Part shown: piece after piece, positions 1-64,000 of the stretch
Numbering within the stretch: the first letter of the stretch is position 1
Layout of the letters: each line of letters opens with the position of its first letter
NCBI GenBank assembly: GCA_017561665.1
Contig: JAFZBQ010000081.1
Coordinates: 23,881-87,880 of the forward strand
Length of the DNA stretch: 64,000 nucleotides
Direction of reading: 5' to 3'
Source of the DNA: Bacteroidales bacterium
GTDB lineage: Bacteria; Bacteroidota; Bacteroidia; Bacteroidales; UBA932
Program-made: the position numbers and the translations under genes
The notes under the pieces: generated by a model
Database searches by the model: none
What the model was told of the DNA's origin: nothing
What the model saw: the letters and a program-made list of their open reading frames with translations, nothing else

Positions 1-2408
1 TTGACGCTCTGCTCTTTAGGAAGGATGTTATCCTTGTAGCCAACCTTGTTGTGCAGATATGTGAAGTTGGCCTGTTCTGCCATCTGGCCCTCTGCGGGAA
101 CCATTGCCAAAGCCTTGGCACCCTTGAATCCGGGGCATACGTCGGCGCAGTTGCCGCAACCGGTACAGTCGGCGGGGCTTAGCTGCATGGTGAACATATA
201 GTCTTTGAGCTGAGCCTTGCCCTGAGCCATCTTCATACCTTCGGGAGCCTTGGCGGCCTCCTTCTCGGTCATCAGGAACGGACGGATGGCTGCATGGGGG
301 CAGACATACGCGCACTGGTTGCACTGGATACAGTTGTCGGGGTTCCACTCGGGAACATTCACGGCCACGCCGCGTTTCTCGTATGCGGCGGTACCGGAAG
401 GAATTGTACCGTCCACAAAGTCGGGACTTGCAAATACACTCACCGGCAGGGTGTTGCCCTCCTGGGCGCCCACCACGTCGGCCACATTGCGGATCCACTC
501 GGGAGCCATACGGCCGTAGCCTGCATTAACAAAGCGACCGGAAACCTTCTTCCACTCTTCCGGAATCTCGACCTTGGTGTATTCTCCGCCGCGGTCAACG
601 GCAGCGTAGTTCATTGCCACGATGTCGGCGCCCTTCTTGCCATACGACTTGTCGATTGCCTTCTTCATGAATGTCACAGCATCCTCATAAGGAATGATGT
701 TGGTAATCTTGAAGAATGCCGACTGAAGGATGGTGTTGGTACGGCCGCCGAGGCCGATTTCGGCAGCGATCTTGGTGGCGTTGATGATGTACAGGCTCAC
801 GTTCTTGGAGGCGATCTCCTTCTTTACGAAGTCGGGGATGCGCTTGAGAGTCTCTTCCTCGTCCCACATACTGTTCAGCAGGAATGTGCCGCCCTTTTTA
901 ATGCCCTTGAGGACATCATATTTGTTCAGGTAAGAAGGCACGTGGCAGGCCACGAAATCGGGGGTGCTCACCAGATAGGGAGCGCGGATGGGCTGGTCGC
1001 CGAAACGCAGATGGGAGCAGGTGTATCCGCCCGACTTCTTGCTGTCGTAGTCGAAGTATGCCTGTGCATATTTGTCGGTGTGGTCGCCGATGATCTTGAT
1101 GGTGTTCTTGTTGGCGCCTACCGTACCGTCGCTGCCAAGGCCGAAGAAGCGGCATTCGTAGGTACCCTTCTTGGAAAGCGATATCTCGCCCTTGACGGGG
1201 AGTGACTTGTAGGTGACGTCGTCCACGATACCGATTGTGAAGTCGTTCTTTGGCTCCTTGAGGGCAAGGTTGTCAAACACCGCGATGATCTGTGCGGGAG
1301 TTGTGTCCTTGCTGGAAAGGCCGTAACGGCCGTGGAAGATCTGGATGCCGCGTGTTCCGTAAAGGGCGTTGCGGACGTCCAGTGCCAGAGGTTCGCCGTT
1401 GGCGCCGCTCTCTTTGGTACGGTCCAGAACGGCCAGGCGCTTCGCGCTCTTGGGCAATGCGCGCTTGAAGTATTTCAGGGAGAAAGGACGGTACAGGTGC
1501 ACGCTGACAAGGCCCAGCTTGCGGCCCTCCTTCTCTGCCAGATAGTCGATTGTCTCTTTGATGGTGTCGCAAACCGAACCCATGGCTACGATGATGTCCT
1601 CGGCTGCGGGGTCGCCGTAATAGTCGAACGGAAGGTAATGGCGGCCTGTTATCTCGCCAATCTCACCCATATAGCGGGCCACGATGTCGGGAACTGCATC
1701 GTAATACTGGTTCACAGCCTCGCGGGCCTGGAAATATACGTCGGGGTTCTGCGCGGTGCCGCGGGTGACGGGCTTGACAGGATTCAGAGCCCTTGCGCGG
1801 AACACCTCCAGAGCCTTTTCGCTCACCAGCGGGCGGAGATCCTCGCCTTCGAGAATCTCTATCTTCTGTATTTCGTGGGAGGTGCGGAAGCCGTCAAAGA
1901 AGTGCACGAAAGGCAGGCTGCTCTTGATAGCCGCCAGATGTGCCACGGCACCCAGGTCCATCGCCTCCTGAGGGTTGTTCGATGCCAAAAAGTTGAAGCC
2001 GGTGGCGCGGGCCGCCATTACGTCCTGATGGTCGCCGAAGATTGACAAGGCGTGGGAAGCCAGGGCGCGTGCAGAAACGTGGAAAACGCCGGGAAGCAGC
2101 TCGCCAGCAATCTTGTACATATTGGGAATCATCAGCAGCAGGCCCTGGGATGCTGTGAAAGTGGATGTCAGGGCACCTGCCTGCAGCGAACCGTGCACTG
2201 CACCGGCGGCTCCCGCCTCACTCTGCATCTCTGTAACCGAAGGAACATTGCCGAACATATTCTTCTTGCCGTACGCTACCCACTCGTCAAAAAGTTCGGC
2301 CATTGTAGAAGAGGGTGTGATAGGGTAAATCGCTGCATTTTCGCTGAACAGATAAGCTGCATGAGCTGCCGCATAGTTACCGTCACACGTGATAAATTTC
2401 TTTGCCAT
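1..2408 (-). CDS. nifJ: Pyruvate:ferredoxin (flavodoxin) oxidoreductase, N-terminal ~800 codons; gene continues beyond the left edge
   Basis: Not in the ORF track because it runs off the window. Reverse-complement translation from ATG 2408-2406 reads MAKKFITCDGNYAAAHAAYLFSENAAIYPITPSSTMAELFDEWVAYGKKNMFGN... The same frame near 100-190 gives CTGCGNCADVCP, a 4Fe-4S ferredoxin-type motif of PFOR. The long + strand ORFs here are antisense shadows. Confidence 0.85.
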   Translation of the reverse strand, partial: MAKKFITCDGNYAAAHAAYLFSENAAIYPITPSSTMAELFDEWVAYGKKNMFGNVPSVTEMQSEAGAAGAVHGSLQAGALTSTFTASQGLLLMIPNMYKIAGELLPGVFHVSARALASHALSIFGDHQDVMAARATGFNFLASNNPQEAMDLGAVAHLAAIKSSLPFVHFFDGFRTSHEIQKIEILEGEDLRPLVSEKALEVFRARALNPVKPVTRGTAQNPDVYFQAREAVNQYYDAVPDIVARYMGEIGEITGRHYLPFDYYGDPAAEDIIVAMGSVCDTIKETIDYLAEKEGRKLGLVSVHLYRPFSLKYFKRALPKSAKRLAVLDRTKESGANGEPLALDVRNALYGTRGIQIFHGRYGLSSKDTTPAQIIAVFDNLALKEPKNDFTIGIVDDVTYKSLPVKGEISLSKKGTYECRFFGLGSDGTVGANKNTIKIIGDHTDKYAQAYFDYDSKKSGGYTCSHLRFGDQPIRAPYLVSTPDFVACHVPSYLNKYDVLKGIKKGGTFLLNSMWDEEETLKRIPDFVKKEIASKNVSLYIINATKIAAEIGLGGRTNTILQSAFFKITNIIPYEDAVTFMKKAIDKSYGKKGADIVAMNYAAVDRGGEYTKVEIPEEWKKVSGRFVNAGYGRMAPEWIRNVADVVGAQEGNTLPVSVFASPDFVDGTIPSGTAAYEKRGVAVNVPEWNPDNCIQCNQCAYVCPHAAIRPFLMTEKEAAKAPEGMKMAQGKAQLKDYMFTMQLSPADCTGCGNCADVCPGFKGAKALAMVPAEGQMAEQANFTYLHNKVGYKDNILPKEQSV

Positions 2409-2450
2409 TTATTATAACTGTTAAAAATATTTGTCCTTGTATATTGTTCT

Positions 2451-3410
2451 TTACCAATAACATCCGTTTTCTACCTTCAGGTATGTTTTCGGGCGGTCCG
2501 CTTCGCTGGGACGGCACCAGTACCCGTTTACGGGAATGTCGTAATTACCTTCTTCCCAACGCTTGCCGATTATACCGAACAGCAGTTGTGTTGCCCCACC
2601 GAGCTGGATTGCCTTGTGCCCGGTCCTCTTGGCGTGGGCAGCGAGGCTGAATCCGTACGCGCCGCAACCGATGATGGCTATATCGTACTGCAACTTGTCC
2701 ATCTCGTCTTTCATATGCTGCAGCGCCGAAAACCAGTCTTCGAACTCCTCATTCCCTCCCAACGACTGGACGGCCTTTACCGTCAGCAGGTTGAATTCCG
2801 GCATAAAGTCGGGATTGGTAAAAAGCAGCGTCCGCTTTTCATACTGCTTGCGGATGGTCTCCTCAAAAGGATACACCACCAGCACGTTTTTCCCCTTCAA
2901 AGCCTGCGTCCACTGGAGCGAAACATCCTCCGCGGCATAGTCGGGCTGCAGGTCAAACAAACGGCATCGGCGGCAGTCTTTGGGCAGGTAATCCTTGATA
3001 TACTGCTCCTTATAGAAGCGGCTGCCCAGAATGTCGAGCTGGGCGGCATCCTGCAACGTCAACTCCGCATACTTAGCCAGAGTTTCTTCGTTTACCGGGA
3101 AGAAACCGGCATTCTGCTCAATGGCCTTGACCCAGGCGGGGTCCCACCACCATTGAAATACTTTCCAGGTCACGAATTTCCACACCGAATGCGGGCTGTT
3201 CTTCACCCCCAGATAATTGGCCACCGTATTCAGTTCGGTGCAGCCGAAACGCGCGATCATTGCCGGTTTGTCACCTTCCAGACACTCGCGAATCATCTTC
3301 GCAGCCTCCTGCCGGCTTACTTCCACAACCGGCGGCTGGGGCTTGTTGTGATGGAACGGCAACAGCAGCCGGCGCGCGGTTTTCAGTATTATTTGGAGTG
3401 GTCGGTTCAC
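2451..3410 (-). CDS. Hypothetical protein; possible GT-D/DUF1792-like glycosyltransferase (function unverified)
   Basis: 319-aa ORF. Motifs ARFGCTELN and IIGCGAYGFSLAAHAKRTGHKAIQLGG recall the GT-D fold from memory only. Confidence 0.5.
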   Translation of the reverse strand: MNRPLQIILKTARRLLLPFHHNKPQPPVVEVSRQEAAKMIRECLEGDKPAMIARFGCTELNTVANYLGVKNSPHSVWKFVTWKVFQWWWDPAWVKAIEQNAGFFPVNEETLAKYAELTLQDAAQLDILGSRFYKEQYIKDYLPKDCRRCRLFDLQPDYAAEDVSLQWTQALKGKNVLVVYPFEETIRKQYEKRTLLFTNPDFMPEFNLLTVKAVQSLGGNEEFEDWFSALQHMKDEMDKLQYDIAIIGCGAYGFSLAAHAKRTGHKAIQLGGATQLLFGIIGKRWEEGNYDIPVNGYWCRPSEADRPKTYLKVENGCYW

Positions 3411-3540
3411 GACGCAAAAATCGGTTAAAAACGGTCGGGACCTTATATCCCAATTTCAGTTACAAACATAACAAAAAAATTGGCACATTTTATGATTATT
3501 ATCCCTCAAAAGTTCTACCTTTACTGTAAATTTTAACGAA

Positions 3541-4260
3541 ATGAAAAAGATTTTACTGGCAATTGCCGTTATGGCCCTTTCTGCAAGCGCTTTCGCACAA
3601 GTCGAGTCCGCCGGCATCGATCCTGAAAAGAACATTAAGTTCATGCAGGAGCATCTCTATAACATGCCCGAGTTTGTAAAGGGCACCGTGGTGTTCGACC
3701 AGGACGCTGCTGTATATGAAGATGATGGCACTCCCATCACCCTGCATCCTGCGCAGGGCATCATCAATATCGACAACCTGCACCAGTGCGTAATGATGCT
3801 CAACGGCAACGACACAATCCCCATCATATATGAAGACCACGTGGTCAAGGTCAATACCAACAAGGGTATGTACCTCAAGATCAAGGGTATATATTATGAG
3901 GTCCTGGAGTATAACGATGCCGTTCTCGGATACATGACCCTTCTCAAGGGCGAGGACGTGGGCACCCGTGACGCATACGGCACACGCTCCAAACTGAGCA
4001 GCGTGACCAACATCACCTCCCTCTCCGGAGAAGGGGGCACCACAGAGAAACTCGTAGCCAACACCGAGATGCGCTACACCTGGGAGCAGCGCCCCGTAAT
4101 CATCCAGGGCAAGAAGGTGGCTTACCTGAACAATGAGAAACAGCTGTGCAAGATGTTCAAAAAGAAATCCGCTGCCATCAAAGAGTTCTTCGCAACCCAC
4201 GAAGTGGACCAGTACAATGTGGACCAGGCCCGCGAACTCTACAAACTGATATTACAGTAA
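3541..4260 (+). CDS. Secreted hypothetical protein
   Basis: 239-aa ORF with signal peptide MKKILLAIAVMALSASAFAQ. No family recognised. Confidence 0.6.
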   Translation: MKKILLAIAVMALSASAFAQVESAGIDPEKNIKFMQEHLYNMPEFVKGTVVFDQDAAVYEDDGTPITLHPAQGIINIDNLHQCVMMLNGNDTIPIIYEDHVVKVNTNKGMYLKIKGIYYEVLEYNDAVLGYMTLLKGEDVGTRDAYGTRSKLSSVTNITSLSGEGGTTEKLVANTEMRYTWEQRPVIIQGKKVAYLNNEKQLCKMFKKKSAAIKEFFATHEVDQYNVDQARELYKLILQ

Positions 4261-5142
4261 TTAACCGATAGAGTTTATCTCGATAGCGCCTTCGGGCGCT
4301 ATTTTTTTTATCAGGCCGGCGAGGACTGTGCCGGGGCCGACTTCCGTAAATGAGGTGGCGCCGTCGGCTATCATATTCTCTACCGTCTGCGCCCAGCGCA
4401 CCGGACTGGTAAGCTGCTTGAGCAGATTCTCGCGGATCTTTTCCGGATCCATAGTAGGCAGGGCGTCGACATTCTGATATACCGGGCAGAACGGCTCGTG
4501 GAAATAGGTACGGCCAATGGCCTCAGACAGGCGCTTGGCCGCCGGTGCCATAAGCGGAGAGTGGAAGGCGCCGCCAACCTGGAGCTTCAGGGCACGTTTG
4601 GCTCCGGCCGCCTTGAGGGCCTCGCAGGCGGCATCTATAGCATCGTTTTCTCCCGAAATCACCAACTGGCCGGGGCTGTTGTAGTTGGCCGGAACCACCA
4701 CTCCGTCGATTTCGGAGCAGACATTCTCTATCGTTTCGAAGTCTAGACCAAGCACCGCCGCCATAGTGCCGGGGGCCGCCTCGCATGCCTGCTGCATGGC
4801 ATCTGCGCGGATTGCCACCAGGCGCAGTGCATCCTCAAACAAAAGCGCACCCGCAGCCACCAGGGCCGAGAATTCGCCCAGCGAATGACCGGCGGTCATC
4901 TCGGGATTGAAATCTTCCATGCAGGTCGCGGTAATCACCGAATGCAGGAACACTGCCGGCTGTGTCACCGCGGTGGCCTTGAGGTCCTCCGCAGAACCGG
5001 AGAACATCACCTTGGTGATGTCAAAACCGAGTATTTCGTTGGCGCGCTTGAACAGTGACTTTGCTCTGGGATTGCTGTGATAGAGTTCCTTGCCCATTCC
5101 GGGGAACTGCGAACCCTGACCGGGGAAAACGTATGCTTTCAT
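4261..5142 (-). CDS. fabD: Malonyl CoA-acyl carrier protein transacylase
   Basis: 293 aa. Has FPGQGSQ and the active-site GHSLGEFSAL motif typical of FabD. Confidence 0.9.
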   Translation of the reverse strand: MKAYVFPGQGSQFPGMGKELYHSNPRAKSLFKRANEILGFDITKVMFSGSAEDLKATAVTQPAVFLHSVITATCMEDFNPEMTAGHSLGEFSALVAAGALLFEDALRLVAIRADAMQQACEAAPGTMAAVLGLDFETIENVCSEIDGVVVPANYNSPGQLVISGENDAIDAACEALKAAGAKRALKLQVGGAFHSPLMAPAAKRLSEAIGRTYFHEPFCPVYQNVDALPTMDPEKIRENLLKQLTSPVRWAQTVENMIADGATSFTEVGPGTVLAGLIKKIAPEGAIEINSIG

Positions 5143-5210
5143 CTTTATTGATACTTTTTGAATATGTAAAGATAAGAAATAATGTGTACTTTTGCATTCC
5201 CAAAAGAACT

Positions 5211-5282
5211 GCTCCCGTAGTTTAATGGATAGAATTGAAGATTCCGGTTCTTTAGGTTGGGGTTCGATTCCCCACGGGAGTA
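5211..5282 (+). tRNA. tRNA-Arg (anticodon CCG)
   Basis: Hand-folded cloverleaf. Acceptor GCTCCCG/CGGGAGT, D-loop with GG, anticodon stem GAAGA/TCTTT with loop TTCCGGT, T-arm TGGGG-TTCGATT-CCCCA, discriminator A. CCA is not encoded. Confidence 0.85.
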
Positions 5283-5456
5283 CAAATTATTACTGGGGCC
5301 AGGCCCCAGACCCCTCGCTCCGCGCTTGCTATCGCACATTGCCACCCTGCTCGCGCTCCGCTATTGCCTGCTGGCAATTGATACCTTCAACTTACCTGGA
5401 TTCATTTGTTTATACGGGTGACTACGCCCCCCGAACCCCCGCGGCGCAGAGAGCCG

Positions 5457-5480
5457 GCCATCCAGTCGGATGGCTTTTTT
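5457..5480 (+). terminator. Rho-independent terminator-like hairpin
   Basis: GCCATCC-agtc-GGATGGC followed by TTTTTT, about 175 nt downstream of the tRNA. Confidence 0.55.
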
Positions 5481-5511
5481 CGTGTGAAGTGCTCCTAAAG
5501 GTCCATTCTTT

Positions 5512-5574
5512 GGACCGGCAGGAACACTTTTGGAGGTAAAACGCGCTTGCCGGTCCAAGAGATGGACCGGCAGG
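5512..5574 (+). repeat. Three copies of an 11-mer (GGACCGGCAGG direct, CTTGCCGGTCC inverted, GGACCGGCAGG direct) able to form alternative hairpins
   Basis: Read directly: 5512-5522, 5546-5556 (reverse complement with one G:T) and 5564-5574. The third copy overlaps the left arm of the next terminator hairpin. Confidence 0.6.
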
Positions 5575-5603
5575 CACGCACGGGTGTGTGCGTTTGCCTT
5601 TTT
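5569..5603 (+). terminator. Second terminator-like hairpin with T-tract
   Basis: GGCAGGCACGCAC...GTGCGTTTGCC (imperfect stem) followed by TTTTT. Confidence 0.45.
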
Positions 5604-5616
5604 GGGGAAAGATTGT

Positions 5617-5624
5617 TAACTTTG
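5617..5624 (+). promoter_or_regulatory. Bacteroidetes -7 promoter box (TAnnTTTG) for the 5671 lipoprotein gene
   Basis: TAACTTTG lies 46 nt upstream of ATG 5671. Confidence 0.45.
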
Positions 5625-5670
5625 GAAAACACAGATTATCGAAACGATAATCATTCTAAAACATACTGCT

Positions 5671-10259
<4,589 letters not shown>

Positions 10260-10426
10260 CATACTGCGCCCAATGGAGAAAAATTGACCCCATTGGGTAC
10301 GTTTTGGCCCGTTTTTGTTCCCAATGGCAATATTATTCTGCCATTAGGAGCATTTCCCCCTATTCGACACGAAAGCCCCCTTCCCGGGAAGGGGGTTGGG
10401 GGATGGGTAAAACATAGGCCACGTTC

Positions 10427-10478
10427 ACGTGGTCACTAAAAAAAGTCGCCTTTCAGCGACTTTTTTTAGTGACCACGT
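10427..10478. terminator. Perfect 23-bp inverted repeat with 6-nt loop; bidirectional terminator between the GH2 gene and tRNA-Arg
   Basis: ACGTGGTCACTAAAAAAAGTCGC-ctttca-GCGACTTTTTTTAGTGACCACGT. It has an A7/T7-flanked GC core, and the right arm overlaps the 3' acceptor end of the tRNA. Confidence 0.65.
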
Positions 10479-10543
10479 TGGGATTCTAACCCAAAACCTC
10501 TTGATCCGTAGTCAAGTGCTCTATACAGTTGAGCTACGCGGCC
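10470..10543 (-). tRNA. tRNA-Arg (anticodon ACG), atypical D/T loops
   Basis: Reverse complement: GGCCGCG TA GCTC AACTGTATA GAGC A CTTGA CTACGGA TCAAG AGGTT TTGGG TTAGAAT CCCAA CGTGGTC A. All four stems pair. The D-loop has GT instead of GG and the T-loop has TTAGA instead of TTCGA. Confidence 0.75.
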
Positions 10544-10561
10544 GTTATGAAAAATACAATG

Positions 10562-10933
10562 CTACTCGGCGTCCTTTGCAGCGTTGTACTTTTTCTCTTT
10601 GATACGTGCTTTCTTGCCGGTGAGGTTGCGGAGGTAGAAGATACGTGCGCGACGCACCTTACCGACCTTGTTGACCTCGATAGAATCGATGAACGGAGAA
10701 GCGAGAGGGAAAATACGCTCTACACCTACACCGTTGGATATCTTGCGGACAGTGAAAGTCTGTGTCATACCTGCACCGCGACGCTGAATGACTACGCCAC
10801 GGAATTTCTGCTGACGCTCTTTGTTCTCTTCTTTGATCACATAAGTGACGGTAACGGTGTCACCAGCCTTGAAGTTGGGGAACTCCTTAGGCTCCTGTGC
10901 CAATGCGTCCTGTGCTACTTTAAGTAAATCCAT
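10562..10933 (-). CDS. rplS: 50S ribosomal protein L19
   Basis: ORF trimmed to ATG 10933 (MDLLKVAQ...). [13 protein letters not shown] and [17 protein letters not shown] are typical of L19. Confidence 0.9.
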
Positions 10934-11058
10934 TTCTTTCTTAATTAACTGCAACATTGCGGCTTGAAAGCCATTCTCGCAAGAGGTTGCTTTATTTTGG
11001 GACTGCAAAGATAGAAATTATTTTTATTACGCCAAATCCGGACGCAAAAAATTTGCAG

Positions 11059-12738
11059 TTAGTAGATTACCTCAAACTCCACTGCAGAGGAGTTGCCGCA
11101 ATGGTCGGTTACAGAAACGTATACATTATGCGAGCGGCCGGTGCGGTGGCTCTCGTCCGGATAAATCTGGATGCGCCCGCCGACATACTGCGAGAGTATC
11201 CACTTGCCGTCCATCCGGGCATCATACTCCGCCACCTCCGATTCACCGTCGTAGGCCTCTATCGAAAAGCGGCCGGACTCGGGCAGCTTCTCGCCGTCCC
11301 CTACCCGCGGCGTAAGCCTCGGGGCGATGGTATCTACCATAACCAGATATGTTCCGAAGCGGGTTTCGGCCTCCAGACCGCCCTCTACCGGCGTATTGCC
11401 GGCATACGAAAGGGTGCCGTCTTCTGCCATCTGGGCTATGTATGCCTTGCCGGCCAGGGCTGCAGGCACGCTGTCGGTGGCAAAACGAACCTTCAGCCGC
11501 CGCTGCAGGTGGATGCTCTCGTCGCCCAGGCTCCAGGTGTCGGAATATCGGCCCAGCGAGGGATTTGCACGGGCTACTTTCTTACAATCCACAAACGCCG
11601 ATGCATTCAGCGCCATCGCCGGAATTGTCATAGTCATACCGTCGCGGGAATAGACCGACGGCACATACCACAGCACAGAAAACTGGCCCACGGTGTCGGC
11701 CGGGTCGAAGACCTTGATGCGGAGGTCGCGTTTGATGTTGAAAGAGCAGCTGGCGCTGTTGCCGAAGCAGTCGGCCACCACGATTTTGAGGGTGTGGGCA
11801 TCGTCGTCTTCCAGAGTGATTATACCGTCGTTCACGGCATCTATCTTATACAGAAGGCCGTTGTTAGGCGGGCACCAGGTCTTGAGCAGGTCGCGCCCCT
11901 TCTCCCCCTGCTGAACCAGGCAGGCGAAATAGCGCCCGTCGCTGTAGGGAACATCGCCCACCTTGAAATCGTAGACCTTGTCTGAATCGAGATATACGCG
12001 ATAGCGCTCCACCGCCAGACGGCCGGTGGTGCCTTCCATGTAATCCACGGCGTCTATCGCCACGTAGAACTTATCGCTGACCGACACCGTCCCCTTGAAC
12101 TTTTCGGGCTGCGAAATCATCTGCAGCCGGCGCACTACCGGAACCGCCATGGAATCCTCAAAGGCATAGAACCCTACCCTGCTGATTACCGGGGGTTTGG
12201 TGTCCTTAACGGGATAAGTGCCGTCGGCCAGGTAGTTTACCGGCAGGTTGTCGCCGTCCTTGCGGATTTCCATATGCAGATGCGGGCCGCCGGAAGAGCC
12301 GCTGTTGCCAGAGAGGCCTATCACATCGCCCTTGGACACCGGGAACTCGTCCGGGTCGGGATAAATCACCACGCGGTAGCTCTGTTTGTCATACTGTTCC
12401 TGACGGATGCGGCGGGCCAGGTCGTCGCGGAAGCTGGCCATATGGCCGTAGACCGACATTGTGCCGTCGGGATGCTGGATATAGACGGCGTTGCCGTAGC
12501 CCACGGGCGATACCGACAGCCGGCATACGTAACCGCCTTTTATGGCGTGCAGCTCATAACCGCTGCGGGCGTTGGTACGCCAGTCCAGGCCGGCGTGGAA
12601 ATGATTTCGGCGAAGCTCCCCGTAAGTGCTTGAAAACGAGGCCGGATGGATATCCATCGGCCAGCCGTAGCCATTGCTCTGACCCCACGAAACAAGGGTC
12701 GCGAACAGCAGTGCCAATACGGAGAAAAGTCGCTTCAT
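11059..12738 (-). CDS. M23/LytM family metallopeptidase
   Basis: ORF trimmed to ATG 12738 (signal MKRLFSVLALLFATLVSWGQ). Metal-binding motifs HFHAGLDW and GNSGSSGGPHLHMEI. Confidence 0.85.
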   Translation of the reverse strand: MKRLFSVLALLFATLVSWGQSNGYGWPMDIHPASFSSTYGELRRNHFHAGLDWRTNARSGYELHAIKGGYVCRLSVSPVGYGNAVYIQHPDGTMSVYGHMASFRDDLARRIRQEQYDKQSYRVVIYPDPDEFPVSKGDVIGLSGNSGSSGGPHLHMEIRKDGDNLPVNYLADGTYPVKDTKPPVISRVGFYAFEDSMAVPVVRRLQMISQPEKFKGTVSVSDKFYVAIDAVDYMEGTTGRLAVERYRVYLDSDKVYDFKVGDVPYSDGRYFACLVQQGEKGRDLLKTWCPPNNGLLYKIDAVNDGIITLEDDDAHTLKIVVADCFGNSASCSFNIKRDLRIKVFDPADTVGQFSVLWYVPSVYSRDGMTMTIPAMALNASAFVDCKKVARANPSLGRYSDTWSLGDESIHLQRRLKVRFATDSVPAALAGKAYIAQMAEDGTLSYAGNTPVEGGLEAETRFGTYLVMVDTIAPRLTPRVGDGEKLPESGRFSIEAYDGESEVAEYDARMDGKWILSQYVGGRIQIYPDESHRTGRSHNVYVSVTDHCGNSSAVEFEVIY

Positions 12739-12742
12739 CGGC

Positions 12743-13903
12743 CTATTTGAACATATTTCTGATTCTGTTGAAGAAACTGCGCTCTTCCTGGGTGGGTCTC
12801 GCCTTGAAGTTCTCGCTCTGGCCAAGTTTCTCTACCAAAGCTTTCTCTTCTTTGGAAATCTTCTTTGGAATCCACACCTGGACTACCACCAGCAGGTCGC
12901 CGGTGCCATAGCCATCGACATCGGGAATACCCTTGCCGCGCAGACGCAGCGTCTTGCCGGGCTGGGTACCGGGCTCTATCTTTATCTTCAGCAAGCCGTC
13001 CACCGACGGAATCTGCGCCTCGCAGCCGTTGATGGCGTCTGCCACCGAAATGAATAGCGAATAGATCAGGTCGTTGCCGTCACGCTCCAGAATCGGATCC
13101 TTCTCCTCTTCAATGACAACCAGCAGGTTGCCGTTCACGCCGCCAGCCTTGGCCGCATTGCCCTTGCCCTGGATAGTGAGCTGCATTCCCTCCTGTACGC
13201 CGGCGGGAATCTTGAAGGTGATTTCTTCTGCCTGCTTTACCAGACCGCTGCCGCTGCACTTCTTGCAGGGAGTGGTAATGATTTTGCCTTCGCCACCGCA
13301 GCGGGGGCAGGGAGATGTGGTCTGCATAGCGCCCAGTATGGTCTTCTGCACGCGGGTCACCATACCGGTGCCGTTGCAGTCAGGGCAGGTCTTGATATCG
13401 GCCTCTGTGGCCGCGCCGCGCCCGTGACAGTCGGGGCACTGCACCATCTTGTTTATCTTGACGGTCTTCTCTACGCCGTGGACGATGTCCTTCAGGCCCA
13501 GTTTGACGCGGATGCGGATGTCACTGCCGCGCTGGACGCGACGTGCGGAGGATGAACGGCCGCCGCCGAATCCGAAACCGGAAAAGGCACCGCCGAAGGC
13601 ATCGCCGAAAATATCGCCGAACTGCGAGAAGATATCCTCCATGGAGAAGCCGCCTGCACTGCCACCGGCTGCACCACCCATTCCGGCGTGGCCATAGCGG
13701 TCGTAGCGGGCGCGCTTGTCAGGATTGCTGAGGACGTCATACGCCTCAGCAGCCTCCTTGAATTTCTCTTCGGCATCCTTGTCGCCGGGGTTTTTGTCCG
13801 GGTGGTACTGGATGGCCTTCTTACGGTAGGCCTTCTTTATCTCCTCTTCGGTTGCCGTGCGTTCTACGCCCAGCACCTCATAATAGTCTCTTTTCTCTGC
13901 CAT
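12743..13903 (-). CDS. dnaJ: Molecular chaperone DnaJ
   Basis: J domain with YHPDKNPG, a G/F-rich linker and four CxxCxGxG repeats ([32 protein letters not shown]). Confidence 0.95.
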
Positions 13904-13915
13904 ATCAGCCTCCGT

Positions 13916-14497
13916 TTAAACTCCCACGACTACCTTGGCAAACCTGATGACCTTGCCTCCAAGGATATAACCTTTCTGAATAACCTCCAGCACGGTCCCT
14001 TTCTGCTTGGAATCCTCAACGGGGAGTTGCGCCACTGCCTCTGCAAAGTCGGTATCAAACTCTTTGCCGACAACTTCTATCTCCTCCAGGCCGCAACTCT
14101 TCATATAAGAGAGCAACTTGTTGTAGATAAGGCCCGTACCCTCTTTTTCAAAAGTACTGGCCTCGGTCTGCTCCAGCTGCTTGATAGCCCGTTCGCAATC
14201 GTCCAGCACGGGGAGCATCCCCTTCAGAATGTCTTCTCCGGCCGATTTCACCAGATCCAGCTTCTCCTTTGAGGTGCGGCGGCGGTAGTTGTCAAACTCA
14301 GCAGCCAAGCGCAGGTACTTGTCCTGTGCCTCCGCAGCCTGCTTCTGTGCTTCGGCCAGTGCATCTGCCGTTTCGGCAGCAGTATCAGCAACCTGCTCTT
14401 CTGCCTGTGCCTGAGCGGCTTCCTGCTGCTCTTGAGCCTTCTCCCCTACCTTTTCTTCTGGTTTGTCGTTCTTTTTGAAATCTTTATTGTGTTTCAT
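13916..14497 (-). CDS. grpE: Nucleotide exchange factor GrpE
   Basis: 193 aa with a charged A/Q/E-rich N-terminus and a conserved GrpE C-terminal core. Lies immediately upstream of dnaJ. Confidence 0.9.
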   Translation of the reverse strand: MKHNKDFKKNDKPEEKVGEKAQEQQEAAQAQAEEQVADTAAETADALAEAQKQAAEAQDKYLRLAAEFDNYRRRTSKEKLDLVKSAGEDILKGMLPVLDDCERAIKQLEQTEASTFEKEGTGLIYNKLLSYMKSCGLEEIEVVGKEFDTDFAEAVAQLPVEDSKQKGTVLEVIQKGYILGGKVIRFAKVVVGV

Positions 14498-14574
14498 GAT
14501 TGTCTGTTTTTACCGGAACCAAGACAAGGCAAATTGTTTGCCAACGGGGCCAAATGCGACAAAATGGCATATTT

Positions 14575-15318
14575 CTATACCGTCATCGCACCGTCGATGG
14601 TGATGACCTGGCCCGAGACGTACGAAGCCAGTTCGCTGGCAAGGAAGCAGCAGACATTGGCGATGTCCTCCGGAGTGCCGCCGCGGCGCAGGGGAATGTT
14701 GTCGACCCACTGCTTGAGCATCTCCTCGGGGAGCTTCTTTGTCATATCGGTAAGGATGAAGCCGGGCGCAATGGCGTTGACGCGGATGTTGCGGGGGCCG
14801 ACCTCCTTTGCCAGGGTGCGGGTAAAGGCCACGATAGCGCCCTTGGATGCGGAGTAGTTGCACTGGCCGGGATTGCCGCGCAGACCGGCTACGGATGCCA
14901 CGTTGATGATGCAACCCTTGCGGGCCTTCATCATTGCCGGTACCGCAGCGTGGCAGTAGTTATAAACGCTCTTGAGATTGATGCGGAGCACATCGTCCCA
15001 GGCCTTTTCGTCCATGCGTACCAGCAGACCGTCGCGGGTGATGCCGGCGTTATTTACCAGGATGTCCAGGCGGCCGAAAGCCTCCAGAGTCTGATTTACG
15101 ACACTGGCGGCCTGCTCAAAGTCGGAGACGTCGCTCTGGATGGCCAGAACCTTGACGCCGAAAGCCTCCAGCTCACTCTTGGTGGCCAGGGCGTTGTCGT
15201 CTATTACGATGTCGCAGAATGCGATGTTGGCGCCTTCGGCGGCGAATTTAAGGGCGATGGCCTTGCCGATGCCGCGGGCCGCGCCTGTAATTAATGCTAC
15301 TTGTCCTTCTAAAAACAT
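14575..15318 (-). CDS. fabG: 3-oxoacyl-ACP reductase (SDR family)
   Basis: Rossmann motif TGAARGIGKAI and catalytic YSASK. Start placed at ATG 15318; the track ORF starts at TTG 15327. Confidence 0.8.
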   Translation of the reverse strand: MFLEGQVALITGAARGIGKAIALKFAAEGANIAFCDIVIDDNALATKSELEAFGVKVLAIQSDVSDFEQAASVVNQTLEAFGRLDILVNNAGITRDGLLVRMDEKAWDDVLRINLKSVYNYCHAAVPAMMKARKGCIINVASVAGLRGNPGQCNYSASKGAIVAFTRTLAKEVGPRNIRVNAIAPGFILTDMTKKLPEEMLKQWVDNIPLRRGGTPEDIANVCCFLASELASYVSGQVITIDGAMTV

Positions 15319-15323
15319 AATTA

Positions 15324-16625
15324 TCAAATTATTTGGGCGGACAGATCATAATAGTCCGCGTCGGTTATTTTCACATTTATAAAGCAGCCCTCGATGCCGG
15401 CAGGAGCCGCCTTGAGGGGAATTATTACCTGCCCATCCACTTCCGGCGATTCTTTGGAGGTGCGGCAGAAAAGATTGCCGTCTTCAAAGGAATCCACGAT
15501 CACTCGCTCCTGGCTTCCTATTCGGGAGGTGTTGTAGGCCAGCGATATACCGCTCTGAAGCTCCATCAGACGGTCGTAACGCTCTTGCTTCACCCGCTCC
15601 GGAATCGTATCCTTGAAATTGAGGGCGCCGTAGGTCCCCTCCTCTTCGCTGTAAGTAAAGGCCCCGAGCCGCTCGAAGCGCATATCCTTTACATATTGGA
15701 GCAGGCGCTTGAACTCGCGCTCGGTTTCCCCGGGATGCCCCACGATCATGGTGGTGCGCAGCGCCACGCCGGGCACCTTGGTGCGGAACTTCTCTACCAG
15801 GGAACGCATCTGCGCCTCGTCGGAAGGGCGCCGCATCATACCCAGCACCTTGGCGTCGCAGTGCTGCAGGGGAATGTCTATATACTTGCAGATCTTGGGA
15901 TTTACGGCCATCAAGTCCAGCAAGTCCTCCGGAAATGCCTCGGGATAACTGTAGTGCAGCCGGATCCACTCGATGCCCTTTATCTGCGAGAGACGATCCA
16001 GCAGCGGCGCTATCATCCGCTTGCGGTAGAGGTCCAGGCCGTAGTAGGTGGTGTCCTGCGCCACCACAATCAGCTCCTTTACGCCGCTTTCTGCCAGGGA
16101 CGAAGCCTCGTCGGAGAGCGCCTCCATATCCACCGAAACGTGGCGCCCACGGATGCCGGGAATGGCGCAGTAAGAGCAGGCGCGATCGCACCCCTCGGAA
16201 ATCTTGAGATAGGCGTAGTGGCGCGGAGTGGTCAGATGGCGTCGGAATTCCAGCGCCGGCGAATACTTCACCCCCAGCGCTGCCAGCAGCCCCTTGAAGT
16301 CATTGGCTCCGAAGAAGCCGTCCACCTCTGGAATTTCCGCCTTGAGTTCGGCCGGATAGCGCTGCGAGAGGCATCCGAAGGCATATACGCGCTTCACAAA
16401 GCCCTGCTTTTTAGCCTCCACGGCCTGCAATATGGCGTCAATGGATTCCTGCTTGGCGTCGGCGATGAAGCCGCAGGTGTTGAGTATCACCACATCGGCA
16501 CCGCCCGGTGCAAAAGGGGCCTCTTCCGGACATATCTCTATGCCGGAGGCGGCCAGCTGGCAGAGCAGATGTTCAGAATCGACCCTGTTCTTTGAGCAGC
16601 CCAGAGTTATCAGCTGAACTTTCAC
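15324..16625 (-). CDS. rimO: Ribosomal protein S12 methylthiotransferase RimO
   Basis: 433 aa. MTTase N-terminus LGCSKNRVDSE, radical-SAM CDRACSYCAIP and a TRAM-like C-terminus. The size fits RimO better than MiaB. Confidence 0.8.
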   Translation of the reverse strand: MKVQLITLGCSKNRVDSEHLLCQLAASGIEICPEEAPFAPGGADVVILNTCGFIADAKQESIDAILQAVEAKKQGFVKRVYAFGCLSQRYPAELKAEIPEVDGFFGANDFKGLLAALGVKYSPALEFRRHLTTPRHYAYLKISEGCDRACSYCAIPGIRGRHVSVDMEALSDEASSLAESGVKELIVVAQDTTYYGLDLYRKRMIAPLLDRLSQIKGIEWIRLHYSYPEAFPEDLLDLMAVNPKICKYIDIPLQHCDAKVLGMMRRPSDEAQMRSLVEKFRTKVPGVALRTTMIVGHPGETEREFKRLLQYVKDMRFERLGAFTYSEEEGTYGALNFKDTIPERVKQERYDRLMELQSGISLAYNTSRIGSQERVIVDSFEDGNLFCRTSKESPEVDGQVIIPLKAAPAGIEGCFINVKITDADYYDLSAQII

Positions 16626-16628
16626 GGA

Positions 16629-17057
16629 TTATTCGGCTGCTTCTTCCTTCTTCTCTTCCTCTTCTTCTATGAATTCCAGACTGCCGAAACGGGCCAGGTT
16701 GCTGTACCAGTCCAGGACCTTCTTCATGTGGGAAACATAGAAGCGGTCGCGGTCATAGCCGGGGAGCACCTTGGCAAAGAACGCCTTGATGGCTTCGGGA
16801 TTGTCCTTGCTGCTGGGAGCGGGTTTGTCGCCCAGCTCCGCATGCATATCCTCGAGCACCTTCTTCAGAGTCACTTCGCCGTCGTCGGCATAGATGCTGA
16901 CATCTGCCAGCGTGGTGACCTTGGCAGAAGTAGAAACGCTGCTGCGCTTCTTGCTTTCCATTGCCTCTACGATAAAGCCGTTGCGGCCCTGTGCGATATA
17001 TTCGAACAATCCGGGCTGACCCGAGATTGCCAAAACTTTCTTAAGATCGATTGCCAT
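16629..17057 (-). CDS. Conserved hypothetical protein (DUF5606-like)
   Basis: 142 aa. MAIDLKKVLAISGQPGLFEYI... resembles a Bacteroidetes-specific family from memory. Acidic tail. Confidence 0.55.
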   Translation of the reverse strand: MAIDLKKVLAISGQPGLFEYIAQGRNGFIVEAMESKKRSSVSTSAKVTTLADVSIYADDGEVTLKKVLEDMHAELGDKPAPSSKDNPEAIKAFFAKVLPGYDRDRFYVSHMKKVLDWYSNLARFGSLEFIEEEEEKKEEAAE

Positions 17058-17652
17058 TTTTATTCTGTTTTAAGTTTTCTATCAATTCCAATATCCGCGG
17101 GAGATACGCCGTGGTATCGTCCGTGATTATCGTCATATCGGCCTTCGCCTCACGTTGCGCATCTGTCCACTGGTTTGCCATGCGCCGCAGGATCTGCTCG
17201 CGGGTGGCGCCGTCACGCTTCGTGGCCCGTTTCACCCGCACCTCTTCGGGTGCCGAAACCGTAATGACGTAATCTGCAAATTTATCAAAAAAAGGCTTTT
17301 CCAGCAATATCGCCGACTCCAGTATCACTATGTCGGAGGGTTGAGTCGCCGCCCACCTGAGAAAGTCCGCCGCCACCGCCGGGTGCACCACCGACTCCAA
17401 TTTTTCAAGAAGTGTCCGGTCACCAAAGAGACGGGCGGCCATCTTGCGGGTATTCAGGGAACCGTCGGCACCAAGTACCTCAGTACCAAGCAACTGAACC
17501 ACTTCCGAGGCCAGTGCTTTGTCTTCCCGATACAGATCCTTGGTGCGGCCGTCGCAGTCGTAAGCGGGAACGCCTAGGGCGGCGAAAGCCTCCAGAATGG
17601 CGGATTTGCCGCTGCCGATTCCGCCGGTGATGCCTATGACCGTCTTTTTCAT
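17041..17652 (-). CDS. coaE: Dephospho-CoA kinase
   Basis: ORF trimmed to ATG 17652 (MKKTVIGITGGIGSGKS P-loop). Confidence 0.85.
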   Translation of the reverse strand: MKKTVIGITGGIGSGKSAILEAFAALGVPAYDCDGRTKDLYREDKALASEVVQLLGTEVLGADGSLNTRKMAARLFGDRTLLEKLESVVHPAVAADFLRWAATQPSDIVILESAILLEKPFFDKFADYVITVSAPEEVRVKRATKRDGATREQILRRMANQWTDAQREAKADMTIITDDTTAYLPRILELIENLKQNKNGNRS

Positions 17653-18635
17653 TTGAGCTCCAGCACTACGCACTCTACCGAAGGGGGATCCAATTCATAG
17701 GAAATCATCTGCGCCGGTGCGCTGTAGAGTTTGGGAATCACGACGCCGGAACGGGAGGCGGCAAAATCGCTGTAATAAACCACGAATGTGGGGGGATTCT
17801 CCTGCGAGGCGCCCTCCGCCAGAGCGTACGGCACACGGTAGCGTACCGTGCCGGAAGAGGGATTTATCATTATGCTGACCTTGGCCGGCTTGCCCACCAG
17901 GGAGAAGTCGACCTCGCTTGAGAGTTCTATGTAGCGGACGATATCGATGTGGTACTCAGCCTCGGTGGCAGAAATCTCCACTCCCCTGAGCGGCTTGATA
18001 CGGACCTTGCCGTCCAGCGGAGCGTCGGCGTTGTTGAACACTACCTTGTCGGTCTCCACCTGGCTGATTCCCTCCAGCAGCGACAAATCGCCGTATACCG
18101 CCACAGAATCGGGCTTGACCACGATGTCGGAGGCTATCATATACTGGCTCTTGCAGGTGATATCCGGCTGCACAACCACCGGCACCTTCTTGTGGGTACG
18201 AGGTGTCAGTTTAAAGGTCAGTTTCTCTGTATCAAACGAGTTGATGGTCATATTGGAGCCCAGCGTCTGATAGAGTTCTTCCGTCAAATCGCGGGTATAT
18301 ACCTCGAACAGGTTGTTCTCCCCCTCCACCCGGTGCAGCTTGCTGCCGGGTACGTTCAGGGTGATGCTGCGGGCGATATTGGCCGAGCGGCGAAGGCCGA
18401 TGATGGAAAAGCCGGTGCCGGTGGCCCGTATCACGAGCACATCGTCACTGGCCGACTCTCCCGCGTATCCCTCCAAATCGGTATTCAAGGTCACCTTGAA
18501 CTTCATGGGGACCATATACTTGAGGGACATGCCGTGGAAGAACCAGACCGAAAAAGCCAGGATCAGAGAGATGAGCAGTGCCACCCAGTCGTTTCCCAGC
18601 TTTTTCAGAACCCTTTTTCCGCTTTCGTCGCGCAT
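17649..18635 (-). CDS. YbbR-like domain membrane-anchored protein
   Basis: 328 aa with an N-terminal TM helix (WVALLISLILAFSVWFF) and repeated beta-rich segments. The family call is from memory of the yajC-coaE neighbourhood. Confidence 0.5.
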   Translation of the reverse strand: MRDESGKRVLKKLGNDWVALLISLILAFSVWFFHGMSLKYMVPMKFKVTLNTDLEGYAGESASDDVLVIRATGTGFSIIGLRRSANIARSITLNVPGSKLHRVEGENNLFEVYTRDLTEELYQTLGSNMTINSFDTEKLTFKLTPRTHKKVPVVVQPDITCKSQYMIASDIVVKPDSVAVYGDLSLLEGISQVETDKVVFNNADAPLDGKVRIKPLRGVEISATEAEYHIDIVRYIELSSEVDFSLVGKPAKVSIMINPSSGTVRYRVPYALAEGASQENPPTFVVYYSDFAASRSGVVIPKLYSAPAQMISYELDPPSVECVVLELK

Positions 18636-18644
18636 ATCAGGGCT

Positions 18645-18986
18645 TTATGCCTGTTGCGAATCGCTGAAGTCCTTTACCAAAGATGCCTTGTCAACCCTGA
18701 TGGAGACACCCTTGCTGATTTCAATGTCGACGGTCTTGTCGGCAATTTCGTTTACCGTGCCGTATATGCCGCCGATGGTGACAACCTTGTCACCTTTCTT
18801 GAGCTCGCTGCGGAACTTTTCCATCTCTTTCTGCTTCTTCTGCTGGGGACGGATCATAAAGAGCCACATCACCACGAAAAGCAGTACTATCATAATCAGG
18901 AATGACCAGTTGCCACCGGCTCCCTGGCCTGCTGCAGCGCCGTCGGTTGCTGCCGGTTGCGCCATAAGGAATGTCAAAAACTTCAT
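18645..18986 (-). CDS. yajC: Preprotein translocase subunit YajC
   Basis: 113 aa with a single TM helix followed by KKGDKVVTIGGIYGTV. Confidence 0.85.
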   Translation of the reverse strand: MKFLTFLMAQPAATDGAAAGQGAGGNWSFLIMIVLLFVVMWLFMIRPQQKKQKEMEKFRSELKKGDKVVTIGGIYGTVNEIADKTVDIEISKGVSIRVDKASLVKDFSDSQQA

Positions 18987-19006
18987 ATTGTCAATATTTT
19001 AATTGT

Positions 19007-19954
19007 TTATTCATCTCCCGTATAAAGGCCGCGCCCCTCCTTTACCACCTCTCCGCTCTGCTGCATCCTCTTGAGGATCACATCCAGCAGGCCGTTGACA
19101 AAAGTGTGGCTGTTGGGGGTGCTGTAGAACTTGGATATCTCCACATATTCGTTGATGGTGACCTTAAGCGGAATGGTGGGGAACTTGACCGCCTCTGCCA
19201 TGCCCATCACTATCAGACAGGCATCCACCCTCACGATGCGGTCGGGATCCCAGTTGGGAACATTCTCGCGCACGGTCGCCAGGTTCTTGTCGAAATTTGC
19301 CATGGATGCCGCCAGCAGGTCGAAGGCGAAGGTGCGGTCGTCGTCCTTGAGAAAGACGTTGTGACGGGGCACCGCCGACTTGGGCGAAATGGCCGCCAGG
19401 TCGTGGATAATCACGTTCAGCACATAGCCCAGGTCGTCGGCCCAATAGACCGATGTCTCTTCCAGGATGTCCCAGAGCATCTCGTTGTCTTCCAGTTCCT
19501 CTTCGTAGATGCGGCTGATAAAGCGGCAGTCGGCGGCAAAGGAATCTTCATCAGAAGAAATATACTCCTGATAGTAATCAGAAGCCACGATGCCGGCGTA
19601 CAGTTTCTTGAGAAAGACGTCGTATTCCGCCCAGCCGAAACCCTTCTTATCGCAAATCTTCTGGAATTCATCGTCTTTCTCCAGCAAAGCAATGAAGCGA
19701 TTGTCCACAAAACGGGTGCTGGCGTTGAGTTCACTTTCTGACGGGTTGAACTTGCTCTTGCCGATCTCAATCTTTTCTGCGGCCAACTTCTTGAGCGCCG
19801 GGCACAGGTTCAACAAGAAATAGTATAAATCAAGCGTTTTGGAAAGAGATAGCTGCAATTCCTTTTCTGCCTTTGACAAATCGGCTTCCCGGGAAGTTTC
19901 GGCAGCGTAAAGAACCTTAAAGACCTTGATGCGGATTAACCGGCGATTGAGCAT
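19007..19954 (-). CDS. nusB: Transcription antitermination factor NusB (long Bacteroidetes form)
   Basis: 315 aa with N-terminus MLNRRLIRIKVFKVLYA. Conserved position next to yajC. Confidence 0.8.
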   Translation of the reverse strand: MLNRRLIRIKVFKVLYAAETSREADLSKAEKELQLSLSKTLDLYYFLLNLCPALKKLAAEKIEIGKSKFNPSESELNASTRFVDNRFIALLEKDDEFQKICDKKGFGWAEYDVFLKKLYAGIVASDYYQEYISSDEDSFAADCRFISRIYEEELEDNEMLWDILEETSVYWADDLGYVLNVIIHDLAAISPKSAVPRHNVFLKDDDRTFAFDLLAASMANFDKNLATVRENVPNWDPDRIVRVDACLIVMGMAEAVKFPTIPLKVTINEYVEISKFYSTPNSHTFVNGLLDVILKRMQQSGEVVKEGRGLYTGDE

Positions 19955-20038
19955 AAAAAAATCGAAATATTTTGTACAAATATAGGTTTTAATGATAAAT
20001 AAATTACCTTTGTTTAGAGAATTTTAAAAAAGATTGCC

Positions 20039-20419
20039 ATGTATTTTGAAGATTACGAAAACGCGAAGAGTCAGGAGCGCAATAGCGATGATGTTTATTC
20101 CAAGCCCGTCAGGGCCGGCAAGAGGACCTATTTCTTTGATGTAAAGGCCACTAAGGGCAACGATTACTATCTCACCATCACAGAGAGCAAACGTAAGGTA
20201 GAGCAGGACGGCAAGTTTGTTTACGACAAGCATAAAATCTTCCTTTACAAAGAGGATTTCGAGAAGTTCAGCGAGGGTCTGCAGGAGGTTATCAACTATA
20301 TCAAGGAGCGTTGCCCCGTGACTGAGGCCCGCCCTTACAACGATGGTTACCAGCGCAGCGAAGAGTCCGGAAAGCCTGCCGGCCCCGGTTACTCAGACGT
20401 TGATTTTGACGAACTGTAG
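20039..20419 (+). CDS. PUR-alpha-like (DUF3276) nucleic-acid-binding protein
   Basis: 126 aa. KRTYFFDVKATKGNDYYLTITESKR is characteristic of the family (memory). A TACCTTTG -7 box lies at 20005-20012. Confidence 0.7.
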   Translation: MYFEDYENAKSQERNSDDVYSKPVRAGKRTYFFDVKATKGNDYYLTITESKRKVEQDGKFVYDKHKIFLYKEDFEKFSEGLQEVINYIKERCPVTEARPYNDGYQRSEESGKPAGPGYSDVDFDEL

Positions 20420-20420
20420 T

Positions 20421-20888
20421 ATGGACGGTAACGAGGCCGACGTATTTTACAGGGAGAGATATGGCATAGACATTACAGACTACGGCTACGTGGTTCAAAA
20501 ATCGCTTGAGTCCCTCTATCAGCGAGGAGTCAGACTAAGCGTCAAAAAACTTTACCGGAAATTCGAGCAAAGCGGCATCAGCCTTAAGATGAGTTCCCTG
20601 GAAAGGATACGGCTCAGGGCGTTGCTGCGCCGTACCCAGGACGAGCCGCCGATGCTCACTGATTATGGTGCCAGAATGTGGTACATCATGCAGATGCGCC
20701 CGTTCGAGGCCCACGACATGGCATTTCTGGCAGGCCGGTTCCCTATGGAGACCGCCCGTCATTATCCTCATCTTATCTGTGATGACGGTTATCTGATACC
20801 GGCGAATATGTATTCCAACAGCACCGCCAGCGCCAAGAAAGCGGCGGTGATCCGGCACTCTTTGTCGGCCGCGCCCCACACCAGGTAG
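20421..20888 (+). CDS. Hypothetical protein (uncertain)
   Basis: Internal ATG of track ORF 20343..20888, starting 2 nt after the stop of the preceding gene. The 3' ~100 nt overlap the convergent membrane-protein gene. Confidence 0.3.
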   Translation: MDGNEADVFYRERYGIDITDYGYVVQKSLESLYQRGVRLSVKKLYRKFEQSGISLKMSSLERIRLRALLRRTQDEPPMLTDYGARMWYIMQMRPFEAHDMAFLAGRFPMETARHYPHLICDDGYLIPANMYSNSTASAKKAAVIRHSLSAAPHTR

Positions 20889-21721
20889 TCATAGATAACC
20901 AGCGACACCGGCGCCATAATCAGCAGCACATTCATAATGAATCCGCCGTAGCTGAAAAGTGCCAGCAACAGGGTGATGACAGCCGAATAGGCGAAAATCA
21001 TTATCATCACCTTGGAGTGGGAGACGCTGTACTGGGCGTTACGTTTCAGGAAAGAAATCAGCGAGACGATGAAACATATCAGCAGGGTCACTATCTTGAT
21101 GACCCGGGCGGCGGAATTCGCCCCGAGACCGGGGTAAGGCGCCACCATGGCCGACAAATAATCCTTTACCGCCGGCATTATCATGCGGACATCGCCGGTA
21201 GCCAGCCGGTATGCCAGGAAGAAGGCCATCGGCAGCAGGAAACCCGCTATCGAAGAGACAATAAAGCGCGCCTTGTCGCCCGCCATGAAAAAGTTCATTA
21301 TCAGGAAGAACAACGCCAGCCATGCCAAGGGCGGGAACAACATGGAGGCCAGCGCAAGCAGCGCGCTGTAGAGGAAGGCCAGGTCGTCGTTGCTGTCGCC
21401 GCCGTAGAAACGCGCCGCCACATAAAACGCCAGATTGACCGGCAGCACGCACCAAAGCGAGGGGTCGTAGAGCGCCACGGCCGGGAAGCTGAGGACCAGT
21501 ATGCCAAACACGAACGGTGCGGCGTGGTTGATGCTCACCGCAAAAAAATCGACCGTAAAATAGACCAGCGCGGCATTTGCTGCCAAAAATAACAGGCCGC
21601 CGATAACGCCCAACGCAGTGATGGGCTGCTTATGGAAGATGAATGTCGACAGGACATACAGCACCACGGTGAAAGCCACCAAGACGTACATGTACTTGCG
21701 TATGTCAAAATGCCGCTTCAT
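20789..21721 (-). CDS. Polytopic inner-membrane protein, unknown function
   Basis: 310 aa with about 9 hydrophobic helices. Lies downstream of purD. Confidence 0.7.
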   Translation of the reverse strand: MKRHFDIRKYMYVLVAFTVVLYVLSTFIFHKQPITALGVIGGLLFLAANAALVYFTVDFFAVSINHAAPFVFGILVLSFPAVALYDPSLWCVLPVNLAFYVAARFYGGDSNDDLAFLYSALLALASMLFPPLAWLALFFLIMNFFMAGDKARFIVSSIAGFLLPMAFFLAYRLATGDVRMIMPAVKDYLSAMVAPYPGLGANSAARVIKIVTLLICFIVSLISFLKRNAQYSVSHSKVMIMIFAYSAVITLLLALFSYGGFIMNVLLIMAPVSLVIYDYLVWGAADKECRITAAFLALAVLLEYIFAGIR

Positions 21722-21730
21722 GGTTTGCCA

Positions 21731-23017
21731 TTAGAGATATTTCAGCAAGTCCCTGGTAATGTCGCTGCGGTGGTAAGCATCCTTGAAATCGATATTGGCC
21801 GCCGCCGAGTAGGCCTTGCGGCCCGCCTGCACGATGTCGGGGGCGTTGGCCACTACGGCCAGCACTCGACCGCCGCTGGTCACCACGCCATCATCTGCCG
21901 CTTTGGTACCCATATGGAACACTGTGGCACCGTCGGCTTCAGCCTTGTCGATGCCGGTTATCGGGTAACCCTTACCGTAGCTGCCGGGATAGCCGCCGGA
22001 GACGATAACCACCGTCACAGCCGCCTCAGGACTGATTTCTATCTTCTGGTTTTTCAACTCGCCCCTGGCCGCCGCCTCCAGATGGAGCAGCAGGTCGCTG
22101 GAGATGCGCGTCATCACCGACTCGGTTTCGGGGTCCCCCATACGGACGTTGTATTCTATCACGTACGGATCTCCGCAGCAGTTCATCAATCCGATAAATA
22201 TGAAGCCTTTATAGTCGATATTGTCGGCTGCCAGGCCGGCGATGGTGGGCTTCACTATACGCTCCTCCACCTTATCCATAAAGACCTTATCGGCAAAAGG
22301 AACTGGAGAAACGGCACCCATGCCACCGGTATTCAGGCCGGTGTCGCCGTCGCCGATGCGCTTGTAATCCTTTGCCTCGGGCAGGATCAGATAATCCTTG
22401 CCATCTGTGAGTACGAAAACAGACACCTCAATGCCGCTTAGGAACTGCTCTATGACGACCTTGCTGGAGGCTGCGCCAAACTTGCCGGAGAACATCTCCT
22501 CCAACTCTGCACATGCGGCAACGTAATCGTCCAGAATTACCACTCCCTTACCGGCTGCCAGGCCGTCCGCCTTGAGCACATATGGCGGCTGCAGCGTCTT
22601 CATAAAGGCCTTTGCCTCCGCCAGAGTCTCTTTTGTGAAAGGCTTGTAAGCCGCGGTGGGGATGCCGTGGCGCGACATGAAGTCCTTGGCAAATTCTTTG
22701 CTGCCTTCCAACTGTGCGCCAGTTTTGCCGGGGCCAACCACCAGAAGCTGCGGAAAACGGCCCTTAAGAAAATCGGTGAGACCGTCCACCAGCGGATTCT
22801 CAGGCCCCACGACCACCAAATCGATGCCGCTTTCGGCCACAGCGGATGCAATCGCCTCGAAATCCCCCACCCCAGCCGCGATGTTGGTAGCGAAAGAAGC
22901 GGTGCCGGGATTGCCGGGCAAGCAGTAAAGTTTATCCAGATACTTACTCTGTGAAATCTTCCACGCAATGGCATTTTCGCGGCCGCCGCTGCCCACGACA
23001 AGAACTTTTAATGACAT
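21731..23017 (-). CDS. purD: Phosphoribosylamine-glycine ligase
   Basis: 428 aa. VLVVGSGGRENAIAWK N-terminus and an ATP-grasp core. Confidence 0.9.
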   Translation of the reverse strand: MSLKVLVVGSGGRENAIAWKISQSKYLDKLYCLPGNPGTASFATNIAAGVGDFEAIASAVAESGIDLVVVGPENPLVDGLTDFLKGRFPQLLVVGPGKTGAQLEGSKEFAKDFMSRHGIPTAAYKPFTKETLAEAKAFMKTLQPPYVLKADGLAAGKGVVILDDYVAACAELEEMFSGKFGAASSKVVIEQFLSGIEVSVFVLTDGKDYLILPEAKDYKRIGDGDTGLNTGGMGAVSPVPFADKVFMDKVEERIVKPTIAGLAADNIDYKGFIFIGLMNCCGDPYVIEYNVRMGDPETESVMTRISSDLLLHLEAAARGELKNQKIEISPEAAVTVVIVSGGYPGSYGKGYPITGIDKAEADGATVFHMGTKAADDGVVTSGGRVLAVVANAPDIVQAGRKAYSAAANIDFKDAYHRSDITRDLLKYL

Positions 23018-23059
23018 ATAGCTTTGTTTATTGTCACAAAGATAACTACATTTGCTTTT

Positions 23060-23509
23060 ATGAAAATAATCCGAGTCATTATTTTGTGCTGTGTTCTGGC
23101 CGCTGCCATATCCTGCACTCCGCGCGGTATTATTCCCAAGCGGAAGATGGCCGCCATCAATGCAGAAATGTTCCTGTTTGACCAGTATGCCGCTGCCGAC
23201 AGGGAGATTAAGCGCATCACCGACACCACCGCCATATACAAGCCGCTGCTGCGCTCATACGGCTACACAGCCGACGATTATTTCCGGTCACTGGAGTATT
23301 ATCTGGATAATTCCCGCGAAATGGCGGAGGTTCTGGACATGACGGAGAAGATTCTTAAAAAGCGGGAAAACAAGATACTCAGGCGCATAGAGGCCGGAGC
23401 TCGTAAGAACGACACCACGATAATCGAGAAGCCGCGCAAGCAGAAAAAGAGCGACGAAAGTGACGACGATGAATTGCCAAAGGCGGACGAAACCCTCAGA
23501 ATGAACTAA
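23060..23509 (+). CDS. Lipoprotein (DUF4296-like)
   Basis: ORF trimmed to ATG 23060 (MKIIRVIILCCVLAAAISC lipobox). Charged C-terminal tail. Confidence 0.6.
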   Translation: MKIIRVIILCCVLAAAISCTPRGIIPKRKMAAINAEMFLFDQYAAADREIKRITDTTAIYKPLLRSYGYTADDYFRSLEYYLDNSREMAEVLDMTEKILKKRENKILRRIEAGARKNDTTIIEKPRKQKKSDESDDDELPKADETLRMN

Positions 23510-23520
23510 TAACTTAAAAT

Positions 23521-24393
23521 ATGGACTTTTTCGAAAAGTATTCTTACAGACCCGCCGACATCGATGCCAAGGTCGCCGCAGTGAAAGAGAATCTTGCACA
23601 GTGGCAGGACAAGAAAGTGTGGCGCGATGCACTGGGCATGATAGATTTGACCTCGCTGACGGTTAGCGACACCCCCACCAAAATCGCCGCCATGACCGAC
23701 AAGGTCAACCATTTTAACGAGATATATCCCGACTATCCGATGCCCGCATCGATATGCGTCTATCCCAATCTGGCCAAAGCCGTGGCAGACGCCAGATATA
23801 CCAAGGATATCCACATCACCGCCGTGGGCGGCGGATTCCCCGCTTCCCAGACGTTTCTCAGCGTCAAGATAGCCGAGTGCGTTGCCGCCGTAAAAGACGG
23901 CGCCGATGAAATTGACATCGTGCTCGCCCACAACTCTTTCTGCGATGGCCGCTACGACGATGCCGCCAAGGAGATTTCCGATATCAAGCAGGCGATTGTC
24001 TCTGTGAATCCGGCAGCCCACCTCAAGGTGATTCTGGAAACCGGCGCGCTGGCAAGCTGCGATGATATCGCCACCGCATCGTTCCTGGCGATTGAGGCTG
24101 GAGCCGATTTCATCAAGACCTCAACGGGTAAAATCGGTGTCTCCGCCACTCCCGAAGCCGCATACGTAATGTGCGAATGCATCAAGGCTTACTTCGATGC
24201 CACCGGTAAGAAGATAGGCTTCAAGCCCGCCGGCGGCGTCTCTTCTGCCAGCGACGCATCTCTCTACTATGGCATCGTGGATACCGTCCTTGGCAAGGAA
24301 TGGCTCAACAAGGGTCTGTTCCGGTTCGGTGCCAGCCGTATGGCCAACAACCTGCTCACAGCCCTCGAGGGCAAGGAAGTCAAATACTTCTAA
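23521..24393 (+). CDS. deoC: Deoxyribose-phosphate aldolase
   Basis: 290 aa. Schiff-base lysine context FIKTSTGK. Confidence 0.8.
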   Translation: MDFFEKYSYRPADIDAKVAAVKENLAQWQDKKVWRDALGMIDLTSLTVSDTPTKIAAMTDKVNHFNEIYPDYPMPASICVYPNLAKAVADARYTKDIHITAVGGGFPASQTFLSVKIAECVAAVKDGADEIDIVLAHNSFCDGRYDDAAKEISDIKQAIVSVNPAAHLKVILETGALASCDDIATASFLAIEAGADFIKTSTGKIGVSATPEAAYVMCECIKAYFDATGKKIGFKPAGGVSSASDASLYYGIVDTVLGKEWLNKGLFRFGASRMANNLLTALEGKEVKYF

Positions 24394-25706
24394 TTCAGAG
24401 GATGATCTTCGTGGAAAAGGAGTAACCTGCGCGCAAGCTCGGGTATGTCTTCCTTTGCTATAAGCGAAGTGCAGGCGCGGATTCCCTGGCGGGTGCTGCC
24501 GCAGGTATCCAGGCTGATGGCCGATATACCGTAGAAGAGCATCTCCTCCAGCAGTTCGGCGCCGGTCATGCCGGGATAGCCGTAGGTGAAGTAGAAGCCG
24601 TCGGCTATGTCCTCGTCCAAATCCTTGTCATAGGTTATCTCAAAGCCTGCGGCCAGGAATGCATCCTTCATTGCGCGCGCCTTGCGGCCGTATTCCAGCA
24701 CCTCTTCCCGGAAGTTGTAACTGCCGTCGCTGGCTGCCTTGAACAACGCAGCGAGTGCATATTGCGCCGAATGGGAAGTGCCGCTGGAGAGCGGATGCAG
24801 ACCGCCGTAGACCACGGCGTTGCGGAACACATCCGAAGAGTAGAACCGTTTCAGGTCGGGATATTTGCGGGCGGCCAGATGGTCGCTCATAGCCAGTATG
24901 GCGATACGCTCGCCGGCATAACTGAAGGCCTTGGAGCTGGAAATCAACAATATGTAATCGTCGGCATACTTACCCACCGAAGGTTGGTAAGGCGGCACGC
25001 CGGGGTGGCCATAGTCCTTGCGGAAATCCATCCCGAAATAGGCCAGATCCTCGATTACGATGACATCGTATTTGCGGGCCACCTCCCCTATTATCCTCAA
25101 TTCGTCTTCCGTGAGGCAAACCCACGAGGGGTTGTTGGGATTGGCATAGAGCAGGCTGTGGATATTGCCCTTGGAGAACATCTCCTCCAGCTTGCCACGC
25201 AGCTTTTCGCCACGGAAATCGTAGATATCGAATGATTCCACGGGGATTCCCAGCACCTTGTTCTGGAACTTGTGAACCGGGAAGCAGGGGTCAATAAACA
25301 GCGTGGTAGTCTTTCTGGCGTCGGTACGGCCGGCAATCATAAACGAGACGAATGCCGCCTGCATGGAGCCGACGGTGGCCAGGCAGTTTTCCGGCGCGAT
25401 GTCTATGTCTATGAAGTTCTTGATGAACCGCGAAGCCTCCTTGCGCAGAACGGGAATGCCGTCGATGTCGGGGTAATTGGCGGGTACGCCCTTTCGCAGC
25501 GCCTCGATTTGGGCGTCAATACCCACCTTGGCGGCGGGCAGGCCGGGATTGCCCATCTCCATATGGATGAAGTGGACTCCGCTGGCAGCCTCCAGGATAT
25601 CGGAGAGTTTCTTGATTTCGCGTATGGTTGCCTTACCCACACGGGGCAGGCCGCTATCGGCGAAAATTCGCCGCACCAGCGTCTCGTCCAGCAGATTGTG
25701 TTTCAT
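24390..25706 (-). CDS. PLP-dependent aminotransferase, class I/II
   Basis: 438 aa. Has NPNNPS and the PLP-lysine region SSSKAFSYAGERI. Confidence 0.8.
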   Translation of the reverse strand: MKHNLLDETLVRRIFADSGLPRVGKATIREIKKLSDILEAASGVHFIHMEMGNPGLPAAKVGIDAQIEALRKGVPANYPDIDGIPVLRKEASRFIKNFIDIDIAPENCLATVGSMQAAFVSFMIAGRTDARKTTTLFIDPCFPVHKFQNKVLGIPVESFDIYDFRGEKLRGKLEEMFSKGNIHSLLYANPNNPSWVCLTEDELRIIGEVARKYDVIVIEDLAYFGMDFRKDYGHPGVPPYQPSVGKYADDYILLISSSKAFSYAGERIAILAMSDHLAARKYPDLKRFYSSDVFRNAVVYGGLHPLSSGTSHSAQYALAALFKAASDGSYNFREEVLEYGRKARAMKDAFLAAGFEITYDKDLDEDIADGFYFTYGYPGMTGAELLEEMLFYGISAISLDTCGSTRQGIRACTSLIAKEDIPELARRLLLFHEDHPLN

Positions 25707-25712
25707 AGAGCC

Positions 25713-26912
25713 TTAGATTGTGCGGCCGGGATACTCCTTGAGGGCCTTTTCCAGACATACCAGGGCTGCGCGCAGGTCCTCTTCCTTGAGCACATACGCA
25801 AAGCGTGCCTGGTTCTTGCCCAGACCCTTGGTTACATAGAAACCGGCCATAGGTGCAAACATCACCGTCTGATTGTTGTAGTTGAACTCTTCCAGCAGCC
25901 AGCGGCAGAACTTTTCGGCATCGTCCACCGGCAGCTCCACGGCCGCATAGAAGGCGCCCAGAGGCATCGGGCAAACTATTCCCTCTATCTTGTTCAAGCC
26001 CTCCACCAGAATCTGGCGACGCTTGAGGTATTCCTTCTTGACATCGTCAAAATACGACTGAGGCGTATCCAGGGCGGCGAGGGCTGCGATCTGGCCCCAT
26101 TTGCTGCAGCAAAGGCGCGCCTGTGCGTATTTGAGCACCAGTGGCATAAACTCCTTGTTGCGGGATACGATAAAGCCTACGCGGGCACCGCACATACTGT
26201 AACGCTTGGACACCGAGTCGATGAGGATGATATTGTCGTCCATATCGGGCACCTGCATAAACGAGAAGTGCGGCTCGTCGGTATAGCAAAACTCGCGGTA
26301 AACCTCGTCTGCAATGATGAACAGGCCGTGCTTTTTGGCAATGCTGCACAGTTGCAGGACATCTTCCTTGCTGTAGAGCTTGCCCGTCGGGTTGGCGGGG
26401 TTGCAGATCAGTATCGCCTTGGTTTTGGGAGTGATGACCTTCTCCACCTCGCTCATCGGCGGCAGTGCAAAGCCGTCCTCGATATGGGTGGTGATGGGCA
26501 CAAGCTTGGCGTCGAACTGAATCGAGAAGGTGTTGTAGTTGGTATAGAACGGCTCAAACACGATAATCTCGTCGCCGGGGTCGCAGATGGCCTCTATGGA
26601 GATCTGGATGGCCTCGCTGCCGCCGTGGGTTACGATTATGTCCTTGGTCTCCACGTCTATGCCGATGCCTTTGTAATAGCCCACCATACCCTCGCGCAGA
26701 GGCAGGTCGCCCAGCGAGTTGGGGTAGGATATGATAGAAAGTTTATTGTTCCTGACGGCCTCCAGCGCCACTTCGGGCGAGTCCAGGTCGGGCTGACCCA
26801 TATTCAGGCGATAGATCTTGATGCCGCGCTTTGCGGTTTCATCACTCAGGGGGATAAGCTTTCTGATTGGGGAATAAGGCATTGCAAGCGCCTTCTTGGA
26901 AAATGTCAGCAT
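25713..26912 (-). CDS. PLP-dependent aminotransferase (AspC/AlaT-like)
   Basis: 399 aa. Has NPANPTG and SVSKRYSMCGARVG. Confidence 0.85.
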   Translation of the reverse strand: MLTFSKKALAMPYSPIRKLIPLSDETAKRGIKIYRLNMGQPDLDSPEVALEAVRNNKLSIISYPNSLGDLPLREGMVGYYKGIGIDVETKDIIVTHGGSEAIQISIEAICDPGDEIIVFEPFYTNYNTFSIQFDAKLVPITTHIEDGFALPPMSEVEKVITPKTKAILICNPANPTGKLYSKEDVLQLCSIAKKHGLFIIADEVYREFCYTDEPHFSFMQVPDMDDNIILIDSVSKRYSMCGARVGFIVSRNKEFMPLVLKYAQARLCCSKWGQIAALAALDTPQSYFDDVKKEYLKRRQILVEGLNKIEGIVCPMPLGAFYAAVELPVDDAEKFCRWLLEEFNYNNQTVMFAPMAGFYVTKGLGKNQARFAYVLKEEDLRAALVCLEKALKEYPGRTI

Positions 26913-26924
26913 ATCTGTTTCTAT

Positions 26925-28385
26925 TTATTGTCTTTCATAAAGTGCCAGTTGCTTCAAAAAGCCCTCAATCTTGGGCTGGATTGCGCGCGTGGGACAGTCG
27001 TAGTTGTTCACCATTATCGCAAACCTCAACATATCGCCGCCCTCAGTCTCAACGTACCCCGCGTAGCATTTGACCGCCGTCATGGATCCGCTCTTGCAGT
27101 GGATGCGGCTGCGCAGGCTTTCGGGCTCCTTTGAGAGCACATACTTGAGGGTTCCTTCGCCGCCAGGGGTCGGGAACGAGGCCAAGTACTCGGCAAATAT
27201 ATTGCTCTTTTGCATTATTCGGTAGAAATTGCAGAAAAAACGGGGCGAAATAAAGTTGAACCGGCTCAATCCACTGCCGTCGTCCTGCCTCAATCCGGTG
27301 GTTCTGCAACCCATAGTGCCGATATACTCCTCCACCGCCTTTGGCGCCGTGGAATAACTCGCTTCCCCCGTCAGGTACAACCCCAGCATCATAAACAGCG
27401 TCTCCGCAAAGAAATTGTTGCTCTTGGTGTTGGTCTCGCGGCAGATGTCAGGCAGCGAGGGAGAGAAGGTGGTTATCAGCAATTTAGCCGTATCGGGGGT
27501 CGCACCCAGCGATGCGCCTCTGGTTTGGATTCCTTCTGATGCCAGGCACACATTGAAGGCCTCGGCACAGGTCAGCGCCGGGAATTTGTTGGATACCGCA
27601 ATGGTGTCGATTCTGCGGTCGGCGGCGTAGGTGCCGGTGAAACGGCCCACCGGTGAGAGGTCACTGGCGTAATATGTCAGCTTATTGCCGGTCTTGGATG
27701 CGCCCGTAACAGCATCCTGACGGACATTCATCTCGGAATAAACCGCCTCCACGGGGGAGATTTGCAGGCTGTCGCCTTCTGCAAAGCCCGGTTCCACACG
27801 GTAGTAAGAGAGGTTTTCGGCAAATGAGAGGCCGCACGGGCCGCTGCCGTAGTCGGTACCCAGGTCGCTCCAGCACCAATTGTCCTGGATGATGCCCTCC
27901 TTGAAGATGCCGGCATCGCCCTTCACTCTGCCATCGACGGCGGTGATTCCAACCGCCTTAATGGCATTTGTCCACTTGCCGAACACCAGATTGATATCTT
28001 CTGCGATGGGGCTGTGCGAACCCAGAGTCGGGTCGCCGCCGCCTATGATGTAGAGATCTCCGTGCAGCACACCGTCTTCATCTACGGTGCCCGCGGCGGC
28101 TATCTTGGTTTCAAATCGGAAGTCGGGGCCAAGGACGTCCAGAGCCACGCCGGTGGTTATGGTCTTCATGGTCGATGCCGAAAGCAGCGGCAGGTCGGCA
28201 TTCCACTGCGCCACCGTCTTTCCGCGGCCGTCCACCGCCAGAATCGCCACAGCGGCATTTTTGAGCAGCGTGTCGGTCTTCATACTCTGGTCGACATAGC
28301 GCTGCACGTTGTTCTGGGCAAACACTGGCGCCGGCGCCAGCAGCACCGCCGCAACGACCAGGCAGAACAGTTTCTTCAGCATCAC
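26925..28385 (-). CDS. dacB: D-alanyl-D-alanine carboxypeptidase/endopeptidase (PBP4, S13)
   Basis: 486 aa with a signal peptide, SASTMK (SxxK) and KSGS (KTG-like) motifs. Confidence 0.85.
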   Translation of the reverse strand: MMLKKLFCLVVAAVLLAPAPVFAQNNVQRYVDQSMKTDTLLKNAAVAILAVDGRGKTVAQWNADLPLLSASTMKTITTGVALDVLGPDFRFETKIAAAGTVDEDGVLHGDLYIIGGGDPTLGSHSPIAEDINLVFGKWTNAIKAVGITAVDGRVKGDAGIFKEGIIQDNWCWSDLGTDYGSGPCGLSFAENLSYYRVEPGFAEGDSLQISPVEAVYSEMNVRQDAVTGASKTGNKLTYYASDLSPVGRFTGTYAADRRIDTIAVSNKFPALTCAEAFNVCLASEGIQTRGASLGATPDTAKLLITTFSPSLPDICRETNTKSNNFFAETLFMMLGLYLTGEASYSTAPKAVEEYIGTMGCRTTGLRQDDGSGLSRFNFISPRFFCNFYRIMQKSNIFAEYLASFPTPGGEGTLKYVLSKEPESLRSRIHCKSGSMTAVKCYAGYVETEGGDMLRFAIMVNNYDCPTRAIQPKIEGFLKQLALYERQ

Positions 28386-28434
28386 CGAAAGAATTATGTT
28401 GCAAAGATAAAGAAAATGAAAGAATCATTTTTCT

Positions 28435-28442
28435 TATATTTG
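28435..28442 (+). promoter_or_regulatory. TAnnTTTG -7 box about 200 nt upstream of the RhuM-Doc gene
   Basis: TATATTTG read directly. It implies a long GC-rich leader (28443-28645). Confidence 0.35.
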
Positions 28443-28645
28443 CATATCTCTTGAACGGGATATACGGCTGGCTGCGGAGATCGCGTAACTACCCTGCACC
28501 AGGGGGCCCATAAATGTACACTGGTGTCTTCTATGACACTGCCGACACCGCCGATTCCGTTTCTTGTAATGGGAAAATATGGTCGCAACAGTCCGCGCAA
28601 ATAGTGCGTGGAGCGGTTGAACACACCTTTAAAACATTACAAGAT

Positions 28646-29665
28646 ATGGAAAAAACATTCAATCAAAACATGCCCGGAGGAGAGATCATCCTCTACCAGA
28701 CTGCCGACGGCAAGGCAAACATCGATGTCAAACTCGAAAATGAGACCGTGTGGCTCACGCAGGACCAACTAGTCCAATTATTTGACAGAGATAAATCCGT
28801 TATTTCAAGGCACATCAAAAACATCTTCGAAGAAGGTGAGCTCGATCCCAAAGTGGTTGTTGCAAAAAATGCAACTACCACTCCACATGGCGCCCTAAGG
28901 GGTAAATGGCAGACACACGAAGTTGTTTACTACAACCTAGACGTCATTATTTCCGTTGGTTATCGCGTCAAGTCCCAACGCGGCACCCAGTTCCGCATCT
29001 GGGCCAATTCCGTCCTCAAAGAATATTTGGTCAAGGGCTATGCAGTAAAGAACGAACTTGCTCAACAAAAGTATGAAGAATTGAAGGCCCTGGTGGATGT
29101 GATGGGCAGGACAATGGGATATCTGGAAACCCCGGCAGACGACCAGATCAAATCCATCTTCGATGTCGTCAAGGACTATACCTACGCGCTGGATACCCTC
29201 GACAACTATGATTACCAGCGGCTGCCTGTCAAGGCAACGACAAGGGAGACTTTTCACGCGACCTACGACAATGCGATGGAAGTAATCCACAGTCTCAAGG
29301 ACAAGTTTGGCGGCAGCGACCTTTTCGGACACGAAAAAGACGAATCCTTCAGGAGTTCCATCGGCCAGATATATCAGACGTGGGACGGCATCGACCTATA
29401 TCCATCGGTAGAAGAAAAGGCCGCTATGCTGCTCTATCTGGTTGTCAAGAATCACTCCTTCTCCGACGGCAATAAGCGCATCGCCGCCACGCTGTTCCTG
29501 TGGTTTATGGACAAGAACCGTATACTTTATTCATCCGACGGCCACAAACGCATCGCCGACAATGCCCTCGTCGCCCTCACGCTGATGATTGCGGAGAGCA
29601 AGATGGACGAGATGGATATTATGGTCAAAGTTGTGGTCAACCTGATCAATGGGGATAACAAATAA
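28646..29665 (+). CDS. RhuM-family protein fused to a Doc/Fic-type domain
   Basis: ORF 28514..29665 trimmed to ATG 28646. The N-terminal half (EIILYQTADGKANIDVKLENETVWLTQDQLVQLF...VISVGYRVKSQRGTQFRIWA) is RhuM-like. The C-terminus has HSFSDGNKRIAATL, a Doc-type Fic motif. Confidence 0.8.
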   Translation: MEKTFNQNMPGGEIILYQTADGKANIDVKLENETVWLTQDQLVQLFDRDKSVISRHIKNIFEEGELDPKVVVAKNATTTPHGALRGKWQTHEVVYYNLDVIISVGYRVKSQRGTQFRIWANSVLKEYLVKGYAVKNELAQQKYEELKALVDVMGRTMGYLETPADDQIKSIFDVVKDYTYALDTLDNYDYQRLPVKATTRETFHATYDNAMEVIHSLKDKFGGSDLFGHEKDESFRSSIGQIYQTWDGIDLYPSVEEKAAMLLYLVVKNHSFSDGNKRIAATLFLWFMDKNRILYSSDGHKRIADNALVALTLMIAESKMDEMDIMVKVVVNLINGDNK

Positions 29666-29680
29666 TAAATTCACAAACAT

Positions 29681-29782
29681 ACCCTTAAAACAATTCAAGA
29701 TATGGGAAAACAAATAATTCTCAACATTGCGAATTATTCGCGAATTATTACTAACTTTGCATTGAAGACTTGTGGCGTATGA
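29681..29782 (+). pseudogene. Ghost 5' end of a second RhuM-like gene
   Basis: 29681-29710 matches 28625-28654 (leader plus ATG of the RhuM gene) at 26/30 ungapped positions. The residual ORF MGKQIILNIANY... stops after 26 codons. Confidence 0.5.
29752..29759 (+). promoter_or_regulatory. TAnnTTTG -7 box for higBA
   Basis: TAACTTTG, preceded by the near-palindrome TGCGAATTATTCGCGA (29728-29743). Confidence 0.45.
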
Positions 29783-30096
29783 ATGTGATGTTTGATAGCA
29801 CCGCTTTGGAAGAGTTGTATAGTATCGGAACGACATCGTCTCATATGTACAACAAGTTGCCCGCTGACATTATCAAACGGTTCGTCAAAACTGTTAATTA
29901 TTTGAAAGCGGCTCGACGAATAGAAGATTTGTATGTCATCAAGTCATTGCATTATGAGAAGAAATCCGGCGACTTGAATGGCGTAGAAGCCGTATGGATC
30001 AATGACCAATACCGCATATTGTTCAGTAGCTCGCCAAACGAAGAAGGCATAATAGTGAATGTGTTAATCACAGAAATATCCAAGCACTATGAGTAA
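29779..30096 (+). CDS. higB: HigB-type (plasmid maintenance killer, RelE/ParE superfamily) toxin
   Basis: About 105 aa. Overlaps the downstream HTH antitoxin by 8 nt, which is the toxin-first order typical of HigBA. The sequence ...VKTVNYLKAARRIEDL...WINDQYRILF is family-like. ATG 29779 or 29788. Confidence 0.75.
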   Translation: MNVMFDSTALEELYSIGTTSSHMYNKLPADIIKRFVKTVNYLKAARRIEDLYVIKSLHYEKKSGDLNGVEAVWINDQYRILFSSSPNEEGIIVNVLITEISKHYE

Positions 30097-30454
30097 GAAA
30101 GATTTGACCCCTTTTGTTGCAACACATCCTGGAGAACTTATAAAGGATGAGCTTCAGGCACGGAAGATGACACAAAAGCAACTGGCACAACTTGCCGGAA
30201 TTGCCGAATCTGTGCTTAGCGAAATAGTCAATGGCAAACGTAGTATTTCTATCAATACAGCAATTGCTTTAGAAAAGGCCATTGAGATACCCGCAGATTA
30301 TTGGGTGAATCTTCAATCCCAATACGATTTGGATTCATCCGTAATAGCCTTACGAGATAAAAAAAAAGCTACTGCGACACTTACCATTCCGGCTCGGGAT
30401 AGACGCCTGCTACAGGAAATTGCCCATAAGTTCGGTTGGGCGTGCGTGTTTTAG
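30089..30454 (+). CDS. higA: HigA-type HTH (XRE) antitoxin with C-terminal extension
   Basis: HPGELIKDELQARKMTQKQLAQLAGIAESVLSEIVNGKRSISINTAIALEKA is classic HigA. About 40 extra C-terminal residues. Confidence 0.8.
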   Translation: MSKKDLTPFVATHPGELIKDELQARKMTQKQLAQLAGIAESVLSEIVNGKRSISINTAIALEKAIEIPADYWVNLQSQYDLDSSVIALRDKKKATATLTIPARDRRLLQEIAHKFGWACVF

Positions 30455-30474
30455 CATATTCCCTTCTAAATCGC

Positions 30475-30520
30475 CTGGGACCGCAACGGAAAGAAGATTA
30501 ACACGAGGTCGGCGAGATAG
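30475..30520 (+). pseudogene. Ghost 3' end (last 15 codons plus stop) of a paralog of the 33046..33438 gene
   Basis: 42/46 nt identical to 33393-33438. All 4 differences are synonymous third positions (WDRNGKKINTRSAR*). Confidence 0.75.
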
Positions 30521-30717
30521 CAGGAAGGATGCCCCGAGTAACTGCTGCCCCCTTTATGCAGCTCATAACCGCGAAGTACAAATTGACGCCCGTCTTTGGA
30601 TTTCGCTACTGCATTACCCCCCGTTTTCCCCGTTATCTTGCAGCGAGACACAAATACTGGTCGTTATTTGTACCTCGGTTCACCGAAATGAGTATTTGTG
30701 AAATTATGAAATATTGG

Positions 30718-30725
30718 TAACTTTG
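30718..30725 (+). promoter_or_regulatory. TAnnTTTG -7 box for parDE
   Basis: TAACTTTG, followed by the TTGTACAA palindrome just before ATG 30743. Confidence 0.45.
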
Positions 30726-30742
30726 TGCAAACGTTTTGTACA

Positions 30743-30991
30743 ATGAAGACTACTTCTGTTGCGCTTGGCCAACATTTCGAGGAATTTATCCAGGCAAGCA
30801 TCCTAAGCGGGCGTTATAACAACGCCAGCGAAGTTGTCCGTTCCGGTCTCCGTCTTCTTGAGGATCGCGAGCAAAAAATGGCCGCGCTACGCTCTGCCAT
30901 CGAAGAGGGTTTGAATAGTGGTATTGTGGAAGATTTCGATACGCAGGATTTCCTGCTGCAGATGAAGGAGCGCAAATATGGCAAGATTTGA
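30743..30991 (+). CDS. parD: ParD-family antitoxin
   Basis: ORF trimmed to ATG 30743. MKTTSVALGQHFEEFIQASILSGRYNNASEVVRSGLRLLEDRE is typical of ParD/CopG-like antitoxins. Confidence 0.85.
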   Translation: MKTTSVALGQHFEEFIQASILSGRYNNASEVVRSGLRLLEDREQKMAALRSAIEEGLNSGIVEDFDTQDFLLQMKERKYGKI

Positions 30992-31295
30992 CATCACCAA
31001 AGAGGCCACAGACGACCTCTACAAGATTTGGGATTATACCGTTGATACCTGGTCAGAAGAACAGGCCGATAAGTATTATTCTGAGCTTATAGCCTCTTTT
31101 GAGGTCATTTCAGCCTCGCCATTAAATATCGGGAAGCCGTTTGATGAAATCATTCCGGGCATTCGCGGCCACCACGTCAGGCGGCATATGGTATTCTACG
31201 CCACGCAAGCTAACGGTCGAGTTCTGAGAGTTCGTGTTCTTCACGAGAAAATGGACTATCCACGCCACCTCAATCCATATATAGATGAGGCCTGA
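30978..31295 (+). CDS. parE: ParE/RelE-family toxin
   Basis: 105 aa, overlaps parD by 14 nt. DLYKIWDYTVDTWSEEQADKYYSEL...VLHEKMD is family-like. Confidence 0.85.
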   Translation: MARFDITKEATDDLYKIWDYTVDTWSEEQADKYYSELIASFEVISASPLNIGKPFDEIIPGIRGHHVRRHMVFYATQANGRVLRVRVLHEKMDYPRHLNPYIDEA

Positions 31296-31306
31296 CATCT
31301 GTCGCG

Positions 31307-31327
31307 CACTGCCATATTTTGGCAATA
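31307..31327. promoter_or_regulatory. Palindromic operator site 1 (CACTGCC-atatttt-GGCAATA)
   Basis: 7-N7-7 palindrome ending 46 nt before the AAA+ ATG. 31307-31326 is identical to 41202-41221. Confidence 0.6.
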
Positions 31328-31373
31328 TCATAGTATTTCTTTGCACCTTGAAAGAAAGGTTAAAAGTAATACT

Positions 31374-33014
31374 ATGGGAAACACTATCATTGACTTGATG
31401 TACAACATTAGGGAGAAGATGCGAAATGAGACAGGCGCAATGGCTATGTCAAATACTGGCAAAGCAAAAGATGAAATAGATGCACTCGCCGCAAGGCTTA
31501 ATCTGACTTCTATTCAATCTGTTTTTCTCACTGCAATTGTACAACGTTCTGGCAGGTATCGTCTGGACACGGACGACATCGCCTCTTTACTGGACCTTGA
31601 CTACCTTGACTTTCTCCGATACGACAGCGACTTGGAAACGCTGCGTAAACGCGGTTATATCCGTATTGACCTTGAGGGACAAATCACTATGCCTAAACAT
31701 GTGCTTAAAGCACTTAAAAATGATCAGGATATAACGCCTGAAACTGTCAGTGGTCTTTCAACAGGGCAGATACTTGTTCGCATCAAGCGTCAGCTAAGCT
31801 TTCTTGAAAACAATGAACAGAGCATAGAGGAGGTGTGCGAAATGGTCTGGCTATATATCACAGAGAATCCTGACACCAGTATCTCACGCACTTTCGCAAG
31901 GCATCGACGTATGAACCACATCATCGACAAAGAGTTAATTGTTCTTTGCGCACTTATCTTCAGATACTGGTTTAAGGACGACGATATGGTAGGATGGCAC
32001 GATATGGATGATTATTTCGAAGATGATGTGTTGGAAGATATGCGATCCTCATATTATGTAGAACATCTTATGTTACAGCGATGCGGCATCATAGAATTTA
32101 CTTCAGAAGGTGGTATGCTTACCAAAGACTACTTTCACATCAAGGATGACATCAAGGCCGAAATATTCGCTGATGTTGGTGGCCTAAAACAAAAAAAACA
32201 GCAAGTATCAGCCTCCCGCAAGCTCGAAGCCGGGCAGATATCACCAAAGGCGTTGTTCTACAACGATGCCGAGGGGCGTCAAGTGGAGCAGCTGCGCCTA
32301 TTGCTCAGCGAAAAGCGGTATGCAGAAATTCGCTCCAAGATTAAAGAAAAAGGTCTGCGCACAGGCTTCTCCTGCCTGCTTTACGGCGGTCCCGGCACAG
32401 GTAAGACCGAAACTGTGTACCAGCTAGCCCGCGAGTGCGGCCGCGACCTTTACATCGTGGACGTCTCCCAAATCAAGAGCTGCTGGGTCGGCGAGACCGA
32501 AAAGAACATCAAGGACGTGTTCAATAAATACCGTGCGTGCGTGGCCTCCGGCAGCACAGTGCCCATCCTCCTCTTCAACGAGGCCGACGCCATCTTCGGC
32601 ATCCGCCAGGAGGGCGCCTCCCGCGCCGTGGACAAGATGGAAAACAGCATGCAGAACATAATCCTCCAGGAGATGGAGGACCTCGACGGCATCCTGATAG
32701 CCACCACCAACCTCACCCAGAATCTGGACAGGGCATTCGAGCGCCGCTTCCTCTACAAGGTTCGCTTTAACAAGCCCTCCATGGAGGCCAAGACACACAT
32801 CTGGCAGACCATGATACCGTCACTCTCCGACGGCGAGGCAGAGCAGCTTGCCCGCGAGTTCGACCTCAGCGGCGGCCAGATAGAAAACGTTGCCCGCAAG
32901 AAAGCCATCAGTGACATAATCGGCCTTTCCGACAGCGGTTTCGACGCAATCCGCACCCTCTGCTCCGAGGAGACCATCACACGCTCGGCACCCATCAGAA
33001 AGATTGGGTATTAG
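31374..33014 (+). CDS. Classic-clade AAA+ ATPase with ~330-aa unknown N-terminal region
   Basis: ORF trimmed to ATG 31374. Walker A LLYGGPGTGKTE, Walker B ILLFNEADAIF, second region of homology ATTNLTQNLDRAFERRF. Confidence 0.85.
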   Translation: MGNTIIDLMYNIREKMRNETGAMAMSNTGKAKDEIDALAARLNLTSIQSVFLTAIVQRSGRYRLDTDDIASLLDLDYLDFLRYDSDLETLRKRGYIRIDLEGQITMPKHVLKALKNDQDITPETVSGLSTGQILVRIKRQLSFLENNEQSIEEVCEMVWLYITENPDTSISRTFARHRRMNHIIDKELIVLCALIFRYWFKDDDMVGWHDMDDYFEDDVLEDMRSSYYVEHLMLQRCGIIEFTSEGGMLTKDYFHIKDDIKAEIFADVGGLKQKKQQVSASRKLEAGQISPKALFYNDAEGRQVEQLRLLLSEKRYAEIRSKIKEKGLRTGFSCLLYGGPGTGKTETVYQLARECGRDLYIVDVSQIKSCWVGETEKNIKDVFNKYRACVASGSTVPILLFNEADAIFGIRQEGASRAVDKMENSMQNIILQEMEDLDGILIATTNLTQNLDRAFERRFLYKVRFNKPSMEAKTHIWQTMIPSLSDGEAEQLAREFDLSGGQIENVARKKAISDIIGLSDSGFDAIRTLCSEETITRSAPIRKIGY

Positions 33015-33045
33015 AGCGGGTTCGGCGGCGATACGGGCATAAAAT

Positions 33046-33438
33046 ATGCAGTTACAGCACAAAAACACCGTTATGAGCAAACTGTTCACTATCTTAGCGT
33101 TAGTTTTGGTTATGGGAACAAACACGCATCGCATCTCTTCTGTCGAAACCCACGGCAGCTGGATTTATTTCTACGACGAAACGGGCCACAAATATCAAAC
33201 CCTCTCCGTCTCCAGCGTTGGAGAGGTGCAGGGCTATAGCTCCACCTTTATGGTAAGCAGGAATGGCAGCTGGGTCTATCTATATGATTCGGAGGGGCGC
33301 AAATACCACACCATGAGCGCCAGCTACACAGGCGACGTGATTGGCGTTGCCGGCGACACCTTCACCACCCGCAACGGCAGCTGGATCTACACCTGGGACC
33401 GCAACGGCAAGAAGATCAATACAAGGTCGGCGAGATAG
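33046..33438 (+). CDS. Small secreted or membrane-anchored protein with three YD-like repeats
   Basis: 130 aa (alternative start ATG 33073) with a hydrophobic N-terminus LFTILALVLVMG. Three ~35-aa repeats: GSWIYFYDETGHKY, GSWVYLYDSEGRKY, GSWIYTWDRNGKKI. Confidence 0.65.
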   Translation: MQLQHKNTVMSKLFTILALVLVMGTNTHRISSVETHGSWIYFYDETGHKYQTLSVSSVGEVQGYSSTFMVSRNGSWVYLYDSEGRKYHTMSASYTGDVIGVAGDTFTTRNGSWIYTWDRNGKKINTRSAR

Positions 33439-33492
33439 ATACCCATAGCGATTCCAACCATATAAGCATCGCTACTATCAGTTTCTCCCCAC

Positions 33493-33546
33493 TATTTGCA
33501 AAAAGTAGGGAGAAAAGTTTCTATATTTGCAAAAAAGTAGGGAGAA
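33493..33546 (+). repeat. Tandem direct repeat TATTTGCAAAAAGTAGGGAGAAA (x2) carrying the Fic promoter and RBS region
   Basis: Copies at 33493-33515 and 33523-33546. The second contains TATATTTG (33522-33529) and abuts ATG 33547. The 13-mer AAAGTAGGGAGAA recurs twice inside the gene. Confidence 0.7.
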
Positions 33547-34530
33547 ATGGCAACTATAGACAAGCTTCTTGCCGTGATTGAACGGTACAAGAACCTGGGC
33601 ATTGATTCGCAGATAGACTACGACAAGTTCTACCTGTATTCCATCATTACTCATTCCACGGCAATCGAAGGCTCAACAGTAACCGAGTTTGAGAACCAGA
33701 TGCTGTTCGACGAAGGCATTTCCGCCAAGGGCAAAACCATTGTCGAGCAGATGATGAACCTTGACCTTAAACGAGCCTACGAAGAGAGTATATCCCTGGC
33801 AAAAAAGCATACCCCGTTCAGCATCGATATGCTGTGCCAACTGGCACACCTTGTTATGGAACACACCGGTGCGACATACAAGACCGCCCTCGGAGATTTC
33901 TCCTCCGCCAATGGCGATTTGCGACTATTGAACGTCACCGCAGGTGTCGGTGGACAATCATATATGAGCTATCAGAAAGTACCGGCAAAACTGGAAGAGT
34001 TCTGCAAATGGCTGAACGCCGAAAGGGGGAAAGATCTCAATACCGCGCAGAGATACAACCTGAGCTTCGAGGCCCACTACAGGCTCGTAACAATTCACCC
34101 CTGGGCAGATGGTAATGGGCGTATGGCCCGATTGGTGATGAACCATCTCCAGTTTGAATTCGGCCTGGTTCCTACCAAGGTTTTAAAAGAAGACAAGGGT
34201 GATTACATCAATGCCCTCATCAATACCAGAGAATCCGGAGACATTGCCATCTTCCAAGAGTTTATGGTTGCGGAGATGGTCAAAACTTTGACCAAGGACA
34301 TTGACTTATTCGTCAAATCGACAGAAGAAGAAAGTAGGGAGAATAAGCCAAAAAGTAGGGAGAAAATTCTGGAGTTACTGCGAATTCATCCAGAGTACAC
34401 CACCGCCATCCTTGCGAAGGAAATCGGCGTCACCTCCAAAGCTATCGAAAAACAACTGGCCATCCTCAAGAAAGAAGGTCTCCTCCGCCGCGAAGGCTCC
34501 GACCGGAAAGGCAGATGGGTGGTGAAATAA
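33547..34530 (+). CDS. Fic family protein (class II, N-terminal inhibitory helix) with C-terminal winged-helix
   Basis: Fic motif HPWADGNGRMAR, inhibitory-type motif STAIEG near the N-terminus, and a C-terminal wHTH-like tail (ILELLRIHPEYTTAILAKEIGVTSKAIEKQLAILKKEGLLRREG). Confidence 0.85.
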   Translation: MATIDKLLAVIERYKNLGIDSQIDYDKFYLYSIITHSTAIEGSTVTEFENQMLFDEGISAKGKTIVEQMMNLDLKRAYEESISLAKKHTPFSIDMLCQLAHLVMEHTGATYKTALGDFSSANGDLRLLNVTAGVGGQSYMSYQKVPAKLEEFCKWLNAERGKDLNTAQRYNLSFEAHYRLVTIHPWADGNGRMARLVMNHLQFEFGLVPTKVLKEDKGDYINALINTRESGDIAIFQEFMVAEMVKTLTKDIDLFVKSTEEESRENKPKSREKILELLRIHPEYTTAILAKEIGVTSKAIEKQLAILKKEGLLRREGSDRKGRWVVK

Positions 34531-34571
34531 TCAAAACATATTATCCACTAATAGTTTTTGTCAGTAATAAA

Positions 34572-35942
34572 TCATTTCATACAACTATCAACTGCTTTTT
34601 CATATTCTCTAACTAATAACACTACTCGATCAATATCAACAATAGTCGAGGTAAAAATAAAGTCTTTCGGTATCACCCCTATAGTCATATATACTCCAGC
34701 TCCAAAACGGGAAGGGCGCTCGATCGGCAACTTCATTTCTTCACATACTCTCAGTAACTTGTAATGATATCGGTTTCTGCATTCTGATGGATTATATTCT
34801 CCGTTATATTCAATCTTTACACAAAGCTTGCTTTGTTCAAACTGAAGATACATTCTGACCTCGTCATTCTCAACGAAATGCCACCAGAGCCCAAGGAAGC
34901 CACCAGATGGATTTGCGACATAGCTCCAACTTTCAACATCAATACATTTCTCTAGAGCGCGATAAAAACCTTGCCATTCGTACCATCTCCATTCATCAAC
35001 CGAAACACTTCGATAATTATTGGTTGCATCTTCTATATCCTGAAGATGCTTGCGGTAATCCAGTACTAAAGGATTTGATCCATAATAATAGTTCAAGATT
35101 CCCAATAAAGCACCTCTATCAACAACTGAATAACCTAATTCATTAACAGCTTTTGCAATAGAGCCCGCCTCATTTTCTGTTTTAACATATGCGTAGAATA
35201 GTTTATCACGTTTATTATGATACTCATCTTCCACAGTTTTCCTATATCGGCTCAATTGATTATCATGAACGTATGTTCCTATTTTGTCTTCAATGATGAG
35301 GAATGCATCATCATTAATCTCTGCCCATACATCGATGTTTTCCCACTGTCTTCCAACATCAATCTTGTGAATATCTTCTTTACTCATACCTGTGAGCAAT
35401 GCTACAAGCGACTTTCCCAGATTAGACAATCCTTCATCCGTGGCCAAATAAGAATCATCCGCCCACTTTATTAACCAAGCAAGGATTGCATCTTGACTTA
35501 ATTCTGATGTGGCATATGAAAAAATATTTGGTGCATTACTGTCTGCCACAGTTGCATAATTCCTCAAGTATTCTCCATTTAACAACTCAGATAGTTTTAA
35601 CAGTCTTGGAGCATATAACTCCATATTATCGCTAAGGAAACTATAAAGGAAAGCCAGATTATCCTCATTGACAACTTTCTCTTCCATCGAAGTCGGCTTC
35701 TTCCTTATTGTGGAAATAAGTAGTATTGCCAAATCTAGAACTCGCCATAAAGGTAATTCTTCGCTTTGTCTAGACCACCGTTTTCCATCCTCAGACCATC
35801 TCCAGACTTTAGCTGACACATCTTCTGGGTTCCAAGTTGCCCTGCCAAGAGAAATAAACTTTGCATCTCCTGCATTCGCATCTATTTCGGAATAGTCAAT
35901 AGAAACAATGGGTTTATGTTTCAGATGCCGCGGTATTTCCAT
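34572..35942 (-). CDS. PD-(D/E)XK nuclease-like protein with unknown N- and C-terminal regions (gene G)
   Basis: 456 aa. SELSQDAILAWLIKWAD ... ENIDVWAEINDDAFLIIEDKIGTYVHDNQLSRY fits the D...(D/E)xK core of PDDEXK-type families (memory). The N-terminal ~140 aa are unassigned. Confidence 0.6.
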   Translation of the reverse strand: MEIPRHLKHKPIVSIDYSEIDANAGDAKFISLGRATWNPEDVSAKVWRWSEDGKRWSRQSEELPLWRVLDLAILLISTIRKKPTSMEEKVVNEDNLAFLYSFLSDNMELYAPRLLKLSELLNGEYLRNYATVADSNAPNIFSYATSELSQDAILAWLIKWADDSYLATDEGLSNLGKSLVALLTGMSKEDIHKIDVGRQWENIDVWAEINDDAFLIIEDKIGTYVHDNQLSRYRKTVEDEYHNKRDKLFYAYVKTENEAGSIAKAVNELGYSVVDRGALLGILNYYYGSNPLVLDYRKHLQDIEDATNNYRSVSVDEWRWYEWQGFYRALEKCIDVESWSYVANPSGGFLGLWWHFVENDEVRMYLQFEQSKLCVKIEYNGEYNPSECRNRYHYKLLRVCEEMKLPIERPSRFGAGVYMTIGVIPKDFIFTSTIVDIDRVVLLVREYEKAVDSCMK

Positions 35943-35978
35943 ATGCTTAATTCTTTTATTGTAGAATGCTTTATATTC

Positions 35979-36245
35979 TTACCAGCTACTGTGCAGTTTT
36001 TCGTTCTCTTCATCGTCGAACATCCACGACGAATCGCCAGCGTCATCGAAAAGGGCGCTAATATCGTCTATAACACTTTCCTCCGTGTCATAACAGTCAT
36101 CTAAGTATCTATCCATATCCATTTCGAGCTGAGCCGCATAACGCTCAGCCTCTCCTTCATGAAATGCATACTTTCCAATAACGATTGGATTACCGCTGTA
36201 GCGTTCAAGTTTTTGTTGCAATTCTGCAAGTTCCTTTCTAGTCAT
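35979..36245 (-). CDS. Hyperacidic small protein (gene F)
   Basis: 88 aa. By my count 24 Asp/Glu versus 8 Lys/Arg. C-terminal half DMDRYLDDCYDTEESVIDDISALFDDAGDSSWMFDDEENE. Confidence 0.6.
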   Translation of the reverse strand: MTRKELAELQQKLERYSGNPIVIGKYAFHEGEAERYAAQLEMDMDRYLDDCYDTEESVIDDISALFDDAGDSSWMFDDEENEKLHSSW

Positions 36246-36272
36246 TTGGATTCCGCTTTTAAGATAGAACGT

Positions 36273-36659
36273 TTATGCTATCATGAATTCGCCAGGTTCA
36301 ACACCGTCCAATAATGATTGTACTGTTTTGATTATCTCATCATCTGACATGACATCTCTATTATCAACATACTCTTTGAACGCCATTACTTCATCAGTAA
36401 ATCTATTAAGTGAAAGGTATAAACGGGCTCTCAAATCCTCCATACTTTGATTTCCAACCAAAGGCTCTTGTAATTCAAAAATATCCTTTGCAGCGGTATT
36501 TACATCTGTATCATTAAAGCCCAGAGCCATTATATCCGTTATCCATCTACTTATTAAAGCATTATTGTCGTAAATGTTATCCAAATTGCCGATTCTATAG
36601 ATCCTTTTCATAAGACTCTCCTGGATCAACATCTTAACATCTTGTTCGATTTCGTACAT
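36273..36659 (-). CDS. Hypothetical protein (gene E)
   Basis: 128-aa ORF, 27 nt upstream of F. No family recognised. Confidence 0.6.
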   Translation of the reverse strand: MYEIEQDVKMLIQESLMKRIYRIGNLDNIYDNNALISRWITDIMALGFNDTDVNTAAKDIFELQEPLVGNQSMEDLRARLYLSLNRFTDEVMAFKEYVDNRDVMSDDEIIKTVQSLLDGVEPGEFMIA

Positions 36660-36687
36660 AATAAAGTCTTTGATTTTGTTAGTATTG

Positions 36688-36695
36688 CAAATGTA
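36688..36695 (-). promoter_or_regulatory. TAnnTTTG -7 box (minus strand) for genes E-F-G
   Basis: The reverse complement reads TACATTTG, 28 nt upstream of ATG 36659. Confidence 0.4.
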
Positions 36696-36727
36696 CAGTG
36701 ATTCATTAACATATCAAATATCGAAGA

Positions 36728-37507
36728 TCATATTATAATCTTCCATCCCTTTCGTTTAGCGAGGATATCCCAATCGCCGGGGACGTCGGCTGGTATAATG
36801 ATTTGTGGCGGATTGTCAAACAGATCATGTCGATGAAACTGCGGAAGTTTTGAGAACAAGTGGAGTAGCCAGTCTGAATTAATTGGATTTCCTCCTATGT
36901 TTATGCTTTTAATGTTTGGATTAACGTCGCTGACAAATACTTGTTTTAAGCGATTTAATTCAAGGCTAATGTGTTCTGTTCTTTGAATGTTAAGCAGATA
37001 GCATTCTGTTAAGTTTTGACCACTACAAATGAAGGATTTGCATTCTCCGAAGATGTATATGGGCGAGTTTGTGTCATGCTTTACTGTAATTTCACATATT
37101 CGGTTCTCATCATAATCTAACCCTATCGTTAATTCCGCATAACGGTGCTTTAGTGTTGTTACTATTCTCAACGGAGTCAGCGGCATAATGGACATTTCAA
37201 TAGACGATCTGGGACTATTGAGCACTATTGAGGGATTAGATTGTTTAGCGTGCACCATTCGCGATTTGGTATGTTCATAGAGTTCTCGCCGCAGCACCCC
37301 AAAATCCTTACTCGAATAACTCAATTCACATAAGGGCATGTCTTTCAATCCGCGCACTATGTCGTAATCTATTTTCCACTCCTTGCACAACTCCCGCCAG
37401 CCGTCTTTACGGCCAGCCAAGTATATTAATCGCTTCCTCATCTTGCCATTGGAAGCGACCTTCTCCTTGAAGTTAATCAGGTTAAGTTGTTTGCGAAATT
37501 CTTGCAT
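36728..37507 (-). CDS. LRR-like protein, paralog 1 (P1)
   Basis: 259 aa, roughly 40% identical by eye to 38174..38953. The C-terminal third is LRR-like (ISLELNRLKQVFVSDVNPNIKSINIGGNPI). Confidence 0.65.
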   Translation of the reverse strand: MQEFRKQLNLINFKEKVASNGKMRKRLIYLAGRKDGWRELCKEWKIDYDIVRGLKDMPLCELSYSSKDFGVLRRELYEHTKSRMVHAKQSNPSIVLNSPRSSIEMSIMPLTPLRIVTTLKHRYAELTIGLDYDENRICEITVKHDTNSPIYIFGECKSFICSGQNLTECYLLNIQRTEHISLELNRLKQVFVSDVNPNIKSINIGGNPINSDWLLHLFSKLPQFHRHDLFDNPPQIIIPADVPGDWDILAKRKGWKIII

Positions 37508-37588
37508 GGCGCGATACTAATCATCGTTAATGCCATTATCTAGCAGTGTAATTAATTGCCTGTGAACTACGATGAAATCCCACACGAA

Positions 37589-37610
37589 TACAACACAAAT
37601 GTTGTACAAC
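37589..37610. promoter_or_regulatory. Palindromic operator candidate in the P1/XRE divergent region
   Basis: TACAAC-acaaat-GTTGTACAAC. GTTGTACAAC is itself a perfect 10-nt palindrome. A TAGCTTTG -7 box for the XRE gene lies at 37625-37632. Confidence 0.5.
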
Positions 37611-37660
37611 TCAAATATTGTTCTTAGCTTTGCGGAAAACTAAATGCAGAAAAATATCCT

Positions 37661-37993
37661 ATGAGTAAAGCAATTGAATTTCTGAATGCGCACAAGTCCC
37701 CCACTAATGCAAAGTGGCGCGAAGAAGCTCAGTGGCGGAAGGATAATGAGTACTGGCTAAAGTATGCGCAGATAATCACTCTGGCAGTACATAAAAGCAT
37801 GGACGAGAACAACCTGACCCAAGCTCAATTAGCAGAGAGGATGGGTTGTACCCAGCAATACGTATCCAATCTTCTGAAGGGTAACACCAACATGACAATC
37901 GAAACTATTGCTCGTCTTGAGATTGCCCTAAATTTAGATCTTATCAAGACTGCTCTATCCTCAGTTCTATCGGCTAGGACAACAAAAACTTAG
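37661..37993 (+). CDS. XRE-family HTH transcriptional regulator
   Basis: 110 aa. LTQAQLAERMGCTQQYVSNLLKGNTNMTIETIARLEIAL is a typical HTH_3. Confidence 0.8.
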   Translation: MSKAIEFLNAHKSPTNAKWREEAQWRKDNEYWLKYAQIITLAVHKSMDENNLTQAQLAERMGCTQQYVSNLLKGNTNMTIETIARLEIALNLDLIKTALSSVLSARTTKT

Positions 37994-37997
37994 TTCC

Positions 37998-38093
37998 GTT
38001 GATGCAAAGACTCATATCTGGCAGACCATGATACCGTCGCTCTCCGCCGGCGAGGCGGAGCATATTCAGCACCAGTCAAAGAGTGGCGGTTAA
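37998..38093 (+). pseudogene. Ghost 3' end of a paralogous AAA+ ATPase gene
   Basis: 38004-38060 aligns with 32787-32843 of the intact AAA+ gene. It translates VDAKTHIWQTMIPSLSAGEAEHIQHQSKSGG* versus MEAKTHIWQTMIPSLSDGEAEQLAREFDLSGGQ; most differences in the conserved part are synonymous. It starts 4 nt after the XRE stop. Confidence 0.75.
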
Positions 38094-38173
38094 TAAGCTT
38101 CTATCTCTCATACAAAGAAATAAATCGGTAGTGCTATAATCCGGCATTCTCCAGTCATTATAATAAAAGAGTG

Positions 38174-38953
38174 TCACTTATTGGAACCCAATACACGCCA
38201 TCCACGTCTTTCTGCAAGTGCCTTCCAATTTCCGGGAATACCAGAGAAAGAGATAACATGTACTTCATCAGGATTCTTCTTACGGTCCACGTAAGGCAGT
38301 TGAGAGATAAAACCAGGGATATAGCCTTCATCGAGAGGGTTATCCGCAAGAATTACCACTGCCAATTTGGGATTGATGCTACCAATGGGAATTGTGGTTA
38401 ACCGGTTCCCGGTCAACCAAATCCCTTCCAACCTGGGGTTATTAAGCAAATAGCACTCTGTCAACTCTTGGCCACCGCATTGAAACATTATAAAATCCCC
38501 AAAAATGTATATCGGCGAGCCCGAATCATGGTTAATTAATGGACATGCCAAATGGATACCGGCAGGTTGTACCACGTACTCAGAATAGCGATGTTGTTTA
38601 GTCGTTACTATCCGCAATGGGGCTAATGGCTTAAAGTACATTTGAATTTTCTTCTGGGGGCTGTTTAGAATAATGGCAGGACCGCACTCCCTTGCATTTA
38701 TCATACGCTGCTTGGTCGCTTCATACAACCTATACCGCATTTCCATAAAGTCATTTGAGAGATAGTTCAACTCTGAGATAGACATATTCTTTAGCCCACA
38801 CAATACGTCATAATCTTCCATCCACTCCTTACTCAACTCCAGCCAGCCATCCTCCTTCCCAAGAAGCTCTACTATTCGATCTCGTTTCTTTGGTGTGTTG
38901 GTAATCTTCTTTTTTAAGTTAATCAGTTCTAACTGTTTACGAAAAGTATCCAT
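38174..38953 (-). CDS. LRR-like protein, paralog 2 (P2)
   Basis: 259 aa. LTGNRLTTIPIGSINPKLAVVILADNPL is a canonical LRR pattern. Shared blocks with P1: FRKQL.LIN, PL.PLRIVTT, SPIYIFG, LTECYLLN. Confidence 0.65.
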   Translation of the reverse strand: MDTFRKQLELINLKKKITNTPKKRDRIVELLGKEDGWLELSKEWMEDYDVLCGLKNMSISELNYLSNDFMEMRYRLYEATKQRMINARECGPAIILNSPQKKIQMYFKPLAPLRIVTTKQHRYSEYVVQPAGIHLACPLINHDSGSPIYIFGDFIMFQCGGQELTECYLLNNPRLEGIWLTGNRLTTIPIGSINPKLAVVILADNPLDEGYIPGFISQLPYVDRKKNPDEVHVISFSGIPGNWKALAERRGWRVLGSNK

Positions 38954-38972
38954 AATAGCCGATGTCTAATAG

Positions 38973-39443
38973 CTAATCTCCCCAAGTCATCATTCTTTCT
39001 GAGAGGATCTTCCAGAACAGCATCCAGGCCTTGTCGAAGCGCAAGCGCTGGGGTTCAGACCAGAAGATTTCTCCGTGGTAATTTGTGCTGGGAATGCGTG
39101 CACGGTTGCGCATATTGACATAGTGTTTGAAAGACTCAGGCTTGGGTTGCCAATCATCTTCCAACTCGTACTCATAGTCCTTTTCGCCACCCTTAGCCTT
39201 GATGATATCCATCATCTTCTGTGCGCATTGTATCTGATTGGCATAGTAGGGGCCATTGGCCGCGTATGACAAGTGCCGGTTGTACCGCTCCATTGTTTCG
39301 AGCTTAGCCCTTATGACTTCAAGAAGGTATTCGTAGTCCCAGTCTTCGTTGAAAGCCATTCTCCAGCGTCTTTCTGCCCATTCATGATGGAACTGCATTT
39401 CTCTTTGGCGTTCTGTTGCTTGTTGTTTGTTATAGTGTGCCAT
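38973..39443 (-). CDS. Hypothetical Trp/Tyr-rich protein (gene B)
   Basis: 156-aa ORF, 3 nt downstream of gene A and 19 nt upstream of P2. No family recognised. Confidence 0.6.
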   Translation of the reverse strand: MAHYNKQQATERQREMQFHHEWAERRWRMAFNEDWDYEYLLEVIRAKLETMERYNRHLSYAANGPYYANQIQCAQKMMDIIKAKGGEKDYEYELEDDWQPKPESFKHYVNMRNRARIPSTNYHGEIFWSEPQRLRFDKAWMLFWKILSERMMTWGD

Positions 39444-39446
39444 ATC

Positions 39447-40241
39447 TTAGTCTTTGCTTGGTTCTATTAATGAGTAACGATTCCCAGCCTGATCGGACCT
39501 TTGCCGGTGCACTATTTTGACTTCGCACCAGAAATCGTTCATTCGAAGAAGGTCGGGTAGTGAATAGCACTTATGCACGCACAGGTCGTGCACTGCATGA
39601 CAGATGCAGATGTCTTTGAACTGCTCGCGTGTCAGAGCTCCCGCTGCCCATGAATTGCCATCATCGAGATAGTTTTCCAAACCGAATTCACTAACGGGCA
39701 TTTCCGGACGGTGTTCAAGATCGAATGTGGTTCTGCAGAAAGCGCATTCCGGCTCGTATATAGCCACATAATAATCATAGAGTATCTCAAGCATTGTCAC
39801 GTAATCTGAGCCATATATGTCGCTTATCTGATAGCCATTTTTCAGCTCCTCTTCTTTCCATATTATTGAATCATCCCAACGGCAGAACACATAGCCAACA
39901 GTCCCTTCAATTGATATCATATCGTCAAACTCCTTATCATAGCCGCCATTCAGTATAGCACGGTAAAGATTGCTGGCTTTAGAATACATCTGGCGAGTCA
40001 GCTCGGTCAAACGAGTGTTTACCTTTTCAAAGCCGGCCACCTCTTCAGGAGTGCAGAGAAACATATCATTAAGCAGATTGGAGCGCTCCTGGAGCAATTC
40101 CTTCAATCTCTCTTTTGTTTCTGTATCCCATTTGAAAGACTGGCTTGTATAAGGCCATCCGCCACCACCAATGAAGTAGTTCGCCACCTGTTTTATTTGC
40201 TTTTCAAGACTCGTTAATTGCTGTTTCTGTTGCATATTCAT
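39447..40241 (-). CDS. Hypothetical protein with C-terminal Cys/His cluster (gene A)
   Basis: 264-aa ORF, first gene of a tight three-gene operon. Has CAFC ... CICHAVHDLCVHKC. No family recognised. Confidence 0.6.
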   Translation of the reverse strand: MNMQQKQQLTSLEKQIKQVANYFIGGGGWPYTSQSFKWDTETKERLKELLQERSNLLNDMFLCTPEEVAGFEKVNTRLTELTRQMYSKASNLYRAILNGGYDKEFDDMISIEGTVGYVFCRWDDSIIWKEEELKNGYQISDIYGSDYVTMLEILYDYYVAIYEPECAFCRTTFDLEHRPEMPVSEFGLENYLDDGNSWAAGALTREQFKDICICHAVHDLCVHKCYSLPDLLRMNDFWCEVKIVHRQRSDQAGNRYSLIEPSKD

Positions 40242-40279
40242 AGTTAATCTACTTGTTATGCCGCGAAGCTAATTGACAC

Positions 40280-40344
40280 CTATGCCAAAAAGTGGCAGTC
40301 AAAGAAAATGGGAGTAAAAGATAGACTGCCGGAAAATGGCAGTC
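40280..40344. promoter_or_regulatory. Palindromic operator sites 2 and 3 in the divergent promoter region
   Basis: Site 2 at 40280-40300 is CTATGCC-aaaaagt-GGCAGTC, 38 nt from ATG 40241 on the minus strand. Site 3 at 40324-40344 is GACTGCC-ggaaaat-GGCAGTC, perfect, 41 nt from ATG 40386. Confidence 0.6.
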
Positions 40345-40385
40345 ACGCAATATTCCTTGCGCTCAAAATCAAACAATATCGAATT

Positions 40386-40997
40386 ATGAATGTATTTGAA
40401 CCACAGTTTTACCCCTTCACTCTACCAAACGCCTTTCATTTGCTTATTGCAGGTAATTCAAGGCAAGAAGTAGATTACTTCATCAATCAGACTATCAAGT
40501 CTCTGCATCCAAATGAATCGAACAATGAGCCTTGCTCAACGACATTCCTTGACACGCGAGAGATGCCATTACCCATTATTAACGACAAACTTAATGCTGT
40601 AATAGAAGGTCTCGAGTTAAGATACAAACGGCAAAAGATGGAACATTTTTTAACGGTCATTATAAATGATTTTGCAGACATAGTGCCTGATCAGGCGACC
40701 TTTAAATCGATGGTAAAGATTGCAGAAAAAGGACGGCGTGTAGGCATACACTTGATTGCAGGCACCAGCCATATTAATGAAGATGTCATTACCGGCCAGA
40801 TCAAGGCTCTGTTTCCAACAAGGCTCGCACTTCACACATCAAACAGAAAACAATCCAAGTTGGTTTTAGACTGTGCCGGTGCAGAACTACTGGCCGATCA
40901 CGGAGAGTGTTTATTATTTCACATAGATACCGTTTCTCACTGTCTTTATGATGATCCTGATGCAGTCGGTTCAATTAATAACAATGAACATGAATAG
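40386..40997 (+). CDS. FtsK/SpoIIIE-like P-loop domain protein with degenerate Walker A and B motifs
   Basis: ORF 40308..40997 trimmed to ATG 40386. HLLIAGNSRQEVD sits where FtsK has HLLIAGATGSGKS. VIINDFADI replaces the Walker B pattern (hhhhDExxD). IAEKGRRVGIHLIAGTSHINEDVITGQIKALFPTRLALHTSNRKQSKLVLDCAGAELL parallels the FtsK motor core. Confidence 0.6.
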   Translation: MNVFEPQFYPFTLPNAFHLLIAGNSRQEVDYFINQTIKSLHPNESNNEPCSTTFLDTREMPLPIINDKLNAVIEGLELRYKRQKMEHFLTVIINDFADIVPDQATFKSMVKIAEKGRRVGIHLIAGTSHINEDVITGQIKALFPTRLALHTSNRKQSKLVLDCAGAELLADHGECLLFHIDTVSHCLYDDPDAVGSINNNEHE

Positions 40998-41187
40998 ACT
41001 TGAGGATAACAGAGTAATCCTTGATAAACTCGGTAAACTGATAGAAACATACCCGGATCAACGCTTCGGGCAGTTAATTGCTAACTATATATTTCCAAAA
41101 TACCGGGAGGAGGATATCTTTTGGGAAGAGTCTGAAGAAACTGCACAAAGGGTGACTTCTTTCAGCCAGAAAGAACAATCAGAATAA
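40984..41187 (+). CDS. Small hypothetical protein, start overlapping the FtsK-like stop
   Basis: About 67 aa (MNMNRLEDNRVILDKLGKLIETYPDQRFGQLIANYIF...). ATG 40984 (or 40990) overlaps stop 40995-40997, which suggests translational coupling. Confidence 0.5.
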   Translation: MNMNRLEDNRVILDKLGKLIETYPDQRFGQLIANYIFPKYREEDIFWEESEETAQRVTSFSQKEQSE

Positions 41188-41201
41188 TTAATCAATTTAA
41201 C

Positions 41202-41222
41202 CACTGCCATATTTTGGCAATT
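41202..41222. promoter_or_regulatory. Palindromic operator site 4 (CACTGCC-atatttt-GGCAATT)
   Basis: Ends 38 nt before the WYL ATG. Shares an identical 20-mer with site 1. Confidence 0.6.
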
Positions 41223-41260
41223 TTATTGATTATATTCGCGGTGAAATAACAGAAACGACT

Positions 41261-42169
41261 ATGGCGAAGAACTTTTTCAAACGTTACATTTGGCTTATTG
41301 ATCTGCTGTACAAGCGCGGGCACGCGACCTTTGAACAGATAAGCCGTGCGTGGGCGTTCAGCCACGTGAATGAGACCGGTGAAAGTAGTCTACCGCAACG
41401 CACATTCTTTAACCACATAGCGGCTATAGAGGATATCTTTGACATAGTCATTAAGTGCAACCGCACCTCCGGCGAATATTTCATTGCAAATACAGACGAC
41501 CTGGAGGGCGACGGCATCCGCAACTGGCTGCTGCAGTCCATATCGCTGAATAACCTGCTTGAAGAGAGTGCCGGGATGCGCGACCGAATCCTCTTCGAAA
41601 AGGTGCCGTCCAGCCAAGATTGGCTGACGGATATTATTGATGCTATGCGTGCCGACAGAGCAATCGAGTTGACCTATCAGAGTTTCCATCGCAACGAGCC
41701 ATCAACCTTCATTGCACATCCATACTGCCTCAAACTGTTCAAGCAGCGTTGGTATCTGCTGGCTCGAAGCGAAGAGTACAAACAGCCTAGAATCTATGCG
41801 CTGGACCGTATCCACAACATCCAGCCGAGCGAAATCAAATTGAAGTTACCCCGCAAGTTCGATGCGGAGAAGTTCTTCGACAACTACTTTGGAATAATTG
41901 CAGACACCGAAGTCTATGCACAAACAGTCAAAATTAAGGTTGATGAGGATCAGGTTGGATATTTCAATTCGCTGCCGCTCCATCATTCACAGAAGGAGAT
42001 TGAGACTACCGATGAGTACTCCATTTTCGAGTATAAACTTGCGCCGACATTTGATTTCGAGCAGGAAATCCTATCCCATGGACCATCGGTCGAGGTGTTG
42101 GAACCTGCCGGCTTACGCGATTGGGTCGCTTCCGATGCGACAAAAATGGCAAGCATTTACATTAAGTAG
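41261..42169 (+). CDS. HTH-WYL domain transcriptional regulator
   Basis: 302 aa. N-terminal wHTH-like segment (YIWLIDLLYKRGHATFEQISRAW). WYL-domain core AIELTYQSFHRNEPSTFIAHPYCLKLFKQRWYLLARSEEYKQPRIYALDRI. Confidence 0.8.
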   Translation: MAKNFFKRYIWLIDLLYKRGHATFEQISRAWAFSHVNETGESSLPQRTFFNHIAAIEDIFDIVIKCNRTSGEYFIANTDDLEGDGIRNWLLQSISLNNLLEESAGMRDRILFEKVPSSQDWLTDIIDAMRADRAIELTYQSFHRNEPSTFIAHPYCLKLFKQRWYLLARSEEYKQPRIYALDRIHNIQPSEIKLKLPRKFDAEKFFDNYFGIIADTEVYAQTVKIKVDEDQVGYFNSLPLHHSQKEIETTDEYSIFEYKLAPTFDFEQEILSHGPSVEVLEPAGLRDWVASDATKMASIYIK

Positions 42170-42172
42170 TCT

Positions 42173-42667
42173 ATGACCGACTTTGCCGCGATAGATTTCG
42201 AGACTGCGAACGAGTGCCCTTCAAGCGTGTGCAGCGTGGGTGTCGTGGTGGTGCGCGACGGCATCGTAACGGACAAATTCTACAGCCTGATACATCCTGA
42301 GCCGGAGTACTACAAGTGGTTTTGCCAGCAGGTCCACGGGCTCTGCCCGGAAGACACGGAAGATGCACCGGTTTTCCCCTATGTGTGGGAAAAGATTGAG
42401 CCGCTTATAGAGGGCCTGCCGCTGGTTGCACATAACGCCCGGTTCGACGAAGGGTGCCTCAAGTCGGTTTTCCGTGTATATCGGATGGATTATCCGGATT
42501 ATGTCTTCTACGATACGCTGACCGCTTCCCGCAGGCATTTCGGCCAGTGTCTTCCCAATCACCAGCTCCATACGGTGGCAGAAGCCTGCGGCTTCGACCT
42601 TAGGCATCATCACCACGCCCTGGCCGATGCCGAAGCTTGCGCGCACATCGCGTTGCAATTACTATAA
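42173..42667 (+). CDS. DEDDh 3'-5' exonuclease (DnaQ/epsilon-like)
   Basis: 164 aa. ExoI AIDFETAN, ExoII VAHNARFDEGCL, ExoIII HHALADAEA. Starts 3 nt after the WYL stop. GC looks core-like again. Confidence 0.85.
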   Translation: MTDFAAIDFETANECPSSVCSVGVVVVRDGIVTDKFYSLIHPEPEYYKWFCQQVHGLCPEDTEDAPVFPYVWEKIEPLIEGLPLVAHNARFDEGCLKSVFRVYRMDYPDYVFYDTLTASRRHFGQCLPNHQLHTVAEACGFDLRHHHHALADAEACAHIALQLL

Positions 42668-42744
42668 GGCATGATAATCTGTCGTTCCAAGAGAGTATAT
42701 TTGGAGAATAACAGACTCTTTATGATGTCAATTACACTATTCCT

Positions 42745-43932
42745 ATGAAGAAGCTTATCCTTTTATTATGTTGTTGCCTTGCCGCGGCTTGCTCCCCAAA
42801 CAAACAAGAAAAAGCCGTTCCTCATATACCCATTCTGGGATGGTATAGTATTCCTCCCGGCGAACACGCTACCCTTGAACATTATCGCGAGATGCGTGAG
42901 GCAGGATTCGACTTTTCTTTCGCACATATTTATAGCTACGAGGATGCCATACAGGCACTTGATCTTTGTGCCCAAGTGGGTATGAAATCAATTTTCATGT
43001 GCCCCGAGTTGAAGACAGCACCTGAAGAGACAGTCGACAAAGTAATGAATCATCCGGGATTGGGCGGCTATTTTCTCTGTGACGAGCCCGGCAACGATTC
43101 GCTGGATGCTATTGGCGAATGGGCTAGCCGCATCTATAGTGTTGATAGCATACATCCTTGTTATTTGAACTTATTGCCCGTACAGGCTTTCGGGCATGAC
43201 GCATATGTAGAGCACTTAGAGCTGTTTAATAAGAAAGTGAATCTTCCGCAATTATCCTTCGACAATTACCCGGTTCACATTGGTCCCGATCATTGTTTAC
43301 TCAGTCCTTATTGGTATGACAATTTGGAACTAATCAGTGCCGAATGCAGACGTACAGGTAAGCCCTTCTGGGCGTTTGCCTTAGCCACTGCCCATGGTCC
43401 TTACCCTATCCCCACTATCGACCATTTGCGATTGCAGATGTACAGCAACTTGGCATATGGTGCACAACTGCTTCAATACTTCACCTATTGGAATCCAGGT
43501 ACTGAGCAATGGGATTTTCATCAGGCGCCCATCACAATCGACGGCCATCGTTCCCCTGTTTATGAACTGGTACGTCAGATCAACGAAGAGATTCAGAAGC
43601 GTGCCTTCGTGTGGGATGGTTGCACCGTAAAGCGAGTCAGTCACATAGCCGAAACCGTCCCCGTTGGCACCCACCCCTTAACGCAACTCCCTTCACATTT
43701 TACCAAGATACAAAGCGAGAAAGGATGCGGATTGGTCTCTGAAATCAAAAACGGGGATCGTCACTTTGTAATGTTTGTCAACACCAGTCCTGCAGAAGAG
43801 TGGCGCGTGCAAATCCAAACCGACGACTGTGTGCAATTGGTGCGGCTCGACGGCACAAGCGTTCCTGCCCAAGCCTATGACCAGTTGTTTATTCTCAGTC
43901 CCGGCAACTGCGATATCTTTGAAGTGAAATAA
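42745..43932 (+). CDS. Lipoprotein, putative TIM-barrel glycoside hydrolase of unassigned family
   Basis: 395 aa with lipobox LAAAC. Has FLCDEPG and SFDNYP segments reminiscent of GH42-like barrels (weak, from memory). A TATATTTG box lies at 42696-42703. Confidence 0.5.
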   Translation: MKKLILLLCCCLAAACSPNKQEKAVPHIPILGWYSIPPGEHATLEHYREMREAGFDFSFAHIYSYEDAIQALDLCAQVGMKSIFMCPELKTAPEETVDKVMNHPGLGGYFLCDEPGNDSLDAIGEWASRIYSVDSIHPCYLNLLPVQAFGHDAYVEHLELFNKKVNLPQLSFDNYPVHIGPDHCLLSPYWYDNLELISAECRRTGKPFWAFALATAHGPYPIPTIDHLRLQMYSNLAYGAQLLQYFTYWNPGTEQWDFHQAPITIDGHRSPVYELVRQINEEIQKRAFVWDGCTVKRVSHIAETVPVGTHPLTQLPSHFTKIQSEKGCGLVSEIKNGDRHFVMFVNTSPAEEWRVQIQTDDCVQLVRLDGTSVPAQAYDQLFILSPGNCDIFEVK

Positions 43933-43934
43933 CT

Positions 43935-45938
43935 ATGAATATGCTTGTCCGAAGACCTTTACGCATTGGCATCCTTGTATTTATCGCATTGACAATGACT
44001 GTCAATGGATATGCTGCCGGACATAATCAGAGAGACACCTCTTTGTTTCGTATGATGATAAGATTATGGCCGGAGCATCATATGGATCCGGAACTCTCGC
44101 AGCAACTGATTGACGCATTGCTTCAATATGATTTCTGTGACGAAGTGTGGTTCTGCGGAAGTCTTCCCGCAACCAGATGTCTTGCATTTCACGATTCATC
44201 GGCTACCCAGATGGGTATTATGGCAGACCGTCTTCGCAGAATTGGCATCATCCCATCCCTTCAAGTAGTTGTGATTGGCCACGGCGACAGCGCAACTGTA
44301 TTTAGTCCAGATGGCTATCAAAAAGATTCCACCATCCATTGGGGAACAATGGTGGGGGCAAACGGAGAAAAGACTATGTCGGTCAACTGCCCACGGCAGG
44401 AGGCATATTTGGCCTTTATGGAAAAAGCATTCGTCCCATATGCAAAGGCTTGCCAACCATACAGCTTGTATCTGGATGATGATATGAGGATGTCGCAGCA
44501 TCCACCGGCAATGGAGGGATGCTTCTGCGAAACGTGCATCTCTCTTTTCAACAATGAATACGGATATGATTTTAACAGGGAGGCACTTGTTGAAGCATTG
44601 GACCGAAATGACGGAGAAGGAACTCTGCGACGCCAGTGGATTGCCTTTGGACAGGAAAGCCTGGCCAATTTGGCAAGAGTAATTGCCCGAAGTGTTCACA
44701 AAGTATCTCCGGGGACCAGGGTCGGGCTTCAACACAACTATTTCCATCACAATATGCTTGAGGGATGGGACTGGATTCCTATGCTGAAGGCGATGGAAGA
44801 AGAAACCGGTCTCGTTCCTCCTGTCCGGCCGGGAGAATTGTTCTACAGCGATGCGTCACCAAGAGGCATATTAAAAAAAGGTTTGGAGATAGCTCGTGAA
44901 ATACGGCGGCTGCCGGATGATGTCGTAGAAATCGCGCCTGAGGTTGAAGGATACTTGCACAAGGCGACCGGAAAGTCCGCACAAGGAGTCTGTCTGGAGA
45001 CACTTTATTACCTTGCAATGGGTGCGACACAGATGAGTTATGCCATTATTTGTTCAGCAGAAGAACCTATGGATTGGTACGCAAGCCATTATTTTAAGTC
45101 GCTTGCTGAGCTGAAACCCTTTGCCAAGGATTATGCCGACTTCAACTTGAATGCAATGCCGACCGGAATAGATCCTTATATGAGCCCCAACTTGTGCGTA
45201 CGAAATGTCCGGCCAGGAGAACGTCCATGGGCTTGGACATATACCAACGCTGGCAATACCGCTTTCGGGATTGCGCATCTGGGGCTTCCTTTCGCGCCAG
45301 AAGATCCTCACAGTCCTGTATTGATGGTCGATAACGAATGTGCCGCAGGTATGAACGATCAGGAGACTTCCGAACTGCTAACTCGGAAGAATATTGTTAC
45401 CGATGCGCATACATGGAGTCAATGGGCGCAGCGTGGTCTACTGGAAGGATATCTGGATGTTTCCCCGCAAATAATTGATGATGTAACGATAGATGGCGCA
45501 AGGCTACAGAGAGCGTGGAATCAAATCGCCCTGAAAATATCCGGAAGCGGAAGGAGAATTGCCGTAGTACCGTCGTTCAATTCCGACATTAACGGTGCCG
45601 AGCAGCTTGTACTGTCGCAGGTATTTGACTGGGCCTCCGGGAACACCCTTCAATCAGTTTTGGAAAGTGTTGCCCAAGTTGCAATAGTTCCACGGTCGGA
45701 CACACAGGGACGGCTTCGCTCCATATCGCTACTGTCTTGTTCTCTCGCAGAAGAGGAGCACTTGAAACTTCGCATACGCCCCCTCGGGACGTATGATGAT
45801 CACCTACCGAAGAAGTATGTATGGAAGCGACCGGGGAAACGCGACATCCGGCTCAAGGCCAAATTCGAAGGCACTGATGTCATTTTGGATATTCCCTCTC
45901 TGGGCGGGTGGGAATTCGGCTGGATTAAAATCAATTAA
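43935..45938 (+). CDS. Secreted hypothetical protein, possibly carbohydrate-active
   Basis: 667 aa with a signal-like N-terminus. Starts 2 nt after the previous gene. No family recognised. Confidence 0.55.
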   Translation: MNMLVRRPLRIGILVFIALTMTVNGYAAGHNQRDTSLFRMMIRLWPEHHMDPELSQQLIDALLQYDFCDEVWFCGSLPATRCLAFHDSSATQMGIMADRLRRIGIIPSLQVVVIGHGDSATVFSPDGYQKDSTIHWGTMVGANGEKTMSVNCPRQEAYLAFMEKAFVPYAKACQPYSLYLDDDMRMSQHPPAMEGCFCETCISLFNNEYGYDFNREALVEALDRNDGEGTLRRQWIAFGQESLANLARVIARSVHKVSPGTRVGLQHNYFHHNMLEGWDWIPMLKAMEEETGLVPPVRPGELFYSDASPRGILKKGLEIAREIRRLPDDVVEIAPEVEGYLHKATGKSAQGVCLETLYYLAMGATQMSYAIICSAEEPMDWYASHYFKSLAELKPFAKDYADFNLNAMPTGIDPYMSPNLCVRNVRPGERPWAWTYTNAGNTAFGIAHLGLPFAPEDPHSPVLMVDNECAAGMNDQETSELLTRKNIVTDAHTWSQWAQRGLLEGYLDVSPQIIDDVTIDGARLQRAWNQIALKISGSGRRIAVVPSFNSDINGAEQLVLSQVFDWASGNTLQSVLESVAQVAIVPRSDTQGRLRSISLLSCSLAEEEHLKLRIRPLGTYDDHLPKKYVWKRPGKRDIRLKAKFEGTDVILDIPSLGGWEFGWIKIN

Positions 45939-48900
45939 ACACGTCAATGGACACGGGGCCGAGAAGGCCTGAATCGTGTAATGGACTGCCGGCTTCAGGT
46001 CCGGCGATTGTCCAAGTCTTCCTGAGTGGTTCCGGTTGGGACGCATCGTAGGCCAGACGGTTGTACCAGGTGCTTGTCACATAAACGGTCAGGGTATTCT
46101 TTCCTTCGGTAATCAAATAGCTGATATCCATCCGGTAAGGGGGTGTCCAGCGGACGCCGGCACTCTTCCCGTTTACTATCACATCCGCAATCATTTCTAC
46201 GTTACCGAGATTCAATACCATTTCTTTCCCAATCAGATCTTTATTTACTTCAAAGCGAGTCTCGTAGGTAGCAGTCCCGGAGAAGGCTTTGCCCTCGTCT
46301 CCAAGGTCAAGATCCTTCCACGGCCTCAGGTCATCAAGAGTAATCGGACCACCAATAATTCCCCATCCTTCCGGGAAACTTACACGCCAGTCTTCCAGTT
46401 TGATGCTTGTCAGACGCCGTTTTTCTTCGAAAGCCCTTGTCCGAGAGGCCACAGGCCTGGAAGATCGTCCCCGGAAAACAACAAAACCGCTTTCTGCTCG
46501 TTCCAGATCAAGGGTGATTGTTTTCATTCGTCCCCATCCTTTGGTTCTAAGAGACTTGATGGTGCCATCTACGGGATTCCACCATTCTGCCCTGCCCTTA
46601 CCTTCCAGGCGGACCGGGCCGTGGAAACCACCACCAACCGGAGCGGCGAGGTAATACCAGCGCGCTCCGTCTATGGTTCTTTCTGACCAAAGGACACTGG
46701 CTCCATTATCCCAGAAATGCGGCTTGAGTCCTAATGCCTTCAAAGCATCGGCCAACTTCATTCCGACAACCAGATAACCCTTACCCACCTTGTTAACCCC
46801 CTCTACGGTTGCACCCCACAGGTCGGACACTGCACTTTCCAATAGTTTGTCAGCATCATCTTTCAAAGTTGCAGGAGATATAGGGGCGTTTGCTATGACT
46901 TTTGCTCCGTTTCGAACCAACTCTTCAATTTTCCTAACTGTCTCGGGCAGCATTCTCTCGTTTTCGGGAATCCATAGCACCTCATAAGAAACACCTTCCG
47001 GAGTGCAAATCTTCCCGTTTTCTACACCCAGTCTTCTGAGCAGTACATCCGGATTGCAGTAATCATATTTGAATCCGTCCGGGAAACGGATACTCCCACT
47101 CTGGCGACCGCCATTGCCCGTATGTTGGAAAGGTTTATGACCCACTTCATCACCAAGATACCACAATACATCTGAAACAGGCCGGCCTCTCTCCAGCAAA
47201 TAACTTGTCCTGGCGAGGTATTGCGTAAACCAGGGCATATATTTCCACCATGTCTGTCCCCTGAGGAATGGTGTGCCGATTGCACTGCCGAATGTGGTTC
47301 CGGGTGGGAGAAAGCCGATTTGGGGATTATGGGTGTATTCTGCGAACACATTATGAGTAACACCCTCCGACATATTGAGGTTCGCCACCTCTTTCAGAAC
47401 CTGCCAGTGCTCATCCCAAGAAAGATTGAAACTTGTAAAGCTTTCTGCCGCAACCCTTGGCTTTCCGTAGATGTGTGCAGCGGAAGCAGTAGGTTTTATG
47501 GGTTTGAAATCCAGATCACCGACATAACCCACCGCAATGGGCTGGAAGAATTCACACATAGGGACATCCGCGTATTGGAAGTATGCAAGGGGATCCATCG
47601 TAACGACATCCGCCCCTGCGGTTTCGTATTGTACTCCCAGACCCTTTTCGTGTGCGAGATCCGTCATCTTCTTGAAAAAGTTTTCGCGGTACAATACATC
47701 CACGAATCTTCTCCAGTCAATCAGGAACCTGCTCGTCTCTTCTTGGCTGTCAACAACATAACCTATGATTGCGGGCAGTCTGTCTTTCAAGGAATACCCG
47801 ACGGATGATTGAAACATCTCCTCCATATTCGACGTCCAGGTCTGGGTTCGGCATTCCCAGCTGTCCATCAACATCCCTTTTGCCTTTCCGTTTAAAGGGC
47901 CGTCCTGCAACCTGCCGACATAGTTAATGAACTGTATTTCTGCAGCCTCTGCATCAAACTTGTTGCATTCCCAGCCGGTAGCTTCTGGCGTCGTTGGTCC
48001 GTTTTTCCTGCCCGAGTTCACATGTCCGAATCTCAGTATCGTCCACTTCCCTTCAGGATAATTTCCTTCCGGGGCTGTCCAATCGAGCTTTCCGTTCGCA
48101 TCCATTTTGTCCGTGACGTCCAGAATCTCCCCGGAATTGATGAATGCCAAAGGGTTCTGACACGTATGCTCCTGACAGGGTTCTTTGGCGAGCAAAGTCC
48201 ATCCTGCCTCGCCCTGCCAACAATTTTTGTGAGCAGCTGACATAAATTCCACGAAGGACAGGATTCCTGGATGAGCATTAATCACAGTGAAGGTATAATA
48301 ATCGGCATTCTCGATCTCGTTGCACGCCAATTCAAAGTCAATCGGGACACCATCCTGCCAATTACTCATCGGTAAATCGGCGTCCGCCAGTATATGCTCC
48401 TTGTCTGCAACTGTAGCCGTGAGTTTGATACGTATTCCTGGGTCATAGCACCAGGCATCAGAAATGCTGTTGATAGGCGGAAGATGAATCGTTCGGATTA
48501 CTTCTCCCTCTTTAAGGGAAAACCTTACCACATTAGTAAAACCGGCGTTCAAGATGACGCCACCATTCGAACCCTCTATCATAGCCTTCCACTGGTCATC
48601 ACAGGCCTCCAGGACTGTTGGCTTAAGTCTTTCGCCCGTATCCCCAAGCGGTGTCGGAAAGGCCAGAACGCAAATGTCACGGTAGTCTCTCCACTCTTCG
48701 ACAGAAGGTTCTCCCCTGGGTATGGATATGTTTGGTTTATGTCCGCAATCGACATCCGTCCTGGACCATACCAGTTGTCTCATTGCTTTTTCCGGTTTGA
48801 TCCAAGGGCCGCCGGCCATCGACCAGCCAGGGCAAGTCTGGAGCGCAAAACGCAGGCCGAGGCTGTCTGCCTTTTGCCCGAGGTATCCGACGATATCTTC

Positions 48901-49236
48901 CCATTCAGGAGACAATGCCCTTATCTGCCGTTCTGTCGCAGGCCAGACACCTCCATCTCCATGGAACCATTGAATACCGGAAAAGCCTGCATAGGAAATG
49001 GCTTTCAAGTCGGCATCGATTCCCTCTTTTGATATATTACCGCCGATAAAATAGAACCATATCTCAGGGGAAAAGACCTTATCCGGCTCCCTGAACGAAT
49101 CCTCGTCATCTGGAGAAAATGGGCGTGTAAGTGTTTCTATATCAGGAGCAATTGACACAATTTGGGTTTGTGCTCCGACCTGCAATGAAAACACTACCAG
49201 AAATGATGACAGAATTATTTGCAGAAACCGCTTCAT
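45931..49236 (-). CDS. GH106-like glycoside hydrolase (putative alpha-L-rhamnosidase)
   Basis: 1101 aa with a signal peptide. The N-terminal block PEIWFYFIGGNISKEGIDADLKAISYAGFSGIQWF and the C-terminal jelly-roll (FSGTATYETRFEV...NLGNVEMIADVIVNGKSAG) match my memory of GH106 proteins. Confidence 0.6.
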   Translation of the reverse strand: MKRFLQIILSSFLVVFSLQVGAQTQIVSIAPDIETLTRPFSPDDEDSFREPDKVFSPEIWFYFIGGNISKEGIDADLKAISYAGFSGIQWFHGDGGVWPATERQIRALSPEWEDIVGYLGQKADSLGLRFALQTCPGWSMAGGPWIKPEKAMRQLVWSRTDVDCGHKPNISIPRGEPSVEEWRDYRDICVLAFPTPLGDTGERLKPTVLEACDDQWKAMIEGSNGGVILNAGFTNVVRFSLKEGEVIRTIHLPPINSISDAWCYDPGIRIKLTATVADKEHILADADLPMSNWQDGVPIDFELACNEIENADYYTFTVINAHPGILSFVEFMSAAHKNCWQGEAGWTLLAKEPCQEHTCQNPLAFINSGEILDVTDKMDANGKLDWTAPEGNYPEGKWTILRFGHVNSGRKNGPTTPEATGWECNKFDAEAAEIQFINYVGRLQDGPLNGKAKGMLMDSWECRTQTWTSNMEEMFQSSVGYSLKDRLPAIIGYVVDSQEETSRFLIDWRRFVDVLYRENFFKKMTDLAHEKGLGVQYETAGADVVTMDPLAYFQYADVPMCEFFQPIAVGYVGDLDFKPIKPTASAAHIYGKPRVAAESFTSFNLSWDEHWQVLKEVANLNMSEGVTHNVFAEYTHNPQIGFLPPGTTFGSAIGTPFLRGQTWWKYMPWFTQYLARTSYLLERGRPVSDVLWYLGDEVGHKPFQHTGNGGRQSGSIRFPDGFKYDYCNPDVLLRRLGVENGKICTPEGVSYEVLWIPENERMLPETVRKIEELVRNGAKVIANAPISPATLKDDADKLLESAVSDLWGATVEGVNKVGKGYLVVGMKLADALKALGLKPHFWDNGASVLWSERTIDGARWYYLAAPVGGGFHGPVRLEGKGRAEWWNPVDGTIKSLRTKGWGRMKTITLDLERAESGFVVFRGRSSRPVASRTRAFEEKRRLTSIKLEDWRVSFPEGWGIIGGPITLDDLRPWKDLDLGDEGKAFSGTATYETRFEVNKDLIGKEMVLNLGNVEMIADVIVNGKSAGVRWTPPYRMDISYLITEGKNTLTVYVTSTWYNRLAYDASQPEPLRKTWTIAGPEAGSPLHDSGLLGPVSIDVFN

Positions 49237-49242
49237 TATCGA

Positions 49243-51891
49243 TTATATTCTACTCTTTATCTCGTAATGTCCTGATTCCAGTGAAAGAAACGCGCGACCA
49301 TTGCTGCCTGCCGTCTTTACACGTTTCCCATTGCAGAGAACGAATCTGCCGTCTGCAGATGGAATGCTCAAATCAGCGATAGTCCCGGCAGGAATGTCAA
49401 CACTCCATATCAGATTATGTCCCATTTTCTTCCATGAGCTCCGGATTGTTCCTTTTACCGTATCAAGCGAACCATCTGCCCACTCCAAAGATTTTGGAAT
49501 GCAAGGCTTAAGAGAGAAGCGACAGAAACCAGGATTGTCAAAAGATGGATTGATACCGAGGATATGACGATAGAACCATGCATCAACCGTGGCCAGCATA
49601 GGGTGATTATGGGAATTCATCGCATCTCCGGTAAGATATTCCCACCGTTCCCACACCGTGGTCGCGCCTTTGCTGAGCATATATCCCCAACTGGGATATG
49701 TGATTTGGGTAACCAATTCCCAGGCATCATCTACATATCCTCCGTCTGCAAGGACGTCGAGTATATACTTTGTGCACAAGTTGCCGGTAGTCAGATGCCA
49801 ACCTCTTTTACGGATATCAGTTACAATATTCTCCATAGCAAGTGCGGCCTGCCTGTCATCTGCAAGGCCAAGATATACGGCAAATGCATTTGATGCCTGA
49901 TTGTTTGAGGCATAGCCTCCTTTCTCTTCGTTCCAATAAGCGCGATTGAATGCCAGACGCGTCTGGCTTGCATATTCTCTGTATTCCTCGGCCATATCGG
50001 TCCGCCCAAGGACGTTGGCCATATCGGCTATGAGTTTTTCACAGTAATACAGATATCCTGTTGAAATCATCAACCCGGGAGTGTCCCGTGAAACACCGGT
50101 CCCCGGATTTGCGAGGAATTCCCAGGGCGGACACCAGTCACCATAGTAGCTATAATCGACTAGCCCGTCAACTGTTCTGCTCCTAAGGTAATCTGTCCAA
50201 GCCTTCATTCCTTCGAATTGATCTTCTATTGCCTGACGGTTGCCATATAGTACATACGCCATAGCCGGCAGAAGCAGGTAGCTTGCACATACCGGGTCGG
50301 CTGGCCGCATACCGAAGCGGAAAGGAGCCACACAGGTGATACGTCCTTTGTCGTCCTGTGTGTCAGTTATGTCTTGTGCGAATTTTGGGAAGAAGCGTGC
50401 CATGTCAAAATTGAACATGGCAATCTCATGGCTGACGGTAAGATCATTGAGCCACCCCATACGTTCGTCTCTCTGGGGGCAGTCGGTAGGCACGCTATGA
50501 AGGTTGCTCGCTTCTGTATTGACCGCCATCATATGTATGCTGTTAGCCAATTCATCGGAGCAGGAGAAACCGCCTGTGGTATGCACATCGGTCCGTATCA
50601 CTTTAACCTCGAAGTCTTCGGCAGAAGGCTCGTACGGCAAGCCCTCAACTTGAAAATAACGAAATCCGTGATATGTGAACGACGGCTCCCACCTCTCTTC
50701 GCCGGAGCCGGAACAAGTGTAGCTGTCGCAAGCTTTTGCATTGCGCAGGTTGTCTTGGTTTACTGTTCCGTCTTCCCGTAGTGTTTCCGAAAAAAGCAGC
50801 CGGATAGTAACGCCTCTCTCACATTTAACTCTTAATGAGACCCAGCCGGCAAGATTTCTGCCAGCGTCAAAAACATAGATGCCGTCTAATGGCCTGGCAA
50901 CCATGGCCGGTTTAACAGTCTCAACGACCCGTATCGGTTCCACTCTTTCGGAATGAAGTTCACCGGTGGGATCATCGGTGTTGTGGGCCCATGCCCATTC
51001 CTTGTCAATTAGCCCCACCGGAGTGTCGGGCCGCCAAATGGATTCCCGGGCTTCCCGTGCATCATAAGTTTCGCCGTCAAACACAGATGCCTGTACGATC
51101 GGCCCGGTTGTAACATGCCTGAAATTGTCTGTATTCAGTAGGATGAATGTTCCGTCGGTGTATGTAATTTCCACCTGAATGCGTAGTCGCTGGGCGCCAA
51201 ACCATCCAGGAGCGACCGGTATTACAAAACTGTTTGCTCCAGGACGAATCAGCTTGTCAAGGTCGTAGGTTTCGTAATAAATCCGCTTGCTGTAGGTACT
51301 CTGGGCAGGAGCCAGAACAGCGTCCGACACCTTTTCTCCGTTGACATAGAAGGTGTGGAATCCGATTCCTGCCACATATGCCCTTGCACGGGCAATCGTC
51401 TTTCCCGTTTCGGACCAGTATAATTCCTTGAAGTAGAGAACCCGTCCGCTCATCCCGGGGGCGTATCCAATCCATCCGCCCTGCCAGTCTGTCTGACGTG
51501 TCAAACCCATTTCCCACCATGAGGAATCCGACCATTCTGACTCATTCTCATACTGCCATACTTTTACCTTCCAGAAGTACCGTTGCCTGCTTTCAAGTGT
51601 CAGATGGGAGGTGGAAATGGATGACGACTCCTTGGAAGAGACTTTACCGCTGTCCCAGATATCTCCTTTATCTTGCGAAAGAATCTCTTCACTGCTGGCT
51701 ACAAGTACCCGATAGTGAGTCTGTAGTATTCCGTAATCAGAACCGGTCAGCCTCCAACTTAACTGGGGTGCATAATCTATTCCGATGGGGTTTGCCTGGT
51801 ATTCTGATTTCAGGTCGATTGCCTTGATGGTGTGTCCATGCATAGTCAACGACAACAGAGCAGGTAGGATAATCAAGAGCAATCGCCTCAT
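49243..51891 (-). CDS. GH78 alpha-L-rhamnosidase
   Basis: 882 aa. Has PQLSWRL, QTHYRVLVASSEE, RYFWKVKVW and a six-hairpin catalytic region, typical of bacterial rhamnosidases. Confidence 0.8.
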   Translation of the reverse strand: MRRLLLIILPALLSLTMHGHTIKAIDLKSEYQANPIGIDYAPQLSWRLTGSDYGILQTHYRVLVASSEEILSQDKGDIWDSGKVSSKESSSISTSHLTLESRQRYFWKVKVWQYENESEWSDSSWWEMGLTRQTDWQGGWIGYAPGMSGRVLYFKELYWSETGKTIARARAYVAGIGFHTFYVNGEKVSDAVLAPAQSTYSKRIYYETYDLDKLIRPGANSFVIPVAPGWFGAQRLRIQVEITYTDGTFILLNTDNFRHVTTGPIVQASVFDGETYDAREARESIWRPDTPVGLIDKEWAWAHNTDDPTGELHSERVEPIRVVETVKPAMVARPLDGIYVFDAGRNLAGWVSLRVKCERGVTIRLLFSETLREDGTVNQDNLRNAKACDSYTCSGSGEERWEPSFTYHGFRYFQVEGLPYEPSAEDFEVKVIRTDVHTTGGFSCSDELANSIHMMAVNTEASNLHSVPTDCPQRDERMGWLNDLTVSHEIAMFNFDMARFFPKFAQDITDTQDDKGRITCVAPFRFGMRPADPVCASYLLLPAMAYVLYGNRQAIEDQFEGMKAWTDYLRSRTVDGLVDYSYYGDWCPPWEFLANPGTGVSRDTPGLMISTGYLYYCEKLIADMANVLGRTDMAEEYREYASQTRLAFNRAYWNEEKGGYASNNQASNAFAVYLGLADDRQAALAMENIVTDIRKRGWHLTTGNLCTKYILDVLADGGYVDDAWELVTQITYPSWGYMLSKGATTVWERWEYLTGDAMNSHNHPMLATVDAWFYRHILGINPSFDNPGFCRFSLKPCIPKSLEWADGSLDTVKGTIRSSWKKMGHNLIWSVDIPAGTIADLSIPSADGRFVLCNGKRVKTAGSNGRAFLSLESGHYEIKSRI

Positions 51892-51901
51892 ATATCAGAA
51901 T

Positions 51902-53371
51902 CTATTGAAACAATTCAGGGAGATCTATCAGAGCGCGTTCGTACATACGCCGGCCACCCAAGGCATTTGGATGATGCCAGACCTGAATACCGTTATAGTA
52001 TGGATCTCCTTCATAATCTTCCCAGAACATCAGTGACTTATCCACTTCCATGCCGTCTCCCGCAAGAGAAGTGGCAAGATCGAACTTGCAGCCTTTCAGG
52101 CCGTACTTCTGCCTGATGGATTCGATCAACTGATTGGTGGATATTTGTGTTCCTCTCTCATTACATGGGATATTGTTCAAAATGGGTGTACATCCTTGAG
52201 CGAGAATGAATTCTATCATTGCTGAGAGATTCTCTGCCGTGAGGCCGCCGTTCGTCCCTATAGTTATCATTACGAACTCGGGTTTCAGGATAGGGACTTC
52301 GTTGGGGAGAAACTGCATTACATCAGGCAACTGGGCTCCGCTTCTGCTACTGGACATTGCATTGCCCTTCATACCGCTGATAATCAACTGTGTGTAAGAT
52401 TCGTCAAAATCCTTGGCAGGATAGTAATCTTCCGGCTGGGTAATCGAATCCCCGTAAATGAGCATTTTTACGTATTCCTTGAGACAATAGACACTGATTT
52501 TCTTGATATAACAGGTTGTCCCCTTGGGGAAACGGACACAGTAATGGTCTTTTTGTGTTCCGACCATGAAAGGTGTAGCGTTTGTAACACCTTTCCCCGT
52601 GCCGCCACGTCCGTCATTGGAGGCCGACAAAGACACAGTCTCTCCTGACAATAAGTCTGTAACCCGCATTTGTTGTTCGCGGTATGAGTGGATAATATCC
52701 ACCATATATTCTTTTTCCCCTGTCAGGAAATCGGCATTTTGTGATACTATCGGATTGGTTTGGAAACGGATACATTTGCCTGGAATGTCAAGCCAGGCAC
52801 TGAAATCGCCTGATTTGCTCTTGAAATTAATCAAAGCGTCTGCAGATGCCTTGATTCGATATCTCACCATTCGCTGCCCAAGGGCATACATATTGAGCAA
52901 CAGGATTTCCTCACCGTTAGAAGCAAGTTTTAATCCGTCATCCATATATGACCCTGCACGACCCACCAGCATTTCTCCAGGCTGGTGGTCATAGTCCAAC
53001 TTTGATGAATAAAGCAAGGCGGCACCTGCAACTTTGTCATCAAAAACCCTAACGGGTATTTGTTTTGAAATCTCCCCACAGGTCAGACTAATAACAGTCT
53101 TCCCCTCACCGACAGCTCTCACAAAACCACCCGATACTGTTGCAACAGAAGGGTCGCCAGTACTCCAGGTCAATTTCTCGAGATCGGCAGAAGAAGGAAG
53201 TGGCGCCACATCAAGGGAGCAGTGCTCTCCAACCTCCAGGACAATCTCACTCCGGTTCACTGCCAAAGCTTCCAGCTTGTTATCATCATGCGGCTGGAGG
53301 CTTTCGCCCCCAGCACATGATAATAACACCAACTGGCTTAATACCCACAAATAAATCATTTTACCAACCAT
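51902..53371 (-). CDS. SGNH/GDSL-type esterase with N-terminal Big_2-like domain
   Basis: ORF trimmed to ATG 53371 (lipobox LLSCAG). Big_2-like LTWSTGDPSVATVSGGFVRAVGEGKTVISL and GDS block LIYGDSITQ. Confidence 0.7.
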   Translation of the reverse strand: MVGKMIYLWVLSQLVLLSCAGGESLQPHDDNKLEALAVNRSEIVLEVGEHCSLDVAPLPSSADLEKLTWSTGDPSVATVSGGFVRAVGEGKTVISLTCGEISKQIPVRVFDDKVAGAALLYSSKLDYDHQPGEMLVGRAGSYMDDGLKLASNGEEILLLNMYALGQRMVRYRIKASADALINFKSKSGDFSAWLDIPGKCIRFQTNPIVSQNADFLTGEKEYMVDIIHSYREQQMRVTDLLSGETVSLSASNDGRGGTGKGVTNATPFMVGTQKDHYCVRFPKGTTCYIKKISVYCLKEYVKMLIYGDSITQPEDYYPAKDFDESYTQLIISGMKGNAMSSSRSGAQLPDVMQFLPNEVPILKPEFVMITIGTNGGLTAENLSAMIEFILAQGCTPILNNIPCNERGTQISTNQLIESIRQKYGLKGCKFDLATSLAGDGMEVDKSLMFWEDYEGDPYYNGIQVWHHPNALGGRRMYERALIDLPELFQ

Positions 53372-53375
53372 ATCA

Positions 53376-54665
53376 CTAATTAACGTACAAGTTTCTCTCT
53401 TCCAATGAGCCAAAGGTGCCTGTAAATGTCATTTCTGCGATTACATAAATGTATCCGAAGGGATCCTTTCCCCAAGTGTCGAAAGAATCCAGCAGTTTGA
53501 CACGGACATATCGGACAACCTTATTTGCGTCAGGGGCGCTTTCCGTCGGCGTGAACGTATAGATGTTCTCGTATATCCAATGATATTCATCATCTGCCGT
53601 AATCGTCCCGACAGTACCGTCAGCGTTGTAACCGGAAGGCTTGAAAGCCTCGAAATCACCTAACAGGGTCCAGCTGTCCCAGGAGCCGTCTTCGGCAGGG
53701 GCTTCGCTTCCCCAAACTTGGAAGTGGCGTATTCCCGAACCCGCGAATGTCTCGTACGGCACCCTGTGATGCCATTGGATGGTTTTCAGACTTACATGAT
53801 AGCCAAGATCAACGGTGAACCAGATTGTTTTCGGGCAGTCAAATGGAGTAGCCCAGATATCACCGGTATTATTGTTCCATAGAGCTACTATTGATGTTCC
53901 ATAAGACGACCAATAGGAATCCGTCGGCAGCGGGAGGACACTCCAGGTGCCCTTCGGAAGAGTCAGTACTTCTTCAGGAAGAGAATCATCCATTGTGGTC
54001 CACATAGACGGAGCTTCGTCTACTCCTTCCTTCGGTTGGAAAACAGAGCGATAACTTATCGGTTCGCTGTTGTCGAAGTCTTCAAGCCATGTCTGCGACT
54101 CGCGAATCGGTACTTCTACTGTCCGATATTCTCCCGAAACCGTTTTATACCGTATTTCGGTTTTAACGAGATCGGCGGTTTTTGCACCCCACTTGACCAA
54201 AGCGAGTTTATCTACAACGACTGCAGCAGAAGTAACCTCACGATCGGAGCGGCTGTTGGTGTATGAAGGTCCATACACAGTGCCTGATCCCTCGACAGGT
54301 ACACTTATATTCCCTTTGGCATCGTAAGTATAGACCGTTACGGAATAGGTGTCTTCTTCCAAGTTGTCCAATATGACCTCCACCCTGTCGGCGGCTCCTG
54401 CAAGATTGACTTCAAGGGAGTCAAGCCCGCTGTTCCAGAATACCTTTGCCTTTGTCACGCTTGGATCGATTGGTGCCAGCCATGAAACCAGCAATCTGTT
54501 GTAACCGGCCTGTACAAGAAGAGAGTCTGCTTTTTGAGGATATTTAAGTCCTCCGGGGACGACAAATCCCTTATAGACTTCGTCCTGCTTAGAACAAGAT
54601 AACATGCTCACCAGCAATAAGACGACGAATGCTATTCGTATGAATAATGACTTTTTCATCTTCAA
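53376..54665 (-). CDS. Surface lipoprotein, DUF4998-like N-terminus plus discoidin-like C-terminus (SusE/F-position protein)
   Basis: 429 aa with lipobox MLSCS. Position and domain pattern are typical of PUL-encoded surface glycan-binding proteins (memory). Confidence 0.65.
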   Translation of the reverse strand: MKMKKSLFIRIAFVVLLLVSMLSCSKQDEVYKGFVVPGGLKYPQKADSLLVQAGYNRLLVSWLAPIDPSVTKAKVFWNSGLDSLEVNLAGAADRVEVILDNLEEDTYSVTVYTYDAKGNISVPVEGSGTVYGPSYTNSRSDREVTSAAVVVDKLALVKWGAKTADLVKTEIRYKTVSGEYRTVEVPIRESQTWLEDFDNSEPISYRSVFQPKEGVDEAPSMWTTMDDSLPEEVLTLPKGTWSVLPLPTDSYWSSYGTSIVALWNNNTGDIWATPFDCPKTIWFTVDLGYHVSLKTIQWHHRVPYETFAGSGIRHFQVWGSEAPAEDGSWDSWTLLGDFEAFKPSGYNADGTVGTITADDEYHWIYENIYTFTPTESAPDANKVVRYVRVKLLDSFDTWGKDPFGYIYVIAEMTFTGTFGSLEERNLYVN

Positions 54666-54671
54666 CAGGTT

Positions 54672-55973
54672 TTACGGGTTGTAATATTTGTCTTTCTCTT
54701 CTTGATTCGGCATCTGGCCATACATAACCAGTTCACCGACAACATACATTGTTCCGGTCGGCGAGTTTGCTTCTTCATCAAGATAGTTGGCATAAGTGCC
54801 CAGGAACTTGATGCGAAGATACCTGAATTCCCGGTAGGGATTCTCGACTTCGTCTGTATACTCCATCTCGTGCTCGTTCCGGTTTCTCCAGTAATCAAGA
54901 TCCTCATCGGTGATGGTACCGACAGTTCCGTCATCGTTGTAGCCGGAAGGCTTGAAATGTTCGAAATCTCCGAGCAGATACCAACTGTCATCCCAGCTAC
55001 CGTCCATATTCGGGTCCATGCTTCCCCATAGTTGTATTCGCCTTTCTGCTGCACTGGCATATTCTTCCGAATATCTATGATACAAGATGAACCGATTGAC
55101 AATAGCCGTATAACCCAATGAGATGGTAATCCAACGGATTTTGTGTCCCCAAGTGGAGGCCCAAACCCAGTCGTGATAGTTACCGTCCCACAGATGCCAA
55201 AGGTCAAAGTTGGGGTCGTTCTGCCAGGACTGGTACTCGTCTGTGGGAAGAGCGGCGTTTGTCCAGGTACTCGTAGGGAGTTTGATCTCTTCGAGAGGAG
55301 TAATCTCCTTGTACAATATCTCCGAAGTATTGTTCCACCGGTCCCGTAAATAAACTCCGTACAGTCTGGTTTCTGGCTCCAGACCACGACGTGTCAAGAC
55401 TATGCGGGAGGAGGAAGTGTGGAAAGTATACAACTCTTCCCAGTCGATATCTTTAGCAGCCTTCCCACTGTCCGTGAGGAGCGTATCCACCAGAAGCACC
55501 ACGGAAAGATCGGCGTTTGAAGGGTTATCGGCCAGGCTTACTGCCACCCCGCCAAAAGTAGCTTCAAGATCGTATTTGGCCGTGAGTACGGGAGGCATCT
55601 CGGGAGTCACCGTGAACGGGACCCCTTCTGAAAGCAAGCCGTTGGTACCTACGCTGTACAGGGTACCCTGGCGTGTGCTGGTGTCACCGAAACCTTCTAC
55701 CTTAAGGGAATCCACAAAGCGGGACGCCATACTTTCACAGGTTTCTCCATTGCGCTCGTATACAGCTTTGACACCAATTATGTTGTCGTCGTCAGGGATG
55801 TCGTAGTGTATGACAGCCCCGCCCGGCCTGGGAGTGACAGACCTTACGGCAGCCTGCTGCGGCGCCGGCACTGTCTGGTCAATCTGGTCAATTCTTCCCT
55901 CTTCTTCACAACTCACGAAGAGGAAAGCAAAAACCAATATGATAAATGCGATGATATAATTATGTGGTTTCAT
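54672..55973 (-). CDS. Surface lipoprotein, DUF4959/DUF5000-like (SusE/F-position protein)
   Basis: 433 aa with lipobox FVSCEE. The C-terminal third is paralogous to that of 53376..54665 (GTVGTIT.DE..W....). Confidence 0.65.
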   Translation of the reverse strand: MKPHNYIIAFIILVFAFLFVSCEEEGRIDQIDQTVPAPQQAAVRSVTPRPGGAVIHYDIPDDDNIIGVKAVYERNGETCESMASRFVDSLKVEGFGDTSTRQGTLYSVGTNGLLSEGVPFTVTPEMPPVLTAKYDLEATFGGVAVSLADNPSNADLSVVLLVDTLLTDSGKAAKDIDWEELYTFHTSSSRIVLTRRGLEPETRLYGVYLRDRWNNTSEILYKEITPLEEIKLPTSTWTNAALPTDEYQSWQNDPNFDLWHLWDGNYHDWVWASTWGHKIRWITISLGYTAIVNRFILYHRYSEEYASAAERRIQLWGSMDPNMDGSWDDSWYLLGDFEHFKPSGYNDDGTVGTITDEDLDYWRNRNEHEMEYTDEVENPYREFRYLRIKFLGTYANYLDEEANSPTGTMYVVGELVMYGQMPNQEEKDKYYNP

Positions 55974-55991
55974 AATCTTGTTTTTGACGGT

Positions 55992-57890
55992 TTACCAACC
56001 AAGGTTCTGGACAAGGTGCATATTCTGGTCAATGTCGCTTGTAGCAATTGGCCAGAAATAGTCTTTCTGAGTGAATGTAGGTTGTTTGTAGACTTCGACC
56101 ATCCTGTAGTAATTCTGGAGACCGCCGGATTTCTGCGCCCAACCGTAAATTCCCTTTGCATACTCAGCCGGAGCAGTCTTCCAGCGACGAAGGTCCCAGA
56201 ATCGATGACCCTCGAAAGCCAGTTCTATCAACCGCTCACGATGGATGATGTCCCTCATTCCAATCTGGGTCTTGTAATAGCCGGGAGCATTGGAGTATGT
56301 ATCCCAAGCGGTTTTGACATCTGGGATACCGGCCCTTTCCCTGACGGCATCGAGATAACGATACAAGTCGCCACTGTGTTCACCATCAGGGCCTTCTGCC
56401 TCGTTGATAGCTTCTGCATAGAGAAGATAAAGATCGGCCAGACGGAACATACACCACTCGTAACTCTTTGTGGAGTAACCATTCCTGCTGGTGACCCTGA
56501 ACTCGTGAGGGATAATTTTCTTTACATGGAACCCGGTGGACCCTCCACAGTTTGGAGCATAAATCTGCGACGGGGTAACGTTGTTCTGGGTCGGGCCAAA
56601 CCAAAGGCCGTATTTGAAGCCGAGATCTGCATAGAAACGGGGTTCGCGATCGAAATTGAATTCGACGGTTGTCGCGCCTTCCTTCATATTCCACTTGTAT
56701 TCCGAAGTCACTTCGCGTAAGTCAAGGGGATTGATATCTGCTCTTTCCTTATCGTTTGCGACTGGAATGCCGTGTTTGGTATAGAATTGATCGGCTATCT
56801 TCAAAGGCACGTTTACATAGTCTCCACGGATGTACAGGTCCGGATAGTTTACAGGATCGAGATTTGGAGTGGTAATAAACTGATTATGGCCACACGAGCC
56901 ATATGTTTTGGTGTTGACCCAAATCTGTTCGTCGTTCCAATCGTCGCAAATGGCATCCCTGATATCAAGTTCCTTCATTATCACATCATCTACCCTCAGG
57001 TTGCCCTGGTAATAATACAATGTATGGCTTGCGTCGTGGCAGATTGTAATTGCCTCCTCACAGGCTTTTACGGCATATTCCCATCTTGCCTTGATTTGCT
57101 CATCGGTCTTGTCGGGGAATAACCTAACTCCTCTGCTGTCAACCAGGGTCTGCTGGTCTTTGTTGCCGTTGAACAACGGGCTTGCGGCAGTGACGGCAAC
57201 TTTGGCTTTCAATGCCGCCGCAATCGGACGGTTGATTCTTCCCCACTCGTCCCTGGTCCTGTTTCGCTCGGGGAGATAAGGTATGGCCTCATCGAGCAAT
57301 TCGAATACATAGTCAAAACAATCGTCTATCGGTTCACGCCAAACCTTCACCTCGTCTACGCCGGCACTGATAGGGAGGCTTTCTCGGATAATCGGAATGG
57401 GACCCCACTTACGGATAAGGCAGAAGTGATAGTAGGCTTTCAAGACCTTTGCCTCGGCAATCCACTGCTCAAGCTCCTGTCGCTTCAGGTCGGGTACTTC
57501 GGGAGCGCGCTTGATCAGAGTATTGCAATAGCGGATCCCTTGATAGAACGAAGCCCAGTCATAGTTTATCGGATTAGAGGCACTCTGCCTTCCAAGGGCG
57601 ATGTAGAACAGATAAGGAGTCCAGTCGTAAGGCTGTATCCATTCATTGGTCCATAGTTCATCTCCACCGAGTAACGCAGGATCACCATCATAGTTTCCTT
57701 CCTGTGTCATATATGAGTAGCAGGAATACAGCCACTTGATGGCACTCGCACGCATATCGAAAACCATATCTTCCGTCGCAATGCCGTCATCCGGCACAAC
57801 ATCGAGATATTTGTTGCAGGAGGCGAAACCGGCAGTCAGGGCAACTGCACAAACAATCAGGAAGAAGTAATATTTAATTGAATGTTTCAT
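55992..57890 (-). CDS. SusD/RagB family nutrient-binding outer-membrane lipoprotein
   Basis: 632 aa with lipobox GFASC. Has the SusD-like TPR core and the C-terminal ...HRFWDLRRW... motif. Lies directly downstream of SusC. Confidence 0.9.
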   Translation of the reverse strand: MKHSIKYYFFLIVCAVALTAGFASCNKYLDVVPDDGIATEDMVFDMRASAIKWLYSCYSYMTQEGNYDGDPALLGGDELWTNEWIQPYDWTPYLFYIALGRQSASNPINYDWASFYQGIRYCNTLIKRAPEVPDLKRQELEQWIAEAKVLKAYYHFCLIRKWGPIPIIRESLPISAGVDEVKVWREPIDDCFDYVFELLDEAIPYLPERNRTRDEWGRINRPIAAALKAKVAVTAASPLFNGNKDQQTLVDSRGVRLFPDKTDEQIKARWEYAVKACEEAITICHDASHTLYYYQGNLRVDDVIMKELDIRDAICDDWNDEQIWVNTKTYGSCGHNQFITTPNLDPVNYPDLYIRGDYVNVPLKIADQFYTKHGIPVANDKERADINPLDLREVTSEYKWNMKEGATTVEFNFDREPRFYADLGFKYGLWFGPTQNNVTPSQIYAPNCGGSTGFHVKKIIPHEFRVTSRNGYSTKSYEWCMFRLADLYLLYAEAINEAEGPDGEHSGDLYRYLDAVRERAGIPDVKTAWDTYSNAPGYYKTQIGMRDIIHRERLIELAFEGHRFWDLRRWKTAPAEYAKGIYGWAQKSGGLQNYYRMVEVYKQPTFTQKDYFWPIATSDIDQNMHLVQNLGW

Positions 57891-57905
57891 AATATTGATC
57901 CTCCA

Positions 57906-60900
57906 CTATTTAAAAGTCACGTTAAGACCTATATTGAGAACCCTTTGAAGAGGATAGCCAAGACCATTGCCGGCCATCTCCACGTCCCAAAGACGGAACT
58001 TGCTCCACGTAAAGAGATTCGATGCACTGAGGTAGAACCTCAGGTTGTCCACATGTGTATTCTGAGTAAGTTTCGAAGGAAGTGTATATCCGAATTCAAC
58101 CTGCTTGAGACGAAGGAACGAACCGTCCCTCATAAACCAGGTACTGGTTTGGACATTGTTATTGTTGATTTCAGAACTCAGGCGAGGCCAGAGGGCATAC
58201 AAATCCTGATTGTCTTCTGACCAGTGGCTGTCGGCGTATACTTTCAACAACTGTGTCTGACCCTGGAACGGAGATGTTCCTGAGGCATTGATCCAGAAGC
58301 TTTCGTTTGCAAGTCCCTGGAAGAATACTGAAGCATCAAAACCCCTGTATCCTGCAGAGAAGCCGAAACCATAAACGATCTCAGGAGATACCGGGTTTCC
58401 GATAGGTACCATATCGGCAGGAGTAATTTTGCCATCCCGATTGACGTCGGTGTACTTGATGTCGCCACCGCCATAAAGGCTGCCGAACAACTGGGAAGGA
58501 GAATTGGCTGCCTCCTCGTCGTCCACGAAAAGACGTTCTGCTATATAACCCCAGTTCTGTCCGATGGATTGGCCCACGTGGCTGCGCCAGTATTCAGCGT
58601 ATTCGGGCTCCTCGAAAACCTCGTATCTGCTGACAGCCCAGGTAAAGTTAGCTCTGGCCGAAGTCCAGAAGTAACGGTTCCAAACCTGCTGATAATCGGA
58701 CTGGATATCGATACCGTGTGCCCTTGCTTCACCGACATTTGCTCTGACAGACGCAGTCAGACCCATTGTAGAGGGTATCGATGCACGGTCCATCAAGATA
58801 TTCTTTCGGTGTTCGGAGAAATATTCAGCAATGATATTCAACTTGTTGAAGAGGCCAAGTTCTACTGCGAAGTTGTGTTTATAAGAAGTCTCCCAAGTTA
58901 TGTCATCATTAGCATAGCGGCTCACGAGTACGCCGGGCCCTCCCACCGAGGAGGTCTGTCCAAAGTATGCGGCATGAGCCGAACTGTTCATATTGACATT
59001 GGACAGATAATAGAAGCGGTCGTATGCGGAACCGATCTGGTCATTACCCACAAGACCATAAGAGTATCTGAGTTTGAGGTTGCTGACGACCGGTTTAACC
59101 GGCTCCCAGAAATCTTCATTGGAAACCAGCCATGCCACGCCGGCCGAGGGGAAGAAACCCCAACGATGATGCTTTGAGAATCGCTCGGACCCATTGTAGC
59201 CAAAGTTGAATTCGGTGAAATATCTTCCTCCATATGCGTAGGTGAAACGCCCTGCCAAACCGGCATTTCGGAAAGGAAGTGACATCTGCAGGCTACCCAT
59301 ATTTGCACTTAGCAGTTCACGTGTCGTGAACACCAGCAATCCGCTCACTGCGTGATTGCCGAATTCCCGATTGTAGTTGAGCCTGGATTCAGTATATAGG
59401 GTCGATTGTACATCCTTGGAACTCTCGTCATAGCCCAGATATTCTGTTCCGGACTTCTCATTGATTTCCTTGAGCAAGTATTCTCCGGTAAAGGAGTCAT
59501 ACTGTGAAATTTTATAGAAGTACGGATTGTACGCACGCATAATGCTGAATTCGGAGAGACGGGAGATATTGACCATTGCGCTCAAATTGAGACCGGGAGT
59601 TATGAAACCCAGGTCCTGGCTGGCGTCAATAACGCAGAGCATCTGCGAACGGTTACGGTCCTTGTATCCGCGAACCATCTGGGCGTAGGGATTGATGTAC
59701 TGGCCGTTGTCATAATTTCCGAAGAGGATGTGTTTTGTATACTTATGGCTTTCGTCCGGTTCGTAATAGGCAGGGAAAAGCACGGGATTTGAGTGGACGA
59801 CCATGCTGTAAACCTCATCTCCGGAAGACAACGGACCAGTGTAATCATCAAAGTTGCCGGTCATCCTGACACCCATCCTGGTGGTAGGAGTCAGGTTGAT
59901 GTCTATGTTGGCACGTACCGTGTAGTTGCGAAAATCGATGTTATTGTTGAAACTGTTGCGCTTATCCACCTTCAGGATACCGTTGTCGCGGGTCGCAGAA
60001 GCAGAGACGTAGTACTGGGATACCTTACCGCCGCCGGTCACGCTGACTGTTGCACGCTGGCTTGTGGCTCTTTTATTGAAGAGCATATCATACCAGTCGT
60101 TTGAAGGATAAATGTACGGATTTGCGCCGGGTTTGCCGGTGTTATCAATTTTGTCCTGGCTATACGGCAGATTTCCCAAAGGATTGCGTGTCAAAACCGC
60201 TTCGTTGGCCAATTTCATATAAGTGACAGGATCGGCAAGTTCGATGGTGCTTGTCGGTTCGGAAATGGAATTTTCCAGTCTTACGAAAACCTTTGCAGGA
60301 CCCTCTGTTCCTCTTTTAGTCGTTACCAGAATGACTCCGTTCGCGCCGCGTGCACCATAAAGGGCGGTGGCTGTTGCATCTTTCATAATAGAGAATGATG
60401 CGATATCATCCGGCTGCAAACGGGCAAGGTCGGTTGTTGTAAGTTCAATGTTGTCAATCAGAATCAGCGGGTTTGTATTGGCGCCGAAAGTGGTGATGCC
60501 ACGAACAAAGAAGTCTGCATTGTCCTGACCGGGCTCACCGCTTCTCTGATAAGAGATGATACCGGCAAGGTTACCTGCCAACGCTGTAGTAAGGTTACTG
60601 GAAGGGATTTTCAGCTTACCTGGATCGATTGTGGTGATAGCACCGATGACACTCTCTTTCTTTTGGGTGCCGAAGGCTACCACGGTCACTTCGTCAAGGG
60701 CGTTTGTCTGCTGTTTGAGGATTATGCTCAATTCATCCTGCCCGGTGTATTCGAACGACAGATCGTTCATACCCAGGGAACTTGCAACGAGCACTGTCCC
60801 TTTTTTCAGATTGTCAATGGTAAATTCACCGTTCTCATCGGTCAAAACGCCGCGCTTGCCGTCTTTAACGACAATAGCTACTCCGGGGAGCGGCTCTCCG

Positions 60901-61307
60901 TTTGAGTCGGTGACGCGACCCGTCAATCGGCCTGGAGTAACGTTTTTGGGGGTAGAAATCTGATCGGCTGCCTTTTTCCTGGTGATATACACCTGACGGC
61001 CGTCAATCTTGAAGGCGTTGTTTTGTCCTTCAAACAGTTTGGTCAGGACAGAAGTGATATCCGCCTTTTCGAATGCAAGAGAGACGGTTCTTTTCTTGTC
61101 CACGTCCGCCGTGTTGTAGAAGAAAACATAATCGGTAGAAGCTTCGATTATATCGAGAACCTCACCCACAGTCTTCTCCCTCACGTTCAGGGTTACGAGG
61201 CGGTTCTTCTGGTCCTGGGCAAAGGCCGTAGCGGGCAGAAATGCCGACAACAGCACAAACAGCACAGAAGAGAGCATCAGAACCCTCAATGGATGTTTAG
61301 GAATCAT
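57906..61307 (-). CDS. SusC/RagA family TonB-dependent transducer (N-terminal STN signalling domain)
   Basis: 1133 aa. STN-like segment (VTLNVREKTVGEVLDIIEASTDYVFFYN), CarboxypepD_reg-like segment (GRVTDSNGEPLPGVAIVVKDG), plug and 22-strand barrel, and a C-terminal aromatic residue (TFK). Confidence 0.9.
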   Translation of the reverse strand: MIPKHPLRVLMLSSVLFVLLSAFLPATAFAQDQKNRLVTLNVREKTVGEVLDIIEASTDYVFFYNTADVDKKRTVSLAFEKADITSVLTKLFEGQNNAFKIDGRQVYITRKKAADQISTPKNVTPGRLTGRVTDSNGEPLPGVAIVVKDGKRGVLTDENGEFTIDNLKKGTVLVASSLGMNDLSFEYTGQDELSIILKQQTNALDEVTVVAFGTQKKESVIGAITTIDPGKLKIPSSNLTTALAGNLAGIISYQRSGEPGQDNADFFVRGITTFGANTNPLILIDNIELTTTDLARLQPDDIASFSIMKDATATALYGARGANGVILVTTKRGTEGPAKVFVRLENSISEPTSTIELADPVTYMKLANEAVLTRNPLGNLPYSQDKIDNTGKPGANPYIYPSNDWYDMLFNKRATSQRATVSVTGGGKVSQYYVSASATRDNGILKVDKRNSFNNNIDFRNYTVRANIDINLTPTTRMGVRMTGNFDDYTGPLSSGDEVYSMVVHSNPVLFPAYYEPDESHKYTKHILFGNYDNGQYINPYAQMVRGYKDRNRSQMLCVIDASQDLGFITPGLNLSAMVNISRLSEFSIMRAYNPYFYKISQYDSFTGEYLLKEINEKSGTEYLGYDESSKDVQSTLYTESRLNYNREFGNHAVSGLLVFTTRELLSANMGSLQMSLPFRNAGLAGRFTYAYGGRYFTEFNFGYNGSERFSKHHRWGFFPSAGVAWLVSNEDFWEPVKPVVSNLKLRYSYGLVGNDQIGSAYDRFYYLSNVNMNSSAHAAYFGQTSSVGGPGVLVSRYANDDITWETSYKHNFAVELGLFNKLNIIAEYFSEHRKNILMDRASIPSTMGLTASVRANVGEARAHGIDIQSDYQQVWNRYFWTSARANFTWAVSRYEVFEEPEYAEYWRSHVGQSIGQNWGYIAERLFVDDEEAANSPSQLFGSLYGGGDIKYTDVNRDGKITPADMVPIGNPVSPEIVYGFGFSAGYRGFDASVFFQGLANESFWINASGTSPFQGQTQLLKVYADSHWSEDNQDLYALWPRLSSEINNNNVQTSTWFMRDGSFLRLKQVEFGYTLPSKLTQNTHVDNLRFYLSASNLFTWSKFRLWDVEMAGNGLGYPLQRVLNIGLNVTFK

Positions 61308-61378
61308 AAGGGATTTGATTGATAAGAGATTAATAAATAGTATGATTTGGTTATTGGATTATCGTCCTTTAGGAATTA

Positions 61379-62632
61379 CTACTTCTTTTCATTCCACTGA
61401 ATGAAATATGCGCCATCTTTAACTGCAAAATTGAAAGACGCTATCTGCATCAAACCTGTAAGGATGGTGGACAGGTCGTTCTTGAGTTCCAGGCTGCCGT
61501 AGCAGGTTATTCCCGATTCCTCTTGTGGAAGCACAAGGGTTACGTTGTAAAAGCGGGCCAACTTGACCAGGACTTTTTCTATGGATTCGTTCTTGAACTT
61601 GTAGATACCATTTATCCAAGACGTATAAAAGTCGGTGTCGACCACTTTGACGGAAGTCCCTTCAGCTGTCGCAAAGAATCCTTGTCGCGGAGTCAAAGTA
61701 ATATTGCTACCCTTATATGAAACATCGACTCGTCCGTTTACCAGTACGACATTCGAATAGTCATCGTTATCATATGAGCAAACATCGAAACAAGTTCCTT
61801 TCACAAGTACTTCCATTTCTTTCGCCTGGACAATAAAAGGACGATTGTCGTGTACGACCTCTAAATAGATTTCTCCATCCACATATATCTTGCGTTTGTC
61901 AGTAAGGAAAGAAGAAGGGAACCTGACTGTCGTCCCGGCGTTGATGCGCAGAAAACTCCCGTCGGACAGTGTCAAGGAGGCTGTCTTGCCATACGGAACT
62001 ATTATGTTGCACAGTTGTTCGGCACTCTCTGAGGTCAACATTTCCTCGCTCCAGTCGGTTTCAGCAGCTCCTTCGGTTTCGCTTAAAGATTCAGCGACAA
62101 TATTGTTCACACTCAACACTCCATTGGGATCATAACTTATATCCGGATTACTCCCTTCCAGATACATTTCCATCTTATCGGTAGTGATCACGACTTTGTC
62201 GTCACTTTGCTCCATGGTCCTTACAAGATACCCGGGTGCAATATTCAGAGTATTTTGACCGGTACCTTGCTCGCGGGGCAGCAGCATAAGAACAATGGCG
62301 ATGGCTGCCGCGATGGCCGAAGTGACGGCAGCTGCCCGCACCCATAAATGCTTTCTGCTGGTGGCCTTCTCTTCTGAAGAAATGATTGTCGTTTCAATCC
62401 TGTTCCACAAGGCATCCAGATCAGCGTCCGTGGGGGCGTCCTGAGTATCCTTCCAACCCATAAGAATCAAGACCGCATCTGTGTATTCGTCGATATTCAC
62501 CTCACCGGCATCAATCAACGTTTTCCACTTTGTCCGTGACTCTTCCGTAGGGGATACTATCGATTGGACAAAATCCTCGTCAGAAAGGAAATCTGTAAAT
62601 GTGTATTTTTTATAATCCTTTGCACTAGCCAT
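61379..62632 (-). CDS. FecR-family anti-sigma factor
   Basis: 417 aa with a cytoplasmic N-terminus, one TM helix (AAAVTSAIAAAIAIVLMLL) and a periplasmic FecR-like domain. Shares 1 nt (62632) with the upstream sigma gene. Confidence 0.85.
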   Translation of the reverse strand: MASAKDYKKYTFTDFLSDEDFVQSIVSPTEESRTKWKTLIDAGEVNIDEYTDAVLILMGWKDTQDAPTDADLDALWNRIETTIISSEEKATSRKHLWVRAAAVTSAIAAAIAIVLMLLPREQGTGQNTLNIAPGYLVRTMEQSDDKVVITTDKMEMYLEGSNPDISYDPNGVLSVNNIVAESLSETEGAAETDWSEEMLTSESAEQLCNIIVPYGKTASLTLSDGSFLRINAGTTVRFPSSFLTDKRKIYVDGEIYLEVVHDNRPFIVQAKEMEVLVKGTCFDVCSYDNDDYSNVVLVNGRVDVSYKGSNITLTPRQGFFATAEGTSVKVVDTDFYTSWINGIYKFKNESIEKVLVKLARFYNVTLVLPQEESGITCYGSLELKNDLSTILTGLMQIASFNFAVKDGAYFIQWNEKK

Positions 62633-63165
62633 TATAGGTAATCGTTTATATTTCTCATTAATAACAGTTTCGATCTCAGTTTATCTATCGCCCTGCCGAA
62701 CAGGTTCTGTGCGGACTGGGGTTCGATTGACAAAAAAGAGGCGATCTCTTTGTAGCTCATCTGCTCTGAGAAGCGGAGATATATCACTTCTCTCTGACGG
62801 GGACTCAGGTTAGAAAGCATTTCCTTGACCATAACCTTCTCGCGTCTTGTCCGTTCATCGATAATCATTTTCTCCTCGGCAGTCTCTACCGTAGAAGCTG
62901 TTGCCGGAGGAATGTTAAAGAAGACCGGTTTCTTCTTCATGGCCTTGAATACCCTGTTTCTCAATGAAGCAAACAGGTATTTTTTAGTGTCCTCTGCCTT
63001 GGCGAATGTAGCGTAGTGGTTATGCAGATAGAGGAATAAGTCCTGAATGGCATCTTCTACGATGCTTTTGTCCTGGCAAATAGATAGCCCATAGCGAAAG
63101 AGGTCTTTCGCATACTCATTATATATGCCCTGAAGGACATCCTTCATCCCGTCAGTTTTGATCAA
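62632..63165 (-). CDS. ECF-type RNA polymerase sigma-70 factor
   Basis: 177 aa. Region 2 (DAIQDLFLYL) and region 4 HTH (LSPRQREVIYLRFSEQMSYKEIASFL). Confidence 0.85.
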   Translation of the reverse strand: MIKTDGMKDVLQGIYNEYAKDLFRYGLSICQDKSIVEDAIQDLFLYLHNHYATFAKAEDTKKYLFASLRNRVFKAMKKKPVFFNIPPATASTVETAEEKMIIDERTRREKVMVKEMLSNLSPRQREVIYLRFSEQMSYKEIASFLSIEPQSAQNLFGRAIDKLRSKLLLMRNINDYL

Positions 63166-63269
63166 TCGCCTAACTGTTCATTAAGAGTACGATTACGTAG
63201 AAATATACTCACTTTATTTGAAAAAATTCAATTTTGCTATCTTTGCAAATCAATACTTCACTTTTTCAG

Positions 63270-64000
63270 ATGGAGAACAGAGAAGCCATCAGGTATGCCG
63301 CACGCGGCGTATCGTCGTCCAAGTCAGAGGTCCACAAAGCGATAGCAAATATGGACAAGGGGCTTTTCCCCAACGCTTTCTGCAAGATTGTCCCCGATTT
63401 TGAAGGAGAGGGCAGCGATTACTGCCTGGCAATGCACGCCGACGGTGCCGGCACCAAAAGCAGTCTGGCCTATGCCTACTGGCGCGAGACGGGCGACCTA
63501 TCCGTCTGGCACGGGATAGCCCAGGACGCGATTGTGATGAATACCGACGACCTGCTGTGCGTCGGCATCACCGGAGGGATGATGCTCTCCTCTACCATCG
63601 GCCGCAACAAGATGCGTGTACCCGGCGAGGTAATTGCCGCGGTGATTGAAGGTTCGCAAATGTTCGTGGAGAAGATGCGCCGCTACGGCATCGACATCAC
63701 CCTGACGGGCGGCGAAACTGCCGACGTCGGCGATCTGGTACGCACGATAATAGTGGACAGCACTGTCTGCGCCCGCGCCCTCAAATCAGACATAATTGAC
63801 AACAAGACCATCGCCGCAGGCGACGTGATAGTGGGCCTGGCCTCCTTCGGCAAGGCTGAATATGAAGACGAATACAACGGCGGAATGGGCTCTAACGGCC
63901 TCACCAGCGCCCGCCACGACGTCTTCTCCAAGGAAATTGCGGAGAAATATCCCGAGACTTACGAGAGCGCCATCGACAGGCAATACGTATACACTGGCAG
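63270..64000 (+). CDS. PurM-like AIR synthase-related protein, 5' part; runs off the right edge
   Basis: Not in the ORF track. Translation from ATG 63270: MENREAIRYAARGVSSSKSEVHKAIANMDKGLFPNAFCKIVPDFEGEGSDYCLAMHADGAGTKS... A TATCTTTG box lies at 63237-63244. Confidence 0.7.
   Translation, partial: MENREAIRYAARGVSSSKSEVHKAIANMDKGLFPNAFCKIVPDFEGEGSDYCLAMHADGAGTKSSLAYAYWRETGDLSVWHGIAQDAIVMNTDDLLCVGITGGMMLSSTIGRNKMRVPGEVIAAVIEGSQMFVEKMRRYGIDITLTGGETADVGDLVRTIIVDSTVCARALKSDIIDNKTIAAGDVIVGLASFGKAEYEDEYNGGMGSNGLTSARHDVFSKEIAEKYPETYESAIDRQYVYTG

Follow-up and report, generated by a model that had tools for sequence, protein, structure and literature searches.

Four shared palindromic promoter sites point to a WYL-family regulon in a variable island of a Bacteroidales bacterium

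The stretch of DNA analysed here, referred to as the window, is 64 kb (64,000 nucleotides) long and comes from a Bacteroidales bacterium of gut or rumen. The island that it carries contains the following genes:

31374-33014, plus strand: AAA+ ATPase (Pfam PF00004, 5.8e-24; classic AAA domain at residues 334-465)
33046-33438, plus strand: 130-aa protein, its N-terminus resembling a signal peptide, with three repeats inside
38174-38953, minus strand: gene P2, 259 aa, paralogue of P1 (36728-37507)
38973-39443, minus strand: gene B, 156 aa, following A in other loci and also fused to a larger protein
39447-40241, minus strand: gene A, 264 aa, a recurring family in related islands
40386-40997, plus strand: FtsK-like protein, 203 aa (NCBIfam FtsK, 1.7e-13; PADLOC mad8 and SspH)
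41261-42169, plus strand: 302-aa regulator that combines a winged HTH with WYL and WCX domains (Pfam, AlphaFold model, Foldseek)
42173-42667, plus strand: DEDDh 3'-5' exonuclease (NCBIfam and PADLOC)

For the AAA+ ATPase, the A-B-P2 genes, the FtsK-like gene and the WYL regulator, these identities agree with those proposed in a previous sequence-only reading: family matches confirmed the WYL regulator, the AAA+ ATPase and the FtsK-like protein, and family searches with A, B and P2 matched no known family. The AAA+ ATPase resembles IetA (PADLOC); its N-terminal 320 residues matched nothing known, and a profile search of the PDB was empty. Judging from the common strand and the 31-nt gap, the 130-aa protein is possibly encoded on the same transcript as the ATPase. 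In the FtsK-like protein, the motor domain is recognisable in the C-terminal part only, with residues 107-177 aligning with an intact relative. The DEDDh exonuclease gene starts 4 nt past the WYL stop codon, is located directly 3' of the WYL gene in 33 of 70 related loci, and is probably co-transcribed with it. Two further proteins of the island have an HTH, namely one of the XRE type (37661-37993) and a Fic protein. PADLOC detected neither BREX nor CBASS genes among the scanned island genes, and none appear in the gene lists of the window and its close relatives.

The sequence-only reading had drawn attention to four copies of a palindrome of the GACTGCC-N7-GGCAGTC type, placed 38-46 nt from start codons. 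When the window was read directly, all four 21-mers were present with the positions and sequences reported, and a degenerate copy was also considered:

31307-31327, plus strand: predicted operator site 1, CACTGCCATATTTTGGCAATA, in the AAA+ gene promoter (sequence reading and pattern match)
37528-37548, minus strand: possible fifth site, degenerate (CACTGCTAGATAATGGCATTA, 8 nt, TAGTATCG), ending 4 nt before the ATG of P1
40280-40300, minus strand: predicted operator site 2, GACTGCCACTTTTTGGCATAG as read on the minus strand, in the A-B-P2 operon promoter
40324-40344, plus strand: predicted operator site 3, GACTGCCGGAAAATGGCAGTC, perfectly palindromic, in the FtsK-like gene promoter
41202-41222, plus strand: predicted operator site 4, CACTGCCATATTTTGGCAATT, in the WYL regulator's own promoter

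The distances from sites 1-4 to the respective start codons are 46, 38, 41 and 38 nt, as had been claimed. An orthologue in related locus L086 supports 40386 as the start of the FtsK-like gene, since it begins with MNVFEPQ at an equal distance from its own site. Sites 2 and 3 are 44 nt apart, centre to centre, and back-to-back pairs with the same separation occur in two other loci (L001 and L004); the 17-mer of site 3, identical or nearly so, drives AAA+ genes in L200 and L001. As to the fifth site, four chance matches of equal score are found elsewhere in the 64-kb window, so that its position is the one argument in its favour.

The 20-mer CACTGCCATATTTTGGCAAT is, as previously noticed, identical in sites 1 and 4, which might suggest that the four sites are functionless leftovers of a duplicated segment, or else chance matches. 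However, the flanks of the two sites are unrelated, and therefore these sites are not a duplicated segment. Moreover, the pattern [GC]ACTGCC-N7-GGCA[AG]T, whose matches in 64 kb are sites 1, 3 and 4 only, is expected 0.00 times, and none of 100 dinucleotide-preserving shuffles contained any match. The looser core TGCC-N7-GGCA occurs 5 times in the window as compared to 1.34 expected; four of these matches are the reported intergenic sites, and the fifth, starting at 57782, has a G+C-rich spacer. The motif is not frequent and, within the 64-kb window, is confined to island promoters.

Promoters recognised by the Bacteroidetes primary sigma factor have the consensus TTTG at -33 and TAnnTTTG at -7. 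In the window, a -7 box of this type is found exactly 8 nt from each of the 21-mers:

31336-31343, plus strand: -7 box TTTCTTTG of the AAA+ promoter, 8 nt past the 21-mer
40264-40271, minus strand: -7 box TAGCTTCG of the A-B-P2 promoter, 8 nt past the 21-mer
40353-40360, plus strand: weak -7 box TTCCTTGC of the FtsK-like promoter (window sequence)
41231-41238, plus strand: -7 box TATATTCG of the WYL promoter (window sequence)

With respect to TAnnTTTG, the boxes at sites 1, 2 and 4 agree at 5 of 6 positions and that at site 3 at 3 of 6; in the promoter of the FtsK-like orthologue of L086, the -7 box is TACCTTGC. The comparison set consisted of 80 Bacteroidales loci encoding WYL orthologues (45-61% identity). 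It revealed a composite module, made of aCTGCC-a.atTTT-GGCAg, then exactly 10 nt, then TAnnTTTG. Perfect -7 boxes at an offset of exactly 10 from the 17-mer number 76 in the related loci, and every other offset gave at most 2; the exact box is present at 76 of 193 sites, and many more sites match it at 5 of 6 positions. The spacing is invariant in about 130 distinct promoters belonging to more than 30 gene families, and TAtcTTTGCa is the -7 consensus derived from 130 distinct regulon promoters. The palindrome is centred about 19 nt ahead of the -7 box, spans approximately -41 to -21, and has a spacer that is asymmetric with respect to the direction of transcription. In this layout, the palindrome takes the position of the -33 element in a Bacteroidetes primary-sigma promoter. 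A TTTG located 19-20 nt upstream of the -7 box is found in 12% of the ordinary promoters of the same loci vs. 0 of 102 regulon promoters, an absence that is partly forced, because the palindrome fills those positions. On the other side of this count, 58% of regulon promoters have a TTTG 14 nt upstream of the -7 box, within the operator.

In the 80 related loci and the window taken together, 159 of 1185 genes have the module in front of them, and controls gave, per roughly 1000, 0 (reversed sequence), 1 (shuffled) and 2 (inside genes). The site is kept upstream of the orthologues of the genes that it precedes in the window: 63 of 85 WYL genes, 18 of 22 AAA+ orthologues, 7 of 12 "A" orthologues and FtsK-like genes (L018, L086 and L087). 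It also precedes many further cargo genes, among them 11 of 13 members of a 172-aa family, 5 of 9 DnaB_C-only proteins, and genes for PLD nuclease, GyrB-like, PolIII-alpha-like and DUF262 proteins. Such conservation across dozens of genera, with variable spacers and control sequences near zero, already refutes the reading of the sites as products of chance or duplication, to which we assign practically no probability. The density of sites declines with the distance from the WYL gene, being 1.2 per kb just upstream of it, 0.23-0.30 per kb up to -4 kb, and at most 0.1 per kb farther away.

The cargo genes differ between close relatives. The controlled genes look like interchangeable cassettes of a chromosomal variable island, and the idea of "one controlled system" suggested by the sequence-only reading probably gives way to that of cassettes. 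Likeness to defence islands is seen in the IetA-like AAA+ ATPase, SoFic, PDC-S26, PDC-S48, DUF262/GmrSD and the PLD nuclease, and no signatures of RecA, UvrA, UvrB, RuvB, RadA or RecN were found in about 2 Mb of loci, including 120 retrieved by motif alone. The cargo looks like a set of defence and DNA-metabolism genes rather than canonical repair genes.

The regulator has the features of an HTH-WYL-WCX (class A) WYL regulator. It contains a WYL domain (Pfam PF13280, E 3.4e-18, residues 121-188), whose WYL-motif residues Trp164 and Tyr165 do not vary among 44 homologues, and a C-terminal WCX (dimerisation) domain (Pfam PF25583, E 1.8e-12, residues 221-297), and has the palindrome in its own promoter. 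No Pfam HTH family matched it at E <= 0.01; a winged HTH made of three helices and a beta-hairpin wing is present in the AlphaFold model (residues 3-75, pLDDT about 70-90), which is of moderate confidence overall (pLDDT 73, linker below 50). The protein carries a single domain set and has no adjacent paralogue, so that two HTH-WYL-WCX halves are absent.

Operator variants accompany changes in this protein. The recognition helix RTF(H/F)NH pairs with the operator CTGCC..GGCAG, the helix RTFHKW with TATGCC..GCATA, and the wing GIKISYT with CTCTGCC..GGCAGAG. Because the variants co-vary with recognition helix and wing, the predicted operator can be tied to the WYL protein, and we infer that the WYL protein binds the sites. 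A different factor might bind the palindrome, or this might itself be an element recognised by the polymerase, the link with WYL being one of neighbourhood only; the XRE-type and Fic proteins of the island are available for the former role, and the conserved TTTG together with a primary-sigma -7 box would suit the latter. Nevertheless, WYL is the sole regulator that remains beside the sites across the 80 loci, where neither the XRE nor the Fic gene is conserved. The site in the own promoter of most WYL genes, the operator variants that follow the substitutions in helix and wing, and a twofold symmetry that suits a dimeric wHTH protein also make this explanation very improbable. The candidate WYL regulon of the sequence-only reading, in which one palindromic operator joins four transcription units to the island's WYL regulator, is supported by conservation, by the density near WYL and by operator-helix co-variation.

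A profile search of the PDB with the regulator gave only PafBC (8.5e-11), thus the best sequence match, and DriD (3.5e-9); BrxR and CapW were absent from the sequence-profile matches at E <= 0.01. Foldseek ranked DriD first (2.5e-12), followed by PafBC, CapW (1e-8) and BrxR (2e-7), and the alignments to DNA-bound DriD are full-length, with an identity of only 15-20%.

DriD, the ssDNA-activated activator of Caulobacter crescentus, has the same wHTH-WYL-WCX architecture. As in the island, a palindrome of roughly 20 bp is found at several dispersed promoters, some of which have two sites, and DriD binds its own promoter, which corresponds to the site predicted in the WYL promoter. DriD sites lie across the -35 position, always equally far from the -10 element, and their promoters are devoid of a -35 element (PMC13004042); this layout is matched here by a site over the -33 position, a fixed distance to the -7 box and no -33 element. 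However, DriD promoters are of the alphaproteobacterial sigma-73 type, whereas those described here are of the Bacteroidetes -33/-7 type, and the DriD regulon includes recA, didA, bapE, dnaG and recJ, as compared to clustered island cassettes with no canonical repair gene seen beside a site. The DriD ssDNA contacts Tyr192, Arg204 and Trp206 align with Tyr165, Arg177 and Tyr179 of the regulator; in the family alignment, Tyr165 and Tyr179 are invariant and Arg177 is at least 90% conserved. The ssDNA-stacking Tyr240 of DriD is replaced by Ile, and no conservation is seen at the positions of its Lys202 and Arg207.

PafBC activates the DNA damage response of mycobacteria and other Actinobacteria. 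Its regulon, about 150 genes and mostly devoted to repair, came to light by way of a composite motif, "operator plus -10", which is similar in type to the one described here. Two HTH-WYL-WCX halves, either paired as a heterodimer or fused, make up PafBC, whereas the island encodes a single 302-aa chain. PafBC requires RNA polymerase for promoter binding. PafBC promoters are without a functional -35 element (PMC9186387). DriD, PafBC, CapW and BrxR all bind ssDNA (PafBC, PMC11804915; BrxR/CapW type, PMC13622015), which in the case of PafBC is the activating signal (PMC11804915).

BrxR and CapW are the regulators to which the sequence-only reading had compared the island protein. They resemble it in being wHTH-WYL-WCX dimers with palindromic operators, ssDNA as inducing ligand and a location in defence islands; they repress an adjacent BREX or CBASS operon, neither of which was found here, and give weaker structural matches (1e-8 to 1e-5). 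Among characterised proteins, the activators DriD and PafBC, rather than BrxR or CapW, stand closest to the island regulator. A repressor of this kind, with the same operator, regulator and regulon, would cover the -33 region and the spacer, thereby blocking RNA polymerase until ssDNA released it. An operator at about -41 to -21 is in a classic position for occlusion; the -7 boxes, mostly perfect or nearly so, might function unaided and hence need a repressor; and the conserved TTTG of the operator could be a polymerase contact for which the regulator competes. The cargo resembles defence islands, characterised WYL regulators of defence islands are repressors released by ssDNA (PMC13622015, PMC9186387), and BrxR and CapW are also significant structural matches. 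On the other hand, occlusion does not need a spacing fixed to the base pair, as observed across the regulon promoters, which are themselves devoid of a -33 element; in both sequence and fold, activators are the closest relatives, BREX and CBASS genes were not found, and, unlike BrxR/CapW, one regulator would here serve four or more promoters through a fixed-spacing module. We regard repression as quite conceivable but somewhat doubtful. Since the nearest relatives are activators and the geometry is the DriD layout, gating by repression is not favoured, and we favour activation over derepression.

The reading that we prefer, at a probability of roughly 0.5, is that a ligand-sensing WYL regulator directly activates four, perhaps five, units through a module that replaces the -33 element. 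The HTH-WYL-WCX regulator encoded in the island (41261-42169) would have the palindrome as its operator and occupy it as a dimer. We infer that the WYL domain takes a nucleic-acid ligand, most probably ssDNA arising from DNA damage or from phage or plasmid attack. The ligand-bound regulator would turn on the AAA+ unit, the A-B-P2 operon, the FtsK-like unit and its own operon with the DEDDh exonuclease, and perhaps the P1 unit, holding RNA polymerase on a -33-less promoter by direct activation of the DriD/PafBC type. Each exchangeable cassette would bring its own copy of the module. Because the site-plus-promoter module recurs before the regulator and before its changing neighbours, it is very likely that one switch, probably ssDNA-sensing, controls the whole island.

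Bacteroidales are without LexA (PMC8565304), and this is what gives interest to a WYL regulon. DdaA of Moraxellaceae, another lineage without LexA, is a WYL activator that replaces SOS, and controls DNA-damage and anti-phage genes from many promoters with the palindromic motif CGWCA-N5-TGWCG (PMC12392091). Motif, phylum and promoter type differ from those of the island, and none of the recA, ssb, uvrA/C, gyrA/B and ruvAB genes of its regulon was found beside the sites. Some of the cargo proteins are replication and segregation proteins in truncated or apparently ATPase-dead form: the C-terminal domain of DnaB alone, the ATPase domain of DnaA alone, N-terminal fragments of GyrB, motor fragments of FtsK and a shortened PolIII alpha. 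Such proteins might be inducible dominant-negative brakes on replication and division, or decoys for phage inhibitors. That the WYL regulator is a general ssDNA alarm of Bacteroidales, a DriD-like activator with a portable module and with brakes or decoys perhaps among its cargo, is an unlikely, speculative extension. If it were true, the alarm would signal DNA damage or phage or plasmid attack, and a new cassette would join the regulon just by carrying the module with the operator in place of the -33 element.

Four palindromic 21-mers upstream of four transcription units had been described in the sequence-only reading as a candidate WYL regulon. Re-reading the sequence confirmed their coordinates and sequences, the identical 20-mer common to sites 1 and 4, and the distances from site to start codon (46, 38, 41, and 38 nt for sites 1 to 4, respectively). 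Since the flanks of sites 1 and 4 are unrelated, these two are not a duplicated segment. Past each 21-mer lies a -7 box; the palindrome CTGCC-N7-GGCAG with a downstream TAnnTTTG box at set spacing is hereafter called the module.

Site 1, 31307-31327, serving the AAA+ gene; -7 box TTTCTTTG, 8 nt past the 21-mer
Site 2, 40280-40300, minus strand, serving the A-B-P2 operon; -7 box TAGCTTCG, 8 nt past the 21-mer
Site 3, 40324-40344, serving the FtsK-like gene; -7 box TTCCTTGC (weak), 8 nt past the 21-mer
Site 4, 41202-41222, serving the WYL gene; -7 box TATATTCG, 8 nt past the 21-mer

When the 64-kb window was searched with the proposed pattern [GC]ACTGCC-N7-GGCA[AG]T, only sites 1, 3, and 4 matched, and none of 100 dinucleotide-preserving shuffles did. 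The minimal core TGCC-N7-GGCA occurs five times in the window as compared to 1.34 expected; four of these are the reported sites, and the spacer of the fifth copy, which starts at 57782, is G+C-rich. Divergent promoters are served by sites 2 and 3, which lie back to back at a distance of 44 nt. The same spacing was found in L001 and L004, two of the loci collected from related genomes and metagenomes (L followed by a number), and in further pairs of this kind the distance is 33-78 nt.

The source is an uncultured Bacteroidales bacterium, represented by metagenome assemblies. G+C content is 37-46% in the island (about 28.5-42.7 kb), as compared to about 55% in the left flank and about 49% in the right flank. 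The island genes are the following.

28514-31295 and 33547-35942, two Fic genes, one with an HTH, and HigBA-like and ParDE-like toxin-antitoxin pairs
Within 28514-31295 / 33547-35942, DUF6530/PD-(D/E)XK protein (PADLOC PDC-S26)
31374-33014, AAA+ ATPase, C-terminal half like IetA and Cdc48-type ATPases
36728-37507, minus strand, P1, 259 aa
38174-38953, minus strand, P2, 259 aa, paralogue of P1
38973-39443, minus strand, B
39447-40241, minus strand, A
40386-40997, FtsK-like protein (NCBIfam, PADLOC)
41261-42169, WYL regulator with WYL and WCX domains
42173-42667, DEDDh 3'-5' exonuclease, starting 4 nt past the WYL stop codon

No family match was obtained for A, B, P2, and P1 in Pfam, NCBIfam, PADLOC, or PHROGs, and among the 80 related loci and the window the P1/P2 family is restricted to the window's species. 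The N-terminal 320 residues of the AAA+ protein matched nothing, and a PDB profile search with them was also empty. Of the FtsK-like protein, residues 107-177 alone could be aligned to an intact relative of FtsK type; inspection by eye shows AGNSRQEV at the Walker A position, as compared to AGATKQGKS in relatives, and INDF at the Walker B position, so that from its sequence the protein looks ATPase-dead. In the window scan, the operator was absent at the toxin-antitoxin cassettes, both Fic genes, the PD-(D/E)XK gene, and the XRE gene. Therefore, the toxin-antitoxin, Fic, and PD-(D/E)XK genes fall outside the predicted regulon. An origin from a phage or mobile element was considered and rejected: A, B, P1, P2, and the small ORFs had no match in PHROGs, just 9 of 2.9 million viral contigs contain the WYL family, and no tRNA gene was found at the island borders. 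The composite motif had 6 viral matches; their spacers are all G+C-rich, in keeping with chance.

Upstream of P1, at 37528-37548 (minus strand), there is a degenerate copy of the module (CACTGCTAGATAATGGCATTA, 8 nt, TAGTATCG), whose score is no better than that of four chance matches elsewhere in the window. Its -7 box ends just 4 nt ahead of the P1 ATG, and therefore any transcript from there would be leaderless or nearly so; this copy is no more than a possible fifth site. Just downstream of P2, at 38131-38147 (minus strand), a weak palindrome-like sequence with 3 mismatches (ATGCCGGATTATAGCAC) is accompanied by a good -7 box (TTTCTTTG) at canonical spacing, and may be the relic of a former cassette promoter. 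A sigma-54 promoter, with TGGCA as the -24 element, was rejected by eye, as the GG-N10-GC partner is missing at the right spacing.

The comparative set consisted of 80 loci fetched through WYL orthologues 45-61% identical to that of the window. The family is large in Bacteroidales, with 3154 proteins at E <= 1e-10 and at least 557 matches confirmed among one-genome-per-species contigs. In 64 of the 80 loci, CTGCC-N7-GGCAG with up to 2 mismatches was found within 160 nt 5' of the WYL start, mostly at -54 to -59 and followed by TAnnTTTG. Overall, 196 copies with up to 1 mismatch were counted in 1.22 Mb, as compared to about 34 expected. Simple ORF calling gave 1256 genes, which were grouped into families by BLAST clustering, and a site model was defined as the palindrome with a -7 box 9-11 nt downstream and a start codon within 160 nt. 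This model matched 159 of 1185 upstream regions; among the controls, reversed sequence had 0 matches, shuffled sequence 1, and the interior of genes 2. The module was present in 63 of 85 cases for WYL, 18/22 for the AAA+ orthologues of 31374, 11/13 for a 172-aa family, 7/12 for A, 5/9 for the DnaB C-terminal domain alone, 4/13 for PLD nuclease, and 4/11 for short GyrB-N-like proteins. Single or few cases were found for FtsK-like proteins, the DnaA ATPase domain alone, shortened PolIII alpha, YgjP/SprT-like peptidases, DUF262/GmrSD, an AAA_5 ATPase, and a zinc-ribbon protein. Because the same families carry the module in relatives, all four target classes of the window recur as targets elsewhere. 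The regulon proposal is thus supported beyond autoregulation of the WYL gene, since the module precedes several gene families. Sites are densest in the first kb 5' of WYL, at 1.2 per kb; the figure drops to 0.23-0.30 per kb as far as -4 kb, and to at most 0.1 per kb farther out.

Bacteroidetes primary-sigma promoters have a -7 element TAnnTTTG and a TTTG element near -33. As the promoters are of this type, an E. coli-type promoter scan was set aside, and the local -33/-7 geometry was derived empirically from these loci. The consensus of 130 distinct promoters is aCTGCCa.atTTTGGCAg, N10, TAtcTTTGCa; a perfect TAnnTTTG occurs exactly 10 nt past the 17-mer in 76 cases, and at every other offset in at most 2. 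In ordinary promoters of the same loci TTTG lies 19-20 nt upstream of the -7 box, whereas in the regulon promoters it is never there and is found instead at 14 nt, inside the operator. Therefore, the palindrome occupies the -33 position, roughly from -41 to -21. The spacer is asymmetric relative to the direction of transcription, with T at positions 10-12 and a much weaker A at positions 6-8.

Two further arrangements of WYL promoters were observed. In L010, L022, L023, L025, L026, L032, L076, and L078, a second palindrome lies about 24-45 nt upstream of the one embedded in the promoter, which may add a layer of autoregulation; the DriD-controlled bapE promoter likewise has two sites. In L003 (about 880-915), and similarly in L006, L011, L019, and L021, the module lies at -128 to -135, and in the long leader a T run comes after a G+C-rich hairpin (GGGCCTCCGCAGGGATGCGCAGGCCCTTTT), a terminator-like structure that might be an attenuator ahead of the regulator gene.

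In close relatives, WYL and the exonuclease occupy the same chromosomal slot with different cargo. L086, whose WYL protein is 87% identical to that of the window, shares with it the left flank (24292-29665; two aminotransferases, a peptidase S13, and a Fic gene), the 130-aa/Fic2 block, the FtsK-like unit, and the WYL-exonuclease pair. It lacks segments 29666-33034 (HigBA, ParDE, site 1, and the AAA+ gene) and 34525-40315 (from the PD-(D/E)XK gene through A and site 2), and carries in their place a 172-aa gene that has a site of its own. Homology between L086 and the window resumes 4-8 nt upstream of sites 3 and 4, as though the operators marked the cassette borders, and this points to cassettes that each move together with a module of their own. 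The cargo of L087 (WYL 82% identical) comprises FtsK, two GmrSD genes, a PLD nuclease, and a KaiC-like ATPase operon, with sites upstream of the FtsK gene, the ATPase operon, and WYL. The exonuclease directly follows WYL in 33 of 70 loci; the AAA+ gene directly precedes it in 14 of 63 and lies anywhere within 10 kb in 21 of 63. BLAST clustering grouped island proteins of about 200 aa (L008, 4436-5062; L014, 6589-7209) with the N-terminal portion of GyrB; they matched no Pfam family, and by eye the GHKL Asn is lost (ALAVDEF or ESFLDEY vs. IIDNSIDEY). L005 contains a second, full-length, divergent GyrB-like paralogue (2551-4482), preceded by a weaker site (1 mismatch, -7 box 4 of 6). Among the cargo are thus copies of replication and segregation proteins that are truncated or seem inactive.

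The site could be linked to the WYL protein through co-variation. The recognition helix RTF(H/F)NH pairs with CTGCC..GGCAG operators; a Prevotella-like clade with helix RTFHKW has TATGCC..GCATA, and a clade with wing GIKISYT has the extended CTCTGCC..GGCAGAG in place of AACTGCC..GGCAGTT. Thus, operator variants co-vary with the predicted DNA-reading parts of the protein, and no other regulator is conserved beside the sites in the 80 related loci, the window, and the close relatives.

As to the kind of regulator, the suggested analogy with BrxR and CapW is better replaced by DriD and PafBC as the nearest relatives. A family profile matched, among PDB sequences, only PafBC (8.5e-11) and DriD (3.5e-9). 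In the AlphaFold model (pLDDT 73), a poorly defined linker joins the winged HTH (3-75) to the WYL barrel and the WCX domain, and Foldseek ranked full-length DriD-DNA-ssDNA complexes first (2.5e-12), followed by PafBC, CapW (1e-8), and BrxR (2e-7). A response to ssDNA is common to these four regulators. The ssDNA-contacting Tyr192, Arg204, and Trp206 of DriD align with Tyr165, Arg177, and Tyr179; across the aligned family both tyrosines are invariant, with Arg177 conserved to at least 90%. DriD Tyr240 aligns with Ile.

In the cryo-EM work on DriD, its site overlaps the -35 position, the distance from site to -10 is identical in every regulated promoter, and a recognisable -35 is missing (PMC13004042); PafBC promoters also have no functional -35 (PMC9186387). 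The island layout, with the palindrome at -33 and a fixed distance to the -7 box, is the Bacteroidetes equivalent of the DriD arrangement. Because of this DriD-like layout, and because DriD and PafBC rank nearest, we prefer direct activation by the WYL regulator, with a probability of about 0.5. Repression by the WYL regulator, with derepression of the BrxR/CapW kind, is a serious rival to which we assign a sizeable minority share: the cargo resembles defence-island content, the -7 boxes are mostly near-perfect, and a site over -33 is also well placed for occlusion. Inducible, coordinated expression would result under activation or derepression alike.

LexA-type/SOS regulators are absent from Bacteroidales (PMC8565304), and in Moraxellaceae the WYL activator DdaA replaced SOS, with repair and defence genes under its control (PMC12392091). 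A motif-first scan of metagenome contigs gave 120 loci, about 35 of which have a WYL gene inside the fetched stretch; many of those without it are chance matches from unrelated environments. The genes 3' of these sites encode WYL, AAA+, DUF262/GmrSD, PolIII-alpha-like proteins, YgjP-like peptidases, and small unknown proteins. No signatures of RecA, UvrA, UvrB, RuvB, RadA, or RecN were found in about 2 Mb of loci, nor recA, uvrA, or ruvB among the 120 motif-first loci. Over the contigs covered, the visible regulon is therefore local and island-centred, and a wider one may exist. We also observed that a fixed-spacer operator variant, CTGCCCCAAAACGGCAG or CTGCCCTAAAACGGCAG, recurs 5' of different small genes (104-242 aa; a YgjP-like peptidase among the targets) in L090, L094, L096, L099, L123, L133, L149, L163, L167, L170, L176, and L204, mostly rumen metagenome contigs; some contigs have it in two copies, and in some cases it lies close to WYL, exonuclease, or AAA+ genes.

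The mechanism class is already known from DriD, PafBC, BrxR, CapW, and DdaA; what stands out here is the fit to the Bacteroidetes promoter type, the base-pair-fixed geometry, a regulon that varies cassette by cassette, and the truncated or seemingly inactive replication and segregation proteins in the cargo. WYL regulators are already familiar as switches of DNA-damage and anti-phage responses. In the literature searched, none was described in Bacteroidales, a dominant order in gut and rumen communities, and no WYL regulator, operator, or regulon for Bacteroides, Prevotella, or Alistipes. The predicted operator, the composite promoter module of fixed geometry, and the comparative regulon of about 130 distinct promoters are directly testable, and open the way to testing how DNA stress or infection is sensed and to predicting which island genes respond. 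Many uncharacterised cargo families, among them A, B, P1/P2, the 172-aa family, and the AAA+ N-terminal domain, could be studied as one co-induced set, and the module could double as an inducible promoter part for Bacteroidetes engineering.

What the first reader, a model, noticed from the sequence alone, without database searches (positions are those of the whole stretch)
38174..40241. Tight three-gene operon (A 264 aa, B 156 aa, P2 259 aa) with no recognisable families except an LRR tail
The intergenic gaps are 3 and 19 nt and all three genes are on the same strand. The operon is headed by operator site 2. A has a Cys/His cluster, B is Trp/Tyr-rich and charged, and P2 ends in canonical leucine-rich repeats (LTGNRLTTIPIGSINPKLAVVILADNPL).

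I recognise no enzymatic effector, which is unusual for an operon in a TA- and defence-rich island. LRRs are classic ligand-sensing modules, so this may be a sensor-type module or an array of immunity-like proteins.
Basis: partly seen in the sequence, partly recalled or inferred. Interest (0 to 1): 0.65.

Follow-up and report, generated by a model that had tools for sequence, protein, structure and literature searches.

The report
WYL-controlled orphan gene pair plus LRR passenger
The three genes are real, but only the first two (A and B) form a conserved unit: an uncharacterised pair that sits behind a conserved operator next to a WYL-type stress/defence regulator in gut Bacteroidales. The third gene (P2) is a rare leucine-rich-repeat passenger.

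Summary
A (39447-40241), B (38973-39443) and P2 (38174-38953) lie on the minus strand with 3- and 19-nt gaps. None matches Pfam, NCBIfam, PHROGs or PADLOC.

The three genes are not one conserved unit. A-B adjacency recurs in 12 other distinct loci (in one only a B remnant is left), all Bacteroidales-type. P2/P1 relatives are absent from the roughly 30 other loci that carry a clear A gene. The P family is tiny, and its LRR tail is confirmed at family level.

A-B heads one arm of a divergent module. The other arm is [AAA or FtsK-like ATPase]-small gene-[HTH-WYL-WCX regulator]-[epsilon-like exonuclease]. A palindrome, ACTGCCA-N5-TGGCA(GT), occurs at four sites in the window against 0.13 expected, and it lies 52-56 nt upstream of A in eight related loci. 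Some A homologues carry a fused WYL domain, and one B domain is fused to DprA. Neighbouring genes are GmrSD, PDC-S26, PLD, McrBC and toxin-antitoxin genes.

A gives a confident model (pLDDT 89) with no match in PDB or BFVD.

Best reading: a WYL-gated module of unknown biochemistry inside an accessory defence island. This is a new variant of a known kind. Interest is moderate.

The parts
39447..40241 (-). Gene A (264 aa, pI 4.8): first gene of the operon. It belongs to an orphan family with the invariant motif YSxPDLLRMNDFWxE and a Cys/His cluster.
   Evidence: - ORF.
- 76 homologue clusters, all unnamed.
- Invariant columns.
- AF2 model with pLDDT 89 and pTM 0.86, with no Foldseek match in PDB or BFVD.
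38973..39443 (-). Gene B (156 aa): helical, Trp/Tyr-rich partner that always lies directly downstream of A.
   Evidence: - ORF.
- 42 homologue clusters.
- In every locus read, B lies next to A with a gap of 18 nt or less.
- One DprA-B fusion occurs in L016.
- AF2 model has pLDDT 67 and is all helical; there is no Foldseek match.
38174..38953 (-). Gene P2 (259 aa, pI 8.8): N-terminal helical region, a beta-rich middle, 2-3 leucine-rich repeats (about residues 170-210) and a C-terminal cap. It is a variable passenger, not part of the conserved A-B unit.
   Evidence: It is absent from the other loci that carry a clear A gene.
40283..40299 (.). Candidate WYL-regulator box in front of A (ACTGCCACTTTTTGGCA on the minus strand). 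It lies 41 nt upstream of the A ATG and about 12 nt upstream of a Bacteroides-type -7 element (TAGCTTCG).
   Evidence: The same box lies at -52 to -56 from the A start codon in L001, L008, L009, L011, L014 and L015, and at -88 in L010.
40325..40343 (.). Second, fully symmetric box (GACTGCCGGAAAATGGCAGTC). It faces the FtsK-like gene.
   Evidence: Gene callers start the FtsK-like gene at 40386, so this box is intergenic.
40386..40997 (+). FtsK/SpoIIIE-like motor-domain protein (203 aa) with a degenerate Walker A motif (HLLIAGNSRQEV). It is the first gene of the divergent arm.
   Evidence: - PHROG FtsK-like hit at 1.7e-15; PADLOC mad8 and SspH hits.
- NCBIfam FtsK at 2.3e-13.
- 29% identical to the 374-aa FtsK-like protein at the same position in L052, which also lacks GK[ST].
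40948..41187 (+). Small ORF (79 aa; called as 65 aa elsewhere) between the FtsK-like gene and the WYL gene.
   Evidence: It weakly resembles the C-terminal extension of long A homologues (hhalign E=0.0027, probability 11%). This is a lead, not a finding.
41203..41219 (.). Box in front of the WYL regulator gene (ACTGCCATATTTTGGCA), 42 nt upstream of its ATG.
   Evidence: It is identical to the box at 31308.
41261..42169 (+). HTH-WYL-WCX transcription regulator (302 aa).
   Evidence: - Pfam WYL at 3.4e-18 and WCX at 1.8e-12.
- The nearest solved relatives are PafBC and DriD.
- Homologues occur in 17 of about 33 A loci.
42173..42667 (+). DEDD 3'-5' exonuclease (RNase_T / DNA polymerase III epsilon-like, 164 aa), co-directional with the WYL gene.
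   Evidence: - Pfam RNase_T at 5.3e-16.
- PDB PolC exonuclease, DinG exonuclease and epsilon subunit.
- 79-84% identical in L009-L012.
36728..37507 (-). P1, a 44%-identical paralogue of P2. It heads a second operon, P1-o128-o88.
35979..36659 (-). o128 (36273-36659) and o88 (35979-36245), two small acidic ORFs downstream of P1. o128 has homologues inside A operons elsewhere.
   Evidence: o128 is 57% identical to an ORF between WYL and A in L009, and 50% identical to an ORF downstream of A-B in L011.
37661..37993 (+). Xre-type HTH_3 regulator, divergent from P1. The intergenic region carries palindromes (ACAACAcaaaTGTTGTACAAC).
31308..33014 (+). Fourth box (31308-31324) followed by an AAA ATPase (546-557 aa, IetA/TRIP13-like). 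This is the ATPase that occupies the position divergent from A in L001, L010, L011 and L047.
34572..35942 (-). DUF6530 + PD-(D/E)XK (PDDEXK_4) protein, PDC-S26-like. It is co-directional with A-B-P2 and P1-o128-o88.
   Evidence: PDDEXK_4/PDC-S26 genes recur downstream of A-B in other loci.

Best explanation
**What it is.** A-B is the conserved leading gene pair of one arm of an accessory, horizontally spread module of gut and rumen Bacteroidales. The module is [epsilon-like exonuclease <- HTH-WYL-WCX regulator <- small gene <- AAA or FtsK-like ATPase] | [A -> B -> variable cargo]. It sits inside a defence island. P2 is one of the variable cargo genes: a small LRR protein, duplicated in this island as P1.

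**Shown**
- A-B adjacency with short coupling gaps.
- Recurrent linkage to the WYL regulator.
- The ACTGCCA-N5-TGGCA(GT) palindrome in front of A, the ATPase genes and the WYL gene.
- WYL-A and DprA-B fusions.
- Defence-gene neighbours.

**Inferred mechanism**
1. The WYL regulator binds the boxes. They overlap the -33 region, about 12 nt upstream of the TAnnTTTG -7 element.
2. The regulator switches both arms when its WYL domain senses a nucleic-acid signal, such as ssDNA from phage replication or DNA damage. This is by analogy with DriD, PafBC, SiwR and BrxR.
3. A is an acidic alpha/beta protein with no structural match in the libraries searched. I take it to be the component whose activity is coupled to that signal. 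The coupling is transcriptional here and direct in relatives where a WYL domain is fused to A and no separate regulator is present.
4. B is A's translationally coupled helical partner. The DprA fusion ties it to ssDNA handling.
5. LRR proteins (P2 here, the unrelated LRR_4 family 'c7' elsewhere) act as exchangeable binding or specificity subunits.

The biochemical activity of A-B is unknown.
For: **A-B adjacency**
- A and B are adjacent in L001, L008-L011, L014, L015, L047, L050, L052 and L054. L012 keeps only a B remnant.
- Every B-profile hit lies directly after an A, except the DprA-B fusion in L016, which lies 1.2 kb from an A gene.

**Link to the WYL regulator**
- A WYL regulator homologue is present in 17 of about 33 distinct A loci. 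Three more loci have WYL fused to A and no separate regulator.
- Most of the remaining loci are short or cut contigs.

**Operator**
- The box count is 4 sites against 0.13 expected.
- Its position upstream of A is fixed across eight loci, and it also lies upstream of the WYL and AAA genes.

**The window's layout is a recurring variant**
- The left arm in the window (FtsK-like, small ORF, WYL, exonuclease) matches L052/L053. The AAA variant is seen in L001, L010, L011 and L047.

**Defence context**
- GmrSD-like genes occur in 10 loci and PDC-S26 in at least 6 (E=2.5e-90). PLD, McrBC and an IetA-like AAA protein also occur.
- The window island has low GC.

**Not phage or plasmid genes**
- IMG/VR gave 1 hit in 2.9 million contigs and GenBank phages gave 1 in 50,697 records. 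Both hits are the same chromosomal-type locus. There were no plasmid hits.

**Published precedent**
- BrxR-family WYL regulators bind inverted repeats with a 5-bp spacer and co-localise with defence islands (PMC9122601).
- WYL activators sense ssDNA and bind just upstream of the -10 element (PMC10693628).
Against: - No biochemical or structural clue to the activity of A or B was found.
- The B model has low confidence (pLDDT 67).
- The regulator-box link is inferred only from position and conservation.
- The regulator's nearest solved relatives are the DNA-damage activators PafBC and DriD rather than BrxR or CapW. Much of the recurrent cargo looks like replication or repair genes: a DnaB C-terminal domain, an N-terminal DnaE fragment, DprA and an epsilon-like exonuclease. 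A damage-response role is therefore not excluded.
- A is acidic with many conserved Asp/Glu residues, but no catalytic motif can be assigned.
- The LRR association is loose: 4 loci with family c7, plus this window and L044/L045 with P.
Confidence: 0.5

Rival explanations
1. **DNA-damage (SOS-like) response cassette.** The WYL regulator is a PafBC/DriD-type activator. A-B, the exonuclease, the ATPases and the DnaB_C/DnaE-fragment/DprA cargo serve repair or damage tolerance rather than defence against phages.
For: - The nearest solved relatives of the regulator are PafBC (5e-5) and DriD (2.5e-3).
- The box lies immediately upstream of the -7 element, as for WYL activators.
- The cargo includes an epsilon-like exonuclease, DprA, a DnaB C-terminal domain and a DnaE N-terminal fragment.
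Against: - The distribution is patchy: 25 loci in one genome for each of 185,579 species.
- The island has low GC and its gene content varies strongly from locus to locus.
- It is densely packed with GmrSD, McrBC, PDC-S26, PLD and toxin-antitoxin genes.
- The FtsK-like proteins lack a Walker A lysine, and the DnaE and DnaB copies are truncated.
Confidence: 0.2
2. **Part of an integrated mobile element.** A, B and P2 would be early or accessory genes of a satellite, a prophage remnant or an ICE, under a WYL-type master repressor.
For: - One IMG/VR contig and one 'UNVERIFIED Bacteriophage sp.' record carry an A homologue.
- Replication-type genes recur nearby.
- Gene remnants show cassette shuffling.
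Against: - Both 'viral' records are the same chromosomal-type A-WYL-exonuclease-GmrSD locus and carry no phage hallmark gene.
- A, B and P2 have no PHROG hits.
- There are no plasmid hits.
- No integrase, capsid, terminase or tra genes were seen in the loci read.
Confidence: 0.08
3. **Immunity-protein array**. P1, P2 and other repeat proteins would neutralise interbacterial toxins, as in the acquired interbacterial defence clusters of Bacteroidales.
For: Small cytoplasmic repeat proteins occur as paralogues or tandem copies: P1/P2 here, three c5 copies in L020 and three c7 LRR copies in L024.
Against: - No match to any Pfam immunity family was found.
- No toxin fragment, recombinase or T6SS gene was seen in the loci.
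- This reading does not explain A-B, the WYL boxes or the WYL-A fusions.
Confidence: 0.07
4. **A-B is a toxin-antitoxin-like pair** (abortive-infection type), and P2 is unrelated.
For: - The two genes are tightly coupled, with gaps of 0-18 nt or an overlap.
- The island holds HigBA and ParDE.
Against: - Neither protein matches any toxin-antitoxin family.
- Neither has a DNA-binding antitoxin domain.
- Several loci carry A paralogues or divergent A genes without B, for example L004, L013, L019-L028 and the extra A copies in L014 and L015.
Confidence: 0.07

Closest known systems
BrxR-family HTH-WYL-WCX regulators and the defence islands they control (Picton et al. 2022, PMC9122601)
   Same: - A regulator with the same domain architecture lies at the edge of a defence island.
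- Inverted repeats with a 5-bp spacer occur upstream of the regulator gene and at a second promoter.
- Type IV restriction and toxin-antitoxin genes lie alongside.
   Different: - The regulated front genes (A-B) belong to no known defence system.
- The regulator is not detectably closer to BrxR than to PafBC or DriD.
- An epsilon-like exonuclease and an AAA or FtsK-like ATPase share the regulator's arm.
- The host range is Bacteroidales.
PafBC, DriD and SiwR: ssDNA-sensing WYL activators of DNA-damage regulons (PMC10693628)
   Same: - They are the nearest solved relatives by sequence.
- Their binding site lies directly upstream of the -10/-7 promoter element.
- The neighbouring genes are repair-like.
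   Different: - Those regulons are chromosomal core functions of Actinobacteria and Caulobacter.
- This module is patchy and variable, and it is embedded among restriction and toxin-antitoxin genes.
Stand-alone bacterial LRR proteins, and the LRR sensor domains of NLR-like defence proteins (own knowledge)
   Same: P2 and P1 carry 2-3 canonical LxxLxLxxNxL units that a family profile recognises in solved LRR structures.
   Different: - P2 has only a mini-LRR, about 60 residues.
- It has no NTPase or effector domain in the same chain.
- The N-terminal 150 residues are family-specific. They also occur as a separate 88-92-aa gene in L044/L045 and L055.
PADLOC candidate PDC-S26 and GmrSD/HEC-06 type IV restriction genes
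   Same: They are recurrent neighbours in the same arm as A-B.
   Different: A, B and P2 themselves match no PADLOC model.

Membership tests
WYL-regulated (BrxR/CapW/PafBC/DriD-type) gene module | An HTH-WYL-WCX regulator is encoded next to the regulated genes. | tested here: met
   - Pfam WYL at 3.4e-18 and WCX at 1.8e-12 for 41261-42169.
- Homologues lie next to A in 17 loci.
WYL-regulated (BrxR/CapW/PafBC/DriD-type) gene module | A shared inverted-repeat operator lies upstream of the regulator gene and of the regulated operon. | tested here: met
   - ACTGCC-N7-GGCA occurs at 31308, 40283, 40325 and 41203, against 0.13 expected.
- Its position upstream of A is conserved in eight loci.
WYL-regulated (BrxR/CapW/PafBC/DriD-type) gene module | The regulator binds the operator, and a ligand on the WYL domain changes expression. 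| not testable with these tools
   This needs EMSA, reporter or RNA-seq experiments.
Anti-phage defence system | Enrichment next to known defence genes. | tested here: met
   GmrSD/HEC-06, McrBC, PDC-S26, PLD, an IetA-like AAA protein, toxin-antitoxin pairs and Fic lie within 10 kb of A in most loci. No formal genome-wide enrichment statistic was computed.
Anti-phage defence system | Protection against phage when the system is expressed. | not testable with these tools
   This is an experiment.
Leucine-rich repeat proteins (Pfam clan LRR) | Tandem LxxLxLxxNxL units recognised by LRR profiles. | tested here: met
   - P2 alone scores LRR_4 E=0.42, below threshold.
- The family profile hits LRR structures at 2e-13.
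- Homologue P0124 scores 33.2 bits against a cut-off of 27.
Type II toxin-antitoxin pair (A-B) | Match to a known toxin or antitoxin fold or family, with a DNA-binding antitoxin. | tested here: not met
   No hits in Pfam, NCBIfam or PADLOC. No Foldseek hits.
Prophage structural or early proteins | Homologues in phage genomes or PHROG families. | tested here: not met
   - PHROGs: nothing for A or P2, and only E=0.012 for B.
- IMG/VR gave 1 locus and GenBank phages gave 1 unverified record. Both are the chromosomal-type locus.
Bacteroidales acquired interbacterial defence (immunity-gene) clusters | Known T6SS immunity families, toxin remnants or an associated recombinase. | tested here: not met
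   None was seen among the called genes of the window island or of the related loci. The test is limited to Pfam-level recognition.

The most novel reading that the evidence does not exclude
A-B, together with exchangeable repeat-protein partners (P-type or c7-type LRR, c5 'DWxxLS' repeats), P-loop-defective FtsK-like proteins and truncated replisome paralogues (DnaE N-terminal fragment, DnaB C-terminal domain, epsilon-like exonuclease, DprA), forms a previously undescribed WYL-gated anti-phage system of gut Bacteroidales.

In this reading A is an effector of unknown fold. A nucleic-acid-sensing WYL domain switches it on, either through transcription or, in fused versions, directly. The replisome-like pieces act as baits or guards for phage takeover of replication.
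Probability: 0.2. Interest if true: 0.8.

Novelty: new variant of a known kind. Interest (0 to 1): 0.55.

Why it matters
Gut and rumen Bacteroidales are abundant and under heavy phage pressure, yet much of their defence repertoire is still uncharacterised.

This analysis defines a reusable genomic signature: the A-B pair, the ACTGCCA-N5-TGGCAGT box, an HTH-WYL-WCX regulator, an epsilon-like exonuclease and an AAA or FtsK-like ATPase. The signature marks variable islands full of restriction and candidate defence genes.

It also supplies two orphan protein families. One gives a confident model with no structural match, and some of its members are fused to a WYL sensor. Both are concrete targets for finding a new effector or a new output of WYL signalling.

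If the module turns out to be a DNA-damage regulon instead, it would be evidence for a WYL-controlled damage response in Bacteroidales.

Tried and rejected
**Searches that found nothing for A, B, P1 or P2**
- Pfam, PHROGs, PADLOC and NCBIfam scans of the single proteins, and member-by-member Pfam scans of the A and B alignments. The only signal was the WYL fusion in 3 A members and weak NOT1-connector hits for B, which reflect helical composition.
- Foldseek of the A model against PDB and BFVD and of the B model against PDB. No match had E<0.4.
- Profile searches of A and B against PDB sequences. They returned only coiled-coil or designed helical proteins.

**Searches for P2 relatives**
- The word-indexed search found only one P2 relative, an internal-deletion variant.
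- Scans of viral and JGI metagenome contigs found none.
- The full HMM scan found about a dozen family members.

**Remote similarities that stayed weak**
- P against the c7 LRR family and the c5 repeat family by hhalign: not significant. The two families share only a similar C-terminal 'R-x-G-[GW]-x-[IV]' ending, seen by eye.
- B against c37, and the small ORF at 40948-41187 against the C-terminal extension of long A homologues: hhalign E about 0.003 with probability about 11%. I keep these as leads only.

**Other**
- The sigma-70 promoter scan is uninformative for Bacteroides promoters.
- Literature searches found no description of this module.
- P2 could not be modelled, because only two structure jobs were allowed and its alignment is shallow.
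Full report
**1. Observation**

The window holds three minus-strand ORFs at exactly the stated coordinates: A 39447-40241 (264 aa), B 38973-39443 (156 aa) and P2 38174-38953 (259 aa). The gaps are 3 nt and 19 nt. No terminator-like site on the minus strand interrupts them. The same three genes are called on several independent metagenome contigs that carry an identical island. A has a Cys/His cluster at residues 212-225, and B is 12% Trp+Tyr and 31% charged. None of A, B, P2 or the paralogue P1 matches any model in Pfam, PHROGs, PADLOC or NCBIfam at a meaningful level. Scanning 28 A homologues and 20 B homologues one by one against Pfam does not change this.

**2. P2 and its LRR**

P2 has a 44%-identical paralogue, P1 (36728-37507). 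P1 heads a second minus-strand operon (P1-o128-o88) that is divergent from an Xre-type HTH gene.

P2 alone scores only E=0.42 against LRR_4. The family-level evidence is clear:
- A full HMM scan of 1.84 billion representatives with a P1/P2 profile found about a dozen family members. It also found more than 100 large multi-LRR proteins that match positions about 143-256.
- Pfam confirms those large proteins as LRR_4/LRR_8. Family member P0124 passes the LRR_4 gathering score.
- The family profile hits solved LRR structures at E=2e-13.

P2 therefore has a helical N-terminal region, a beta-rich middle, a mini-LRR of 2-3 units (about residues 170-210) and a short cap.

The family is very rare. The word-indexed 5.8-billion-protein search found one hit. 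IMG/VR, JGI contigs and GenBank phages gave none.

**3. A and B are a conserved pair; P2 is not part of it**

A has 76 homologue clusters, all unnamed. In one genome per species of GTDB it has 25 loci, nearly all labelled as Bacteroidales or Bacteroidia MAGs from gut and rumen. B has 42 clusters.

I searched the window's proteins against all fetched loci by tblastn and with family profiles. B lies directly downstream of A in L001, L008-L011, L014, L015, L047, L050, L052 and L054, with gaps of 0-18 nt or a short overlap. L012 keeps only a B remnant. A B-centred look-up (P0102) again found A immediately upstream.

No locus with a clear A gene contains a P homologue. In relatives the genes after B are usually a 106-112-aa protein (c46) and then a DnaB C-terminal-domain protein. 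P2 occupies that position here.

The short contigs that do carry P relatives show these arrangements:
- P next to a divergent A-like 212-aa ORF in L044/L045. The A profile detects it at E=1.4e-4, and it is 53% identical to an A paralogue in L015.
- P next to GmrSD in L034.
- P next to unknown genes in L055.

An unrelated LRR_4 family (c7) lies beside A in L007, L023, L024 and L027. LRR proteins are thus recurrent but exchangeable neighbours of A.

**4. The real context: a divergent WYL module**

Upstream of A, on the other strand, lie four genes:
- an FtsK-like protein (40386-40997) with a degenerate Walker A motif;
- a small ORF;
- an HTH-WYL-WCX regulator (41261-42169);
- an epsilon-like DEDD exonuclease (42173-42667).

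The same arrangement occurs in L052/L053. In L001, L010, L011 and L047 an AAA ATPase replaces the FtsK-like gene. The window keeps a copy of that AAA gene at 31374-33014. A WYL regulator homologue is present in 17 of about 33 distinct A loci. Most loci without one are short or cut contigs.

In L007, L027 and L028 there is no separate regulator, and A itself carries an N-terminal WYL domain (Pfam 1.9e-8 for P0068). Other domain links are:
- a DprA-B fusion in L016 (DNA_processg_A at 1.5e-26; B profile at 3.5e-16);
- DprA directly upstream of A in L020;
- a DUF6557-like region fused to A in L017/L018, supported only weakly (E=0.0024, below threshold);
- a roughly 75-residue C-terminal extension on many A proteins.

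**5. The operator**

The palindrome ACTGCC-N7-GGCA occurs at 31308, 40283, 40325 and 41203. That is 5 strand matches against 0.13 expected, and none of 100 shuffles reached 5. Each site is 40-65 nt upstream of a start codon: the AAA gene, A, the FtsK-like gene and the WYL gene.

I oriented the sequences on A. In L001, L008, L009, L011, L014, L015 and the window, the box lies 52-56 nt before the ATG and about 12 nt before a Bacteroides-type TAnnTTTG -7 element. L010 and L012 have variant versions. In related loci the box also lies in front of the WYL or AAA genes and in front of some cargo operons.

This matches published behaviour of WYL regulators. BrxR binds inverted repeats with a 5-bp spacer at two promoters of a defence island (PMC9122601). 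WYL activators bind just upstream of the -10 element and respond to ssDNA (PMC10693628). Binding by the regulator in this window is inferred, not shown.

**6. Nature of the island**

The window region from about 28.5 to 42.7 kb has lower GC than its flanks. It carries RhuM-Fic, HigBA, ParDE, a Fic protein and a PDC-S26-like PD-(D/E)XK protein.

Related loci carry these genes next to A:
- GmrSD/HEC-06-like genes (10 loci);
- PDC-S26 (E=2.5e-90);
- PLD, McrBC and bpMoxR-VWA;
- truncated replisome-type genes: a DnaE N-terminal fragment (TIGR00594, 3.9e-134) and a DnaB C-terminal domain.

Short remnants of the AAA gene (37995-38062) and of ORF 33046-33438 (30474-30520) show cassette turnover.

A is almost absent from viral collections. 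It has one IMG/VR contig and one unverified 'Bacteriophage sp.' record, and both are the same chromosomal-type A-WYL-exonuclease-GmrSD locus. It is absent from plasmids.

**7. Structure**

A gives a confident AlphaFold2 model (pLDDT 89, pTM 0.86). It has a helical N-terminal part and a small alpha/beta domain that holds the invariant residues: the FDDD motif, the Y143/S145 region, C214 and YSxPDLLRMNDFWxE. Foldseek finds nothing in PDB or BFVD; the best E-values are 2.3 and 0.42. B is predicted as a helical bundle at low confidence (pLDDT 67), also without matches. No AlphaFold DB library was available, so 'no known fold' is provisional.

**8. Interpretation**

The best-supported reading has four parts:
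- A-B is the conserved front pair of a WYL-controlled arm in an accessory Bacteroidales defence or conflict island.
- A is the component coupled to the WYL signal.
- B is its partner, with a link to ssDNA handling.
- LRR proteins such as P2 are exchangeable binding modules.

The biochemical activity remains unknown. The main rival is a WYL-dependent DNA-damage response, because the regulator's nearest solved relatives are PafBC and DriD and much of the cargo is repair-like. Immunity-array, mobile-element and toxin-antitoxin readings have little support.

**9. Verdict**

The operon is real, sits in a defence island and contains an LRR protein, but it is not a conserved three-gene unit, and its defining context, the WYL module, was missed.
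- Novelty: a new variant of a known kind, namely a WYL-regulated defence island with two orphan core families.
- Interest is moderate (0.55).

Noticed in passing
window 37995-38062 and 30474-30520: Two short gene remnants. A 68-nt stretch right after the HTH gene is 87% identical to the 3' part of the AAA gene (32778-32845). A 47-nt stretch after HigA is 91% identical to the 3' end of ORF 33046-33438. Both indicate cassette replacement inside the island.
   Followed up: partly
window 40386-40997; L052 6785-7909: The FtsK/SpoIIIE-like proteins of this module lack the Walker A GK[ST]. The window has HLLIAGNSRQEV and L052 has HLLIAGTSEQGQ. They are probably unable to bind or hydrolyse ATP in the usual way.
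   Followed up: partly
window 37575-37625: Overlapping palindromes (ACAACAcaaaTGTTGTACAAC) lie in the 153-nt region between P1 and the divergent Xre-type HTH gene. This is a candidate operator for a second, WYL-independent circuit controlling P1-o128-o88.
   Followed up: no
L024, L029, L031, L012, L050; L009, L047, L052, L054: Truncated paralogues of replisome proteins recur in the A arm. They include a 692-767-aa N-terminal part of DnaE (PHP + polymerase core + fingers) and a 342-353-aa protein that is only the DnaB C-terminal domain. The latter often follows a conserved 106-112-aa ORF.
   Followed up: partly
L004-L006 5118-5636, L020 5719-7393, L047 2260-2778, L054 4986-5501: A 170-185-aa family made of roughly 24-residue 'DWxxLSxN' repeats, with no Pfam or PADLOC match. 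It recurs in these islands between the ATPase and the WYL gene, and as a tandem triplet in L020.
   Followed up: partly
window 33046-33438: A 130-aa ORF with a hydrophobic N-terminus and three 111-nt tandem repeats (GSW[IV]Y.YD..G.KY), directly after the AAA gene. It has only weak DUF5711/DUF5050 hits.
   Followed up: no
window 28514-31295 and 33547-35942: Other defence or toxin genes in the island:
- RhuM-Fic (28514-29665)
- HigB/HigA (29770-30454)
- ParD/ParE (30725-31295)
- Fic with a C-terminal wHTH (33547-34530)
- DUF6530 + PDDEXK_4, PDC-S26-like (34572-35942)

   Followed up: partly
L034 16-492 (P0077): A P2-like gene with an in-frame internal deletion (158 aa: residues about 1-76 joined to about 177-259), directly upstream of a GmrSD gene. 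N- and C-terminal P fragments (P0121, P0123) are also common, so P genes may decay often, or they lie at contig ends.
   Followed up: no
L057 (MT837679.1) and L033 (IMGVR_UViG_3300029614_000221): Two records labelled as viral carry only the chromosomal-type GmrSD-exonuclease-WYL | A locus, with no phage hallmark gene detected. They are probably misclassified, or host DNA in a viral fraction.
   Followed up: yes

Follow-up and report, generated by a model that had tools for sequence, protein, structure and literature searches.

The described systems closest to the locus presented here combine a WYL-domain transcription factor with genes for DNA metabolism or defence. DriD of Caulobacter, PafBC of Actinobacteria and DdaA of Moraxellaceae are ssDNA-sensing WYL activators of non-SOS DNA-damage regulons, and WYL activators are known to run both DNA-damage and defence regulons (PMC12392091). 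The DriD site, ATACGAC-N7-GTCGTAT, overlaps the -35 element at a fixed distance from the -10 element (PMC13004042), whereas the operators of BrxR are formed by 10-11-bp repeats with a 5-bp spacer, lie downstream of the -10 element and act as roadblocks (PMC9122601). For the FtsK motor, R620 has been assigned as the arginine finger and K657/R661 and R632/K643 to the DNA loops (PMC7321959), and roles have also been assigned to E596, T630/Q631 and R632 (PMC9410874). In addition, ImuA and ImuB, of the SOS-induced ImuA-ImuB-DnaE2 mutasome, have been presented as dead paralogues of DNA-metabolism proteins that serve as essential non-catalytic subunits (PMC6511836).

The window, that is, the whole stretch of 64,000 nucleotides that was analyzed from a contig of an uncultured Bacteroidales bacterium, carries an FtsK-like gene followed on the same strand by a small ORF, a WYL regulator and a 3'-5' exonuclease. 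All these elements had been pointed out in a preliminary description made from the sequence, and all were found where it had placed them. The FtsK-like gene, the WYL regulator and the exonuclease under one conserved operator point to an undescribed stress or defence regulon; full-text literature searches found no description of this architecture, in agreement with the earlier claim that it matches no described defence or toxin-antitoxin arrangement. We are fairly confident that a retained pseudo-ATPase sits in a WYL regulon. The complete reading, a WYL-controlled DNA-damage or defence regulon in which the FtsK-like pseudo-ATPase is a non-catalytic, motor-docking subunit, seems to us slightly on the probable side.

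The FtsK-like gene (40386..40997, plus strand) encodes 203 aa plus the stop and corresponds to an FtsK beta-domain-only pseudo-ATPase. Both the longest ORF and the NCBI call MBR5035017.1 open at 40308; all the homologues start at MNVFEP, and the operator and promoter discussed below fall within the 40308 extension. The relationship with FtsK, first proposed from an alignment by eye, was borne out by profile matches (PDB FtsK 2ius, E=1.1e-14; NCBIfam FtsK, 2.3e-13; PHROG FtsK/SpoIIIE, 1.7e-15) and by fold matches (E~1e-12). When the AlphaFold (AF2) model (pLDDT 83, pTM 0.82) was searched with Foldseek, the best matches were the FtsK motor domains of E. coli and P. aeruginosa (E 9e-13, TMq 0.70), and this analysis confirmed both the FtsK fold and the loss of the P-loop. 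Pfam PF01580 gave no match to the protein at E<=0.1, below the gathering threshold. For P0003, PF01580 is on record merely as a 'faint' match. The 203 aa form a complete FtsK beta (RecA-like) motor domain and span only that domain: the alpha domain, the KOPS-binding gamma domain and the transmembrane/N-terminal membrane anchor are all missing, as had been recognized for the N-terminal and gamma domains.

The Walker A motif GxxxxGK[ST] is absent, the window protein reading AGNSRQEVD and 7/7 distinct family sequences AG[ND]S[RG]QEVD. Walker B reads IINDFAD, with N94-D95 (DE changed to ND) invariant in the family, and both the Walker B Asp and the catalytic Glu, equivalent to D595/E596 of PaFtsK, are gone. 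These two degenerate motifs had been read correctly in the preliminary description, but the degeneracy is not confined to them: at the positions equivalent to T630/Q631/R632, T127 of the phosphosensor is kept and its Q is replaced by S128, and the main DNA-gripping Arg of loop II is H or S at position 129 (H129 in the window protein). The trans-acting arginine finger R117 (= R620), on the other hand, has been kept; all the family members have it, as do most of the degenerate relatives. K140 and R154 are also retained, together with a basic loop I residue and the GAExL core. None of the residues needed for ATP binding or hydrolysis in cis is left in the protein. The relatives P0049, P0155 and P0190 retain a GxTKQGKT Walker A; P0155 consists of alpha+beta and P0190 of alpha+beta+gamma, with PF17854 and PF09397 in these two.

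The loss of all the catalytic residues, and the truncation with respect to relatives of 327 and 428 aa, would suit a decaying pseudogene fragment of a once-active FtsK paralogue, with no function at the protein level. A dN/dS about six times that of the WYL gene and the rarity of the family, which forms one 50%-identity cluster among 1.84 billion representatives, point in the same direction. We nevertheless consider this explanation very improbable. Seven distinct intact sequences of 199-206 aa, from the window and six contigs (plus near-identical duplicates), contain neither stop codons nor frameshifts, with dS reaching 0.95; an eighth intact copy, in locus L032, is indistinguishable from that of L029. 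The median dN/dS of the family is 0.20, and 0.22 in the half that contained the former P-loop; the start, the length and the C-terminal end are all preserved, neither the arginine finger nor the core motifs vary, and the gene is preceded by a conserved operator and promoter of its own. The FtsK-like gene is under purifying selection and is not a pseudogene. Its dN amounts to 0.06-0.09 of the dS of the neighboring WYL gene; its own dS is lower than that of the WYL gene, which inflates confidence in a simple vertical history. Other clusters of degenerate FtsK-like proteins of ~200 aa, with 30-40% identity, occur in Bacteroidales MAGs. The overall reading of the preliminary description is thus supported: the ORF is intact, the relationship with FtsK is present, and the homologues are full-length and not truncated, decaying fragments.

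The small ORF (40990..41187, plus strand) encodes a helical protein of 65 aa, or 67 aa if the start is at 40984. At the family-conserved start, 40990, ATGAATAG overlaps the TAG stop of the FtsK-like gene, an overlap kept in L020, L029 and L032; the same junction can be made out where L021 ends. This arrangement, with purifying selection on both genes (dN/dS of the small ORF ~0.1, 0.08-0.18), would speak for a two-gene toxin-antitoxin or effector-immunity pair. However, L001/L002, L003 and L022 have an intact FtsK-like gene but no small ORF. Other relatives of the small ORF (52-71% identical) are flanked by the TyrRS and NAD synthase genes in huge phage-like contigs, one is in a 188-kb IMG/VR contig, and none of these has an FtsK-like neighbor. 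Furthermore, no toxin or antitoxin family in Pfam, NCBIfam, PHROG or PADLOC matched it. Since the small ORF is present in only about half of the loci and is not an obligate partner, the toxin-antitoxin reading is unsupported, and we give it even less credit than the pseudogene. The coupling noticed earlier is therefore real in its overlap, but, by its sequence relatives, the small ORF is a real yet accessory, phage-related insert.

The next gene (41261..42169, plus strand) encodes a WYL-WCX transcription factor of 302 aa (Pfam WYL 3.4e-18, WCX 1.8e-12), with 65.8 bits for PF13280 (cut-off 21.8) and 47.8 bits for PF25583 (cut-off 23.9) and a dN/dS of 0.03. Among PDB entries it matches PafBC (5.4e-5) and DriD (2.5e-3), in the WYL/WCX region only. 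Pfam gave no match for an N-terminal HTH even at E<=10; residues 1-80 are highly conserved, and a pattern LPxRTFxNH...IKCxR resembles a wHTH by eye, without a profile match. R47, T48, F49, N51 and H52 are invariant across orthologues 56-93% identical, and the putative recognition helix is invariant among the lineages that have the operator. The exonuclease gene (42173..42667, plus strand) encodes a stand-alone DEDDh protein of DnaQ/PolC type, 164 aa long (RNase_T 5.3e-16; PF00929 60 bits, cut-off 24; NCBIfam PRK06195 2.3e-42; PDB PolC exonuclease 6.7e-12). All five catalytic residues are present in D8-F-E10-T, H87-NARF-D92 and H148-ALA-D152 (DxE, D, Hx4D), and the protein is ~81% identical in L003, L033 and L034. 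These Pfam matches and motifs confirm the WYL regulator and the same-strand 3'-5' exonuclease that had been proposed downstream.

Regarding conserved neighbors, the WYL gene lies downstream of the FtsK-like gene in 7/8 distinct contexts, but the small ORF, as mentioned above, does not accompany it regularly. The trio is not obligate, because the exonuclease is truncated in L029/L032 and the WYL gene is replaced in L022. In the distant Bacteroidales contig L033 the order FtsK-like/WYL/exonuclease recurs, with an FtsK-like protein at 28% identity. The slot between the divergent p264/p156 operon and WYL-exonuclease is occupied there by a 327-aa alpha+beta FtsK-like protein with intact motifs, the gene order being p264-like (50%), p156-like (63%), FtsK327, WYL (56%) and exonuclease (82%), with the p264 and p156 homologues at the same divergent position as in the window.

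The perfect palindrome that had been noticed upstream of the FtsK-like gene is present, although 42 nt before the ATG and not 41, and other genes have it too: it is the mark of a regulon with several promoters, which reaches far beyond the segment first described, to 31.3 kb and to the divergent operon at 38.2-40.2 kb. The operator, CTGCC-N7-GGCAG, has four or five copies in the window. The copy facing the FtsK-like gene, ACTGCC-GGAAAAT-GGCAGT (40325..40343, plus strand), is followed by a -7-like box at about 40353-40361; it is conserved in L003, L021, L029 and L032, and in L033 with one mismatch, and its core pattern is found once in the window, where 0.05 matches would be expected. Upstream of the WYL gene, CTGCCATATTTTGGCAA (41204..41220, plus strand) precedes the ATG by 41 nt, with a -7 box, TATATTCG, at 41231-41238, and the operator is found at this position also in L001 (one mismatch), L003, L020, L029, L032, L034 and L035. 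The same sequence at 31309..31325 (plus strand) precedes an AAA+ gene whose start codon is 49 nt on, and a -7-like box, TTCTTTGC, lies 11 nt downstream of it at 31337-31344. On the minus strand, CTGCCACTTTTTGGCAT (40282..40298) faces the p264 operon, with a -7-like box, TAGCTTCG, at 40271-40264. Finally, a degenerate copy with one mismatch, TGCCATTATCTAGCA (37530..37547), lies between a 259-aa gene (36728-37507, minus strand) and an HTH gene (37661-37993, plus strand), and its perfect equivalent is found in L001 at 2169.

The related pattern TGCCA-N5-TGGCA was counted 3 times in the window, where 0.08 would be expected, and 0/100 shuffles reach 3. Twenty-three sites of CTGCC-N7-GGCA were listed (18 exact palindromes and 5 near-matches), and downstream of them the Bacteroidetes -7 box TAnnTT(T/C)G is found at 9-12 nt, usually 11. 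In the window at least four transcription units are headed by the operator, and related contigs contain many further ones. The operator is restricted to loci of this system, the other loci compared giving one chance-level match, and a search of 2.9 million viral contigs for the operator plus box gave a single match. The control of WYL type proposed in the preliminary description is supported by the operator common to the FtsK-like and WYL genes, and the WYL-WCX protein is probably the regulator of the operator set; as Pfam does not detect its HTH, its binding to the operator is deduced from their co-occurrence only. At all sites the operator is upstream of the -7 box, and not at or downstream of -10. 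By analogy, this geometry looks more like that of a DriD/PafBC-type activator than that of a defence-island repressor, and we lean slightly to activation, bearing in mind that a repressor occluding the -33 element would be compatible with the same geometry.

The regulon has other predicted members. The AAA+ ATPase (31374..33014, plus strand, 546 aa; Pfam AAA 5.8e-24), whose ORF opens at 31341, has a Cdc48/VCP-like C-terminal domain with GPGTGKT (PDB Cdc48-like, 1e-22) and is 56% identical to the operator-preceded AAA547 of L034; no type was assigned to its N-terminal ~320 aa. The divergent operon (38174..40241, minus strand) comprises p264 (39447-40241), p156 (38973-39443) and p259a (38174-38953), none of which matched a known family. 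The island is AT-rich (GC 0.446 against 0.54 and 0.49 in the flanks) and carries HigBA, ParE, two Fic proteins and a PDC-S26-like PD-(D/E)xK protein, and the gene content beside the conserved operator varies strongly between genomes. WYL regulators often adjoin defence systems (PMC9122601; PMC11662680), the exonuclease matches the PADLOC candidate PDC-S48 (3.8e-28), and a phage-derived small ORF has been inserted at the locus. All this would be consistent with a defence island under a BrxR/CapW-type WYL repressor, whose operator would silence variable anti-phage or anti-MGE effectors until infection. The effectors would include the DEDDh exonuclease and the PD-(D/E)xK nuclease, the AAA+ ATPase, the p264 operon and the FtsK-like protein, whose dead FtsK domain would sense or decoy phage proteins, or else provide a scaffold for the nuclease. 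In fact, a highly variable cargo rich in nucleases and ATPases, with TA and Fic genes, suits a defence island no less than a repair regulon. However, PADLOC gave single-domain or candidate matches only (PDC-S48, PDC-S26, an IetA-like AAA, and mad8/SspH through the generic FtsK core) and no complete or recognized system such as BREX or CBASS adjacent. The half-sites, 7 nt apart upstream of the -7 box, resemble those of the activator DriD and not those of BrxR, and the regulon of L034 includes replication-type genes. We therefore regard this explanation as possible, with perhaps a minor share of the probability. It is compatible with the one we prefer, as DdaA controls both DNA-damage and defence genes (PMC12392091).

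The replication-type genes bear on another explanation. The operator stands, in L034 and L033, before genes of PolIII-alpha-like (719 aa) and DnaA/DnaC-like AAA+ (257 aa) type; in L034 it also precedes a GyrB-like gene, and in L033 it heads an operon containing a DnaB C-terminal-like gene. In the same comparison, the operator is found before an operon with a soluble FtsK of 428 aa, and the WYL gene is followed by an epsilon-like exonuclease. With the low GC content and the different chromosomal contexts of the cluster in different contigs, this could suggest a replication-segregation module that survives, as a remnant or in domesticated form, from a phage-like or ICE-like mobile element once integrated, with the WYL protein as the switch of the element and the FtsK-like gene as a degenerated element translocase kept for a structural role in maintenance. 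Nevertheless, no integrase, transposase, capsid, terminase or conjugation gene was found in the window island or in the related loci of 10-16 kb, the module did not turn up in 2.9 million IMG/VR contigs, and no tRNA flanks the island borders, so that such an origin appears unlikely.

In the regulon with a retained pseudo-ATPase that we prefer, the adjacent WYL-WCX protein would bind the CTGCC-N7-GGCAG operator and, by analogy with DriD, PafBC and DdaA, could turn the set on when ssDNA accumulates through DNA damage or phage/MGE attack. The FtsK-like protein, presumably unable to translocate DNA itself, would be a non-catalytic subunit that docks onto an active FtsK-type motor, either the FtsK of the cell or a soluble KQGKT-type paralogue. 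Once docked, it might modulate or stall DNA translocation and segregation, and meanwhile the co-regulated DEDDh exonuclease and other nucleic-acid enzymes would act. Docking is the most plausible role because the ring interface and arginine finger are kept, but the loss of the alpha domain and of the loop II Arg may abolish ring assembly, which makes heteromerization with FtsK speculative. A role as motor modulator is accordingly offered here only tentatively.

Compared with the known systems, the regulator shares with DriD, PafBC and DdaA the WYL and WCX domains and a palindrome with half-sites 7 nt apart, which covers the upstream promoter element and keeps a near-constant spacing from the downstream one. 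The same site precedes several transcription units, that of the regulator included, and nucleases and replication-type genes are in the regulon. It differs from them in the very low sequence similarity of the WYL protein to the solved WYL regulators (E 5e-5 to 2.5e-3) and in a promoter of the Bacteroidetes -33/-7 type, and from DriD in the half-site (CTGCC instead of ATACGAC) and in a cargo that has a dead FtsK domain in place of a didA-like small membrane protein. As with BrxR/CapW, a WYL factor stands beside a variable AT-rich island of nucleases, ATPases and TA genes, with a palindromic operator upstream of its own gene and more than one operator per island. Unlike in BrxR, the arms are of 5-6 bp with a 5-7-nt spacer and lie upstream of the -7 box, and unlike in BrxR/CapW, no BREX, CBASS or other recognized system adjoins the cluster.

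FtsK and SpoIIIE are dsDNA translocases, of which SftA of B. subtilis is a soluble form. The FtsK-like protein has their beta-domain fold, with ~40% identity across the Walker B, arginine finger and loop I region, and keeps the arginine finger, the K643, R649 and GAExL equivalents and the Bacteroidetes-type P-loop Q. Unlike them, it has replaced the Walker A GK[ST], the Walker B D, the catalytic E, the phosphosensor Q and the loop II R, and the alpha, gamma and transmembrane domains are missing. The FtsK-fold D2/D3 domains of the type VII secretion proteins EccC/EssC are also among its fold matches, and in these proteins the degenerate nucleotide sites have regulatory or substrate-binding roles rather than motor ones. 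D2/D3 belong to a membrane protein of Actinobacteria and Firmicutes, fused there in tandem to an active D1, whereas the domain described here is single and free-standing, part of a Bacteroidales regulon, with no type VII secretion genes near it. As in HerA-NurA and HerA-Sir2/HerA-DUF4297, a P-loop domain of the HerA/FtsK superfamily is genetically linked to a nuclease; however, HerA is an active hexameric ATPase and this one is dead, and in place of NurA, Sir2 or DUF4297 the nuclease is a DEDDh exonuclease, with the regulator gene in between. Finally, although they have no sequence or fold relationship with the FtsK-like protein and the cluster carries no Y-family polymerase, ImuA and ImuB, as portrayed above, would provide a conceptual precedent for an FtsK-like pseudo-ATPase in a damage-induced machine.

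The gene with FtsK similarity occupies positions 40386-40997 (+) of the window and encodes a 203-aa protein, whose exact match in NCBI is MBR5035017.1, from a Bacteroidales MAG. The preliminary description of this gene and of the palindrome in front of it was confirmed, with one-unit differences in the protein length and in the palindrome distance: ACTGCC-N7-GGCAGT spans 40325-40343, and 42 nt separate it from the ATG. Both the longest possible ORF and the public annotation (229 aa) begin at 40308. Since the 40308-40385 extension holds the operator and a -7 box, and every homologue begins with MNVFEP, the annotation probably sets the start 78 nt too early. The FtsK relationship, previously proposed by eye, was corroborated by matches to FtsK motor domains in PDB (E=1.1e-14), to NCBIfam FtsK (2.3e-13) and to PHROG FtsK/SpoIIIE (1.7e-15), while no Pfam match was found at E<=0.1. 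An AlphaFold2 model built from an alignment of 60 sequences (mean pLDDT 83, pTM 0.82) had as top PDB matches in a Foldseek search the motor domains of E. coli and P. aeruginosa FtsK (E 9e-13, TMq ~0.7), followed by TcpA, the EccC/EssC ATPase domains and HerA.

The alignment was placed on the numbering of P. aeruginosa FtsK (PaFtsK), for which residue roles have been described (Jean et al. 2020, PMC7321959; MD study PMC9410874). The loss of the P-loop noticed earlier stands: the Walker A motif GxxxxGK[ST] is replaced by AGNSRQEVD, whose Q corresponds to the Q of the Bacteroidetes-type P-loop AGATGQGKS. Also lost are the Walker B Asp (D595, here N94), the catalytic Glu (E596, here D95), the phosphosensor (Q631, here S128) and the loop II DNA-gripping arginine (R632, here H129, or S in some copies). 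On the other hand, the trans-acting arginine finger (R620, here R117), the loop II K643 (K140) and the conserved core residue R649 (R146) are invariant, and the loop I K657 (R/K154) and the core motif GAExL (GAELL) are kept. The alpha, gamma and membrane domains are absent. From these motif losses and missing domains, the protein is predicted to be a complete but catalytically dead beta domain, which would neither bind nor hydrolyze ATP in its own site. An FtsK-style grip on DNA also appears unlikely. Judging from the residues retained, the protein would still have an element that acts on the site of a neighboring subunit.

This family is rare, with only five 90%-identity clusters among 5.8 billion proteins and only one 50%-identity representative among 1.84 billion. 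Close relatives were not found in GTDB representative genomes or JGI metagenome contigs, where scans with the protein returned only ordinary FtsKs (28-39% identity), so that all available contexts of the gene are short contigs of ENA, Logan or JGI. Profile scans of IMG/VR recovered Bacteroidetes-type and other FtsKs, none of them near a WYL gene, the exonuclease or the operator. Altogether, a small sample of seven distinct full-length coding sequences of 199-206 aa was recovered (the window and six contigs), in eight distinct contexts, all of them short metagenomic contigs; contig L002 is a duplicate of L001, and L032 is indistinguishable from L029. A 114-aa gene call that made the L032 copy look truncated was rejected, as the DNA encodes an intact 203-aa ORF.

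A decaying pseudogene had been considered as an alternative, but all seven distinct sequences (7/7) are free of stop codons and frameshifts, and pairwise Nei-Gojobori comparisons, in which dS reached 0.95, gave a median dN/dS of 0.20 (range 0.11-0.49). Constraint is similar in the half containing the former P-loop (0.22) and in the core (0.16); for the adjacent WYL gene, dN/dS is 0.03. Furthermore, other clusters of degenerate FtsK-like proteins of about 200 aa exist at 30-40% identity (P0040, P0041, P0071 and P0082), with independent patterns of motif loss and with Bacteroidales MAGs as their named members. Of these, P0071 corresponds to NCBI MBQ7622623.1 and P0082 to MBR6001369.1. On the basis of the intact sequences, the dN/dS near 0.20 and these additional clusters, the pseudogene reading was rejected. 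It should be mentioned that, for the same genome pairs (window 40386-42169 against L001, L003, L020 and L029), synonymous divergence in the FtsK-like gene is 1.2-6 times lower than in WYL (dS 0.12 vs 0.73 between the window and L001), which suggests either a recent exchange of the FtsK-like segment or constraint at synonymous sites.

Four plus-strand ORFs are present at 40.3-42.7 kb of the window: the FtsK-like gene, a small ORF, a gene for a 302-aa WYL-WCX protein (41261-42169; Pfam WYL 3.4e-18, WCX 1.8e-12) and one for a 164-aa exonuclease (42173-42667; RNase_T 5.3e-16) with all five DEDDh residues present (DFET at 8, HNARFD at 87, HHALADA at 147). The association of these neighbors, at first seen in the window only, recurs elsewhere. 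WYL lies downstream of the FtsK-like gene in L001/L002, L003, L020, L029 and L032, and in L003 the exonuclease follows it. In L029 (3887-4156) and L032 (3898-4167) the exonuclease after WYL is a 5'-truncated remnant comprising residues 75-164 only (76% identity) and is followed by esterase/lipase genes; this remnant indicates that the exonuclease is dispensable in that lineage.

The order is also kept in L033. Here P0155, an FtsK-like protein of 327 aa with alpha and beta domains and intact motifs (Walker A GITKQGKT, DE, TQRP), shares only 28% identity with that of the window; its gene immediately precedes those for WYL (56% identity) and the exonuclease (82%), and is divergent from homologues of p264 (50%) and p156 (63%), members of the window operon at 38174-40241 (-). 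According to this arrangement, the window gene is the positional orthologue of an FtsK-like gene whose catalytic motifs are intact. L034 encodes a soluble alpha-beta-gamma FtsK of 428 aa (P0190, GATKQGKT) two genes upstream of WYL; the AAA+ gene in between shares 56% identity with window 31374-33014, and WYL and the exonuclease are separated by a glycerate kinase gene. In L003, the C-terminal end of a gamma-domain-containing FtsK (21-491), followed by a 171-aa HExxH protein, is located 1.8 kb upstream of the dead FtsK-like gene, so this genome, at least, has a full FtsK-type motor and a dead paralogue close by. A different situation was found in L022 (677-800), where an intact operator after the FtsK-like gene precedes a gene other than WYL (MEKTNLNDGLMAQ...), which suggests gene swapping at a conserved operator/promoter cassette. 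L001 and the phage-like contig L031 each have a 202-aa gene, in L001 located upstream of the FtsK-like gene, but these two genes proved unrelated, and tblastn of P0190 and WYL against GenBank phages was uninformative, giving only unannotated fecal 'Bacteriophage sp.' fragments.

The small ORF (40984/40990-41187, +; 67 or 65 aa) is a real gene, considering that its family comprises 25 clusters with a strongly conserved core (YPDQRFGQLIANYIFPxYR) and a dN/dS of 0.08-0.18. Its proposed coupling to the FtsK-like stop codon held in part: the overlap (ATGAATAG) is kept in the window, L020, L029 and L032, and the truncated end of L021 still shows this junction, but the ORF is absent from L001/L002, L003 and L022. 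This absence also means that a toxin-antitoxin pair formed by both genes is not supported. The next relatives share 52-71% identity and are located between the genes for TyrRS and NAD synthase in contigs of up to 259 kb (L023-L031, e.g. L023 6001-6195), which also hold IF3, a sigma-70-type factor, SSB, a GH108 lysozyme, TelA and an IS605-family TnpB; one more was found in a 188-kb IMG/VR contig (L038 3001-3177). These long contigs are probably huge phages; comparing the TyrRS/small-ORF/NadE segment with phage sequences by blastn was uninformative. For the small protein itself, the AF2 model is helical and of low confidence (pLDDT 70.6, pTM 0.40), with no fold match, BFVD included. In our view, the small ORF is a phage-related accessory insert.

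Another aspect to consider is the operator. Three copies of TGCCA-N5-TGGCA are present in the window (31310, 40283 and 41205), compared with 0.08 expected; 0/100 shuffles reach three. The palindrome in front of the FtsK-like gene (40327) is a one-base variant, and a fifth, degenerate copy at 37531 (37530-37547) lies between a 259-aa gene (36728-37507, -) and an Xre-type HTH gene (37661-37993). This 259-aa protein and its paralogue at 38174-38953 (-) are 44% identical and match no known family, and one of them has an 85% identical copy in L001; neither these paralogues nor p264, p156 or the small ORF matched Pfam. In the window and nine related contigs, 23 sites were found (18 exact palindromes and five near-matches). 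Once each was oriented to its downstream gene, a common design emerged: aCTGCC-N7-GGCA, a spacer of 9-12 nt (mostly 11) and a -7 box TAnnTT(T/C)G, with 20-30 nt more to the start codon at most sites. This box is the Bacteroidetes consensus known from Bacteroides promoters. The sites head four units in the window (the AAA+ gene, the divergent p264-p156-p259a operon, the FtsK-like gene and WYL-exonuclease) and five in L034 (a PolIII-alpha-like gene, a DnaA-like AAA+ operon, a GyrB-like/FtsK operon, the AAA+ gene and WYL-glycerate kinase-exonuclease).

The motif is specific to the FtsK-like/WYL system: it was absent from unrelated fetched loci save for one chance-level match, and the operator-plus-box pattern had a single match in IMG/VR, probably by chance. 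That the palindromes are intrinsic terminators was rejected, as two copies stand back-to-back in divergent promoter regions, where there is nothing to terminate, and a -7 box follows most of them at 11 nt (range 9-12). A sigma-54 reading of TGGCA...TTGC was discarded by eye, given that the spacing and the -12 element misfit across sites. The WYL protein is the candidate operator-binding protein, in agreement with its N-terminal region (LPxRTFxNH...IKCxR), which is invariant in operator-sharing orthologues only 56-58% identical overall. As no HTH profile match was obtained for it, we infer this role rather than assign it.

In L034 (763-15549) and L033 (2594-10487), the operator stands in front of replication-gene paralogues that are divergent or truncated. 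Those of L034 encode a PolIII-alpha-like protein (719 aa; 556 bits vs a cut-off of 1002), a DnaA AAA+-only protein (257 aa) and a GyrB/ParE-like protein (625 aa; 376 bits vs 740) heading the operon that ends with the 428-aa soluble FtsK, and an operator-headed operon of L033 encodes a DnaB C-terminal-only protein (347 aa) with Walker A GCGRT (K -> R). PLD, Metallophos and PD-(D/E)xK genes stand alongside. These replication-type genes suggest a remnant replication module of a mobile element, but no integrase or structural genes were seen, and the module is absent from IMG/VR.

A defence island under a WYL repressor is also plausible, and compatible with the regulon explanation discussed below. 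Between a PBP4-type carboxypeptidase gene and the regulon, the window carries an AT-rich toxin-antitoxin/defence-like island (28514-35942; GC 0.446, against 0.544 to the left and 0.486 to the right) with RhuM+Fic (28514-29665), HigB/HigA (29770-30454), a ParE toxin (30978-31295), Fic+HTH (33547-34530) and DUF6530+PDDEXK_4 (34572-35942, -; PADLOC PDC-S26 at 1.2e-14). Two Fic proteins and a PD-(D/E)xK protein are thus present, and the cargo differs between genomes. The flanks differ in GC (0.54 in 1-28000 vs 0.49 in 42700-64000), the tRNA-Arg genes (5211-5283 and 10469-10543) are far from the island borders, and the right flank is rich in glycoside-hydrolase-like genes (e.g. 42745-43932, 45931-49236).

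Bacteroidales are a dominant order of gut and rumen, and their DNA-damage response is poorly defined. WYL DNA-damage regulons are known from Actinobacteria, Caulobacter and Moraxellaceae; none was found described for Bacteroidota in our literature searches. Likewise, full-text searches gave no description of a WYL/FtsK/exonuclease architecture with a dead FtsK domain, in line with the initial impression. Neither this type of regulator nor the idea of a WYL regulon is new; the novelty lies in a dead FtsK domain that stands alone, in the conserved association of this domain with WYL and a DEDDh exonuclease, and in the operator and regulon in Bacteroidales. The locus is a predicted regulon that lends itself to testing, as its operator is precisely defined and both a candidate regulator and several target promoters are available.

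The DriD site is a pseudo-palindrome (ATACGAC-N7-GTCGTAT) with half-sites 7 nt apart, overlapping the -35 position at a constant distance from the -10 in all regulated promoters (PMC13004042). The operators described here resemble this design in their half-sites 7 nt apart, their upstream placement and their near-constant distance. They are unlike the BrxR boxes, which have longer arms (10-11 bp) and a 5-bp spacer and lie downstream of the -10 (PMC9122601). WYL activators that sense ssDNA run DNA-damage regulons in several phyla and, in the case of DdaA, defence regulons too (PMC11662680, PMC12392091). Taken together, the DriD-like design and these activators favor a WYL regulon that would be triggered by ssDNA and include the FtsK-like protein as a putative non-catalytic subunit. 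Given that the arginine finger and core interface are kept and the active site and DNA grip lost, the most economical mechanism would be docking onto an active FtsK-type motor, which the protein may modulate or stall. The retention pattern suggests that it acts on another motor and not on DNA. This protein is a clean natural case of a free-standing FtsK-fold pseudoenzyme, which appears to have shed ATP binding, catalysis and the main DNA grip and kept the trans-acting arginine finger under selection. It could show how bacteria regulate or sabotage FtsK-type translocases in stress or infection, and P0155, with intact motifs in the same slot, offers a built-in comparison for the gains and losses of the dead version.

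A broader proposal, to which we give little credence, is that in one clade of uncultured Bacteroidales, probably of rumen or gut, a WYL activator controls a regulon largely made of truncated, divergent or catalytically dead replication and segregation paralogues. Upon an ssDNA signal, these proteins would enter the host machines or cap them, serving as decoys or as dominant-negative subunits, and would so arrest replication, chromosome segregation and division. Its members would be the FtsK beta-only pseudo-ATPase with its arginine finger, the DnaB C-terminal-only protein (Walker A K -> R), the DnaA AAA+-only protein, the C-terminally short PolIII alpha, the GyrB-like protein and the stand-alone epsilon-like exonuclease. 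If true, this would represent a new checkpoint or abortive-infection logic, whose functional analogues are SulA, SidA and DidA, with the difference that here the targets would be DNA motors.
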